From positions 682,001-746,000 of the forward strand of contig VJWM01000108.1 of NCBI GenBank assembly GCA_010909165.1: a stretch of DNA of 64,000 nucleotides. Reading direction: 5' to 3'. Position 1 is the stretch's first letter. Every line of letters starts with the position of its first letter. The translations under genes were made by a program, and so were the position numbers. The notes beneath the pieces are model-generated. The model saw only the letters and a list, made by a program, of their open reading frames with translations, searched no databases and had not been told where the DNA came from. Of the stretch, positions 1-64,000 are shown piece after piece. Source of the DNA: Anthoceros angustus (Eukaryota > Plantae > Anthocerotophyta).

Positions 1-296
1 CAACAAGTTGCAATATCCAAAGTGTTATAAAGAACTTCTTGTTATACTTTTTGTAACCGATGACGAGGACGGGTTGGGATCAGGCACATGAGAAGGCAAG
101 CATGCCGAAAGGTCGTAGTTCATTTAGAACAAGGTGTGAGTAGGCAGGCATGCCGTAGGGATGTGCGAGAGGTGTAAGTGAAAATGTGGTTTAGTTCTAG
201 TGCAGTTTATAGTAGTTACAAAAACTACCAAGTGTAAGGGTATTTAAGGATAAGAAATGAAGGGCAAGGGACCCCTCATGATGGGACTTGTTTACA
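1..296 (+). mobile_element. 3' part of the 5' LTR of Ty3/gypsy element A (left end outside window)
   Basis: Ends in ...TTTACA (296), followed after 3 nt by a tRNA-Met PBS and then gag. Confidence 0.6.
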
Positions 297-299
297 TTT

Positions 300-311
300 T
301 GGTATCAGAGC
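300..311 (+). promoter_or_regulatory. Primer-binding site, tRNA-iMet type (TGGTATCAGAGC)
   Basis: Exact canonical plant LTR-retrotransposon PBS immediately after a CA-ending LTR. Confidence 0.9.
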
Positions 312-426
312 CACGCGTTCACCAGTTGGTTGAACAAACTGAGCTTACATTGGGAACAAACTTGGCTGTGGCTGTGAGAATTTCAGTCTGACGAACAAAA
401 GTCAAGTTGATTCCTAGTGTTAGCTC

Positions 427-834
427 ATGCATTGCGGGCATTTGAGTTTGGGGAAGGATTGTATGGCAAGACGATACATCCCATCTGATGAAACAGTGGA
501 CAGACATTGGGCAAAGTGGCGTCGCTTGGCTACTTGGAATGGGTTTCCTCGACATCGAGAGCTGCGGAGTGCAATTAAACTAGCAAGGAAGTATATTTGG
601 GACAATCTTTGGGCTGAGGAACTTTGTGCTCTTTTGGAGGAGCGATATCAACAACCTGACGGGGTTGAGTGGTCCAGAACACACAGGAATGCTCTTTACT
701 TGTTACAAGATTTTATACCACCCGAGTTGGATCGCCCAATGTATTTGGAAGTCTGGAGATGGATAGCAACGAGGACGAAATGGAAACAAGTGAAAAACAG
801 ACGCCAGTTGGAGATGAAGTATATGCAGGGATAA
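427..834 (+). CDS. Trp-rich 135-aa ORF between PBS and gag (extra upstream ORF of element A), function unknown
   Basis: Uninterrupted ATG-started ORF; its TAA (832-834) overlaps an ATG (834-836) in the gag frame. Confidence 0.5.
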   Translation: MHCGHLSLGKDCMARRYIPSDETVDRHWAKWRRLATWNGFPRHRELRSAIKLARKYIWDNLWAEELCALLEERYQQPDGVEWSRTHRNALYLLQDFIPPELDRPMYLEVWRWIATRTKWKQVKNRRQLEMKYMQG

Positions 835-2114
835 TGCGGATGATGTAGTTGACTGAGGAGCAAAGGATGCGGATGGAGGAAATTCATGCTGAGGTAAGTT
901 CCTTGCGGGGAGCTACAACTGAGGCAAACACTGCCAGTCCATTGCCACATCTGTTCAGGATGATGGAGGCACAGGCTCAGGAGGTCGCAAGTGTCAGGGC
1001 GGAACTGTTAAGGCAGCGTGAGCATAGTCTAAGAACCACATGAGGGGTTAAGCCTAGCAGACCACAACCATATGCTGGTGAAAGGGATTCTACAAAGTTG
1101 GAGGAGTGGATTGATAAAACTGATCAGTATATGTTGCTTGCAAATGTGGGAATCAAAAGACAGGTGGAGATGGCTGCGTCTTTTCTCACTGGGACAGCAG
1201 CATTGTGGTGGCGACGACGCAAGTTGGCAGTCCGAAGGGGAGAGTCAACTGCAAATACTGTTGGAGAATTAGCTGAAGGATTACGACAACAGTTTTTGCC
1301 TCGTGAAGCGGAGTGGGTAGCACGAGATCGTTTGAGCAAATTGACACAACGTGGAGCTGTAGCAAAGTATACTGATGAGTTTTTGGAACTTGAGCTTTCG
1401 ATAACAGATATGCCAGAGAAGGAACAAGTGGATCGGTATTTGCGGGGGTTAAAATCTCACATATAAAGCTCTAACAAGGATTCGTTGGATGAGGTTATAA
1501 GATTTGCAGATCGAATCGAAGCACACAAGTCTGGAGGACAAGGTGGTACGTGGCAGCTGAATACTCAACCTTGGGTTCCACGGGTAATGACGAAAGCCAG
1601 AGACAATAGTTATACGCAACAAAGATCTGAGGCTGTGCTGATGGAGTTAGGGGCCACACAATTTCCAGGTAGATGTTATTCTTGTGGCAAGTACGGACAT
1701 AGGGCCCAGGAATGTCGAGGAGGGTTCAAAGTTAAGGGAACTCAAAGTGGTGCAGCTAATCGAGGGAGGCAACTGAACACGGTACAGATTGAAGAGGAAA
1801 ATGCTAATATTTCGAAGTTACCTAATGGTAAGAGACCTGTGTACTCCACCTTGTATGCTATTCGTGCAGCGGGGTTAATTCGGGTTCCAATTATGATTAA
1901 AGGGGCACATGCCATCTTGCTTGTAGATTCAGGAGCCAGTGCTAACTTTCTATCTTATGACTTTGCTCAGAGGCATAACATCTTGGCTACATGTGACGGG
2001 GGGCCTGTGTTCTTTGCTGATGGACATCAAGCGTCGACAGCATCTCAATTTAGTCATGCAGTGGATTTAAATATTGAAGGTAGTCAGCATATGATGTCCT
2101 TTATGGTAACATAG
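834..2114 (+). pseudogene. gag: Ty3/gypsy gag (capsid + CCHC zinc knuckle) and aspartic protease, disrupted
   Basis: EEWI...AASFLTGTAALWW...LSKLTQRGAVAKYTDEF (retrotransposon gag); CYSCGKYGHRAQEC at 1674-1715; protease LLVDSGASANF at about 1917-1950. Broken by stops and frameshifts into ORFs 849-1043, 1098-1466, 1485-2114. Confidence 0.9.
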
Positions 2115-2897
2115 TTACAAATTGCATGTGATGGTATCTTGGGAATGCGCTGGTTAGAGGCAAATCAGCCTTGTATCAAGTGGAGAAGTAAAGCTATGAC
2201 TTTCTTCAACTCAAGACGAGAGTACAAGGTACAAGGAGAGCAGGCTGTACCTCAGGTTCAGTTGGTGTTAGCAGCCACAATCCTTTCTAGCTTTAAGAAC
2301 AAGCAAACCTATGATCTATTGTATGTAGTTCGGCTAGCTCAGGAAACACGGTTTAAGGAGTCTGATGTTACAGAACTACTGGATAAATTTGAGGATGTTT
2401 TATCGCTTGCCTTCTAAAACCCCGGATCGGACCATTTCACATAAAATTGATTTAATTGAAGAAAGCATAAACCGCCATGCGCACCTATTTATAAGATGTC
2501 AAGTGGAAGTAAAGCTATGACTTTCTTCAACTCAAGACGAGAGTACAAGGTACAAGGAGAGCAGGCTGTACCTCAGGTTCAGTTGGTGTTAGCAGCCACA
2601 ATCCTTTCTAGCTTTAAGAACAAGCAAACCTATGATCTATTGTATGTAGTTCGGCTAGCTCAGGAAACACGGTTTAAGGAGTCTGATGTTACAGAACTAC
2701 TGGATAAATTTGAGGATGTGTTGGTCACTGAATTGCCTTCTAGAAACCCCCCGGATCGGACCATTTCACATAAAATTGATTTAACTGAAGGAAAGCATAA
2801 ACTGCCATGCAGACCTATTTATAAGATGTCACCGGTGGAAATTGCTGAGTCTCGGCGACAAGTGGAGGAGTTGCTTAAGAAGGGTTTTATTCGACGG
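2115..2897 (+). pseudogene. pol: Ty3/gypsy pol: protease C-terminus, linker and RT N-terminus, truncated
   Basis: (I)LGMRWLEANQP; HKIDL...PIYKMSPVEIAESRRQVEELLKKGFIR is the typical start of gypsy RT; the reading switches to unrelated sequence at about 2898. Confidence 0.85.
2176..2830 (+). repeat. Direct tandem duplication of about 325 bp (2176-2498 / 2499-2830)
   Basis: Near-identical copies starting TCAAGTGGA(GA)AGTAAAGCTATGACTTTC; junction at TCA microhomology. Confidence 0.9.
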
Positions 2898-2949
2898 ATG
2901 TGTGGGAGCGGTCGTGGAAGTAGATGCGGTCGTCGAAGGGGAAGTAGGT

Positions 2950-5900
2950 CGTGGAAGTCGATCAGTGGTACGGGAAGTCCGGGGAATTTAACCCTAAGGA
3001 AATTGGAAAAGACGACCGAAGTACATTCAAATGGTGGAGCGCAACGGCGGCTGGAGCGAGAGTGAGGAGTGGAGCGCAACGGCGGCTAGAGCGCGAGGAC
3101 GTCGAGGAGCTACGTCTGGAGGGGACGAGGGATGGGCACCAACTCAAGAAGGGGCCTCGAACCCTTGCCGCTTATGTGAGCACAGGTGAGTGCGGTCGCC
3201 GCCGGTGAAGGATAAGCAACCAGGCGAGGGAATTAGAGCGAGGCCTCAGGATTGGGACATAGAATTGATCAGGAAAGTGCATGAGCGCAGCAAGGAGGAA
3301 GCGGGTGGGTTGGTGATTGAACCCTCTCGGAAGAGAAGCACAGCAGCGGTAGCAGCGGCCCTGGTCAAGACGGGTGTAATTCGGGAACCCAATGGCTGGT
3401 TGACCCGAGAATTGGTATCAGCCCAGCTGATGGGTCTGGCCAGATGGCTCCTTTGTTTTCAAGGCACAAGGATTATTTGTCAACCATTTCTGTTTTTCTC
3501 CATGAAGTTGTCAAGGGACGAGGATCGATTGGGGACCAATTCTTTTTGACAAGTGTGAGGAGAGGTTGAATCGATCTCCTTTCCTCGTCCCTCTCTAATT
3601 CGCCATTCTCGTTCACTTGTATGCGCACTCTAACCATTTCTGTTTTTCTCCATGAAGTTGTCAAGGGACGAGGATCGATTGGGGCCAATTCTTTTTGACA
3701 AGTATGTGAGGAGAGGTTGAATCGATCTCCTCTTTCCTCGTCCCTCTCTAATTCGCCATTTAGTTCACTTATGCGCACTAACTGTCGAAGGTAGAAATTG
3801 TGGCCTCCCTCCACATATGGAAACCTTAGGAGGTGAAATGGAAGCGAAGAGCCTAAGGGAGATAGAGGAAGGATCCGACATGGGAGTCCGTGGCGACGAT
3901 TCGAGGAAAAGGAGGTTGCCATAGGCAAGAAGAGAAAGGCCGGGGAGTGCCACCAACGAAGGGAGGTGGACGCCACCACCGGGTCGATGCGCCAGAAAAA
4001 GGCGAAGAAAATGAAGGCCCGGGCGGTCGATCTGGCGGAGGAAGAGGCGGTCAGGAAGACAATTTTAGACACGGACGGATGATGAACCGAATTCCGGGAG
4101 TTGACAGAAGGACCCTCCTCGGGATGGGAAGAGATTTTCAAGGAGCTCCATTGGCGATGAGGTCGACGTACCCGGGATTGGGACATAGAATTGATCAGAA
4201 AGTGCATGGCGCAAGGAGGAAGCGGGTGGGTTGGTGATTGAACCCTCTGAAGAGAAAACCGTGTGATGTGTGTACAGTCAAGACGGGTGTAATTCGGGAA
4301 CCCAATGGCTGGTTGACCCGAGAATTGGTATCAGCCGGTGATGGGTCTCGCCGATGGCTCCTTTGTTTTCAAGGCACAAGGATTATTTGTCAACCATTTC
4401 TGTTTTTCTCCATGAAGTTGTCAAGGGACGAGGATCGATTGGGGACCAATTCTTTTTGACAAGTGTGAGGAGAGGTTGAATCGATCTCCTTTCCTCGTCC
4501 CTCTCTAATTCGCCATTCTCGTTCACTTGTATGCGCACTCTAACCATTTCTGTTTTTCTCCATGAAGTTGTCAAGGGGACGAGGATCGATTGGGGACGAA
4601 TTCTTTTTGACAAGCTGTGTGAGGAGAGGTTGAATCTGATCTCCTCTTTCCCTCGTCCCTCTCTAATTACGCCATTTCTGGTTCACTTGTATGCGCACTC
4701 TAACTATCTGTCGAAGGTAGAAATTGTGGCCTCCCTCCACATATGGAAACCAGTTAGGGAGGTGAAATGGAAAGCAGAAGAGCCTAAGGGGGAGATAGAG
4801 GAAGGATCTGACAGCTGGGAGTCCGTGGCGACGGACAGTTCAGAAGAGGAAAAGGAGGTTGCCATAGGCAAGAAGAGAAAGGCCGGGGAGGCGCGCCAAC
4901 GGCGAAGGTGGACGCGCTGCCACCAGTCGGGTCGGGCGCTACCGCAGAAAAAAGAAGGCGAAGAAAATGAAGGCCCGGGCGGTCGATCTGGCGGAGGAAG
5001 AGGCGGTCAGGAAGACAATTTTAGACACGGACGGATGATGAACCGAATTCCGGGAGTTGACAGAAGGACCCTCCTCGGGATGGGAAGAGATTTTCAAGGA
5101 GCTCCATTGGCGATGAGGTCGACGTACCCGGGATTGGGACATAGAATTGATCGAAAGTGCATGAGCGCAGCAAGGAGGAAGCGGGTGGGTTGGTGATTGA
5201 ACCCTCTAAGAGAAGCACGATGCTTGGCAATGCCGTCAAGACGGGTAATTCGGGAACCCAATGGCTGGTTGACCCGAGAATTGGTATCAGCCGGTGATGG
5301 GTCTCGCCGATGGCTCCTTTGTTTTTCTCTGACAAGCGGGATTATTTGTCTAACCATTTGCTTTTTCTCCATGAAGTTGTCAAGGGGACGAGGATCGATT
5401 GGGGACGAATTCTTTTTGACAAGCTGCGTGAGGAGAGGTTGAATCTGATCTCCTCTTTCCCTCGTCCCTCTCTAATTCGCCATTCTGTTCACTTGTATAC
5501 GCTCTATATCATCGAAGGTAGAAATTGTGGCCTCCCTCCACATATGGAAACCAGTTAGGGAGGTGAAATGGAAAGCAGGAGAGCCTAAGGGGGAGATAGA
5601 GGAAGGATCGGTGGGAGTCCGTGGGAAGATTCGAGGAAAAGGAGGTTGCCATAGGCAAGAAGAGAAAGGCCGGGGAGGCGGGCGCGCCTCAACGAAGGGA
5701 GGGTGACGGCCACCAGTCGGTCAGCCAGGCGCTACCGCAGAAAAAGGCGAAGAAAATGAAGGCCAAGCGGCAGGTCGATCTGGCGGAGGAAGAGGCGCGG
5801 TCCGAGGAAGACAATTTTGCTGACCTGGATGCAGATGATGAACCGACCCCGGAAGGATTAGGGTTGACCCAGCAGCGGACCCCTCCTCAGGATGGGAAGA

Positions 5901-6450
5901 GATTTTCAAGGGAGCTCCATTGGCGACAGAGGTCGACGCAGCCGAATTGGTTAGGGTGCGCACCCTGCTGGGAAGGAAGGTGTTGGATAGGGGAATGGCG
6001 TCTGGCGCGGGGCCTCCGCAACAAGTGGATTTGCAGGAACTAACCACAGTTATGATCCGGGCCCAGTCGGACTTGCTGGACCAAGGAGCGCTGGACCTCA
6101 TATGGCTCAGTGTGCAAGGGCGGCGAGAGGAAGTGGTGAAGGCCCGATTCGATGAGGAAGAGGCTAAGCGGAAACAGCTGGAGGAAGATAAGCGGGTCCT
6201 GGAGGAGATGAGGGTCAAGATTCAGGAGGATTTGCGCAGAGGAGTTGCAGTCCATGATGGGACGGCAGGAAGCGCTCATGGCCCAGATCAAGGATGCCCA
6301 TGAGGCAAATCAAGAAATGCAGGGGGAATTGTTGCGAGTCCAAGAGCAAGAGGCAGCCTCCGTGGAGAAGGCCCATAAGTTGGCGGACTGGTACAAGCGG
6401 GAGCGGGACGAGGCACGTGGCCGAGCCAGGAAGGAGAAGGGAAAAGGGAA
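2950..6450 (+). pseudogene. Extra (env-position) ORF of an Athila/Tat-like gypsy element: plant-transposon-protein-like domain, acidic/basic region and coiled coil, frameshifted and triplicated
   Basis: FLHEVVKGTRIDWGRILFDKLCEERLNLISSFPRPSLITPFLVHLYAH resembles the conserved block of plant gypsy extra ORFs (recalled, not searched); followed by E/K-rich and coiled-coil segments (5920-6450). Confidence 0.55.
3249..5950 (+). repeat. Three tandem copies of a 930-950 bp segment (starts about 3249, 4175, 5130) with internal 150-170 bp duplications in copies 1 and 2
   Basis: GGATTGGGACATAGAATTGATC and GAACCCAATGGCTGGTTGACCCGAGAATTGGTATCAGCC each occur three times at this spacing. Confidence 0.9.
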
Positions 6451-6696
6451 GCGGAGTAGCAGGTCCACGACTGGGGTAGTGGAAGGAACTACCGGAGGAA
6501 AGGAAGAAGCAACCGAGGTAGCCGAAACACCTACCAGAGTTGCTGAACAGACGGTCGTGGAGTCCGCTACCGCGGTGGTGGAAATTGCTACCGACATTGG
6601 AGAACCCAACTCTAAAGCGGCCATGAGTGGAGCAACAGGACGCGACGTGATGTGGACCTCAAGGTGTCCCTAGACACAAGTTCACACTTCACATTT

Positions 6697-6714
6697 TGGC
6701 GCCGTTGCCGGGGA
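6697..6714 (+). promoter_or_regulatory. Primer-binding site, tRNA-Asp type (TGGCGCCGTTGCCGGGGA)
   Basis: Matches the PBS typical of Athila-like plant gypsy elements; preceded by ...CTTCACA plus 3 T (LTR 3' end at 6693). Confidence 0.85.
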
Positions 6715-6793
6715 ATGAAACCGCTGTCAAGGACGTAGGTAGAACTAACATTAGCCTAAGTAGAGAGTCTAGCATTAATAGATTGATAGATGG

Positions 6794-8760
6794 ATGCCTC
6801 GGGTGAAGACAAGCGGCTCTGGGTCTGACTGTGGGGAAACGCCTTTGGTAAAACGACAACGCCAAGCAGCGGAAAGGTTGCAGAGGGTCACAAGGAGGGC
6901 GCAGGGGGAGGCTACACCTGCTGGACGAGGAAGAGGGACGAGGAGTCAGCCCGGAATCGGGGATCGGATCCTATCCGATTCAGATTCTCAACTCTCGGCT
7001 ACGGAAGAGGTACAAGGGCCCAGGTACCCCAACCCGACCTTGCTTTTTGATCTCCGCTCCGGATTCCCTAGACCAGCTTCAGTTCAGTCAAACTTCGTGG
7101 GTGTGGAAGTCAGTCCAGACGTGGTAGTTGTGTCAACTACCGCAGTCGCTGAAAGTACTACCACGATAGTTATGACTACTACTCCGGTAGTTTACCACTA
7201 AGCAATCCTACCCGCTGTATGGCAAAAAGAAGGGCCACGAGGATCCTGACGAGTTTGTCGAGCGTTTTGAGCAGCTGACGCTTGCCAACCAGGAGGTAGG
7301 GGACGCGCAACGTGCCCAGCTGTTCTATGGAGTCTTGTGCGGAACGGCGGCCAAGTGGTACAAACGAGAGTATTTAGCCTCGTCCACACCCCCAGCCACC
7401 TTTGAAGTCTTGAAGAGGGCTTTTTGCGAAAGGTTTAGGGGAGTTGATGTGGAGGGATATGTCTTGTCCAAACTCGAGGGATTGCGGAGAGGGAAGAAGG
7501 AGACACTGCAGCTTATGTGGAAAGGTTCCACACCGCTGTGATCGCGGCCGGACCTCACTGGAGTTAATGGCAATCCGCTGGTTCGCGAGGGTCCGGGCCC
7601 GAGATGGGGAAGCACGATGGCTCCAAGCCGAGAAAGACTTGATTGGCGATCAAGGCCGCCTCGAACCACGAGGAGTCCAATGCAGGGGAAAAAGAAATCA
7701 AGAGGGGCACATGGAGAGACAAGAAGAAATCCAAAAGAAGAAGAAGTACTACCCTCCTCCGATGATGCCCACGGAGGAAGATAGCTCCTCACAGACTCTG
7801 ATAGTTCCAGTAAGAAGAGACCGTGATAGCTCAGAAAGATTCACGAGATGAGCGTCAAGGGACAAAAGAAACGAAAAATGAGTGGGAACGCGCCAGAGGA
7901 AAGGAGCTCGTGTATGCAAAAAAAGACGCGGAGCAGGTGAGAAGAGAGGTGGAAACAGCAGCAAAAAAGGTGGAGCAACAGGGAAACAAGATGGAAGAAA
8001 TGATGGTCAAACTGGAGAAACTTCATCTCAATGCCATAAAAGAACACGAGAGGAGAAGGGCTACTACGAGGGCATGAGCGAATCTCTTCTGCTCGACTTG
8101 CGGACAGCAGGGCCACTCGAGGTCGAATCGCCTGCAAAACGAAGGTGCAATCAGGGCTAGAGGAGGAGGAGGAGATGTGCTTGGAAGATACATACCAAAT
8201 TCAAGAGGCGACACGATTTTGGCACCAAGACTTTGTACTTCGAGTTTACGAAACTCCCCAAACATGGGCATTCAATCGATGGCAAGGAACCCCGCAAATG
8301 AGTGCCATTCGGTTACAATTGTCGAGGGTTCTATCCATGAGCCTGCCCCTTCCGCATCTCGCCAGGGAATGGTGATTTTGAGAGGTTGTGTGATTGCAAG
8401 CAATCGGGACATAAGCGTGTTCTCTCGTCAGACATGAAGAAACATGTGAGGATTGCTCACCCCTGCTACAACCCACCCACCCACAAGAAAGTCCGCTGCC
8501 GATGCAAGTCAAGATGCGCTCATGGCCGTATGGGAGGATTCCCGAGGCCATCGAGGAGTTTGAGGGGAGGATGGACAAGCGGGTACTATGAAACTCGCCA
8601 TGGTCGTCAACGGAGCGAAATGAGGAAGGCAGACACCCTCAGAAGAGGAGAATGGGGGAAGAAAAGAAAGAAGGAAGGATTGGAAGCCTCCGTAACATCT
8701 GTGAGTGAGGAGGAAGTCACGTCTTCATCAGGCGAAGAAGGAAGGGAGGTTCAACCAGAG
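6794..8760 (+). pseudogene. gag: gag of Athila/Tat-like gypsy element B, frameshifted
   Basis: GHEDPDEFVERFEQLTLAN...GTAAKWY...FEVLKRAFCERF...LSKLEGLRRGKKET (7225-7510, across frames); coiled coil 7823-8077; C-x2-C-x4-H-like CDCKQSGH at about 8386. Confidence 0.75.
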
Positions 8761-10119
8761 CCAATGAGGGGCCTGAAGGCCGTCCGCAGACGGAGAGGAG
8801 CACGAACCCAGGATGGGCGTAGGTAAACGTCTGAGGCCCGCACGGGCCAGACTCATGATTTTGGCACACAAGGCTGCGGACTTCTGGTGACCCGAACCAG
8901 CGGATCCGCGGGTGGCGTGCAAAGGAGGAAGCGGAGGGAATAGAGCTGAGTCGCGGTGGTCCGCGGAAAATCCGGGCGGGGAAAAAGGATGACTTGGCAT
9001 TCCGCGATGTCAAGGGAAGTTATGGAGATGATCCGAGAGGAACTAGAACCTTGACCGTCATCATACCCACTCACAGTACCACAAAACTAGTTATTGGCCA
9101 TCCTGTTCAACGACCCGTGAGGAGGCTACCGCGGCTTCATAATAAAAGGAGGGTGCAGGAGTCAGAAGGGAGAACATGAAATAGCCCTTCCAATCGGGGA
9201 GGCCATCATGGACAAAAGTTCATGATAACATTTGGACGACTTCTCGGGGACAATCCAGCACGCCAAAAATCGGTGGGCGTTGAAGGCAGCATAACCCAAG
9301 AAGAGGCGCGCTCTTCCCAAAACAAGGCCAAGACCCCTTGCCGTGAACATGGTGGCCATGGTTGACCATGGCCTGCTGGAGTCGCATCGAAATTTCGGGT
9401 GTAATTGTGGCGACTTTGGGCCGACGGCCAGGCCAAGACAATCCCGTGTCGTTGTAGTAAGGAGTCCGCTCCCAAGAGAATGATAGGCTCCGTTTGTCGC
9501 ATTCAATCATTTCTCACCTCACACCGTGACCGTTTCAGACTCAAACACACACGTTTATCGTTTCACGACTAACTACCCGTAACGTCCACCGAACAGGCTC
9601 GGCGTGGCCAAACGTTTAAGGACTCATTCGCATCCGTATCATTCCAATCCGTCCCTCGTACTTCTAGTCCGTCCCTCTTATCACTCTCGCTACACTCATC
9701 GTTCTTTGGAAAAAGGCGGGTGGGCTGCGTGGTCCGGACCTCTTCCGTCGTTCACCGGGCCTCTCCGTCCGGGCTCTACACGCCCTCCCGGAGTTCCTCC
9801 GGCTCACGCGTTCGGTCCGCCTAACGCCGGTCGCTCACGCCGACGCAAGGGTCCCCGATCGCCTCCCCTCGCACACACCGCCACACGCTAGGGTCCGGCC
9901 ACGAACCGACTGGGCCTCCCGGAGCCGCCGTGCTCGCCGGACTGTGACTCACGTTAGCAGGAAGACGCACAAGGGTCTGCAAGAAAATGCGGTATCCACA
10001 CCAAGAGAAAGATACTTTACTAGAGCAACTCCGGCTCTCTTATACTACGCCCAAGGTCGGCGTCTTTATTACACTCCTATTCTCGAGCGGTGGCCACCTG
10101 TGCCCTAATCGGCCTACCA

Positions 10120-10142
10120 TCTTACCCCTCTCCCTATCTCCG
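10120..10142 (-). promoter_or_regulatory. Putative polypurine tract of a minus-strand LTR element, with a putative LTR extending left to about 9500
   Basis: Minus strand reads GGAGATAGGGAGAGGGGTAAGA then TG; a TATAAGA motif occurs about 75 nt downstream on the minus strand. No second LTR copy in the window to confirm. Confidence 0.35.
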
Positions 10143-10369
10143 CCATGGTGGGCCTGGGATGCCCTTGGTCTACCGGCCGATGACCCCACCTTGCCTCGAC
10201 GCATACCCAATCGGATGATCCGCGAGGCGGGACCTTCCCTTCCCGAGACCGGGTTAGCACGGCGGCGGCCCGACCACCGCGAACCACCACATCCTCCTCT
10301 CCTGCCTTCGAGTGGGTCCGGTAAGACCACCGCTGACGCCCTCCCCGAGCACGCCGGGTGACTCCCTCT

Positions 10370-10530
10370 CTCTCCCGAGTCCGGACCTCGGGGTCCGTCT
10401 CCTCGGGTCCGATCTGAGTCGGCCTTATTCAGTCCGGACCTCAGGGTCCGGTCTCGTCAGGGGTTCGGACCTCAGGTCCAGGCCTTATTCTGAGTCAGGT
10501 CCTCAAGTCCCGACCTCACCCGGACTCGTT
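10370..10530. repeat. Short degenerate tandem repeats (CCGGACCTC(A/G)GGGTCC / GGCCTTATTC)
   Basis: At least 4 copies of GGACCTC-containing units and two GGCCTTATTC copies, located between the extra ORF and the putative PPT. Confidence 0.7.
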
Positions 10531-10579
10531 AGGGGGTCCTCACTCACCGTCCTTCCCGTCCGGTTGGTCCTCCTCCTCA

Positions 10580-13500
10580 CCTCCTTTCGGCCTCGTCCCT
10601 ATCCTCCCCCGGTTGGTGACTTACCTCAAGGCCTGCTGCATTGGCGCCCTCTGCCTCCTCCGGCTCTTCACCGCCTCATCACCAAACAAGGCCACCAAGG
10701 CCTGTGTTGTCCCCATGCCCTTCTTCCCTTCCACTCCCTCGACCCCGAGGTCCGCCCAACAAATGGCGCCGAGAAGCTTCCAACGCTTGAGGAGCTCGGT
10801 GGTAGTAGGCAAACCGAGTCGAGGTTGGATTGCCTCTTCCATGCGCCCGGAGCACCCGATACTCCTTCGCCATAGGTGCTCCGAGCCGAGATGCCGTCCG
10901 GCTTGCCGTCCGCCTCTCCCGCCAGTTTGTCACCGGAGTGACCCCAAGGCCACAAGGGAGGCCTCACATTTCCTCAACTCACTGTTTCCGCCCGCCTTCC
11001 TCTCAGCTCGGCTCACGCCCCCGCCATGACGCAGCTCCCCTCCGCCTTTTCCTCAACTGACCAGCAATTTTCTCGGCCCAAGGCCCTTGCTCCTCCGCTC
11101 ATTCTGCCTCAAGCCCGCCATCTCCTCCCTGTGCGGTCGGCAACTCTGCCCGATTTCGCATCTGTGTCCCTCCATTTTGGCGACGCCCCGCCTTATCCAC
11201 CGCCTCTTCGCCGCCAAGAGCGAGTCGCTTATCTCCGCCGTGATCCGCGATCACGCAGAGCCCCGCCCGGCTGACAGATTCTTGGAGCCGTAGCTCCAAG
11301 GTCTCCTGCGTCTTCCATCGCCACTTTTCCACTCGCAGAATCGAGTCCTGAGATCCTCCATCTCCTTGTTGTCGGCCTCTCTCTTCTCGACGGCTGCCTG
11401 TCGCTCCGCCTCGCCTGCTCCGCCAGTTAGCTGCCTGCCTGCTCCTCCACCGGGCGATCCCGCCGAGTGATCTCGGCCTTAGCCGGCCGCCACACGCTTT
11501 CACTCCGAGCCTCGCGCTTGGTGTTGTTCCCCGCCTAGCCGCCTCGCCGGTCTCAGCCCGCTCCGCCTCCTGCTTCCTCCAGCGCCGCTCGCCTGCCTCC
11601 CGCAGAGGTCTCTACCCGGCTTGGGCCTCAGGTTCGCTTCCTTGCTCAAGATAACCAAGACCTGGTCCGGCCTTGCCGAATAGACGACCTCCGCCTCCCA
11701 AGGCTTCCTCCTCGATTCGAGAGGGATTCCGCCTTCTTCGCCTCCCTGGCCGCCCACCGCTCTTGGAGGAGCACCATGCGCCTCCTTATTGCCTCCACCT
11801 CCTCGGGTCTTCTCCGCCATCTCAGAGACCCCAAAGCATACCATTCCATGACGGAAGCCAAACCTCGCCGTTTTCTTCCACGGCCGACGGTGAGGCACCC
11901 AAGAAGTCCGCTGGGCATCTCCCGGGTCCGCTATGGACCGCCATCAGGGTCCGAGTGAGTCCTCGGCTCTCCGGACTGATCAGACCTCAGTCCCGGTGCC
12001 TGGTCCGCCCTTCCACCTCCTTGGCCTGTTTGGCCGCTAGCTCCTTCGCCTGCCTGCTTTGGGCTTGGTGGCAAGGGGTCCGGAGTCACAGAGCTTCCTC
12101 TCCCGTCACGGAGATAGACGGCTCCGGATGTGGTCGCCTCTGGCCCCGCCTCGGGCGGGCCCCTCCGCCTCCCACGCTTCCTCCGCCTCCCGCACTCCGG
12201 TAGGGCAGAGGCACTGCACGCCCTTGCGTCACAGGGAGCCACCTTCCGCCTCGACGACTGCTTGCCCGGCTGGCCCGCCGAGGCTATGGCGGTTGCTGGC
12301 CGCAGCCGCCACGCCGCCTCCTTCCTCAGGGTGCTCCTGTCCCACAGTACCGCCTCCGGACCGAAGGAGGGAGGTGGATATCCTCCCATACCTCTTGGGG
12401 CGAGGGGGTCCGCCCACTGGATGGAGTCCGGAATCCTCCCAATCATCGCTCCTCCCGCTCGCTTCTTAGGAGGTCGGGCCTCCGCCTAGCGCCGCTCTTC
12501 CCCGCCTGGGCCCGTAGGTCGCCAACCCTTTCCAAGCGCCCGCCTTCTCCCTCCTTAGAGATTGAGGTGTCCCACACATGGATGAGAAGGGGATGCAAGG
12601 CCGACGGAGGCGCTCGCCTCCGTAGCCGCCTGACCGATCCGGCGAGGATAATACGCCTCCGCCGCCCGCTTGCCCTCAGAGGGCGGCAGAACACTAAAGA
12701 TTATCACCAAGGTGATCCACCTTGGTGAGTATGTTCCAATGGACAATGACCTTAGCCATCGCCTCACCTGTCATCCAAGCAGTCCGACGGCCACTGCCGA
12801 TATCATTGCCTCGTCGCAGACGCCACCGCTTCTCCTTCCTCACCTTGAGGGCCCGGACTACCCCCCAATTTCCACCGCGTTGTAAACCGCCAGACCTCCA
12901 CGGCCCACCTCCTTGGGGTCCTCCTCGCTTTTGAGCGGACCTTGTTGGCGACGGCCAAAGATCTTCCCGCGATTCCCCGACAAGTGTACCGCCGAACGCC
13001 CACACCTGCTGAAGATGTCCATGCCACTTCTCCACTAAGTTCCTCGCCTCCACCTGTGGTCCAAGTCGGTATCTCCTCGGTGACAATGTTGCGCATCCTG
13101 GCGCCAAAGGCTCCAGGCCTCATGACCTTCTTGGGTCCCATCGCGATACCTTCTTGCTCCCTGTTGCTTGGCCGTGATTGGTGATTGTTAGGCGCCGCTG
13201 CTCCCCTCTTCGCCGCGTTTACTGCTCCAACCACGAAGGAGTGAGCCGGGTGCCTGGCCCCGAAGAGATGGCGCTGAAGATGGCCCGGGGTGGCGGGCGA
13301 GGCGAAGAACTGCAAATAAATCGTCAGCGAGGTCACAAGAGAAATGGTCTACCCTCCAGGTGCGCGGCGTGGGAGTAGTCGCGGAGGTGTCCATCCCCGC
13401 CATTGGCACGTAAGTGCATGGCACCATGGCCTACTCCATATACGCTTAGCTTACCACGGCAACATGGCTGCGTGCCTTCGCTCCTATACGCGCGCTCTAG

Positions 13501-13630
13501 CCTGTGGCAGGCTGGGCGTCGGGCGTGAATACTGCTGACCCATGGCAGCAGCCTCTGATTCTGGTGCACAGTGCTGCATGCCGTCCGCTCGCTCGGCCAC
13601 CGTCCACGTGGCAAATCCGTCATCTAAATC
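10580..13630 (-). pseudogene. Long GC-rich frameshifted ORF with coiled-coil region; probable extra ORF of a gypsy element
   Basis: Protein-like segments in successive minus-strand frames (EEAIQPRLGLPTTTELLKRWKLLGAICWADLG; E/R-rich helix 11100-11900; GEAMAKVIVHWNILTKVDHLGD). No recognised catalytic motif. Confidence 0.4.
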
Positions 13631-13939
13631 TCGCTCATCCCAACAGAAGTTACACTTTACTTGGCGTGCTTATCGAGTCACGCCGGGGTGTGGTGGAGAC
13701 TTTTGACTTATCCGGTGACCCCGATACTCGGTCGTGCGTGGTCGAACTCCTCCTGGAGTGCTCCGAGTCCTTCCAGGTCCTGACTCTCCGAGGTCGGTCC
13801 TTGTTTACTCGAATTGCGATCAGTCTGAGTACATCCGAATTACTCCGGACTTATTTCTTCCCTTCCGCCTTATTTTGTACTCCGTACCTACGAAAAAAAC
13901 AAAACCTAACTCATTTCCTACCCCAGTAGGTCGTTGGTC

Positions 13940-14380
13940 CCACGGTAATCAAGAAAATTTTACCTTTGGATTCCGGGTCACGAGGGTCGCTGCAACATCC
14001 TTGACGGACTTCCCTTTCGGGAAGCTCGGGTTGAGATAGAACATATGTCCAGGTCTTTGCGTCTTGCGGACATGTCAAGGAGATAGCGCAGTAGGAGAAG
14101 CTCATGGGATCCTATTAACCCATAACCAGAAACATTATACTATGGATTAACTATAGTCTCATTGGCGGAAGGCTCCCGGATGTGATTGCTTACTCATTGG
14201 TACGTGGATGTATGGGAGCGTTGTACGCTAAGTGGAAGGCAAGGAAGGAGTGGGGTTAAAACCTTTGGATTGGGATCCCAAACTTAAGGAAGGGAGGATA
14301 TGTTTGACTTGGAGCCGGATAAATCGACGCAGTGGAGAGACACCCACGGGTAAAACAGTAAGGATACACTTCACAGTAAG
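13940..14380 (+). pseudogene. pol: Retropepsin (aspartic protease) region of gypsy element B, degenerate
   Basis: LDSGS...CNIL...KLGL...SLRLAD...IGG pattern read across frameshifts. Confidence 0.55.
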
Positions 14381-14899
14381 ACACCGGAGGGGAGGATGAG
14401 AAGGAAAAATTTCCGTTCGCACATATTTCCTGGTCGGATGAAGAGGAGGATTATCGGAGGGATATTCCTCACTCCATCAACCTAGTGGGTTGCTATGGAA
14501 TCACCCTTGACTGTGATGAGGTGGAAGACGGAACGGTGATTAGGAGGGCTGGCACGACGGTCGCGGAACAAGATGTGACGCAGAATCGAACCAAAAGGCA
14601 AGTACATCCGCCAAACCTCCGAGGGAATCGAAGAAGGCGCGTTATAATGCTTTCACCTCGGATGATCTGTTCCGAGAATGGGGGATGCGTGAGGGGGAGC
14701 CACGATACATGAGCCGTGAAGGGTTCTTGAATTACATCCGCTAAGGCTTTGGGAAAGCAAGGGTAAATGCAGATGAAATCAAGGACGTGGAGGTGTTGCC
14801 TGGAAAGGTTCTTAAGTTTTCGAACCGGATGAACGCAGAATTGGAAGGGGGAATGAAGCAAATTCATCCCAGTAGTTCATTCATGTTTTCGCGACGCCG

Positions 14900-15680
14900 A
14901 CGCTGACACTATGAAGGAAGGATAATCAAGGAGTGGGGAGCACAAAATTGATCTTTTGGAGTCGGCCATTGTGCCACGTGATACCGCAGCAATACAAGCT
15001 GTTTAACCAAAATATTCTCCTGTAAAGGTATGCAGCAATGACGTTATCTACCCTATCGTGACGCCGGAGTGGGCAGCCCCGATCGGTGGTGGCCTTTGAA
15101 AAACAAAGAGGGTAAGATACGCGTTCTCGCTGTGGATTGGAGGAAGTTGGAACACAGGTGGAGCAAGAAGGACCATTTCGCCTGCTCATAGACAAATATA
15201 ATGGATTTAGTTGCTGAAGGATGCATTCATCATTCTCTTGACTCGCATTCGGGAGCAATCAGCCTTCATCTCTCCGAGAGTGATCACGCTATCAGCTTTC
15301 ACGCCGGATTGGGAACCTACGCCACAAACGGCGCTCGGATTACCGGGGCACCGATCTTTCTGGCGCGTATCATTGTTCAAATCTTCATGAATTTTTAGGA
15401 TTTCATGGAAGTTTTCCGATGACTTCTCGTGGTGTTCGGGCCAAAGGGATCACTTAAATACCTTGTAAGTGTTTGGAGGCGATGTCACTTGGACCCAATT
15501 ATTACTGCACAGTACTATTTAGATGCAGAGGAATTATCTTGTTGGGGCACCGCATTTCGTGAGGGATAGAGGTGGATCGGACAAAGTCAAGATCATAGCA
15601 ACTCTCAAGCCACCTGGCAGCAAAGAGCTTAGAAATTCCCTGAATGGTGGGCTGTGCTCGTGAGTTTGTGAAAATTTCCT
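14900..15680 (+). pseudogene. pol: Ty3/gypsy reverse transcriptase, heavily frameshifted and truncated
   Basis: IYPI..PEWAAP...EGKIR..VDWRKL...KKDHF; FMEVF-DDF (about 15400-15430); LGH..S.EGIEVD.DKVKII; ends abruptly at the 15-bp minisatellite. Confidence 0.85.
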
Positions 15681-15689
15681 TGTCTTGTG

Positions 15690-16615
15690 AAGACAATGGG
15701 TGGCAATGCATTTGGGCATACTGATAATTTGACCCTACAATGGGCCAGCCGACAATGTTGGGGCATACAATATTTGACCCTACAATGTGAAACAATGGGT
15801 GACCATACATCCATTGACAATGTTACGACCATACAATGGGTGGCCATTATGATACTTCTTCATACAATCGTAACTGTATTGACAATGCGTGGCCAATAGT
15901 TGACCATCTGATGGGCAGCCGACAATACAATGTTGGCGACAATGTTAGCTGAGCATACAATGGTATGACAATGTTACAGCCGGGGACAATCTTGCTTGAC
16001 CAATAATGGGCAGCCCTACAATGGGGCAGCCAAAAACCATCGATAGGCGTGGCCCGAGCAATGTGACATTTGGCACGGCAGTGGCCTGGCCAGTACAATG
16101 GCTGACCCGACAATATTATTTGGCGACCATACAATTAATTTGGCCCTAATAAAATCAGGTGACCCTTCTGTTGAGCATTGTTTGACCTCACAATGCGTGA
16201 CCCAAAAGATCCGAGGAATCGCCAGCCCTATGATAGGTTGGCCGGAACAATGCGTGGCCTCTGCATAATGCTGGCCCGGAAACAATGGGCTAGCGACAAT
16301 GAAATTTGGCCCTAGGACAATGGGCAGCACGACAATGCATTTGGCGAACAATGGTGACCATACAATGGCTGGCCATACAGTAACTTGACCGACAATGCAT
16401 TTGTGACGTGTTGGCAGCCTATTAGGCGGCACAATGGATAAGCCCAAAATCGGAATGGCGCCATAACGCCGTGATAGGCCCAGCCCGTGATGGTTGGCCA
16501 TCTGATGATGGGCTGGCACAGCCGCTGATCGCTGGCCAAACAATAGCTGAGCCATAAAATGGGCGGCCAAAATCCGGGAATGGCGTAACGGCAAGCGATA
16601 TGACCATATAATGGC
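15690..16615. repeat. 15-bp minisatellite (CAATGGCTGGCCATA family), degenerate copy in unit I
   Basis: Repeated ACAATGG-containing units; same motif as the cleaner arrays further right. Confidence 0.85.
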
Positions 16616-16974
16616 CGCATAAAAGCTGACGTATGTACAAACATGTGCCGCCGGGAAGTGCGCAGCTTGCTTGTGGAATTATAGAGTGGCACACCTTTCG
16701 CCCTTAATAAGAACATAGAAATGCCAAGGCGTGGCCGTACTGGTGATTAGGCGCCCACTTTCGCGACTTTTCCTTTCTAGGCCGCATTTGGCATGTGTGT
16801 GGGGCTGGGATTAATGGGTGCGTGTTGCGAAAGTGGCACGCCTCCGCTTTGTTTGAATGGACGTGTTCATCATCCCCCACCAAATTTAAAATACCCTCCC
16901 CTTCCTCCGGTCTCCCACCAGCCCCTTGCTAGTCCACCAAATTTATAACTTTGCTTACATTTTACAATGTTGCT

Positions 16975-17530
16975 TATACTTCTACGCAATCTACAACATG
17001 GAGCCACATCATCGATCCCACTGTTATAAATGAACTCTAATCATATTTTTGAAATCAATACCAATAATAAAGACTTTTGAAGAAATAAAGATCAAATATC
17101 AAATTTTGAGAAAGAGATTTTACAATGTAATCTACAACAAGAGGCACGCCATCAATCCACCGCCAAAATGGTCTTCAATAATATTTTTTGTGATTAATAA
17201 CAATAATAAGAGTTTTAAAAAATGAAGAACACATTTCGAAAAATATTTTACAACGAATCTACAACAAGGGAGCTACATCATTCGATATATATTACCTCAA
17301 ATCATATTTTTGATTAATAATAAAGAGTTTTAATGTATAAAGAATACATTTTGAGAAAAATATTTTACAATGTATTATCTACAAGGAAGCTCACATCATC
17401 AATTGCTATTGTAAATGGTATTTCCAATCATATTTTTGATTAATGATGATAAAAATATTTTTTGAAAAATAAAGACTGCAATTTGAGAAAAAGGCTTTTA
17501 CAAGCGTAATCTACAACAAAAGGGCGTAGC
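16975..17530. repeat. AT-rich block of about 5 x 125-bp subrepeats (unit I)
   Basis: TTTACAATGTAATCTACAACAAGGAGCCACATCATCAAT-like motif recurring every 120-140 bp. Confidence 0.8.
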
Positions 17531-17569
17531 CTAACGCCCGCAATGTATAGGTGCCCGACGCGATGGCTG

Positions 17570-19410
17570 GCCAGCCGGACATGAGGAGGTGTCTGCCCTG
17601 TGATAAGTCAGATTCAGCAAAATTGCTTCCTTTCCGGCACGCTCCTCATCATTTTCTTCGTTGTTCTTCTTCCCCCCCTGCAGAGACAATCTCCTCGGTC
17701 GAAGTACGTGAAAAACAGCGGTGGCCAGTCGAAGGAAAGAGGTCGGAGGTCAAAATCCTCACATGTAGTGGGAGCGGCCTCCCACTTGCGGCCAAGTCAG
17801 GGCTTTCATCAAAGGTGACAATCGCGTGCGTAGACCACCTTGATGCAGGGAGTGCGATCATAAAGCTTGTAAGCTTTTATACCTTCGTTGTATCCTATCA
17901 TAAGAATTTCTTGGCCTTAATGAGCAAATAACTTGGTCCTCTTGGCCTTAGGAATGAAAGCTGTAGCTATACTGTAGAAACCGGGGTTCGAAGATGAAGG
18001 ATAAATTTGGTTTTTCCGCCAAAGAAAGCTTCATAAGGGTGCATCTCCTAAAATTCGCCGGTGGTGGGCAATCGCCATTGCATAAATAAAGTCACAGTGA
18101 GGGCCTCCATGATGACCTCAATTGATGTGAGGTGGCAAAGCGGTGAGGCTGGCAGTGGAACAAGGAAGAAACCATCTCTCTGCGGTGTTAGCAATTCAAG
18201 CGCTCGATTTACACCATTTGCTGTGGTGTGTATCATCATTGTAAGTTGTCGTCCTATCCTCATCTCTGCGCATAATAGGCTTCGGAAGTCGTTTGATGTA
18301 GAAATTCACCACCATTGTCGAGAGCGGAGGGTTTTCAGTTTATTTTTCAAGTCCATCTCTCTTGTATACTTCGCTTGTAGTCTTTAGGGAGAAGCATTCA
18401 CTTTTGGCTTCGAATATAAGCGCCATGACAATCCCGATCTTGCTTATAAATACACCTATGAATGTTAGGAACATACATCGCCACCACCAATTGAGGGTAG
18501 TGAAAGTGGCTCACATATGTCGATTAATAGACGAGCTCAAGAACGCCCTCGAAGCCTTTGTGGAGGAGCTTGGTTCTTAGAAGGTCGCTTGATGACGCGT
18601 TCGACAAGATACGTAAGGCTTCACAAAAGTATTAAGGGTGGCAAACGCCAATTTTTCCATCTACATACATGTCACTGGGCTATGTTTGCTAGTTACATGT
18701 AATCGTGGAGGGTGACCTAAACTTGCATGCCATAAGCCTGGGGCTTTTCTATCCTGCTGCGGTAACTGCAGTTGTCTCTACAAGACTTAGAAGGTAAGTG
18801 TGTTCCCGGCATCAACTTCTTTGTGTGTGTGCAAGCGGAATAGATCATGGTGCTCATGGAACCATAAGCTGTCACTTTTTCCATGATCAAATGCATCCAC
18901 GATCCCTACATTCCTCGCAATATTGAGCGAGGATACAATCGCCGTTATCCATGTTGAGCTTCCTAACTTGAGGAGATGAGTTCCTAGTCATTTCTGTGTG
19001 ACATGATACACATCATGAGTAAAGTGTGATCCTCCACAGGAACCGGCAATGATTTTCCTTGCCTATTCCTCGGAGACATAAGTGATCTATATCGTCACCA
19101 GTCAAACGAAGGCGATCTTTGCATTTGGTCTATATGTAATGACGCACGCGCTTCTATCTGAAACTCAGAACACAATGTATTTATTCTTTTTGTATCAAAA
19201 TTGACCACTCATGTAATCGGTCTCCCTTGTGTGTGTTTGTTAGCCAGGACATGTGGGGTTAACAGCAGGATGAGCAAACTCCTAGTCCCTACCAGGCGTC
19301 ATTTGGAGGGAAGCTTGCTTTTCACTCATGGCGCAGTGTCTCTCAAAAGTGGAGTTGCCCTCCTTGCGAGGTACCCGGGGTACTTCTTCGACACTTGCTT
19401 TCAGTAACAA
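17570..19410 (-). pseudogene. Copia protease, GAG-pre-integrase and integrase of unit I (left of the DNA transposon)
   Basis: Homologous to the same region in the other units; DNGGEF-like integrase motif near 18310. Confidence 0.8.
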
Positions 19411-19442
19411 CACTGTAATATTTGGGCGGTACAAGATATACA
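19411..19442 (+). repeat. Left terminal inverted repeat CACTGTAATATTTGGGCGGTACAAGATATACA
   Basis: Aligns with the reverse complement of 28833-28864 (CACTCATAATATTTGAAGCGGCCGAATATACA); TSD not resolvable. Confidence 0.7.
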
Positions 19443-19949
19443 TGGCGGCTTTCAGGTTAGATACTCAGCAAACGGGGTTTTTGATGGGTGCTCCGGCCAG
19501 GCCATATTTGAACATGCTTTAGAGAAGATGGCCGCAGAATAAGGACGTATTGGCGCCTACAGCCACATGTATATTGACACACATACATGCAAGGGAAGGT
19601 AAAATCAAGTAGCATTGTTTTACTAAACTTTGATACTATGTCTGGAACCATGATCTAGAATTAGGGTCAGATTTAATGACCCCATGAACGCGACCCCTAC
19701 GGCCTGGAGATATGCACACATATGTACCTACTCTCTTGCTATACACCCATATATGCACATGGTGGGCGAGGTTTTGAACAACGATAGGCGTTAAAAGGAC
19801 GGCGGAAGACACGATCCAAGCCCGGCCCGGCGCTTCCCGCTTGAGAAGGGACTTGTCCGGGCGTGTAGGCGTAGCGTTGAATGACTTTCTCGATCTGTGG
19901 GACTCACTTCTTCAAAGCAGTTTAAGCATAGCGGCCTTGAGGACTAGTC

Positions 19950-22900
19950 ATTTGCGGCGGGCACACGATCATGGGCGAACCTACAAAATGAACAAAGTTG
20001 CTTCCTCCAGTGGTACATGGACAAGGCACCTTGCAAACCGTTGGAACAAGGCACATATTCCGATCATTCCTCGCTGACTCGAGTCCCTCCCGCGGATATA
20101 TGTCGCTGATTCATCTCCATTACACCATCGGGGTTGCAGCTTGAGGTGGGCTCGTAGAGCACTCATCTTCTCTTTGATCGCTTTCTTGTCGGCGTCTGGA
20201 TGTTTCCTTGCGTTGACTTGAACCCATAATAAGCGACCAGTTTTCCGAGCGAATAACCACGTATATTAGGTGGATTGTGTTGTTTGCCTCTTCCTTTTCG
20301 GGTGACGCCTTGATGTTCTCAACTCGAGGATGACTTCGCCATATACTTCCCTTCGTAATAAATGCGTCTGTGCATCCTCCACCAATGCACAAGTAAGTAA
20401 GGATCGAGGTGCGGTGAAATGGACTTCCACAACCTTTGCGAGCAGCTACATTGTGTATGTCACCCTCACAAGGCGTTATAATGAACATGCCTTTCTCTAT
20501 CTCCATGATATCCCCATTCATCCTTTCACACTCTTGTCCTTGACGATCGCACCGGTGGGGTCCTAAGTACATGTCCCTTTGGGGAATCTCCATAACAATG
20601 CTTCATCTAGAACAACAACCCCGCCACGGAGGTGGGCGGTGAATTGCGTCAGTTGCTGCACTTACCACTTCCATGGTTTTTCCAAAGACAAGACCAATAT
20701 TGTTGTCTCGATACATGCAATCTCCTCCATCCTTCCGAACATTGTCCACCATTGTTCTTCTTCGTCATTGACATATGTTGGTAGATTTAGCATTCCTTTC
20801 CAAGTAAGCAACCCCCCGAATAGCGATCATCCGCAACACCACCTCTTTTGTCCTTGGCTTGGCGCCATCAAAGGTGCCGGGCTAATATCGCTCGAACAAA
20901 CGTGAACTCCAAGCCATCTTCCGACTCCCGAGGAGAGGTTGAATCTCGGATAATCTGTTACTTTCCCCGATTATTCTCCTCTCGTGTGATTTTGAACCGA
21001 TGTTGAAACGATAGATTGTTCAATTGTTTCACCGCCTTGTCGATATCTCGCGCCTTTGTTATAGGCCGGACATCAAAATCCGGAACCTCGGTCAACACCT
21101 GCACCTCCGGGTTGGGCGTATACGCTGTGCTTATCAAGGTCTCCATAGCTGGTAGGGTTTTCACCTCCTTGTGCTTCAGATGTTTAGAGAAGCAAGAGAA
21201 CATCTGGTCCACTTGGTCGTGTGTATGCCCTACGAGGAGAAATCCGACCTTCACCTTTTCAAAGGTGCCCACCTCCACAAGCATATTGAGGTGCATAAAA
21301 GCAACGGTTCTTATTCTCCGGCATGTGTTATCCAAATGCAAATATAGAATTTTCGAAGGAACCCATTATACGTGTGGATAACGTCACGAATAATAGCAAT
21401 AGTCAAGTTTGCATCATTCTCAGTTCGCAAAGTGAGATACGCCCGGCTTTCAAAGTATAATTGTGTACCATGCAGCCCACCACGTGGAGCTATGCGGCGA
21501 TCCTCCTTCCTTGTCCTTCTATCTCAAAATATGCAACTCGTCTTCTTGATCCATCCGTCAATGCATAGTAATATGTATTTCGAGGGACAAGTAGCTTTTA
21601 GTGCGATGCTTCATCAACTTCTTCCTCTCGCTCATCAACGTGTTCGATGTTTATTTAAAGCGCCCCGATATACATCCGCTAAACACAAGATCGAACCGCT
21701 TAGAAAGGACAAGTTAGTTCCCACCTGGGTTAGCCCATTCAAAAATACAAACATTTTATTCCCCAACATGCCGGAAACATATCGAGGCACCGCGTGCCAA
21801 TGCCATTCCACGGCATAGGCGAGCGAGGAAGGCTCGCGCCCAACCATCCGGTGTGCAACTATGCCGAGAGGACTCTTGACCGCCTAACCTCCGGGAGGGC
21901 GCCGCATGCCGTCGCCCTAGCCACGGCCGGCTGGCCTCGCTCCATCGCCCAATGCCGGTGACCGGTGGGTAGGCGCCGGCATGCCGCCCCGCGCTTTCGG
22001 CCGCCCCTGCGCGCCCTCCCATCATGCGCGGAATGCCCGGTGACCGGTGGTGCCCGCATCGCGCCCGGCCCGGCCGCGGCATGCCGGCGCCTCCCTCGGT
22101 GCGCTTCCCGCACGGATGGGGCGCCGGCATGCCGGCGCCCATCCGATGCGAGAGGCCGCGCGAGGCGGCATGCCAGCGCCGCAGCGCCGACATCTGCAGC
22201 GCCAGGGCGCGGGCGGCACTCCGCCGCTCTCCCGGTACGCCGCGGACTGTGGCATGCGCCCGCATGCGGCGCTGCCCTCTCCGGCCAAACCGGCCGTGTC
22301 TCATCAGAGCGCTGCGTCTGCGCGTCCAAACACCATCGTGCCCCTTCATTCCATGGCTCCAACATGGCTGCCGCCCGTGGAAGCTAGGGCGGGCATTCCG
22401 GCCTTTGCATCTACACGGCACTAGTTAGAGGGTTAGCTCTCCGGAAAGAGTATGATACCTATTACAAGATTCTATGCGAGAAATGACGGAGAACCGTATC
22501 GGCATACCTTGATCAATCCGATGACCCGATACTCGGATGTTGTACTTCAACCCCGCATAACGCACATGTCGAAACCGGTTGGACTTGAATTTTCACCCTC
22601 TTAAAATTTTCGTCCATAGCCTCGTGAAATATGCATATGACACAAACCGCAGCCTTGTTCCATGTCGTATGATCGATTCCAAACCTCAAGTTTAGTGAAT
22701 GTAAGGTTGTACACTTCAACCTTTCAATGAGAAGAAATGTTGAGTCCATCCACGCGATCGCGCAAGAGCATGTGAGGATTGCACACGAGGATTGCTTGGC
22801 CCCATCCCAAGGTGCGTTCGGAATACCACTTCTTCAACTCGTCGTATCTTGCAGCCTATGCAACTCGACGAAATGCTTTCAGCAACAAAGATCGGGGCTC

Positions 22901-23960
22901 TCCCATAATGTAGGTGACAACCTTGTCTCGCATTTGGCATTCACATCCGTCTAACAAGAGATTGAAGGAATAACTCCGCCTCCACTAGCCTCAAGAACCT
23001 TGTCCTCTGCTCTCAAGACCATCCCTTGACAAAATAGGAAGACACAACTTTTGCGGATGGCTTCCGCCGTCGCCATCACCGCTGCTGGGTTTCCGTAAAG
23101 AGACACCGGCTCGCCTCTTTGAATCGGCAAAACATTCGTCTCACGCATTGTCCGACTCATCGCCGGTGATAAGAGACACCATTTCGTTTCCTCGAGGTGT
23201 ATCGGCACATCAACAACGGAATGAACTTACCACACGGTGGTGATTCAACAAAGACATCCGATCCCCTTGGGAGGCTGGATTTGTGACGACCGCCTTTCTC
23301 CCTCCGACGGGCCACCCACCACACACCTATTCAAGTTCCGGGAGTAGGTGGCAAATACCGCGTATTCCTACATTGTGCGGCGCTGTGTTCTCCTAGCCAA
23401 AAGGAAGACCATCGGTTTCATCCCATGGAACAAAACGCTTAAGCACCATTTCTACGCGTTTGTGACACCTTGCTATTCAAGTCAAACAACACAAAATTGA
23501 ACCACACATAGATCCGCCATTGTGACATTTGGTCTTCAAAGGCATGGAGTGGGTATCAAAGAAAATGACCTTCTAGTAGGGATTGTGCGGGCTTGAGTTA
23601 GGAGGCAAGCGATGGTGCACCATGAGTTCCTTCGCCGTCCCTTCCAAGACCTTCTTCTTCTGCATGAATGAGAAGGACCTTGTTGCACCCACGGACTCCA
23701 TGAACAAGGACCTCCTGCGAGGCGTTAGAACAAACAGGACGTGCAATGACTTTCCACATTCGTAGCGTAAATGATCACCAGGTCGACTTCAGAGAATACC
23801 TCATCCTCGTCCAAGCCATGGATAGAATGCAGCATCTTGGCAGGCTGCCCGACTTAGACGATCGGCAACAGCGGGCAACGAACATCAAGCTTGGAACATA
23901 CCGGATGGGTCTGCAACCACCCGAAAACTCCCCTCTTATTGCCGCCGTCCAACACAGCTG
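19950..23960 (-). CDS. Cut-and-paste transposase (DUF7869-like DDD core, possibly Sola-related), spliced, frameshifted in this consensus
   Basis: KY...CIDG(M)DQ.KT at about 21545-21580; HLDNTC(R)ENKN at about 21310-21341; FEKVKVGFLLVGHTHDQVDQMFS at 21195-21260; canonical donor AAG|GTATGC at 22508/22507. N-terminal boundary approximate. Confidence 0.8.
21897..22275. repeat. Cluster of GC-rich palindromes (GGCGCCGGCATGCCGGCGCC family) inside the predicted transposase intron
   Basis: At least 6 degenerate copies; perfect 22-bp palindrome GGGCGCCGGCATGCCGGCGCCC at 22119-22140, extendable to CGGATGGG...CCCATCCG. Confidence 0.85.
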
Positions 23961-24289
23961 ATGCGCTATTCAATTAAGAGGGCATAAGACATGCCACCCA
24001 TCGACTCCACCCACGCGCCATTGCATCGATGGTTCGGTGGCGGCGAGATATCCAGTGAAAATAGATTGCATTTATTGTGATATAAGGTTCGTAATGATCG
24101 AGATAGTGTCATACGGTATAAATAAGACAGGTATTGGGGTTTAAATATTGGCGATGGTCTATATTTTGACACGTCACATTAGGGTTTCTTACGGATGTCC
24201 GCTTCTAAAAGGGTATAACCGAGAGGCCCACATACGCTTTCTTGCGGTGAAGGTGAAGTAGGCTCACGAGCGGTGCGCGGCGTAATCCA

Positions 24290-27200
24290 CAGGAAGCACA
24301 CCATCGCCGCACCTTGGGCGCCAATTAATCCCATCTGGTCGGCGATTGGCGCGGGCCCGCGATCGAGGGCTAGAGGCGCCTCAGCGACGCCGTCGAAGGT
24401 ATTGTGGCAATCGCTACTTTTTGCTCCAACTCACGGCCACGGTGTGTGCGTTGCGATTACGGGCGGTGCGAGATTATGGTGGGCGGCGTAGCAAGAAAGA
24501 CTGCCGGCAGCCGACAACCCCGGGATTGTGGTGAAGGCGAAGAAGGCGCTCGGCCGGAGATGCGTTGCGAATCTCCATTGCGGTGAGCGTTTTCAGGGCA
24601 TGTTGGTGTCAAGAATCCATCTTTTCCCGTGCTTTTTAACTCCTGCAGGTGTTCGAAGGCTGGGTCTCTGAATTCAACAAAGACAGCACCAAAGCGCATG
24701 GAGGAGCAGAGGAGAAGAGTGGAATGTCTCGAGCAAAGAAGAGCACCCAGCCCAATCCATCGCCATACACGTATGAGGAGACAGTGCTACTACGGAGACA
24801 CACAAGCCAGGTTGAGGAAACAGCGGCATTGGACAAAGAATGGTTTCTAACCCAGGCAAGTGAGCCACAGGAAGATGGGGCAATATGGACACCCTTGTTG
24901 AAGTTGTGGGTTACAGGCTACCTGGGGGCGCTGCCCAATCAGCGCTCAAGAGCCGGATGGGTATTGTGGGCAAGTTTGGAGAGGACACATTGCATCCGGA
25001 GGTGCAAGTGCTCTGCACATCAAGACCCTATGGCGTTGATAATTTGCCGCACAGATGATTACAAGGTGTTCCTCTTCGGATAGATGGCTTTCAAGCAAGA
25101 AATGTGAACCAAAGGAGCAATGCAATTTCGAGAAAGCCTACGCTGAAACCAGTCGGTGGCCACTTAGGCCTTCAAATTCACTTCACCTTCCTCCCCATCC
25201 CGATATCCGACATTTCAACACTATGGTTTGCAGCCAGGAAGACTGTTCTACAGATGCCTCTGTGGGGTCATCACAGTCTGTGATTAATCACAGGAGGGAG
25301 ATGTCTTTCCGAAGAACAAGACAGGCACTGCCTGAGTTCGCAATTGAGGACCAGTACCCTCCTCATGTTGATTTGAGCCAGAGCTGGGCCCTTCCGACGA
25401 GGAAGATGGCCCTATACCAGATGTACTCGGACAGTCGGATGCGGACGGGTCCGAAGGGGAAGATGCACAGAAGGAGGCGGATATCATCATGGACTTTGCG
25501 CCGAACCTCCTCAGCCTGCACTATGCCGCGGAGGCCGAGGAGGAGGGAGGCGCGGCATCGGGCGCCCTCCATGCCATGCGTGTGGGCACCCCCAAGTGTC
25601 TTGGTTTTGCCCGGCCGGACAAGCGGTCGAAGGCGCCGGCATGCGGCGCCTGATGCCTTCCATGGGAAAGCGGCGGCGACATATGGAGACGCGGTCTGGG
25701 AGCCAACCAAGGGGGAGTGGGAGCGACATGCAGCGGCCGGGAGGAAGGGGCAGGTGGCATGCACCGTGCCGGCAGCAGTGCGGGCGCGGATGGGCGCCGG
25801 CATGCCGGCCCATCCAGTATTGTTGCGGTGGTGCCCGAGTATCCTCGGATGTTACAGGCGGAAAGCACCTACCGCAGATGTGATCGAGGCGAAGGGGAAC
25901 CAAGCGCATACCATGGGGAGGAAGAAAGGCACAATGATGGGCAAGCCATCCGCCATCCAAGATATTCCTACACTTCATGTGTCGATGAAGAAAGGTTGAG
26001 GCGTGTTGGATGAGGATTATTTGAAGGTTGAGAAGCCGCATATGGGAAGAAAGTGGTTCAAACCGCTTAAGTTGGAATACTTGAGACACCTTCTTTCGAC
26101 TCATGATGCCCGGATCCGAAAAGTGGACGAGGCTTGGACGAACTACCTAGCAGGGGTGATTTCAAAGGGAGAATCGAGGAAGGAGTCTTGCCTCTGCATG
26201 ATTGATCCGGCAATGATATCAAGTCATTGGATTGGCGAAGTTCGGCTAAAAATATGTGATGGGAGTGCTTGGAGGAAACCATACATATGCATGCACACCT
26301 TGCGGACATATCACAGGAAGGCAAGCCTCCGGTGGATTGAGGCTCATGTGTATTGTGGTGACTATTCCGAATGAGAGTCTTAGCCCACAACACCATGTCC
26401 GACAAGAGGCGGAAGATGAATTTTATTGAGCGGTGAGGTATTTGAGAGAGCTGCAAATCGCGAGGGATGGTGTCAACATGACCATGAACGGAAATTCAAC
26501 TTGTACAAGGTGCTTGGTGATCGGCGACGAAGGCCGCGAGAGCGATGCTAGCAGAACAAGGTAGACAACAGGACCCACATTCTATGCATCTCGGTTGGAA
26601 GGCAAAGTGTGGGAATGTGGACAAGATATTCAAAAGTGGGAGTCCATGGAGTTGCTTAACAGAAACATGTTGCAGCAGCAAGAAGAGCAAGGGCAAACGT
26701 AAAGTCACGATGACCAAGGCGGGGGATGGCGCATTGTTGAAGCCTAAAGAGATGCAAGGCAAGCCTTGGAGGAGTTTTCAAGGCATCCCACAGGAAAGTG
26801 GGCAACAAATGTTGATAAGTGCAGAGAAGGTTTGTGAGCTTCGGACCTCAATGGGATGGCGAGGAAATCACCACGAGGAAGAAGTTTCATGTGATTCAGG
26901 TGGCGATGGCCAAGCACTTGGGGTGTGACTCATTCGACCAAGTCTGGCAAGAATATCCTCAACACTCTACGGACGAGGTCATCGCAAGATTTCAGACGGC
27001 GTTTGAGGGAAAGGTAGGTGTCTTTATCCTCCATTATTAGCAGAGAGGCGCGGCATGCGCCACTCTCGCTTTCCTTGAGAGGGGCCTTTGGGCGGCCGGC
27101 ATGCGCGCCCGTCCCATTCGAAGCAGTCGAAGGGCGCCGGCCGGCGCCGGCATGCCGGCGCTCCCGCGCCGTTGCCGAATGGAGCGGCGGGCCGCGCGCC

Positions 27201-28721
27201 CGGTCAGCGATTCTCAAGTCGTGATAGACTTGGAGGACTCATGGGGCATGCGGCGCCCATCCTTCCCTCCCATTCGAGAAGGTCTCTAGAATGAATGGCC
27301 AGGCGCGGCATGCGCCCGCATCATTGCTTCCAAGATATGCCTTTGTCCTGTGAATGTCCTTCCATTGAATGTCCGTTATATTGACATAATCTTTTGTCGT
27401 TTCTGCAAGTAAAGGATGTGGATGACTAAGAAACTACTGATGCTTTTCAAGCTTTTGTGCTTGAAGTGCACACTTGGAAAGGCTTGGAGGATGGCAGAGG
27501 GCTATGGCGGACATGGACATGGAAGAAGGCCCAATCTTTCACGCATTCGACAACAGAGAATATTGTGAAGTACCGAGTTATGGCAAGGGATATCGTTGAC
27601 ATGAGGGGCTTCTGGATTCGAAATACACATTGATGGTCATGGATGTGCCCGAGGATTTAACAAGGGAAAACATGATGTCACTATGGCTGCGGTTGGTACG
27701 GTTTTCCATGCTTTCCATGATATGACAAGTTGCGATGAGATACGGATGATAGTCATGCGGTGTGGAGGAGCACCACACGGTGAGGGAGGCAATGCGAAGT
27801 GGTGCATCGGGAGGGTTGGTGTCATTTGTATGGGACAAGACTAATATGCGAGCGACCTAGGGGCTACGACCATGGAATACATTACAGATTGGGTGGGGCT
27901 TAACGCCAGTGGTGGCCAAAATTTCCATGCTCCCCAATAATGTCCAGGTTCCTTCAACAACGGACGCGGTCATTGGGCATGACATCGCCGTGAAGAAGTC
28001 GCTATACACATCCCTCGATAATTTGGTGGTAATGTATCGAGAGGCCATTGGGCACGATGATGAGAATCATCAAAAACTTCTCGAAGGAGGGAGATTGGAT
28101 TTTAGGCGCGTGTGCGAAGTGGATCGACAACGATGGTCGCTCTCCCTATGCGGTCGGAATTGCATTCGTGGATGTGGACAAAGCGCGCAGAGTTCATACA
28201 TCGGAGGATCCATGGATATGAAGTTTTGCGACGCCGATGAGGAGTTGACCCACGAGCCTCACCGCCGGGTCCAACAACTCTGGGCTAAAGAAGTGACATT
28301 GTCGGAAAAGGTTTGTCACAAGCTCAAGTTGTTTCTTTGGGGTCTTCCAGGCGCCGCAGAGATCCTTGACGCGTTGGGCAGCAAACATTGGACACGTGTG
28401 GCCTCCAATGACAAGCCATCGGGTTGTGGAGGTGGCTCCTCGGACCAGAAATATCATGGAGAGAACGACAACTTTGAAGACCAGATCATGCGCGTCAAGA
28501 CCGTAGAAGTAGTCATGGATAGCGTGTCACGGCGGTGCCAGAGTCCCAATTGTTTTGTGATCCGTGCGGTAGGTAGATTTCTTGTTTCATGGGTTGAAAG
28601 TTTTATGTGTAACGATTTGGAGCAGCGCATGTGGCCTCTTCACCTTCAAAAGCCTTTAACGACTTACGTCCAAAACGCCTATTTCAAGGCAACCACCATA
28701 ACTAGGCGTGTCTCGAACTAA
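24290..28721 (+). CDS. Putative ParB-like domain + beta-class (circularly permuted) N6A/N4C DNA methyltransferase, multi-exon, frameshifted in this consensus
   Basis: RIRKVDEAW (26110-26140), KYVMGVLGGNHTYA (26250-26291), YTLMVMDVP-x-GFNKGKHD (27624-27676), FVWDKTN (27825-27845), ERPLGTMMRIIKNFSKEGDWILGACA-(G)-SGSTTMVAL..GRNCI..DVD (28039-28179). Predicted introns 24583-24648 and 27014-27409. Gene ends approximate. Confidence 0.7.
25544..25815. repeat. Second cluster of the same GC palindrome
   Basis: GAAGGCGCCGGCATGCGGCGCC (about 25630-25651) and GGATGGGCGCCGGCATGCCGGCCCATCC (about 25788-25815). Confidence 0.8.
27046..27322. repeat. Third cluster of the GC palindrome inside predicted intron 27014-27409
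   Basis: GGCGCGGCATGCGCC, GGCGCCGGCATGCCGGCGC (about 27143), GGGCATGCGGCGCCC, GGCGCGGCATGCGCCC. Confidence 0.8.
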
Positions 28722-28832
28722 TGCGGTGCATTGAGATGACATAACACCATCCCTTAGAATCAAATCATGCTTAATCATGCATTATAGGTCTTGTCAAGAT
28801 TTGAACATGAGGGTTTGATTTTGGAAGAGGTT

Positions 28833-28864
28833 TGTATATTCGGCCGCTTCAAATATTATGAGTG
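28833..28864 (-). repeat. Right terminal inverted repeat
   Basis: Reverse complement is CACTCATAATATTTGAAGCGGCCGAATATACA, similar to the left end. Confidence 0.7.
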
Positions 28865-29670
28865 TTTGACCTCAGAACTGGCACCAAGCACGGTGCTGGA
28901 TTTTCCGCCTTCTTGGGTTTCTTACGTGAAGTAGCTCGCTGTGAGCTGCTAGCACTTGAGGTATTCATTTACCTCACGGAAGTTAGGCTTCTTTGCCTTT
29001 GCTCGCTTTGTGGTGTAAAAGAGCTGCTGAAGATGCCTCGTTAGTTCCTCTTGTTGCTTCTTCGGAGAAGAGCTCCCACTAACTCACAGCGTTGTTTGTG
29101 GAAGAGTAACTGCACCTTTAGCTAGTTTCGTACAAGTCAAGGCATTGTAGGGCGTCACAAAGTGTGACCATGACTGGGAGTGACATCATGAAGTACAATG
29201 TGAGTAAATCATCCTTGAGAGGTCCGAAGCGCTCTCTAACTTAGAAACCAGTGTTCTAAAGAGTCCAAGATGTTTTTCAATTGTATCTCCATCTCTCATT
29301 TTGCGATTCGAACATTGCAAGTCGCGAGTCGACTGTGTATTTGTGCTGCGTCTGATCTTGAAGCCTAGACCATATCTCAGCTGAAGTCTTGCATCCAGAG
29401 GTTTGTCTTAGCATGTCGGAGGTCAACCCACTCCGGATCAGGTACATGGCGCTTCATCCCTAATATATTGTCCATGCATCCACGATTCTTCTTTTCTAGA
29501 AGGAAGGAGTGAGTCATAGTACAATGGCGAAACTTGTCCTCCCTTTGGCCGGCTTCCATAGCGCTTGTTTTGTAGTGCTCCTGCATCCGCAACCTAGATA
29601 TCATAATCTGCTCCCCAAATGTCCTTTTCCTTGAAGCCATCTCCACCAAGGTTAGTGTTTGGCTCACCAT
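28865..29670 (-). pseudogene. gag: Copia gag of unit I (right of the DNA transposon)
   Basis: MVSQTLTLVEMASRK...; KMRDGDTIEKHLGLFRTLVSKLE (copia gag UBN2-like). Confidence 0.8.
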
Positions 29671-30828
29671 GTTTAGGATTTTGTAGGTCCTTCCTACGTT
29701 AGGAATTTTATGGTCGTTAGACTAATGCTCTGTCGACCTAACTTGTGCGGTCAACAGGGCTAATGGTTCAAGGGTATCTAAGATGCTATTGATGCATCAA
29801 AGATAGGCTAAATCGCCGTTTTACAAAGGGTTAGCATGTCCAGTACATGTAGGTTGATGTGCTGCATTTGAACTCTGTTTGCAATCCTTTGTTTTCTAAT
29901 CTCCCACATTAAATGCATAGGTGGAGCAAGAGGGACATGAATTTGGAGCATCAAATGTTTTTATTTGTTTTATTTGCACGCTTATATGCAACACCCCTGG
30001 AGGCTGGGTTAGCAAGTAAAGCGGGCTTTAACAATGTAAGCAACTTGAAGTCCAAATGTCCTATCTGCTCTTTCAGATCTTGTAAGTCTACACTGACAGC
30101 AGCACGTTTCTGACTGATGTTTTGAAAACGTCTATCAACATGTTGCTGGTGTGCTTCAATTCTGGCATTTAACTGTGATACACTTGTGTGTGGTGCGACA
30201 TGTGTGGTTAGGAAACCCGATTACACTATCGAATGCTCAACACGCACTCTGAAGATTGTTAGGGTTTCTAGGTGGAGGGGCAAACACCAGATGGCGCTGT
30301 TCAGGGAAGAGAGTATCAATCAATGTGTTGAATGACTGGCTTACTTCAAGAGCAAGTGCGGGCTGATTTTGCGTCAACTATCCATTCTGTGTTGGTGGGA
30401 GTGTTTGCAATGCTCTTGCTCCTTGCCCTCCGCGCGATTCACGTGGAATGCGCTCGGGCGTGGCTGCCATTGTTGCCCGTCCAATAGATTGGCCATTCAT
30501 TTGGCTAGGATTTGTGTTTTAGAATTTTCGAGAACCATTTTTGTAATTCTATATGATTTTATATAAAGATTTTGCCAATTGGTTGTTCTAGTATTTTAGT
30601 GTCAAATTGCTTCACGCAATCGACAGTACTAGGATGCACTCTAGAAATGCAAATTTTCTAAATAAAAATCAAGAAAAGAAACTACAAGTTGGTTTCTTGA
30701 TCATTTTCTTGTTTTCTCATTAGAAAATTATTTTCTAAACAAGAAACAAACACAAACACATATTTGTGCACATCTAGATGTGCCCAATTTAATGTGCATT
30801 CTCATGAATGCAATCTATGCCCTGCATG

Positions 30829-30840
30829 GCTCTGATACCA
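30829..30840 (-). promoter_or_regulatory. PBS tRNA-iMet (minus-strand TGGTATCAGAGC) of array unit I
   Basis: Plus strand GCTCTGATACCA; equivalents lacking one base at 46913-46923, 53275-53285, 59160-59170. Confidence 0.9.
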
Positions 30841-31072
30841 TAACAAAATATGTAATGGGTGCAGATCAATTAACATATTATTAATTACATTGTATATATG
30901 TGTATATAAGGAAAAACAAGTATATGAAAGCGAGAACTAGGCTTAACTCAATGATGAAAAGGCATGACTCTTTGCTAAAGGACGTAACCCTAATGAAAGG
31001 GTAAGTAAGCTAAATGAAATCTAAGTGCACACTCTATATATGTAGATATAACTAAACCGTAATAACTCAACA
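30841..31072 (-). mobile_element. Shared LTR of the array (about 230 bp, TGTTGAG...TTTTGTTA)
   Basis: Flanked by the PBS on one side and a purine-rich GGAGATAGTAG PPT on the other; TATA-like CATATATAGAG inside. Confidence 0.8.
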
Positions 31073-31084
31073 CTACTATCTCCA

Positions 31085-31310
31085 TTATGGCAGCTGGCCG
31101 ACAATGGCTGGCCAAAATCAAAATGGCGCCTAACCCGATAATGGCTGGCCATACAATGGTTGGCCACAATGGTCGGGCCACAATGGCTGGCCATACAATG
31201 GCTGGCATACAATGTCGGGGACAATGGCTGCCATACACACACAAAATCAAGAATGCCTAACGCCATAATAGTTGGCCCAACAATGGTCGGGTTATACAGC
31301 CATATGAATG
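31085..31310. repeat. 15-bp minisatellite, unit II (short allele)
   Basis: CAATGGCTGGCCATA variants. Confidence 0.9.
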
Positions 31311-31629
31311 GCCCATAAAGCGGCATGTACAACATGTACCATCGGGAGGCGACTTGCTTGTGGGTGTAGAGGCACCGCTCATAATAAGAACACTTAAGAA
31401 AATGCCAAAGAGCGTGACGATTAGTATTAGAGCGCCCCGCGCGACTTTTTTCTAGGCCGACTGTGTAAGGGCTGGGATTAATGGAGTGCGTGTTCAGTGG
31501 CACGCCTCCGCACATTTGAATGGACGTGTTCATCATCCCCCACCAAATTTAAAATACCCTCCCCTTCCTCCCTGCCTCCCACCTAGCCCCTTGCTAGTCC
31601 ACCAAATTTATAACTTTGCTTACATTTTA

Positions 31630-32185
31630 CAATGTTGCTTATACTAACGCAATCTACAACATGGGAGCCACATCATCGATCCTTATAAATGAACTCTAAT
31701 CATATTTTTGAAATCAATACCAATAATAAAGACTTTTGAAGAAATAAAGATCAAATATCAAATTTTGAGAAAGATTTTACAATGTAATCTACAACAAGGA
31801 GACGTCATCAATCCACCGCTGCAAATGGTCTTCAATAATATTTTTGTGATTAATAACAATAATAAAGAGTTTAAAAAATGAAGAACACATTTCGAGAAAA
31901 ATATTTTACAACGTAATCTACAACAAGGAGCCACATCATCAATCGCTGATATATATTACCTCAAATCATATTTTTGATTAATAATAAAAAGAGTTTTAAG
32001 AATAAAGAATACATTTTGAGAAAAATATTTTACAATGTAATCTATAACAAGGAAGCCACATCATCAATTGCTATTGTAAATGGCTTCAATCATATTTTTT
32101 GATTAATGATGATAAAATATTTTTGAAGAAATAAAGATCAAAATTTGAGAAAAAGGCTTTACAACGTAATCATACAACAAGGGCG
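31630..32185. repeat. AT-rich 5 x about 125-bp subrepeats, unit II
   Basis: ATCTACAACAAGG cores at about 31650, 31790, 31917, 32040, 32170. Confidence 0.85.
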
Positions 32186-32199
32186 CCTAACGCCTGACA

Positions 32200-34620
32200 A
32201 TGGCTGGCCCGACGATGGCTGGCCCGATGAGGAGGTTGCGCTGTAAGTCATTAGCAAAATTGCTTCATCCCTCTCATCATTTCTGTGTTCTTCTTCCTGC
32301 AGAGCAATCTCAAAGCAAGTCGTGAAAAGGACGCTGAAGAGCAGAGGTCGAAATCCTCCTGTAGTGGGAACAGCTCCCACTTGCGCCAAGTCCGGCTTTC
32401 ATCAAAGGTGACATCGCGTGTAGACCACCTTGTTCTCGAGGTACGCTAAAAGCTTGTAAGCTTTTATACCTTCGATGTATCCTATCATAAGGAATTTCTT
32501 GGCCTTAGCAACTAACTTGGTTCTCTTGGCCTTAGGAATGAAAGCGTAAGCTATGCAACCAAGGTTCAAGATGAAGGATAGCTGGTTTTCGCAAAGAAAG
32601 CTTCATAACCGCCCTAAGATCGGTGGCAACTGCTGCAAAATAGTATGAGGGCCTCAGCCATGGGAGTGGCGCGGAGGTGGAACAAGGAAGAAACCATCTC
32701 TCGCAGCAAATTCCCGCCTACACCATTTGTTGTGGTGTGTATACGATCAGTAAGTTGTCGCCCCTATCCCTCATCCGCACAATAGGCTGAAATTGTTTGA
32801 TGTGAATTCACCACCATTGTCGAGCGGAGGGTTTTCACGCTTTCCACCCATCTCTCCAGATACTTCATGTAGTCTTTAAATAGGAGAAGTATTCACTTTG
32901 GCTTTAATATAAGCCATGACAACCGGGTCTTGTCTGCGTGAATGTTAGGAAATATACGCCACCACCAATTGAGGGTGAAAGTGGCCCACATATGTCGCAG
33001 GACGAGCTCAAGAACGTGAAGCCCCAGTGAGGAGCTTGGTTCTTGAAGGCTGCTTGATGACGCTTGACAAGACAGTGCTTCACAAAGTGGTAAGGGTGGC
33101 AAACCGCCAATTTTTCCATCACCATACATGTCACTAGCTAGTTTCGTAACTTGGCAATCGTGAGGGTGACCTAAACGTGCATGCCATAACCTAGCTTTTT
33201 CTATCTGCTTTGCAGCGCTTTGTAGTTGTCTCTGAAGACTTAGAAGCTAAGTGTGTTCTGGCATCACTGCTGTGTGTGTGTGCAAACGGAATATATCATG
33301 GTCTGCGGAACCATAAGCTATTACTTTTCGATGATCAAATGCATCGATGATCCTACATTCTGTGGGAGTGAACAGGATATGACTGTTGTTATCCATGTTG
33401 AGCTTCCTAACAGAGATGAGGTTCCTAGTCATTTGTGGACATGATACACATGTGAGTAAGAGTGTGATCCAAGGAACTGGAATTTTCACCGTGCCTATTC
33501 CTCGGAGACACAAGTGATCTATCGTCACCCGTAAACGAATCGATCTTTAGCTGGTCTATATGTGACGCACGCGCTTTATCGAAACTAATGCTGCAGCACT
33601 GTATCAAGGTACCACTCATGTATTGGTCTCCCTTGTGTGTTTGTTGACAGACATGTGGGGTTAGCAACAGGATGAGCAAACTCCCTAGTCCCTACCGTCA
33701 GGGCTGAAGGGGAAGCTTGCTTTTTCACCATGGCGTGTGTCTCAAAAGTGGAGTTGCCCTCCTTGCGAGGTACCCCGGACTGCTTCTTTCGACACTTGCT
33801 TTCCCAATGACCTGGAATCTGGCACCAGTGGCATTTTCCAGTCTTCTTGGGTTTCTTCTATGAAGTAGCTCATGGAGTCGCTAGCACTTGAGGTATTTTC
33901 TCAAGTTAGGCTTGCGCCTTTGTTTCGCTTTGTGGTGTAAGAGCCGCTTGCCACAAGATGCCTTAGTTCCTCTTGTTGCTTCTTCCCGAGAAGAGCTCTC
34001 ACTAACTCGAAAACGTTGTTTGGGGAAGGGTAAAGCCTGCAGCCTTAGCTAGTTTCTGGCCCTGAAGCTGCGAAGCGTTGTAGGACGTCACAAAGTGTGA
34101 CCATGACTCTGGGAGTGACATCATGAAATACAATGTGAGTAAATCATGCTTGACAGATTCCTGAGAAGCGCTCTCTAGCTTAGAAACCAGTGTTCTAAAG
34201 AATCCAAGATGTTTTTCAATTGTATCTCCGTCTCTCGTTTTGCAGTTCTGAACATTGTGAAGTGCTGCCGTCTGACTTGTGGTATTTGTGCCTGCGTACA
34301 GATCTTGAAGCCTGGACCATATCTCAGGTGAAGTCTTGCATCCAGAGGTCTGTCTGAGCATGTCAGAGGTCAACCACTCCTGGATCGTGCACATGGCACT
34401 TCATCCCTAATATATTGTCCATGCATCCCGATTCTTCTTTTCGAATAGAAGGAGTGGAGCCGTACAATGGCGGAAACTTGTCCTCCCTTTGGCCAGCTTC
34501 CATAGCTGCTTGTTTTGTAGTGCTCCCATCCGCATAACCTAGATATCATAATCTCCCCAAATCGTCCTTTTCCTTGAAGCCATCTCCACCAAGGTTAGTG
34601 TTTACCTGCATGTTTAGGAT
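32200..34620 (-). pseudogene. Copia gag-protease-integrase of unit II, no RT/RNase H
   Basis: gag QNCKTRDGDTIEKHLGFFRTLVSKLE; protease EWYLDT...GIGTVKIP...MTRNLISVRKL; integrase LELV..DICGP..SIGG...DNGGEF. Confidence 0.85.
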
Positions 34621-34803
34621 TTTGTAGGTCCTTCCTAGTCGTTAGGATTTTTATGTCTTTAGACTAATGCTCTGTCTGACCTAACCTGTGAAGGTCAACA
34701 GGGCTAATGGTTCAAGGGTATGTAAGATGCTATTGATGCATCAAAGATGGGCTGCAAACTGCGGCCAGTTTTTACAAAGGGTTAGTAGGGTTAGCATGTC
34801 TGT

Positions 34804-37800
34804 TGTTGAAATAACCTCTTTAGCTTATATTTGTAATCTAGGCGTATGCATTAGGGTTTGACTATATAAACATTAGTTCATGTAATATCACTTGTACATT
34901 ATTATTTTCTCTTGGCTTTCCTTGCCTTGTGTGTGCTACCGCTCATGTCAAGCTTCCTCGGCATAAATCCAGCGTGCATTTTGGTTATGGTATCGAGCCA
35001 TCACGCTGGTGATTATGTTGTAACTAAGATGCCGAGGCAGATCGAACTCGACCCGGAGGCGGAGGAGGTTTTGTTAAATCCTTTTCGGACCTCTAGATAG
35101 ATGTTCATTCCTCGAGCATCCCGTGGATTGAGGTGAGTTAAAAGGTGGCGTGATCGAGGGTTATGGAAAATTACATGCGGAGCCGCGATAATTCTTATTT
35201 TCAACGTCACGATTTTCTACTCGTGGTACAACTTGTGGACGCTTTTGAGACCAGCGCTCCTCGGCCGGGCCACCCTCTAAGCGGCTATTCTCACTTTCTG
35301 CACGGAGACGCCGATGTATCTAGCAACAAAGCGCCGATTCCGGTCATTAATCTTGAATTCACTTTGAATCGCTATTTGACGAGAATCTTTCTCAAAGCAA
35401 ATGGACTCATCAGATATGAAAATTCACAAGTTTGCCGTTAAATTCTCATCTGAACTTGATAGATTGACTAGGCAACTGCAGATTTTGAACAACACTTCGC
35501 TCCTCTTATGAGGAGCGCTCGATTGATCTAACCTTTGTTTCTGGTTTTGTCTAGGGTTTTTGTTGATCGGGATAGGTTCTAATGGATGTGTCATCGTTTC
35601 TCTTGTATCCCCCCACCATGAAGCTTGCAAGCGACACAGGTTGGTAACGTTCCTCCAAACCTTCCTTGCCCTGGACAGAAGTCAAGTCGGTGAGGTTAAT
35701 TTAGCTTTTCTGTGAACGAACCCTAAAAAAGTGTTTTCTTCAGAACGTTTCACTGGGACCTTTGCTCTCCATATGTCTACTAGAGACCATCTGCTGTTCT
35801 TTCCCCTCCCTACATTTCACATAGTCGTGGCCTAGGTACCAGTCCTTACCTCCCAATCCTCTACAACTTATCGTCATGGCTTGCTCAAATCATTTACCGA
35901 TGTTAAAGATAAGGACAGTTCAATGGAACCAAATTTCGGTTGGCGTGTTCATGCAAAGTACCTTAAAAGCACGGGAGTGTGCCGGCCAGATGGCTCCTAC
36001 CCGAACCTCCTCCCATTTGGTTCCATCCAGCAGCGAGCAACTATTGTCCTCAAGTTGATGTTGATAAGTGGAATGGTCTGAACAGTATTGCGTTGCCATT
36101 CTTATTTATGGACTTGATGAGGTCACGATTACGGATGTGGAATCTCTTACAAAAGCACATCGATCTGGACTCAACTCAACTGGTACATATGCCGTTAAAA
36201 CAATGCTTTCAAAGTGCAGCAATCCATGAGTTCTATACTTTGAGGATGCGGGAGGGTGATAGTGTGGCTGCCACACAAGCAAGTTTCGTCACCTTCGCTC
36301 CCGCCTTCTTTGAGTTGAACTCGGCGATGTCGGATGAGGATGCCAGCAATCGCTCACCCTACACCGCATCATACCAAACATTCGTGTACTCCGAATGGAC
36401 CTCTTGCTATAGTCGAGAATTTAGGTAGCAACCGGCTGCCCTTACCTTGAGAGTGTGATTGCTGCCCTTTATCGGGAGGAGCAGCCGACTTGACATACCT
36501 CGGGTGGCTCTAGCGTAATCCGACGATCGTGTTTTATATACCTCACAGTGGGGAGGTAGAGGAGGAAGGTCCTCTTTCCAACGTCCACAACAAACCTCCA
36601 ATGCTGCTGGATCATCTACTTCTAAGAAGCTGGCGGTTATGGCGTGTCAAACACCGACACTGGAAAGTGTCGCCGTAAGAAGGCGGGCGAGCCTCGTCGA
36701 CCCAAGCCAGAGGTCAACTCTATTGCTAAGGAGCGATCTTCGTCGGAAGGAGGCAAAGCTGTGGTGAAGATATACACCATCTGCCTTTCCTCTTCACCAA
36801 GTGCTCCCGGAAATTGGTACCTCTCACCGCACACATATTTGCAAGGATAAGAGCTTGTTCAGCAGCTTACAAGGACATCCATGATTCGAGCAAGTTGTCT
36901 TGCTAGGCTAATCTACTGTCGAGGTTATGGTACATGCCGTTTTGTGATGACTGACAACTCAGTCTTGCATGTCCCAGGTATCTTGTACGTTCCAGGCATG
37001 GCGAAAAATCTGCTCTCTGTGAGACTCCGAGCCATGCAACATAATTTGGAGTTCAGATTCTTTGGTTCTACTTGCGAAGTATTCAGATGTGCTTCGAGCA
37101 CTGAGTGCATTGGTCGAGGAGTTCCAGATTTTGAACTGTATCGGTTGGATGTTCTCTGCGAAGTTCCTACTTCGACCCCCGTGGCTGCATCGACCATCGC
37201 CGTCACACTTGCCTGCAACTGTACAAGCCAAGTTGTGGCATGCTCGACTCGGCCATGTCAACAAAAATACATTAATAAAATGACCACGCTATCTTTGAAC
37301 CACTTCCTTCTTGTTTCAAGGATTTACCAATCTGTGAGGCATGCTTGCAAAACAACGGAGAAGCCGTTTCCCATGCTGGTTTTCGACATCTTACATTCTC
37401 GATTTAATTCATGCGATATCTATGGCAGTTGCAGAAGTCCATTGGCGGATCATCCTATTATCGACCATTACGGATGATTTTAGTCGCTACACATGGACTT
37501 ACTCAATGACAAAGAAGAGTGATAATCGTTCACTGTTTTCAAGTGGTTGCCTATGGCGCAGGCGATCAGCCATTTCCTCAAGTGCATCCGTTCGATAATG
37601 GGAGACGCAACAACCAATTTGATCAAGATCTCCAAGAGCATGGCATCATTCGACAACTCACGTTCCTTACATACCGTGAGAATGGTGTTGCGGCGCAAGA
37701 ATCGAGACCCTTATGGGCATGACGAAGTATGCTGGGCGCTTTACTGCTGAATCTTTGAGGGCTTTGTGACTTCAACGTACATTCTGAATCGGCTGATAAC

Positions 37801-40800
37801 TACCTCTCTTCAAGGCAAGACCCCTTTCGAAATGTTTTAGAATAGAAAACCAAGCATCCTACATCTTAGAGTCTTTGGTTTGCCAGCTTTTGCCTACATC
37901 CCACAAGTCAAGCGTCAAAAGCTAGATGATAGATCTGGAGCCTTGCTATTTATTGGCTATAGCGAGGAAGCAAAGGCATATAAGTTAATAGACCCTCTTA
38001 CCTTTGCCCCGCCTTAGCAAGGAGTGTTGTCTTTAAGGAACTTGTGGACCTGTGATCCCTGAGAAGCAGTGCATGCAGAACTGGATTCGATTCCTCGATA
38101 ATGAGGATATCTTCTCAGACATGACTGGTTTTGATACACAGCCCGTTCAGTTTCCACAGGGTCCTCCTGTTATTCCTCAACCTGTGTTATTGCCTGGCCC
38201 AGCACATCAACCTGCAATCGCCCAACCTTTTTTGCCTCAAGGCCTTGATTCTGACCCCCTGGATGATTTCGAATTGGACCCCCTTGCTGCAGTCCAGGAT
38301 CCCGATCAGCCAAATCTAGTCCTAGAGCTTGAACCTTTTTTACGCTCCGGCCCGATCTGGTCATTCGAGATAGATCCCTATGTCGTCGTTGCCCCTAGAC
38401 GCAATCCTCCTCGAGCTCGACTTCCTCGAGATCAATGGGCGTAACCCCTTATACCTCGCCGATTTGCACCCTCGCCTGTGCCTAATCCCGAGTTCACCCT
38501 TATCCTTGACCTTGTATCCATGGACGAGGCATATGAAGGCCCTGATGCCTCTCATTGGCGAGCTGCCGTTGAGGAGGAGTATCAATCTATTATAAAAAAC
38601 AAGACTTGGGAGTTAACAGATTTGCCACCGGAAGGAAGGCGATTACTTGCAAATGGGTTTTAAAACCAAGCTTAATGCCGAGGGGCTCGGTACAAAGCCG
38701 CATCTGGCTGAGGTTTCACCAAGTCCTCGGGTTTAGACTACCAGAGACTTTCTCCCCTGTGGTCAAGGCACAATCCATCGTAATCTTAGCCCTATCTGCT
38801 GAAAGAACTTGGAGCTACACCAAATGGATGTATGTACGCTTTTCACATGGTGAAATCAAGGAAGAAATCTACATGAACAAATTTCAAGGCTATGTCGACA
38901 AGAAATTTCCTAACAAGGTACTCAGTTACTTAAAGCCCTGTGGGCTCAAATAGAGTGCGATGTTATGGAATGAAAAGCTAGATGTCAACTCAAGGCTTTG
39001 GGTTTTGTAAAGCAAAGCGACTATCGCTTACTACTTGGTTGATGGCTCATGTTTTGTATCCTTGTCGCTTATGGACGATTGCATCTTCGCCTCGCAGACA
39101 CCACCATTCTCAACAGAGTCAAGGATCTTCGAATAAATTCAAATGAAAGATGTGGGAGCTTTAAAATCGCCTAGGTGTTCAAGTCCTAAGGAATAGAGAA
39201 GGGACTCATGCTATACATCGGAAGAAGTACTTTAAATCTTGAGGCGATTTTCCTTGATCAAGCTAGACGCTCTGTGTTTTGTGGGAGTGTCGCAGACATT
39301 GTGCACCTCAAGAGACCGCCGATATGGAGAAGATTCCTTAGGCATGTCAGAGGTGCCTAATATTTATCTCAACCATACGCCCCGATATAGCTTTTTCGCG
39401 AAGGCGCTTTCCAATTTTGTGAAAGACCAGTGCGCACACCGCAAGTGAAACCAATTTATCGTTACCCATACGACCACTCGGTATTTTCTTTCCGTGGCTC
39501 CATGACTAACCTTCCGCTTTCTATGCGACCGGGCTTCATTGATTCACGGAAGAGTTTATCAACGTGACTGCTTGGACAGCATACTGGTCTTGTAAGAAGC
39601 AATCAGTATTGTACTCATCAATCAAGTCAATATATTACATATCTGCTAAAGAGGCAGAGGGAAGATCTATTTGAAGTGTTTATGTTGAGCGTGCCACCCC
39701 ACCATGTACATCGTGACACGGCCATTGCTCTCGTTAACCTCAAGCTTCCATGCTTATACCAAGCATATCGGAATCAAACATCATTATATTAGAGACTGGC
39801 CAAGGAGTGATTCAAGTCAAATATATCTCCGTGACAATACAAATGATATCTTAACTAAGGCGCTGCCTGCCACGTACATTCACAGCACATGAGTCCCTTG
39901 CCCACGGGATCACTACACCTGCAAGATGAAAGGTAACCTCATGTCGACCTTGTGGAGTTGGGGGTGGGGACCTCAGTCCCCCGGTTTTTCAAGCTTATCA
40001 TAATCTAGTTTGTGAACCCATGCTCACAGTCCTACCCATCTGTCTTGGCTCGCAGACATCACACTGTGTTTGAAGGTATGGTCAGCATTTACATAGCAGC
40101 TCATGGATGAAGCATCATATACCTACCCAATCATGCTTGCCCTTCGCCTTTCTTTCCCGCTCCTCCGTCCTTTTTCCGTGGTTTGGTGCACCGCCTTTGT
40201 TGTCCCTCGCCCCTCGCAAGGAGTCCCATTGCTTCTCGCCCACACGCTGCGAGATCTCTAAGGGATCAGCCTGCGCGCTTGGATACCGTGCTTGATATCT
40301 CAAGATTCACGAGGTCTTCGCCCACCATGACCCGAGTGAACCTCAAGCTCCCAAACAAATCCTCCTGCAAACCGCCAAATCAAGGCTTCCACCCTTGTCC
40401 CGGCAGCTCGAGTGCTGGCCTGCTTCCTAGTCCTTCTTCCTTGGCACAAATATCACTATAGTTTCATCCAGAAGAGTCTCTGGGTTGCCATTTGTCACGC
40501 CACCGAATCAAGATGCAAAATAAGCCGATGATTGCCACCACCGCGAGTACCGGTACATGTACACCGACGCCACCGCTTGAGCTTCTCGCACGAATGAGAG
40601 GGTATAATCGAGGCACAAAGATATCAATTTTTTTCATTCTTGCTGAAGAGCATCTCAGCTTATGTGGAGTGTTGAAATAACTCTTTAGCTTATATTGTAA
40701 TCTAGCGATGTTTTAGGTTTGACTATATAAACATTACTAAATATCACTTGTACATTATTATTTTCTCCGGCTTCCTTCTATGTGTGCTACCGTGAGCGCC

Positions 40801-40835
40801 ATGTCAAGCTTTTGGCATAAAAGCTCGATTTTGTA
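34804..40835 (+). mobile_element. Full-length Ty1/copia element B inserted in the 5' leader of unit II
   Basis: Two LTRs of about 170-185 bp (34804-34987, 40670-about 40835), PBS TGGTATC(A)GAGC at 34988-34998, all five copia domains in order. Confidence 0.9.
35870..39890 (+). pseudogene. Copia B gag-PR-INT-RT-RNase H polyprotein, frameshifted
   Basis: GNWYL; LYVPGMAKNLLSV; KLWHARLGH; TDDFSRYTW; WRAAVEEEYQSIIKNKTWELTDLP; RKAITCKWV; TKHIGIKHHYIRD. Confidence 0.9.
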
Positions 40836-41814
40836 TCCGTTACCCACATGTAGGGGATGTCGCATTTGAACTCGCTTGCAATCCTTTGTTTTCTAATCTC
40901 CCACTTGTTAAATGCGTAGGTGGAGCAAGAGGGACATGAATTTGGAGCATCAAATGTATGCGCTTTATTTGTTTTATTTGCACGCTTATATGCAACACCG
41001 AGGCTGGGTTAGCAAGTAAAGCGGCTTTAATAATGTAAGCAACTCAAGTCCAAATGTCCTATCTCTTTATCTTGTTCACATCATAGCGACGCTCGATCGA
41101 TGTTTTGAAAACGTCATCAACATGTTGCCGGTGTGCTTTCGCATTTAATCGTGATACACTTGTGTGTGGTGCGACATGTGTGGTCAGAAACCCCGGATTA
41201 CTACCATGGAATGCTCACACACGCACTGAAGATTGTTAGGGTTTCTAGGTGGAGGGCAACACCGATGGCGCTTCAGTGGAAGAGAGTCGCAATCAATGTG
41301 TTGAATGACTGCCTTACTTCAAGAGCAAGTGCAGGCTGATTTTTCAACTATCCATTCCTCGTGTCTCATGAGCGATGCAATCATTTGCCTGGCACTCCTT
41401 GCCCTCTGCGGCGATTCTGCTGTGGAATGCACCCAGTAGGGCGTGGCTGCCATTGTTGCCCGTCCAATAGATTGGCCACTCATTTGGCTAGGATTTGTGT
41501 TTTAGAATTTTCGAGAACCATTTTTGTAATTCTATATGATTTTATATAAAGATTTTTGCCAATTCTGGCAGTTGTTCTAGTGTACCTAGTGTCAAATTGC
41601 TCTACAGCAATCTGACAACAGGTGCACTAGGACAGACTCCTAGAAATGCAAATTTTCTAAATAAAAATCAAGAAAAGAAACTACAAGTTGGTTTCTTGAT
41701 CATTTTCTTGTTTTCTCATTAGAAAATTATTTTCTAAACAAGAAACAAACAACACATATTTGTGCACATCCGTGCAAAGCATTCTCATAATTTAATGTGC
41801 ATTCTCATGAATGC

Positions 41815-41992
41815 ATATTAATTACATTGTATATATTAAAAACAAGGATAAGGAAAGTAGAACTAGACTTAACTTAATAATGAAAAGGCATGACTTTTGC
41901 TAAAGGACGAACCCTAATGAAAGGGTTAAGCTAAATTAAATCTAAGTGCACACTCTATATATGTAGATATAACTAAACCGAATAACTCAACA
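41815..41992 (-). mobile_element. Shared LTR b (PBS and PBS-proximal LTR end deleted)
   Basis: Homologous to 30841-31072, but jumps from the leader (ATGAATGCA) straight to TATTAATTACA. Confidence 0.75.
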
Positions 41993-42004
41993 CTACTATC
42001 TCCA

Positions 42005-42650
42005 TTATGGCCCGACAATGGCTGGCCAAAATCCAAGAATGGCACCAACGGGACAATGGCTGGCCATACAATGGCTGATATTTACAATGGCTGGCCATAC
42101 AATGGCTGGCCCCACAATGGCCGCCACAATGGCCGGCCCCACAATGGCTGGCCATACAATGGCCTCACAATGGCTGGCCATAATGGCTGGCCCCACAATG
42201 GTATTGACAATGGCCGGCCATACAATGGCTGGCCCCATAATGGCTGGCCCCACAATGGCTGGCCATAACAATGGCTGGCCCCAATGGTCTTTCGACATAA
42301 TGGCTGGCCATACAATGGCAAGCGACAATGGCGACCATACAATGGCCGTCCTTCAATGGCTTGCCCGACAATGGCTGGCCCCACAATGGCTGGCCATACA
42401 ATGGCTGGCCAAAATCCAAGAATGGCGCCTAACGCCCGCAATGGCCGGCCCGACGATGGTTGGCCCGATGATGGTCGGGTCCGACAATGGCTGGCCCGAC
42501 AATGGCCGGGCATAAAATGGCTGGCCAAATCCGTGAATGGCGCCTAACGCCGACAATGGCTGGCCATACAATGGCCAAAAATGGCTGGCCATAATGGCGA
42601 TACAATGGTCGGCCATACAATGGCTGGCTATATAATGGCCGCAAAATGGC
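42005..42650. repeat. 15-bp minisatellite, unit III
   Basis: About 40 copies of CAATGGCTGGCC(ATA/CCA/CGA). Confidence 0.92.
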
Positions 42651-43559
42651 GGCATGTACAAACATGTACCATCGGGAGTGCGCACTTGCTTGTGGGTGTA
42701 GAGGTGGCACCGCTCATAATAAGAACACTTAAGAAAATGCCAAAGAGCGTGACGATTAGTATTAGAGCCCGCGCGACTTTTCCCTTTCTAGGCCGACTGT
42801 GTAAGGGATTAATGGAGTGCGTGTTGCCGAGTGGCACGCCTCGCACATTTGAATGGACGTGTTCATCATCCCCCACCAAATTTAAAATACCCTCCCCTTC
42901 CTCCCTGCCTCCCACCTAGCCCCTTGCTAGTCCACCAAATTTATAACTTTGCTTACATTTTACAATGTTGCTTATACTTCTAACGCAATCTACAACATGG
43001 GAGCCACATCATCGATCCTCGTTATAAATGAACTCTAATCATATTTTTTAAATCAATACCAATAATAAAGACTTTTGAAGAAATAAAGATCAAATATCAA
43101 ATTTTGAGAAAGAGATTTTACAATGTAATCTACAACAAGGGAGGCACGTCATCAATCCACCGCTGCAAATGGTCTTCAATAATATTTTTTGTGATTAATA
43201 ACAATAATAAAGAGTTTAAAAAAATGAAGAACACATTTCGAGAAAATATTTTACAACGTAATCTACAACAAGGAGCCACATCATCAATCGCTGATATATA
43301 TTACCTCAAATCATATTTTTGATTAATAATAAAAAGAGTTTTAATGTAATAAAGAATACATTTTGAGAAAAATATTTTACAATGTAATCTATAACAAGGA
43401 AGCCACATCATCAATTGCTATTGTAAATGGCTTCCAATCATATTTTTGATTAATGATGATAAAAATATTTTTTTGAAGAAATAAAGATCAAAATTTTGAG
43501 AAAAGGCTTTTACAACGTATCTACAACAAGGGCGCCTAATGCCGACAATGGCTGGCCCG

Positions 43560-45745
43560 ACGATGGCTGGCCCGACAGAGGAGGTTGTCAGAAGTCATTA
43601 GCAAAATTGCTTCATCCGCCTCCCTCATCATTTCGGCCGTTGTTCTTCTTCCCTTCATCAGAGCAATTTCCTCACGTGCGTAAGTCGCGGAAAAGCTTGA
43701 GGTATTATAGGACGAGGTTTCTTGGCCTTAGTAAGTCATTAGAAAAAATGAAGATGAAGGATAGCTGGTTTTCTACCAAAGAACGCTTCATAAGGGGTCT
43801 GTCCTAAGACCGCAGCAGGGCAACTGCGTAAATAAATAGCTGTCATGAGGGCCTCAAGATGGGAGTGGCGTGAGGCTTGGTGGAACAAGGAAGAAACCAT
43901 CTCCGCAGCAAAATTCAAGCGCCGCCTACACCATTTTGTTGTGTGTATACGATCGTAAGTTGTCGTCTATCCTCATCCGCACAATAGGCTTGAAATTCGT
44001 TTGATGTGAATTCACCACCATTGTCGAAGGAGGGTTTTCATGCTTTTCCACCCATCTCTATATACTTCATGTAGTCTTTAAACAGGAGAAGTATTCACTT
44101 TTGGCTTTCAGAAATAAGCCATGACAAATCTGGTCTTGTCGTCTGTGAATGTTAGGAAATATCTGCCACCACCAATTGAGGGCTGTGAAAGTGGCCCACA
44201 TATGTCAGGGTGGACGAGCTCAAGAACGTATGAAGCCCTGTGGGGAGCTTGGTTCTTGAAGGCGATGACGCTTTGACAAGACATGTGCTTCACAAAGTGG
44301 TAAGGGTGGCAAACCGCCAATTTTTCCATCACCATGTCACTAGTCGCTAGTTTCGTAACTTGGCACCGTGAGGGTGACCTAAACGCATGCCATAACCTAG
44401 CTTTTTCTATCGCTGCGCTTTGCGCTTGTCTCTCAAGACTTAGAAGCTAAGTGTGTTCGCATCAGCATCACTGTGTGTGCAAACGAATAGATCATGGTCC
44501 GGAACCATAAGCTATTACTTTCGATCAAATGCATCGATGATCCTACATTCTTCGGGAGTGAACAGGATATGACCGTTATCCATGTTGAGCTTCCTAACAG
44601 ATGAGGTTCCTAGTCATTTCGTGACATGATACACATGTGAGTAAGAGTGTGATCCTCAAGGAATCGAATTTTCATGCCTATTCCTCGAGACACAAGTGAT
44701 CTATCGTCACCCGTAAACGAATCGATCTTTATGGTCTATATGTGACGACGCGCTTTATCGAAACTAATGTGCGCCGTTGCACTCAGACAAGGTACCACTC
44801 ATGTAATCGTCTCCCTTGTGTGTTTGTTGATGTATATGTGGGTTAGCAGGATGAGCAAACTCCTAGTCCCTACCGTGTGGATGAAGGGGAAGCTTGCTTT
44901 TCACCATGGCGTGTCTCAAAAGTGGAGTTGCCCTCCTGCAGGTACCATCGCTTCTTTTCGACACTTGCTTTCCCAATGACCCGAATCTGCACCAGTGGCA
45001 TTTTCCATTCTTCTTGCTCTTGAAGTAGCTCGTGTGACTGCTAGCACTTGAGGTATTCTCCTCAAGGTTAGGCTTGCCGCCTTTGTTTCGCTTTGGTGGT
45101 GAAGAGCCGCTTGCCAAAGATGCCTCGTAGTTCCTCTTGTTGCTTCTTCCCGAGAAGAGCTCTCACTAACTCAAAACGCTTGTTTGGGGAAGGGTAAAGC
45201 CCGCAAGCTAGTTTCCGCCCCAAGCGCCAGGACGCCAAAGTGTGACCATGACTGGGAGTGACATCATGAAATACAATGTGAGTAAATCATGCTTGAGAGA
45301 TTCTCGAGAAGCGCCTCTAGCTTAGAAACCAAGGTTCTAAAGAATCCAAGATGTTTTTCAATTGTATCTCCGCCTCTCATTTTGCAGCTCAACATTGCAA
45401 GTGCCGGCCCCGACTTGTGGTATTTGTGCCGCGCAGATCTTGAAGCCCGGACCATATCTCACCAAGTCTTGCATCCAGAGGTCCGTCAAGATGTCGAGGT
45501 CAACCCACTCCGGATCGTACATGGCGCTTCATCCCTAATATATTGTCCATGCATCCCGATTCTTCTTTTCAAGAGAAGGAGTGGAGTGCAGTACAATGGC
45601 GTGAAACTTGTCCTCCCTTTGGCCAGCTTCCATAGCGCTTGTTTTGTAGTGCTCCTCGCATCCGCATAACCTAGATATCATAACTGCTCCCCAAATCCTC
45701 TTTCCTTGAAGCCATCTCCACCAAGGTTAGTGTTTGGCTCACCAT
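43560..45745 (-). pseudogene. Copia gag-protease-integrase of unit III
   Basis: LELVHPDICGPLSQPSIGGGRYFLTFTDDKTRFVMAYF (44108-44335); KCHWC zinc knuckle; gag UBN2-like segment. AT-rich repeats at 42965-43535. Confidence 0.85.
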
Positions 45746-46923
45746 GTTTAGGATTTTGTAGGTCCTTCCTAGTCGTTAGGATTTTATGGCTGTTAGACTA
45801 ATGCCCCTTCGACCTAACTCGCAGGTCAACAGGGCTAATGGTTCAAGGGTATCTAAGATGCTATTGATGCATCAAAGATGGCTGCAAAGCGCGCTTACAA
45901 AGGGTTAGCATGTCTCATAGCCACGGTAGGTTGATGTGCTGCATTTGAACTCCGCTTGCAATCCTTTGTTTTCTAATCTCCACTTGTTAAATGCGAGGTG
46001 GAGCAAGAGGGACATGAATTTGGAGCATCAAATGTATGCAATTATTTGTTTTGCACGACGCTTACATGCAACACCGAGGCTGGGTTAGCAAGTAAAGCGG
46101 GCTTTAACAATGTAAGCAACTCAAGTCCAAATGTCCTATCTCGCTTTTCGATCTTGTAAGTCTACATCGATACAAAGACGCTTCGATCTTTTTGAAAACG
46201 CCTATCAACATGTTGCCGGTGTGCTTCAATCGCATTTAACTGGATACACTTGTGTGGTGCGACATGTGTGGTCGGAAACCCCGGGATTACGTTACCATGG
46301 AATGCTCGCAACACACGCACTGAAGATTGTTAGGGTTTCTAGGTGGAGGGCAAACACCGGATGGCGCTCGTAAGAGAGTCTCAATCAATGTGTTGAATGA
46401 CTCTTTACTTCAAGAGCAAGTGTGCTGATTTTATGCTCGAACCGGCTCCATTCTCGGTTGGTGGAGCAGCTTATGCAATCATTTTGCTCGGTACTCCTTG
46501 CCCTCTCGCGATTCTGCTGTGGAATGCGCCGGCAGGCGTGGCTGCCATTGTTGCCCGTCAATAGATTGGCCATTTCATTTGGCTAGGATTTTGTGTTTTA
46601 GAATTTTCGAGAACCATTTTGTAATTCTATATGATTTTATATAAAGATTTGTGCCACTCGGCAGCTTGTCTTAGTTCTAGTGTCAAATTGCTCACAAAGA
46701 ATCGACAATAGGTGCACTAGGATGAACTCCTAGAAATGCAAATTTTCTAAATAAAAATCAAGAAAAGAAACTACAAGTTGGTTTCTTGATCATTTTCTTG
46801 TTTTCTCATTAGAAAATTGTTTTCTAAACAAGAAACAAACACAACACATATTGTGCACATCCAAATGTGCCCAATTTAATGTGCATTCTCATGAATGCAC
46901 CCTATGCTCATAGCTCGATACCA

Positions 46924-47149
46924 TAACAAAATATGTAATGGGTGCGATCAATTAACATATTATTAATTACATTGTATATATGTGTATATAAGGAAAACAA
47001 GTATATGAAAGCGAGAACTAGACTTAACTTAATAATGAAAAGGCATGACTCTTTGCTAAAGGACGAACCCTAATGAAAGGGTAAGTAAGCTAAATTAAGA
47101 AGTGCACACTCTATATATGTAGATATAACTAAACCGAAATAACTCAACA
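46924..47149 (-). mobile_element. Shared LTR c
   Basis: Homologous to LTR a; PBS at 46913-46923. Confidence 0.8.
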
Positions 47150-47161
47150 CTACTATTCTCT

Positions 47162-47660
47162 TATGGCTGGCCTGGCAATGGCTGGCCCGGCTGCTGGCTG
47201 GCTACATACAATGGCTGGCTATACAATGGCTGGCTATACAATGGCTGGCCATATAACAGCCGGCCATACAATGGCTTGCCCGACAATGGTCGGCCATACA
47301 ATGGCCGTCCGGCTACAATGGGCCATACAATGGCTGGCCATACAATGGCTGCTGATACAATGGCCGGCCCGACAATGGCTGGCCCGACAATGGCTGGCCC
47401 GACAATGGCTGGCCATACAATGGCCGTACCATACAATGGCCGTACCAAGAATGGCGCCAACGCGATAATGGTCGCTACGATGGATGGTTCGAGCATGGCG
47501 CCCGACAATGGTCGGCCCGACAATGGCTGGCCAAATGGTGGCCAAAATCGAATGGCGCCCAACGCCCGACAATGGCCGGGCATAAAATGGCTCGCCAAAA
47601 TCCAGGAATGGCGCCCAACGCCCGACAATGGCTGCCCGACAATGGCTGGCCATATAATGG
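47162..47660. repeat. 15-bp minisatellite, unit IV
   Basis: CAATGGCTGGC variants. Confidence 0.92.
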
Positions 47661-48559
47661 CCCGCAAAAGGCGGCATGTACAAACATGTACCATCGGGGG
47701 AGTGCGCACTTGCTTGTGGGTGTAGAGGTGGCACTCATAATAATAAGAACACTTAAGAAAATGCCAAAGAGCGTGACGTACTAGTATTAGGGCGCCTCAC
47801 GACTTTTTCCTTTCTAGGCTGACGTGTAAGGGCTGGGATTAATGGAGTGCGTGTTGCCGAGTGGCACGCACATTTGAATGGACGTGTTCATCATCCCCCA
47901 CCAAATTTAAAATACCCTCCCCTTCCTCCCCGCTCCCACCTAGCCCCTTGCTAGTCCACCAAATTTATAACTTTGCTTACATTTTACAATGTTGCTTATA
48001 CTTCGCAATCTACAACATGGGAGCCACATCATTGATCCTCGTTATAAATGAACTCTAATCATATTTTTGAAATCAATACCAATAATAAAGACTTTTGAAG
48101 AAATAAAGATCAAATATCAAATTTTGAGAAAAGATTTTACAATGTAATCTACAACAAGGAGGCACGTCATCAATCCACCCGCAAATGGTCTTCAATAATA
48201 TTTTTGTGATTAATAACAATAATAAAGAGTTTAAAAATGAAGAACACATTTCAGAAAAATATTTTACAACGTAATCTACAACAAGGGAGCCACATCATCA
48301 ATCGCTGATATATATTACCTCAAATCATATTTTTGATTAATAATAAAAAGAGTTTTATAATAAAGAATACATTTTGAGAAAAATATTTTACAATGTAATC
48401 TATAACAAGGAAGCCACATCATCAATTGCTATTGTAAATGGCTTCCAATCATATTTTTTGATTAATGATGATAAAATATTTTTTGAAGAAATAAAGATCA
48501 AAATTTGAGAAAAAGGCTTTACAACGTATCTACAACAAGGGCGCAACGCCCGACGATGA

Positions 48560-49495
48560 CGATGGCCCGATGAGGAGGTTGCTGCAGTAAGTCATTAGCA
48601 AAATTGCTTCATCCGCCTCATCATTTTCTTGTTCTTCTTCCCCGCAGAGCAATCTCCTCGCTAAGTCGTGAAAGCGTGGACGTCGGAAGAGCAAGAGGTC
48701 GAAATCCTCCTGTAGTGGGAACAGCTCACTTGCGCCAAGTCCGCTTTCATCAAAGGTGACACTGCGGTCGTAGACCACCTTGCTCGAGGTACAAAAGCTT
48801 GTAAGCTTTTATACCTTGTATCCTATCATAAGGAATTTCTTGGCCTTAGCTAACTTGGTTCTCTTGGCCTTAGGAATGAAAGCGTAAGCTATGCAAGGTT
48901 CAGATAAGAAGGATGATTGGTTTTCTACCAAAGAAAGCTTCATAAGGGGTCTCCCTAAGATCCAGCAGGGCAATCTGCGTAAATAAACAACAGGTCATGA
49001 GGGCCTCAAGATGGGAGTGGCGTGAGGCTTGTGGAACAAGGAAGAAACCATCTCCCAGCTGTCAAATTCAAGCGCAGCCTACACCATTTGTTGTGGTGTG
49101 TATACGATCAGAAGTTGTCGCCCTATCCCCCATCCGCATAATAGGCGAATTCATGACGTGAATTCACCACCATTGTCAAGGAGGGTTTTCAAGCTTTTCA
49201 CCATCTCCAGATACTTCTAGTCTTTAAACAGCGAGAAGTATTCACGGCTTCTAAATAAGCCATGACAACCGGTCTGTCTGTGAATGTTAGGAACATCGCC
49301 ACCACCAATTGAGGGTCATGAAAGTGGCCCACATATGCGGACGAGCTCAAGAACGATGAAGCCCGTGGGGAGCTTGGTTCTTGGGCTCTGATGACATTTG
49401 GACAAGGAATTACGGGCTTCACAAAGTGGTAAGGGTGGCAAATCATTAATTTTTCCATCACCATACATGTCACTAGTCGCTAGTTTGTGAACTCG
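48560..49495 (-). pseudogene. Integrase part of unit IV, truncated by the copia C LTR
   Basis: Homologous to the integrase region of the other units; AT-rich repeats at 47985-48545. Confidence 0.8.
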
Positions 49496-49880
49496 TGATG
49501 AGAATCACTACTCTTAGATAGAAGAGAAACAATGGAATGAATTGATTAATGAGTAAAGTACAAGCCTTTAAATAGGCTGGTGGTTGGTTACAACAATATG
49601 TTGTTGTAACCATAAGTGGTTGCAACCATAAGTTGTTGCAACTATAAGTTGTAACAACTAACTACCTAAAGCCCTAGCTCTAAATTAATGTTTAAGTAAT
49701 GAGGCCCTAATGAATAGTGCCCTAAGCTAGACCTATTTCATCACTCCCACTCACTATGAATGTAGGGGTGAATTCTAGCTTCAAAATGAGGTCTAAATAG
49801 ATGATAGACTCCCACTTAATAAAAAGTTATAAGAAGAAAATGCTAAAACTTAAGCTTTTGATGAACAAATAAGCCTTGGG
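49496..49880 (-). mobile_element. 3' end of a third LTR element (C): LTR 49496-49743, PPT 49744-49755, short internal remnant
   Basis: TGATGA...TCATCA inverted termini; minus-strand AGTGAGTGGGAG abuts the LTR start; internal hairpin GGTTACAACAATATGTTGTTGTAACC. Confidence 0.7.
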
Positions 49881-52287
49881 AGTTAAGCATTTGCCACGGA
49901 AGGAAGCGATTACTTGCAAATGGGTTTTTAAAAACCAAGCAATCTTGGCGAGATTGCTTTCGGTACAAAGCCCGGACTCATGCCGAGGTTTCACCAAGTC
50001 CTCGGTTTAGACTACGAGGAGACTTTCTCTGTCAGGCACAATCCATCGAATCTTTGTTATCTCGAAAAGAACTTGGAGCTACACCAAATGGATGTATGTC
50101 TGCTTTTTCTACATGGTGAAATCAAGGAAGAAATCTACATGAAGCATTAGGCTATGTCGACAAGAAATTTCCTAACAAGGTACTCGAAGGCTGCCAAAGC
50201 CACTGTATGGGCTCAAAGCAGTGCGATGTTATGGAAATGAAAACTAGATGTCTTGAACTCAAGGCTTTGGGTTTGTGCAAAGCAAAGCGGACTCGTCATT
50301 TTACTACTTGGTTGATGGCTCTATGTTTTGTATCCTTTCTTTTATGTGGACGATTGCATCTTCGCCTGCACGGACACCACCATTCTCCAGAGTCAAGGAT
50401 CTTCTCGGAATAAATTCAAATGAAAGATGTGGGAGCTTTAAAATTCTGCCTAGGTGTTCAAGTCCTAAAGGAATAGAGAGAAGGGACTCATCGTTATACA
50501 TCGGAAAAGTATAGCAATCTTGAGGCGATTTTCCTTGATCCAAGCTAGACCCGGTTCACTCCAGGTTACCTGTGGGAGTCAAGGTGACTGTAACCATTGT
50601 CGCCACCCAAGAGAAACCTGCCGATATGGAGAAGATTCCTTATATAGGCATGCCGTAGGGTCGCCTAATAATATTTATCTCGGGCCGGACACGCGTCACT
50701 ATAGCTTTTCGATTAGATTCGCTTTCCAATTTCTAGAAAGACCGGAGACTGAGCACCTTTGGGCAGCCGTGAAACCAATTTATGTCGTTACGAAGAACCG
50801 CATCACTCATGGTATTTTCTTCCAAGTGGCTCCCTATCGGGACTAACCCTCTCGGCTTTCACGGATCTGCGTGGAGCCATCATTGATTCACGGAAGAGTT
50901 TATCAGCGTCGCTTTCGTACAGAGGGGCCATTAGGTCTTGTAAGAAGCAATCGAGTATTGCACTTTTCATCAACCTGAGCCGGAATATATCTCATTGGGC
51001 TGATTAATTTAAAAAGAGGCGAGGTGGGCAAGATCTTATTTGAAAGGACCTTTATGTTGAGCAGCGGTCCACCATGGTACCTGTGACATACGCTCGTGCT
51101 CTCGTGGCCAACCTCGTTTCCATGCTTATACCAAGCATATCAAATCAAACATCATTATATTAGAGACACATGGCCAAAGGAGTGATTCAAGTCAAATAAT
51201 ATCCCTACAATGACAATACAATGGATATCTTAACTAAAGGCGTTGCCCAAGCGAGACATTCACAGCGGCATGGAGTCCCTTGGCCTCACGGACTTCACCT
51301 ACTTCAAGCAAGATGAAGGTAAATTATGATCATGCTGACCTTGTGGAGTTGGGGGTGGGGACTGAGTCCCCCGGGTTTTACAAGCTTATCACATTAGTTT
51401 TGTGAACCCATGCTCCGCAGTGTCCTACCCATCCGTCGCACCATGCTCTGCGGCACATCACAACAAAGTTTTTGAGCAGGTTAGGCATGGTCGATTTACA
51501 CCACCAGTGAGTCATGGATGAAGCATCATATACCTACCCAATCCGCCCACTCGTCATTCTCTTTCCCTGCTCCTCCGTCCTTTTCGTGTTTGGTGCACTC
51601 GCCCTTTGTTCCTTGTCCTCGTGCAACGAGCAGCAGGTCCTTATTGCTTCGCCCACGCATCCCTCTAAGGGGATCACAGCTTGGATACCGGGCTTGATAT
51701 CTTGATGTCCTGGTGGTCTTCGCCTCACACCCATTTGCAACCTCAAGCTCCAGCCAAATCCTCCGCAAAGGCTGAAATCAAGGGCTTCCCACTCCTTGTC
51801 CCGGCAGCTCGAGTTATGCTAACCTCCTGCCTAGTCCTTCTCTTCCAATGCACATCACCATAGTTTTCAGTGCGTAGCGCAGCCCCTCAAGCTTCTACCG
51901 TTGCCATTTACGCTGCCGCCATCGAATCAGATATCAAAAGGAAGCCAGATGATTGCCACCGATCATGAGCAACCGAGACATATGATCGACGCCAACCGCT
52001 TGAGCTTCTGACGAATGACTTTTGGAGAGGGTATAATCGAGGCACAAAGATAACGAATTTTCTCTACTCATTTTGCTTAGTGAAGAGCAAGTATCTCAAG
52101 CTTATGTGGAGTGTTGAAATAACCTCTTTATTGGCGATGCATTATGCATTAGGTTTGACTATAAACATTACTTCATGTAATATCACTTGCACATTATTAT
52201 TTTCTCTATGGCTTTCCTTCGTGCCTTGTGTGTGCTGTGAGCGCCATGTCAAGCTTCCTTAACTTCAAGCGGCTCGTATTTTGGTTA
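49880..52287 (+). mobile_element. Second copy of the 3' half of copia B (RT, RNase H, 3' region, 3' LTR 52112-52287)
   Basis: Colinear with 38607-40835 and followed by the same array-leader flank. Confidence 0.9.
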
Positions 52288-53285
52288 TCATTATACGGTA
52301 GTTGGTGAGGCTGCATTTAAACTCTGTTTGCACAATCCTTTGTTTTCTAATCTCCCACTTGTTCGCGAGGTGGAGCAAGAGGGACATGAATTTCAGCATC
52401 AAATGTATGCAAACTTATTTTTGTTTATTTGCACGCTTACATACAACACCCCAGGAGGTCAAGGTTAGCAAGTAAAAGCGGGCTTTAACAACAAAGCAAC
52501 TCAAGTCCAAATGTCCTATCTCTTTTCGTGATCTTGTAAGTCTCAGCGATAGCGGCCACGTTTGGCGTTTTGAAACGTCTATCAACATGTTGCCGGTGTG
52601 CTTCAGATTACGGCATTTTGCGATGTGTGAGTGCGACATGTGGTCGAAACCCGCGATTACTGCTACCATGGAATGCTCGCAACACACGACGCCTGGAAGA
52701 TTGTTAGGGTTTCTAGGTGGAGGCAAACACCGAGATGGCGGTATTCGGGAAGAGAGTCGCAATCAATGTGTTGAAGACGGCGCCTTACTTCAAGAGCAAG
52801 TGCGGGCGATTTTGCGTTCGAGCTGTCCCATTCCTTATCAAATTGGTGGAAGCGATTATCACAATCATTGCCGGCACTCCTTGCCCTCACGGGCACCTCA
52901 GAATCTTTCGTGCGTGGCTGCCATTATTTTGAGTCAATAGATTGGCACTCATTTGGCTAGGATTTGTGTTTTGAATTTTGAGAACCATTTTGTAATTCTA
53001 TGATTTATATAAGATTTGTGCCAGTCTGGCGATTGTTCTAGTGTACTAGTGTCACGTTGCTCTACAAACCGACAGCAGTGCGAATTTCTTAAGAAATGCA
53101 AATTTTTACAAAATAAAATCAAGAAAAGAAACTAGTTGGTTTTCCATGATCATTTTCTTGTTTTCTCATTAGAAAATTGTTTTCTAAACAAGAAACAAAC
53201 ACAAACACATATTTGTGCACATCCAAATGTGCCTAATTTAATGTGCATTCTCATGAATGCAATCTACTTGCATAGCTCGATACCA

Positions 53286-53509
53286 TAACAAAATATGTAA
53301 TAGGTGCAGATCAATTAACATATTATTAATTACATTGTATATATGTGTATATAAGGAAAACAAGTATATGAAAGTAGAACTAGACTTAACTTAATAATGA
53401 AAAGGCATGACTCTTTGCTAAAGGGCTTAATGAAAGGGTAAGTAAGCTAAATTAAATCTAAGTGCACACTCTATATATGTAGATATAACTAAACCGAAAT
53501 AACTCAACA
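53286..53509 (-). mobile_element. Shared LTR d
   Basis: Homologous to LTR a; PBS at 53275-53285. Confidence 0.8.
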
Positions 53510-53521
53510 CTACTATCTCCA

Positions 53522-54350
53522 TTATGGCTGGCCCACAATGGCTGGCTAAAATCAAGAATGCGATCAACATAGATAATGGCCCCGGCCATACAATGGTGGC
53601 CCCACAATGGTCGGTCCGCCACAATGGCTGGCCCCCAATGCTCGCCCTACAATGGCTGCGTATGCCACAATGGCTGGCTCCATATCGCACAATGGCCGGG
53701 CCATACAATGGCTAGCGGGCCGATACAATGGCTGGCCATACAATGGCTGGCTGGATATACAATGGTTACAATGGTCACATACAATGGTAATAATGGTCGC
53801 ATACAATGATCGGCTGCCCCACAATGGCTGGCTATACAATGGCTGGCCATACAATGGCTGGTTCTACCCTACAATGGTCACAATGGCTGGCCCCACAATG
53901 GCTGAAGCCATACAATGGCCGCCCGACAATGGCCTGGCCCGACAATGGCGACGATGCTCGACAATGGTCGCTCGACAATGGGCCGGCCCGACAATACGCC
54001 CGATAATGGTCACTGTATACCATACAATGGCCGGGCCCTTTACAATGGCTTTCGGGTTCGACAATGGCTGGCCCGACAATGGCTGGCCAGTACAATGGAT
54101 GGCACCCAAGAATCCAGAGCTCAACGCCGCGGCCGGCCCGCAAGCGATGGTTGGCCCGACGACACGTCCGGCTGGCCCGGCGATGGCTGCAGCCAAATGG
54201 CGATAGCCAAATGACTGGCCGACATACAATGGCCGGGCATGGCGCCAACGCCAAAATCTCGGCCCGAATGGCGCTCAACAGCCTGGCTAAATACCGCCCG
54301 CTATACAGCTGCTGGCTATGGCCATAATGGCCGCCATAATAATGGCCCGC
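53522..54350. repeat. 15-bp minisatellite, unit V (long allele)
   Basis: CAATGGCTGGC variants over about 830 bp. Confidence 0.9.
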
Positions 54351-55349
54351 AAAGGCGGCGTATCGTACAACATGTACCATCGGGGAGTGCACTTGCGTGA
54401 TTGCTTGTAGAGAGGTGGCACTTGCCATAATAAGAATACACTTAAGAAAATGCCAAGAGTCGTGGACGCATTAGTATTTAGAGTATAGGCCGCGACTTTC
54501 TCACGACTTTCTAGCCAGACTGTGTGTAAGGGCATGGGATTAATGGAGTGCGTGGTTACCGAAAGTGGCATCGCCTCCAAGACATTTGAATGGACGTTGT
54601 TCATCATCCCACCAAATCTTAGAAAATACCCTCCCCTTCCTCCCCGCCTCCCACCTAGCCCCCCTGCTAGTCCACCAAATTTATAACTTTGCTTACATTT
54701 TACAATGTTGCTTATACTTCAATAACGAAGTAAATACATGGGAGCCACATCATCGATCCCCTGCTATAAATGAACTCTAATCATATTTTTGAAATCATAC
54801 CAATAATAAAGACTTTTGAAGAAATAAAGATCAAATATCAAAATTTTGAAAGAGACTTTACAATGTAATCTACAACAAGTGGGAGGCATCGCGTCATCAA
54901 TCCACCGCTGCAAATGGTCTTCAATAATATTTTTGTGATTAATAACAATAATAAAAGAGTTTAAAAAAATGAAGAACACATTTTGAGAAAATATTTTACA
55001 AACGTGAATCTACAACAAGGAGCCACATCATCAATCATTGATATATATTACCCTCAAATATATTTTTGATTAATAATAAAAAAAAGAGTTTTAATGTAAT
55101 AAAGAATACATTTTTGAGAAAAATATTTTACAATATAACGGCTATAACAAGGAAGCCACATAATAATCAATGCTATTGTAAATGGCTTCCAATCATATTT
55201 TTTTGATTAATGATGAGTAAAAATATTTTTTTGAAGAAATAAAGATCAAAATTTGAGTAAAAAGGCTTTACAACGTATCTACAACAAAGGGCGCATGCCC
55301 TAACGCCCGGCTAAATACCAGTTCCCGACGATGGTCTGGCCCGACGATG

Positions 55350-58000
55350 GCTACCGTCTGGCCCGACGATGTTTGGTCCCGACGACGGCCGTGCCCGACT
55401 TGAAGAGAGGAGGTTTACTTAGCAAGAAGTCATTAGCAAAATTGCTTCATCTCATCACTCATCATTTTGCCGTTGTTGTTCTTCCCTTCGTCAGAGAAAG
55501 CAATCCTCAAAAGGTAAGTCGTGAAAAACAAAGGATGCTGTAGAAGAGCAAGCGGCAGAGGTCGGAAATCCTCCCGTAGTGGGGAATAGCTCCCACTTGC
55601 GGCCAAGTCCTAGTTTCATCAAAGGTGACCTGCTGCATGCGTATAGACCACCTTGTTCTCGAGAAGTACTACATAAAGCTTTGTAAAGCTTTTATACCTT
55701 CAAGTGTATCCTATCATAAGGAATTTCTTGGCCTTAGCAAATTTTAACTTGGTTCTCTTGGCCCTTTAGGAATGAAAGCGAAGCTATGCAATCACAGGAT
55801 TCAAGATGAAGGATAGCTGGTTTTCTACCAAAGAAAGCTTCATAACGGAGTCTGTCCAGCAAGACCTGCCATGTGGGGCAATAAATTGCGTAAATAAAAT
55901 ACCGTCATGAGGCCTCGACCAAGATGGGAGTGGCAAAGAGGCTTGTGGAACAAGGAAGAAACCATCTCCTGCAAGAAGTTAAATTCAAGCGCCTACCACA
56001 CCATTTTGTTGTGGTGTGTATACGGTATCGTAAGATTTAACGTAGTTGTCGTCCTATCCTCATCCGCGCATAATAGGCTTGAAATTCGCTTTGATGAATT
56101 CACCACCATTGCTCGTAATCTGTGAGGGTTTCGGTACAAATGCTTTCCAGTCACCCATCTCTATATACTTCATGTAGTCTTTAAACAGGGAGGAAGTATT
56201 CACTTTTGGCTTCGCATTACAAGCCATAAGCCAACAACTGGGTCTTGTTGCCCTGCGGAATGTTAGGGAAAACTATCCGCCACCACCAATCGAGTACAGG
56301 AAAGTGGCCTACATATGTCAGAATATGGAGCCAGGCTCAAGAACGTATGAAGCCCCCCTGTGAGGAGCTTGGTTCTTGAAGGTCGCTTGATGACGCTTTG
56401 GACAATGCATACGTGCTTCACAAAGTGGGTAAGGGTGGCATGACCGCCAATTTTTCCATCACCATACATGTCACTAGTCGCTAGTTTTCGTGAAGAATTA
56501 CGTGGCAATCGTGAGGGTGACCTAAACGTGCATGCCATAACCTAGCTTTTTCTCGCTTTGTGCGCTTTGCGATTGTCTCAAGACTTAGAAGCTAAGTGTG
56601 TTCTAGCATCACCGATTGTGTGGCCAGTGGCGTAAACAATAGATCAAGTGGTCTCGCTAACCATAAGCTATTACTTTTCGATGATCAAATGCATCGATGA
56701 TCCACATTCTCTCGTGGGAGGAACAGGATATGACCGTTGTTATCCATGTTGAGCTTCCTAACAGTAGAGATGAGGTTCTCTGTGTCATTTCGTGGACATG
56801 ATACACTTCCGTGAGTAAGAGCGTGATCCCCTCAAGGAAGGAACTGGAATTTTCATCGCGGGTTTACGGCCCCTCGAGACATAAGTGATCTATCGCCACC
56901 CGTATGTAAACGAACCGATCTTTTACCGGCCGTCTATATAGGATTTAACGATTTAATGCGTTTTATCGCAAAACTAATGTGCTGCTACGCACGTATTTCA
57001 GATTAAGGCATTCCACTCAGGCTGTACCGGTCTCCTTGTGTGTTTGTTAGGACGGACATGTGGGGTTGGGCAACAGATGAGCAAACTCCCCTAGTCCCTC
57101 ACCGCCGCTGTGATGAAGGGTAAGCTTTGCTTTTTCACCATGGCTTACGTGTGTCTCAAAAGTGGAGTTGCCCTCCTCATGCAGGTACCTTTAAGGCATT
57201 CTAATCGCTTTCTTCGACACTTCGCTTTTCCCAATGACCCGAAATCTGCACTGCTGGCATTTCGGGGTCTTCTTGGGTTTCTTACGTAGTAGCTACAGCA
57301 CTTCGCGCGGGTATTACCTGCGAGTTAGGCTTCTTGCCTTTGTTTCATTTTGTGGTGTAAAGAGCTGCGCCGACATGCCAAGTAGTTCCTCTTGTTGCTT
57401 CTTCCCGAGAAGAGCTCTCTAACTCTGAAAACGTTGTTTGGGGAAGGGTAAAACTGCGGCCTTAGCTAGTTTACGCCCAAGGCTGGAGCGTTAGGACGTC
57501 ACAAAGTGTGACCATGACTCGGGAGTGACATCATGAAATACAATGTGAGTAAATTGAGAAGCGCCTCTAGCTTGAGAAACCAAAGGTTCTAAAGAATCCA
57601 AGATGTTTTTCAATTGTATCTCCGCCTCTCATTTTGCGATTAAACATTGCGGCGCCTCGACTTGTGGTATTTGTGCTCGCGTATAGATCTTGAAGCTCGA
57701 CCATATCTCGCAGTCTTAAGTCTTCCAGTGCAATCTCGGCGTATCGAGTCAACCCACTCAGGATCAGTACATGGCTTCATCCCTAATATAATATGTCCAT
57801 GCATCCCGATTCTTCTTTTCAAGAATAGAAGGAGTGGAGTCGGCAGTACAATATGGCAGAAACTTGTCCTCCCTTTGGCCAGCTTCCATAGTCGCTTGTT
57901 TTAGTGCTCCTCGTGATCATAACCTAGATATCATAATCGCTCCCCAAATCATCCTTTTCCTTGAAGCCATCTCCACCAAGGTTAGTGTTCGCTCAGCCAT
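55350..58000 (-). pseudogene. Copia gag-protease-integrase of unit V
   Basis: Colinear with units II and III; AT-rich repeats at 54700-55295. Confidence 0.85.
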
Positions 58001-59170
58001 GTTTAGGATTTTTGTAGGTCCTTCCTAGCTTTTATAGATTTTTATGTCAATAGATTAATGCTCTGTCTGACCTAACCTTGCTGTCAACAGGGCTAATGGT
58101 TCAAGGTATCTAAGATGCTATTGATGCATCAAAGATAGGGCCGTACAAAATGCGCCGCTTTTACAAAGGGTTAGCATGTCAAGCGTCGAGGTAGGTTGTG
58201 CATTTGAACTCATTTGCAATCCTTTGTTTTCTAATCTCCCACTTGTTAAATGCGTAGGTGGAGCAAGAGGACATGAATTTGAGCATCAAATTATGCGTAT
58301 TTGTTTTATTTGCACGCTTACATGCAACACCTGAGGAAAGGGTTAGCAAAAGCGGGCTTTAACAACTGTAAGCAACTCAAGTCCAAATGTCCTATCCGCT
58401 CTTTGAATCTTGTGTCTACACCGATAGCAAGACGCTTCTCGATCGATGTTTTGAAAACGCACGTCCTATCAACATGTTCTTCGTGTGCTTCAATTCGGCA
58501 TTTAACATGATACACTGTGTGTGGTGCGACATGTGTGGTCGAAACCCCGATTACCTACTATGGAATGCTCGCAACACACTGCTGAAGATTGTTAGGGTTT
58601 CTAGGTGGAGGCAACACCGATGGCGCCTGTTCGGGGAAGAGAGATGCAATCAATGTGTTGAATGATCCGCTTTACTTCTTCAAGAGCAAGTGCTGATTTT
58701 GCGTTGATATCCATTCGTGACTGTGGTGGAGTGCTTTGCCTGCATTTGCACTCCTTGCCCTAAGCGATTACTGCATGGAATGCGTCAAGGCGGGCGTGGC
58801 GCCATTGTTGCCCGTCCAATAGATTGGCCACTCATTTGGCTAGGATTTGTGTTTTAGAATTTTCGAGAACCATTTTTGTAATTCTATATGATTTTATATA
58901 AAGATTTATTAAGCGGTTGTTCTAGTGTATTTAGTGTCAAATTGCTCTGCAATCGACAAAAGTTGCTAGGATGACTCTTAGAAATGCAAATTTTCTAAAT
59001 AAAATCAAGAAAAGAAACTAAGTTGGTTTCTTGATCATTTTCGTTTTCTCATTAGAAAATTGTTTTAACAAGAAACAAACACAACAACACATATTTGTGC
59101 ACATCTAAATGTGCCCAATTTAATGTGCATTCTCATGAATGCAATCTATGCCTGCCAGAGCTCGATACCA

Positions 59171-59391
59171 TAACAAAATATGTATGGGTGAGGATCAATT
59201 AACATATTATTAATTACATTGTATATATGTGTATATAAGGAAAACAAGTATATGAAAGCGAAACTGGGCTTAACTCAATAATGAAAAGGCATGACTCTTG
59301 CTAAGGACGAACCCTAATGAAGGTAAGTAAGCTAAATTAAATCTAAGTGCACACTCTATATATGAATATAGCTAAACCCGATAACTCAACA
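59171..59391 (-). mobile_element. Shared LTR e
   Basis: Homologous to LTR a; PBS at 59160-59170. Confidence 0.8.
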
Positions 59392-59401
59392 CTACTCTCC
59401 A

Positions 59402-59950
59402 TTATGGTGAGCAATGGTAGCAATCCAAGAATAGTGGCTTGGAGTAATGTTGGCCATACAATGGCGCCTGATAGGCCCCGATGACAATGGACAATGGTCA
59501 AGTGGGCATACAATGGGCCAGCCCCACAATGGCCATCAATGGGCTACACAATGGCTGGCCATACAACGCTGGCGGTTATACAATGGTCATATGGTTAATT
59601 TGACCATACAATGGCCCTGATAATGACCATACAATGCTGGCAAGAATGGGCGGCGACAATGGTGGCTGACAATGGTACAATGGTGGCACGACAATGGTGA
59701 CCCGACAATGGTGACCATACAATGGGTGGCACCCTATAGCTTGCCCGACAATGGCGCCCGACAATGGTATCTATGGATGGCAAATCAAGAATGGCGTACG
59801 GCATGGGTGGCTGATGATGGCGTTGGCCAGGTGTTGGTTCCGAACGATGGTGTCCGACAAGGTGTAATGGTGAAAATCCAAAGAGGGAATGGCGTAGCCT
59901 TACAAGCGATGGCCCCGGCACGATGGTATACTAGGCTGACATATAATAGC
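59402..59950. repeat. 15-bp minisatellite, unit VI (degenerate)
   Basis: ACAATGG-containing repeats. Confidence 0.85.
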
Positions 59951-60829
59951 CAAAGGCTGAAACATATTACCATCGAGTCTTGTGGGGTAGCAGAGGTGCA
60001 CGTCATAATAAGAACACTTAAGAAAATGCCAAAGAGCGTGACGTGCATTAGAGCGCCCCGCCGCGACTTTTCCTTTCTCGATCGTGTGTAAGGGTTGGGA
60101 TTAATGGAGTGCGTGCAGTGTGCACGCCTCCGCACATTTGAATGGACGTGTTCATCATCCCCCACCAAATTTAAAATACCCTCCCCTTCCTCCCCGTCTC
60201 CACCTAGCCCCTTGCTAGTCCACCAAATTTATAACTTTGCTTGTTTACAATGTTGCTTATACTTCACGCAATCTACAACATGGGAGCCACATCATCATCC
60301 CTCGTTATAAATGAACTCTAATCATATTTTTGAAATCAATACCAATAATAAAGACTTTTGAAGAAATAAAGATCAAATATCAAATTTTGAGAAAAGATTT
60401 TACAATGTAATCTACAACAAGGGAGGCCGTCATCAATCCACGCTGCAAATGGTCTTCAATATTTTTGTGATTAATAACAATAATAAAGAGTTTAAAAATG
60501 AAGAACACATTTTGAGAAAAATATTTTACAACGAATCTACAACAAGGAGCCACATCATCAATCGCTGATATATATTACCTCAAATCATATTTTTGATTAA
60601 TAATAAAAAGAGTTTTAATGAATAAAGAATACATTTTGAGAAAAATATTTTACAATGTATCTATAACAAGGAAGCCACATCATCAATTGCTATTGTAAAT
60701 GGCTTCAATCATATTTTTGATTAATGATGATAAAAATATTTTTTTGAAGAAATAAAGATCAAAATTTGAGAAAAAGGCTTTACAACGTAATCTACAACAA
60801 GGGCGCCTAACGCCCGACAATGGTGGCCC

Positions 60830-63220
60830 GACGATGGCTGGCCCGACGAGGAGGTTGCCGAAGTCATTAGCAAAATTGCTTCATCCGCCTTCATCATTTT
60901 TTCATTGTTCTTCTTCTTCCCCCTGAGCAATCTCCTCTCACGAAGTCAAAAAACGTCGAGAAGAGCAAAGAGGTCGAAATCCTCCTGTAGTGGGAACAGC
61001 CCACTTGCCAAGTCCGCCATCAAAGGTGACATCACTGACGTGAGACCACCTTTTTCGAGGTACGCTATAAAGCTTGTAAGCTTTTATACCTTGGTATCCT
61101 ATCATAAGGAATTTCTTGGCCTTAGCTAACTTGGTTCTCTTTGGCCTTAGGAATGAAAGCGTAAGCTATGCAACAAGGTTCAAGATGAAGGATAGCTGGT
61201 TTTCTGCAAAGAAAGCTTCATAAGGGGTCTGTAAGACGCAGTGGTGGGCAATCAATGCGTAAATAAACAGGTATGAGGGCCTCAAAGAGTGGGAGTGGCA
61301 GCTTGGTGGAACAAGGAAGAAACCATCTCCCGCAGCAGTTAAATTCAGCGCTCAGCCTACACCATTTTGTTGTGGTGTGTATCATCGTAAGTTGTCGCCC
61401 CATCCTCATCTCGCAATAATAGGCAGAAATTCGTTTGATGAATTCACCACCATTGTCGAATCTGGAGGGTTTTCACTGCTTTCCACCCATCTCTCTATAC
61501 TTCATGTAGTCTTTAAATAGGGAGAAGTATTCACTTTTGGCTTTTCGAATATAAGCCATGACAACCGGGTCTTGTCTGCGTGAATGTTAGGAAATATCCG
61601 CCACCACCAATTGAGGGTCGAAAGTGGCTCACATATGTCGGTGTGGGAAGCTCAAGAACGTCTGAAGCCCTGAGGAGCTTGGTTCTTGAAGGCTGCTTGA
61701 TGACGCTGACAAGATACGTGCTTCACAAAGTGGTAAGGGTGGCAAACCGCCAATTTTTCCATCACCATACATGTCACTAAGCTAGTTTCGTAATCTGGCA
61801 CCGTGAGGGTGACCTAAACGTGCATGCCATAACCTAGCTTTTTCTATCTCGCTGGGCGCTTTCTTGTCTCAAGACTTAGAAGCTAAGTGTGTTCCGCATC
61901 ACTCGTGTGTGTGCAAACGAAATAGATCATTGCGGAACCATAAGCTGTTACTTTTCATGATCAAATGCATCGATGATCCTACATTCGTGGGAGGAATGGA
62001 TATGTTGTTATCCATGTTGAGCTTCCTAACAAAGATGAGGTTCCTAGTCATTTCTGTGGACATGATACACATCTGGGAGTAAGAGTGTGATCCTCAAGGA
62101 ATGGAATTTTCACTGCCTATTCCTCGAGACACAAGTGATCTATCGTCACCCGTAAACGAATCGATCTTTAGCTGGTCTATATGTGGCACGCGCTTCTATC
62201 GAAACTAATGTGCGGCATGCACCTGTATCAAGGTACCACCATGTGCGGGTCTCCCTTAGGTGTTTGTTGACGATGTACATGTGGGGTTAGCAATGGATAA
62301 GCAAACTCCCTAGTCCCTACCGCGTCAGGATGAAGGAAGCTTGCTTTTTCACCATGGCGCAGTGTGTCTCAAAAGTGGAGTTGCCCTCCTTAAGCAGGTA
62401 CCCAGTTTGCTTCGACACTTGCTTTCCCAATGACCGAACTGCACCAGTGGCATTTTCCGCCTTCTTGGGTTTCTGTGAAGTAGCTTCACTGTGAGTGCTA
62501 GCACTTGAGGTATTCTGCTTACCTCGAAGTTAGGCTTCAGCCTTTGTTTCGCTTGTGGTGTAAGAGCCCTCCGCACAAGATGCCCTCATAGTTCCTCTTG
62601 TTGCTTCTTCCCGAGAAGAGCTCACTAACTCACGAAAACGTTGTTTGGGAAGGGTAGCCTGCAGCCTTAGCTAGTTTCTCGCTGCGAAGCATTGTAGGAC
62701 GTCACAAAGTATGACCATGACTGGAGTGACATCATGAAATACAATGTGAGTAAATCATGCTTGAGAGATTCCCGAGAAGCGCCTCTAGCTTAGAAACCAA
62801 AGGTTCTAAAGAATCCAAGATGTTTTTCAATTGTATCTCCGTCTCTCATTTTGCGCTCAACATTGCAAGTCAGCCGTCGACTTGTGGTATTTTGCTGCGT
62901 CATGAGGATCTTGAAGCCCGGACCATATCTCGGTGAAGTCTTGCATCCAGAGGTCTGTCTCGGCATGTCGAGGTCAACCCACTCCGGATCGTGTACATGG
63001 CAGCTTCATCCCTAATATATTGTCCATGCATCCCGATTCTTCTTTTGAATGGAAGGAGAGTGAGCTCAGTACAATGGCAGAAACTTGTCCTCCCTTTGGC
63101 TTCCATAGCTGCTTGTTTTGTAGTGCTCCTCGATCATAACCTAGATATCATAATCTCTCCCAACTGCTCCTTTTCTCTTGAAGCCATCTCCACCAAGGTT
63201 AGTGTTTGGCTCAAACCATG
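60830..63220 (-). pseudogene. Copia gag-protease-integrase of unit VI
   Basis: Colinear with the other units; AT-rich repeats at 60250-60805; leader continues to the window end. Confidence 0.85.
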
Positions 63221-64000
63221 TTTAGGATTTTTGTAGGTCCTTCCTAAGTTAGGATTTTTATGTCTGTTAGACTAATGCTCCCGTCGACCTAACTCTGCAG
63301 CAGGTCAATGGCTAATGGTTCAAGGGTATCTAAGATGCTATTGATGCATCAAAGATGGAAACCGCGCATTTTAAAGGGTTAGCATGTCTCATAGCCACGT
63401 GTAGGTTGACGTGCCATTTGAACTTTGTTGCAATCCTTTGTTTTCTAATCTCCCACTTGTTAAATGCGTGGGTGGAGCAAGAGGGACATGAATTTGGAGC
63501 ATCAAATGTATGCGGCTTTGTTTTGTTTTATTTGCACGCTTACATGCAACACCGAGGTTAGCAAGTAAAGCCAAAGCGGGCTTTAACAATGTAAGCAACT
63601 CAAGTCCAAATGTCCCTATCGCTCTTTATCTTGTAAGTCTACATCGAAAGACGCGTTCGGTGATGTTTTGGCGTCTATCAACATGTTGCAGGTGTGCTTC
63701 AATTATTTTGATACCGCCACGTGTGGTGCGACATGTGTGGTCGAAACCCGGATTAATTACCATGGAATGCTCGCAACACCGCACCCTTGAAGATTGTTAG
63801 GGTTTCTAGGTGGAGGGCAAACACCGGTCATTCAGGAAGAGTCGAATCAATGTGTTGAATGATCGCTTTACTTCAAGAGCAACAAAGTGCGGTGATTTTA
63901 TGTCAAGCTGTCACATTCCTCGTAATACAGGAGGTGGAGCGGTGCAATCATTTGCACACTCCTTGCCCTCTCTATGGCGATTCGCGTGGAATCGCTCGGC

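Follow-up and report, generated by a model that had tools for sequence, protein, structure and literature searches.

Results

A two-gene transposon relic within a macrosatellite unit

Within the 64-kb stretch of DNA analyzed here (the window), comparison with paralogous repeat units showed that a 5-6 kb macrosatellite is interrupted, in one of its units, by an insertion of 9,458 bp at 19409-28866. In other units (33803/33833), the macrosatellite segments on the two sides of the insertion, 16604-19402 and 28900-29834, directly adjoin each other, and these empty sites define the boundaries of the insertion. Imperfect terminal inverted repeats (TIRs) of 34 bp begin exactly at both boundaries. The left arm (19409-19442, plus strand) starts with AACACTG and aligns with the reverse complement of the right arm (28833-28866, minus strand), which begins AACACTC; the arms are mismatched at 7 of 34 positions, and their alignment scores 24, compared with 13.8 ± 2.1 in 1,000 shuffles. 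The left flank ends in AGTAAC and the right flank starts with TGACC, giving a probable 4-bp target-site duplication of TAAC (19405-19408) and TGAC (28867-28870). In line with this, the empty site in paralogous units reads CCCAATGACCTGG, with a single TGAC where the window copy has TAAC and TGAC. The duplication is provisional, as it is taken from a single old, decayed copy and includes one mismatch.

The minus strand of the insertion carries a fragmented relic of a DUF7869-type transposase, putatively of the DDE/D type, at 20459-21673, which was recognized by Pfam (PF25273 at 20961-21365, E = 5.7e-31) and by tblastn (E of about 3e-30 to the intact transposases of 829-916 aa in loci L024 and L027). 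It also matches the Riccia protein P0006, and its closest named relatives are from Riccia sorocarpa. The LDNT and GHTHDQVDQMF motifs, invariant in our transposase alignment (A5), are retained in the relic. Intact transposase open reading frames (ORFs) in relatives, which are 535-546 aa long in L006-L008 in addition to the longer forms of L024 and L027, share invariant candidate D/D/D-E motifs. The DUF7869 transposase, with the conserved motifs DGMDQ, LDNT, and GHTHDQ.DQ, is presumably an RNase-H-fold DDE/D enzyme. A search of the PDB with the transposase profile found no relative, and the literature search yielded no paper on DUF7869. Collectively, the insertion relative to paralogous units, the TIRs, and the transposase relic support the identification of the element as a TIR-bounded cut-and-paste DNA transposon, as the original prediction, made from the letters of the window, had proposed.

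The string CACTG near the end of the element had prompted its consideration as a CACTA transposon, which was ruled out once the terminus was fixed at AACAC. The element departs from CACTA/En-Spm (CMC) transposons in its AACAC(T/G) termini, in its apparent 4-bp duplication, and in a transposase that matches DUF7869 only; scans of pieces of the element revealed no Transposase_21. An Rfam search of the window gave no match. Elsewhere in the window, outside the element, an LTR-retrotransposon gag/protease is present.

The second gene encoded an N-domain and a permuted methyltransferase

The second gene lies on the plus strand, divergent from the transposase gene. Its upstream part, at 26099-27031, is the relic of an N-domain and a linker exon. 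Frameshift-aware alignment of the N-domain profile (A4) to 26099-26853 scored 209, compared with 38 ± 5 for shuffles, and crossed six frameshifts and one stop, while residues 297-354 of a Riccia exon match 26858-27031 (E = 6e-4). A weak Chromo_MIT1 match at 26819-27037 was rejected as a chromodomain, because it falls on the linker exon, which is conserved in the family. Searches with the N-domain against Pfam (single sequences), the PDB, and phage families found no relative; its motif V.GG.H...A is at most reminiscent of ParB, and three of eight members have a weak match to DUF6551 (best E, 0.012).

Collinear with the N-domain and downstream of it, at 27609-28185, is the relic of a beta-class amino-methyltransferase, interrupted by frameshifts at 27650, 27754, 27774, 28042, 28118, and 28146 and by a stop at 27858. 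The peptides from which the domain had originally been recognized are all present: YTLMVMDVP (27624-27650, frame 0), GFNKGKHD (27653-27676, frame 2), FVWDKTN (27825-27845), ERPLGT...GACA (28039-28116), SGSTTMVAL (28118-28144), LCGRNCI (28146-28166), and FVDVDK (28168-28185). After ACA the frame changes three times, each time by +1, for a sum of zero modulo 3, as had been noted. Motif IV is preserved as D-V-P-(broken codon)-G-F at 27642-27658, where only GA is left of the Tyr codon, one base having been lost, again as first read. It is followed by W-D-K-T-N at 27831-27845, by (Q->E)RP...GDW at 28039-28101, and by a motif I remnant, A-C-A/S-G-S-T-T, at 28108-28132, which a frameshift splits into GACA and SGSTT. 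The order D-V-P (27642), W-D-K (27831), (E)RP (28039), S-G-S-T-T (28118) bears out the circular permutation that had been claimed.

To this relic we applied a frameshift-aware comparison of the kind that the original prediction had called for. The family profile scored 156.5 half-bits over 27609-28163 (Gumbel P of about 3e-13). Controls that were allowed equal freedom to hop between frames lay far below: 300 dinucleotide shuffles gave 39.1 ± 5.0 half-bits (maximum, 57), and other 1.2-kb blocks taken from both strands of the window (n = 206) gave 37.3 ± 5.3 half-bits (maximum, 56.7). At 60 of 180 aligned positions (33%) the relic agrees with the family consensus. Pfam found no methyltransferase in single in-frame pieces of the relic and gave no match to its N-terminal half read through the breaks. 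The C-terminal 63 residues, with X at three breaks, matched positions 166-210 of the 221-position PF01555 profile (E = 1.2e-4). The score of 22.5 bits, which free choice of frame has inflated, does not reach the gathering score of 26.7. A tblastn search of phage genomes with the same piece gave weak matches, almost all of them on annotated DNA methylases; a phmmer search of the PDB was dominated by artifacts from designed repeat proteins and was discarded. An ORF of 286 aa that remains open at 27861-28718 had no homologues in the size range searched and is treated here as chance or as a lineage-specific tail.

The window copy is dead and encodes no protein: 12 frameshifts and 2 stops interrupt the second gene, and the transposase survives in fragments. 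The damage is real decay, so that polishing of the locus, which had been suggested as a remedy, would not restore it.

The gene pair recurs in several plant lineages

The pairing of the two genes was found in at least four lineages, comprising Riccia sorocarpa and at least three more on metagenome contigs. In Riccia (L001), intact gene models show two divergent genes, one for a DUF7869 protein of 813 aa and one for a protein of 689 aa with a PF01555 match. The pair is likewise divergent in L024 and L027, as in the window, while the transposase and methyltransferase genes are convergent in L005-L009. L004 holds both genes as relics; in L010 the contig ends within the transposase, of which a fragment remains beside the methyltransferase gene. 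The family is multicopy and its copies are often decayed; in Riccia, several diverged copies lie on different chromosomes.

The L024/L027 family has a perfect TIR of 35 bp with the same 5'-AACAC terminus as the window element, and the flanks of five independent L024-family copies are unrelated immediately beyond the TIR (...CGTGTT). The region downstream of the methyltransferase gene in this family reaches the right TIR. None of the relatives has both element ends on one contig. The TIR sequence of the window element was not found in relatives. No TIRs were found around Riccia L001, nor element ends by comparison of the Riccia copies, which are too diverged.

A plant origin of the element is supported by its Riccia sorocarpa relatives, by introns at W|K and GTG|TT in related contigs (the W|K intron being shared with Riccia), and by a neighboring PPR gene. 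Scans with exact peptide patterns, which say little about distant relatives, found nothing in viral contigs and one weak match in prokaryotic genomes.

Intact relatives retain a predicted beta-class fold under constraint

In all intact relatives motif IV precedes motif I. Unlike the DPPY/SPPY type named in the original prediction, motif IV of the family reads D-I-P-Y, with Ile replacing the first Pro of (D/N/S)-P-P-(Y/F/W) and with the Asp, second Pro, and Tyr kept. The block A-D-I-P-Y-G-F is invariant across lineages, the exception being L005, which has D-I-L-Y and an in-frame stop. D-I-P-Y-G-F is followed by NPYQKP...GDW..DL.(S/C)G(T/S)G(T/S)T, in which motif I takes the form DLCCGTGST, DLFSGTGTT, or DLCAGSGTT, and an acidic tail follows the domain. 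PF01555 scored 30.9 bits in the intact protein P0160 and 31.6 bits in the Riccia exon, both above the gathering score, with the match covering only the C-terminal half of the domain in the intact member.

A search of the PDB with the family profile matched M.RsrI, TTHA0409, N4CMT, and CcrM. An AlphaFold model of P0160 reached a pLDDT of 72 and a pTM of 0.68; an earlier model from a shallow alignment (8 close sequences) had a pLDDT of 39 and was unusable. The top 38 PDB matches of the P0160 model in Foldseek are all stand-alone beta-class amino DNA methyltransferases, led by CcrM (E = 1.4e-13) and with RsrI and PvuII also matched, and Type III Mod subunits come after them. The motif order, the PF01555 matches in intact relatives, and the Foldseek result uphold the beta-class identity first proposed for the relic. 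Between L010 and L011, dN/dS was 0.066; dS was saturated in most other pairs, for which dN was 0.14-0.23. Judged by its recurrence and by these substitution rates, the methyltransferase is a regular cargo of the transposon, kept under strong purifying selection in intact relatives.

The evidence supports a second gene predicted to encode an N-domain of roughly 300 residues followed by a permuted beta-class methyltransferase, their fusion into one protein being based on the Riccia gene model.

Element-specific palindromes

A GC-rich palindrome, GGCGCCGGCATGCCGGCGCC, specific to the element, is repeated in three clusters, at 21895-22400 (cluster A), 25540-25815 (cluster B), and 27040-27320 (cluster C), the last lying between the N-domain and the methyltransferase. 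Allowing up to 3 mismatches, the 18-mer has six matches in the 64 kb, all within the element, where 0.01 would be expected. Each lineage has its own multicopy palindrome in non-coding element DNA, common to the regions around both genes: TGTATGCGCGCATACA in Riccia (13 copies), GCGAGACCGGTCTCGC in L005/L010 (8 copies counted in L005), and AACTCGATACG.CGTATCGAGTT in L024 (9 copies). At the position equivalent to cluster C, lineage-specific palindrome repeats also occur in Riccia and in L005/L010.

Discussion

Identity of the element and alternative explanations

The sequence at 19409-28866 is highly likely to be an old and inactivated member of a family of two-gene cut-and-paste DNA transposons found in land plants, and the identity of the locus given above is, if anything, slightly more certain. 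That the methyltransferase motifs arose by chance through free choice of frame, and never belonged to a methyltransferase, is extremely improbable. The Pfam results on the window relic would suit such an origin, given the absence of a match for in-frame pieces and for the N-terminal read-through and the subthreshold C-terminal score; however, the profile score far exceeds the maximum of 57 among 506 controls with equal freedom, and the collinear N-domain, the transposase partner, and the weak tblastn matches to phage methylases all speak for a genuine relic. We regard it as very improbable that the frameshifts are assembly or sequencing errors in an intact copy. The three +1 shifts that cancel within 50 nt after ACA and the ORF that stays open at 27861-28718 could be read in this way, but that ORF is without homologues, and errors would have to account for all breaks across the N-domain and methyltransferase, the low consensus identity, the shortened Tyr codon, the transposase in fragments, and the mismatched TIR arms. 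An origin in a DIRS-type or other retrotransposon, or in contaminating bacterial or phage DNA, can be almost wholly discounted. DIRS elements are known to carry amino-methyltransferases, as are LTR retrotransposons since 2026, and the gag/protease noted above lies in the same window; against this, Pfam scans of pieces of the element revealed no reverse transcriptase, RNase H, tyrosine recombinase, or integrase, the content of the element is accounted for by the transposase, the methyltransferase gene, and the TIRs, and the retrotransposon enzymes are Dam-like or PCIF1-like by the descriptions in the papers, not permuted beta-class. Contamination is further opposed by the spliceosomal introns and plant neighbors in relatives and by the pattern scans, with their single weak prokaryotic match and none in viral contigs.

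Two further alternatives bear on the role of the methyltransferase gene. It could be a host or domesticated gene that merely adjoins transposons, a reading in keeping with the lack of detected TIRs around Riccia L001 and with a gene order relative to the transposase that varies by lineage. This is highly improbable in view of the window itself, where both genes lie inside one TIR-bounded insertion, and of the L024 region past the methyltransferase gene, which extends to the right TIR, where five copies diverge. The recurrence of the pair in at least four lineages, with several copies per genome that are often decayed, and the palindromes common to the surroundings of both genes also argue for cargo. 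A more serious alternative, though still an unlikely one, is that the family protein is catalytically dead and serves as a sequence-specific DNA-binding accessory factor that recognizes the palindromes, comparable to TnpA of En/Spm. Motif IV deviates from (D/N/S)PP(Y/F/W), as D-I-P-Y and as D-I-L-Y in L005; the Pfam match is confined to the C-terminal half of the domain; Iyer et al. (PMC4738411) judged the DIRS1 methyltransferase domains likely to be inactive; and lineage-specific palindromes suit a binding protein. Weighing on the other side, neither the A-D-I-P-Y-G-F block nor the SAM-binding G-x-G-(S/T)-T loop varies among deeply diverged lineages, and dN/dS is about 0.07. Moreover, in the Erm and KsgA families, adenine-N6 methyltransferases with N-I-P-Y or N-L-P-Y are active.

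A candidate self-marking mechanism

For the living family, we tentatively propose that the element marks itself, a mechanism that we consider possible at somewhat less than even chance; the sequence features are its observed part, and we infer the remaining steps. The living element would encode its own SAM-dependent DNA methyltransferase, with adenine N6 as the more probable target, given a catalytic motif that begins with Asp, not Ser. This enzyme, alone or via the N-domain, would act on the lineage-specific palindromes, which are repeated many times in promoter, intron, and subterminal DNA of the element, and the resulting mark may set the timing of transposition or expression or confer resistance to host silencing. 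It is more doubtful that a predicted active enzyme writes 6mA (or 4mC) on its own palindromes so as to control transposition or counter host 5mC silencing, with the family as a possible reservoir for host enzymes such as the liverwort DN4MT1. The palindromes could instead be bound by the transposase, or be unrelated hairpin repeats.

The window copy itself is without function. Until now, the mobile elements with their own DNA-modifying enzyme, a current topic, have been those with C5-methyltransferases and with Dam-like enzymes in retrotransposons. The combination described here is different, in that a putative DDE-type transposon of bryophyte-grade plants has carried a beta-class N6/N4 methyltransferase through deep divergence. 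If the enzyme is active, the family would open a way to study DNA methylation other than 5mC in land plants, would be a natural instance of a transposon that sets its own epigenetic mark, and would be a candidate source for liverwort host amino-methyltransferases. The uncharacterized Pfam family DUF7869 gains a biological context, as a transposase with defined ends. Our literature search found no paper describing this transposon family or the pairing of a cut-and-paste transposon with a beta-class methyltransferase.

Comparison with known systems

Bacterial and phage Type II beta-class enzymes (PF01555; CcrM, M.RsrI, M.MboIIA, M.PvuII, and M1.HpyAVI) have the same permuted order and share with the transposon family the QKP...GD.V.D...G.G(S/T)T block and the predicted fold, at an identity of 12-21% to beta-class structures in the fold search and of 20-38% in local matches to phage genes. 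Their motif IV is DPPY or SPPY, whereas that of the transposon family is D-I-P-Y. Unlike them, the family resides in a eukaryotic transposon, has introns in some lineages, is preceded by the N-domain and followed by an acidic tail, and is without a partner restriction enzyme. The CACTA transposon En/Spm of plants is also a two-gene DNA transposon, encoding TnpD and TnpA, the latter of which binds subterminal repeats. It likewise combines a transposase with a second element-encoded protein and a short motif present many times in non-coding DNA; however, it has CACTA termini and a 3-bp duplication, in contrast to AACAC and a probable 4 bp, and the second protein here is a methyltransferase homologue.

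Among eukaryotic enzymes, bdelloid N4CMT (PMC8885841) and Marchantia MpDN4MT1a/b (bioRxiv 10.1101/2021.02.12.428880) are nuclear beta-class PF01555 genes of prokaryotic ancestry. N4CMT structures are among the fold matches of the family, and MpDN4MT1 is likewise from a liverwort. Both are single-locus host genes that have S-P-P-Y and write 4mC, and N4CMT has a chromodomain, while the transposon family is multicopy cargo with D-I-P-Y. The known transposon-borne amino-methyltransferases are in retrotransposons and belong to another class. The methyltransferase domain of DIRS1 (PMC4738411) and the adenine methyltransferases of DAM-LTR and DAM-DIRS (bioRxiv 10.64898/2026.05.21.726589) place a prokaryote-like amino-methyltransferase in a mobile element, for which manipulation of its own epigenetic state was proposed, as here. 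These carriers are reverse-transcribing and their enzymes Dam-like or PCIF1-like by description, in contrast to a TIR-bounded cut-and-paste carrier with a putative DDE-type transposase. The methyltransferase- and nuclease-encoding mariner elements of giant algal viruses (Bao and Jurka 2013, PMC3627910) are, like the present family, DNA transposons with an extra methyltransferase gene. They differ in residing in viral genomes, in using Tc1/mariner transposases, and in combining C5 or Methyltransf_26 enzymes with an endonuclease, in a manner resembling restriction-modification.

A decayed methyltransferase gene in the window

The original prediction held that a beta-class amino-methyltransferase lies hidden by frameshifts in this stretch. 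All of the peptides read there are present at the given positions and in the given frames, three in all; the three frame changes after GACA are +1 each, and one base is missing from the Tyr codon of the catalytic motif IV. Single in-frame pieces of the relic matched no Pfam family, nor did its N-terminal half when translated across the breaks. The C-terminal 63 residues (X at breaks) matched the expected region of the PF01555 (N6_N4_Mtase) profile with an E value of 1.2e-4 and 22.5 bits, a score that is below the gathering score of 26.7 bits and was favored by free frame choice. In tblastn against phage genomes, this piece gave weak matches only, nearly all on annotated DNA methylases. A stop-free frame of 286 aa (27861-28718) crosses and outruns the broken gene, which is surprising amid so many frameshifts; a search of candidates 157-500 aa long yielded no homologue.

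A profile was built from 11 intact proteins of the family and the sequence from the liverwort Riccia sorocarpa, and its 201-position core was aligned to the window DNA by a dynamic program in which frameshifts were permitted but penalized. This frameshift-aware search returned a match at 27609-28163 scoring 156.5 half-bits, compared with 39.1 +/- 5.0 (maximum, 57) in 300 dinucleotide shuffles and 37.3 +/- 5.3 (maximum, 56.7) in 206 other 1.2-kb window blocks on both strands (Gumbel p ~3e-13). The alignment path contained 6 frameshifts and 1 stop, with 33% identity to the consensus. By the same method, the N-domain profile matched 26099-26853 (209 versus 38 +/- 5; 6 further frameshifts and 1 stop), and the linker exon was found downstream of it, at 26858-27031. 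All of the two-part gene is thus still there, in collinear order but badly disrupted throughout. A weak Pfam Chromo_MIT1 match (26819-27037; E=0.005) coincides with a short exon that the family conserves (..QLGC.SWEQV.EEYP..S..), and the chromodomain call is probably false.

Pairing with a DUF7869 transposase

The minus-strand piece at 20961-21365 is a strong match to the Pfam family DUF7869 (E=5.7e-31), and an exhaustive search placed its closest named relatives in R. sorocarpa, at ~48% identity. At the Riccia locus (L001), a DUF7869 gene (813 aa) is divergent to a 689-aa gene with PF01555, whose exons contain EYTLAIADIPYGF and IYQKPQRLISALISHLSHEYDWLLDLCAGSGTT, corresponding to YTLMVMDVP-GF and ERPLGTMMRIIKNFSKEGDWILGACA-SGSTT of the window; the Riccia exon scored 31.6 bits against PF01555, above threshold. 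Both genes are also present in ENA contig L005, and a search with its methyltransferase ORF retrieved intact 340-366-aa proteins bearing PF01555. In three further contigs, these proteins adjoin DUF7869 genes of 534-546 aa. A metagenome scan added 20 loci (31-75% identity), two of which, L024 and L027, have the divergent gene order of the window and intact transposases of 829-916 aa. The transposase occupies two ORFs in L006-L008 (a 443-539-aa protein and the 534-546-aa DUF7869 protein); in L024, L027 and the Riccia gene model, these parts are joined in a single 813-916-aa protein.

Termini and insertion site of the element

In self-comparison of the window, 16540-19402 and 28900-64000 proved to consist of repeated 5-6-kb macrosatellite units, one of which is interrupted by 19403-28899; the same point is unbroken in other units (33803/33833). 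The element spans 19409-28866 (9,458 bp), with transposase fragments only, on the minus strand from 21673 down to 20459. Its ends are inverted repeats of ~34 bp, AACACTGTAATATTTGG and AACACTCATAATATTTG, which aligned with a score of 24 (shuffles, 13.8 +/- 2.1); each arm begins exactly at an insertion boundary. These terminal inverted repeats (TIRs) and the transposase relic bear out the proposal of a cut-and-paste host element. TAAC and TGAC flank the element, compared with one TGAC at the empty site; from one decayed copy only, this suggests a 4-bp target-site duplication.

In the related L024/L027 family, the TIR is perfect over 35 bp and likewise starts AACAC (L027, 117-151; L024, about 8596-8630). 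In five independent copies of that family, similarity ends right after ...CGTGTT, and mobility and the terminus call are therefore confirmed. The terminal 5'-AACAC is common to the window element (19409, 28866) and this family, with TIRs unrelated beyond it and proteins only 30-45% identical.

The window is repeat-rich throughout. Macrosatellite units (74-88% mutual identity) make up most of it, with inner subrepeats of ~135-141 bp (e.g., 16988-17519 and 31651-32182). LTR-retrotransposon remnants lie at 1485-2114 (zinc knuckle and aspartyl protease) and 36881-37477 (Pol beta-barrel domain), and tandem duplications of ~0.9-kb units (84-94% identity, positive GC skew) at 2176-5944. The GC-rich segment 10001-14000 (0.61-0.63; negative GC and AT skew) holds several ORFs of 170-190 aa that lack a Pfam match.

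Conservation, hosts and palindromes

The A-D-I-P-Y-G-F block is invariant across lineages, as are W..VI.HS, W.K.N, VNPYQKP, the GDW..DL block and the G.G(S/T)T loop. Against PDB sequences, the family profile matched M.RsrI, TTHA0409, bdelloid N4CMT and CcrM. An AlphaFold model from a 24-row alignment was usable (pLDDT 72; core mostly 80-98), and its best 38 Foldseek matches were stand-alone beta-class DNA amino-methyltransferases, led by CcrM (E=1.4e-13) and followed by M.BceJIV, MboIIA, PvuII, HpyAVI, RsrI and N4CMT; Type III Mod subunits and then METTL3 ranked below these 38. With the above-threshold Riccia match, this upholds the beta-class assignment. Between L010 and L011, dN/dS was 0.066; in most other pairs dS was saturated, with dN of 0.14-0.23. 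On these substitution rates, purifying selection on the gene is strong.

Spliceosomal introns occur in part of the family, one after the Trp of W.K.N and a second dividing the SAM-binding loop (GTG|TT). The first is common to Riccia and the metagenome plant lineage (L012-L028) and absent from the L005-L011 lineage and the window. An intronless 844-aa PPR gene (L015, 6691-9222), ~1.7 kb past the transposon end, is a marker of land-plant origin for these contigs. The introns, the PPR neighbor and Riccia are consistent with bryophyte-grade land plants as hosts.

Each lineage carries its own 16-24-bp palindrome, repeated 6-13 times in non-coding element DNA (introns, promoter regions, and stretches between or downstream of genes), wholly different in sequence between lineages and similar in placement. 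The window palindrome, GGCGCCGGCATGCCGGCGCC, forms three clusters (21895-22400, 25540-25815 and 27040-27320), and 6/6 near-matches in the 64 kb fall inside the element (0.01 expected). The Riccia palindrome, TGTATGCGCGCATACA, has 13 copies (L001 4564-4702, 6360-6525 and 8376-8948), that of L005/L010, GCGAGACCGGTCTCGC, has 8 counted in L005, and that of L024, AACTCGATACG.CGTATCGAGTT, has 9 (3656-4103). One cluster separates the N-domain and methyltransferase exons in three lineages (window, Riccia and L005/L010), and the shared promoter region is filled by clusters in Riccia and L024. The palindromes are plausible candidates for binding or target sites of some element-encoded dimeric protein.

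Possible function and relation to known systems

Taken together, the sequences define a two-gene TIR transposon family with lineage-specific palindromes, the cargo being a conserved, selected beta-class methyltransferase homologue. The protein may methylate DNA, probably at adenine; the chief rival reading is a binding protein without catalytic activity. Family motif IV has Ile at its second position, contrary to the motif definition; N-I-P-Y serves active Erm-type adenine methyltransferases. The motif starts with Asp, which in known families marks adenine-N6 enzymes as opposed to cytosine-N4 ones, without being decisive. An active methyltransferase could mark the DNA of its own element, perhaps at the palindromes, and such a self-mark might time transposition or hold off host silencing. 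In bacteria, Dam methylation times transposition of IS10 and Tn5.

The window copy itself is an ordinary dead relic, of value as a pointer to the transposon family. A literature search for DUF7869 found no paper mentioning it. A 2016 survey of eukaryotic adenine methyltransferases described three permuted clades, none in plant transposons (PMC4738411). Bao and Jurka reported that Mariner elements in giant viruses encode methyltransferases (PMC3627910). Dam-like enzymes of DIRS and LTR retrotransposons are the subject of a 2026 preprint that names DNA transposons once only, in its introduction's list of transposon classes (bioRxiv 10.64898/2026.05.21.726589). Rotifer N4CMT (PMC8885841) and Marchantia DN4MT1 (bioRxiv 10.1101/2021.02.12.428880) are host genes with the motif S-P-P-Y, whereas the present family is transposon cargo with D-I-P-Y. 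Compared with these systems, the family is best seen as a novel form of a known phenomenon, transposon-borne DNA methyltransferases.
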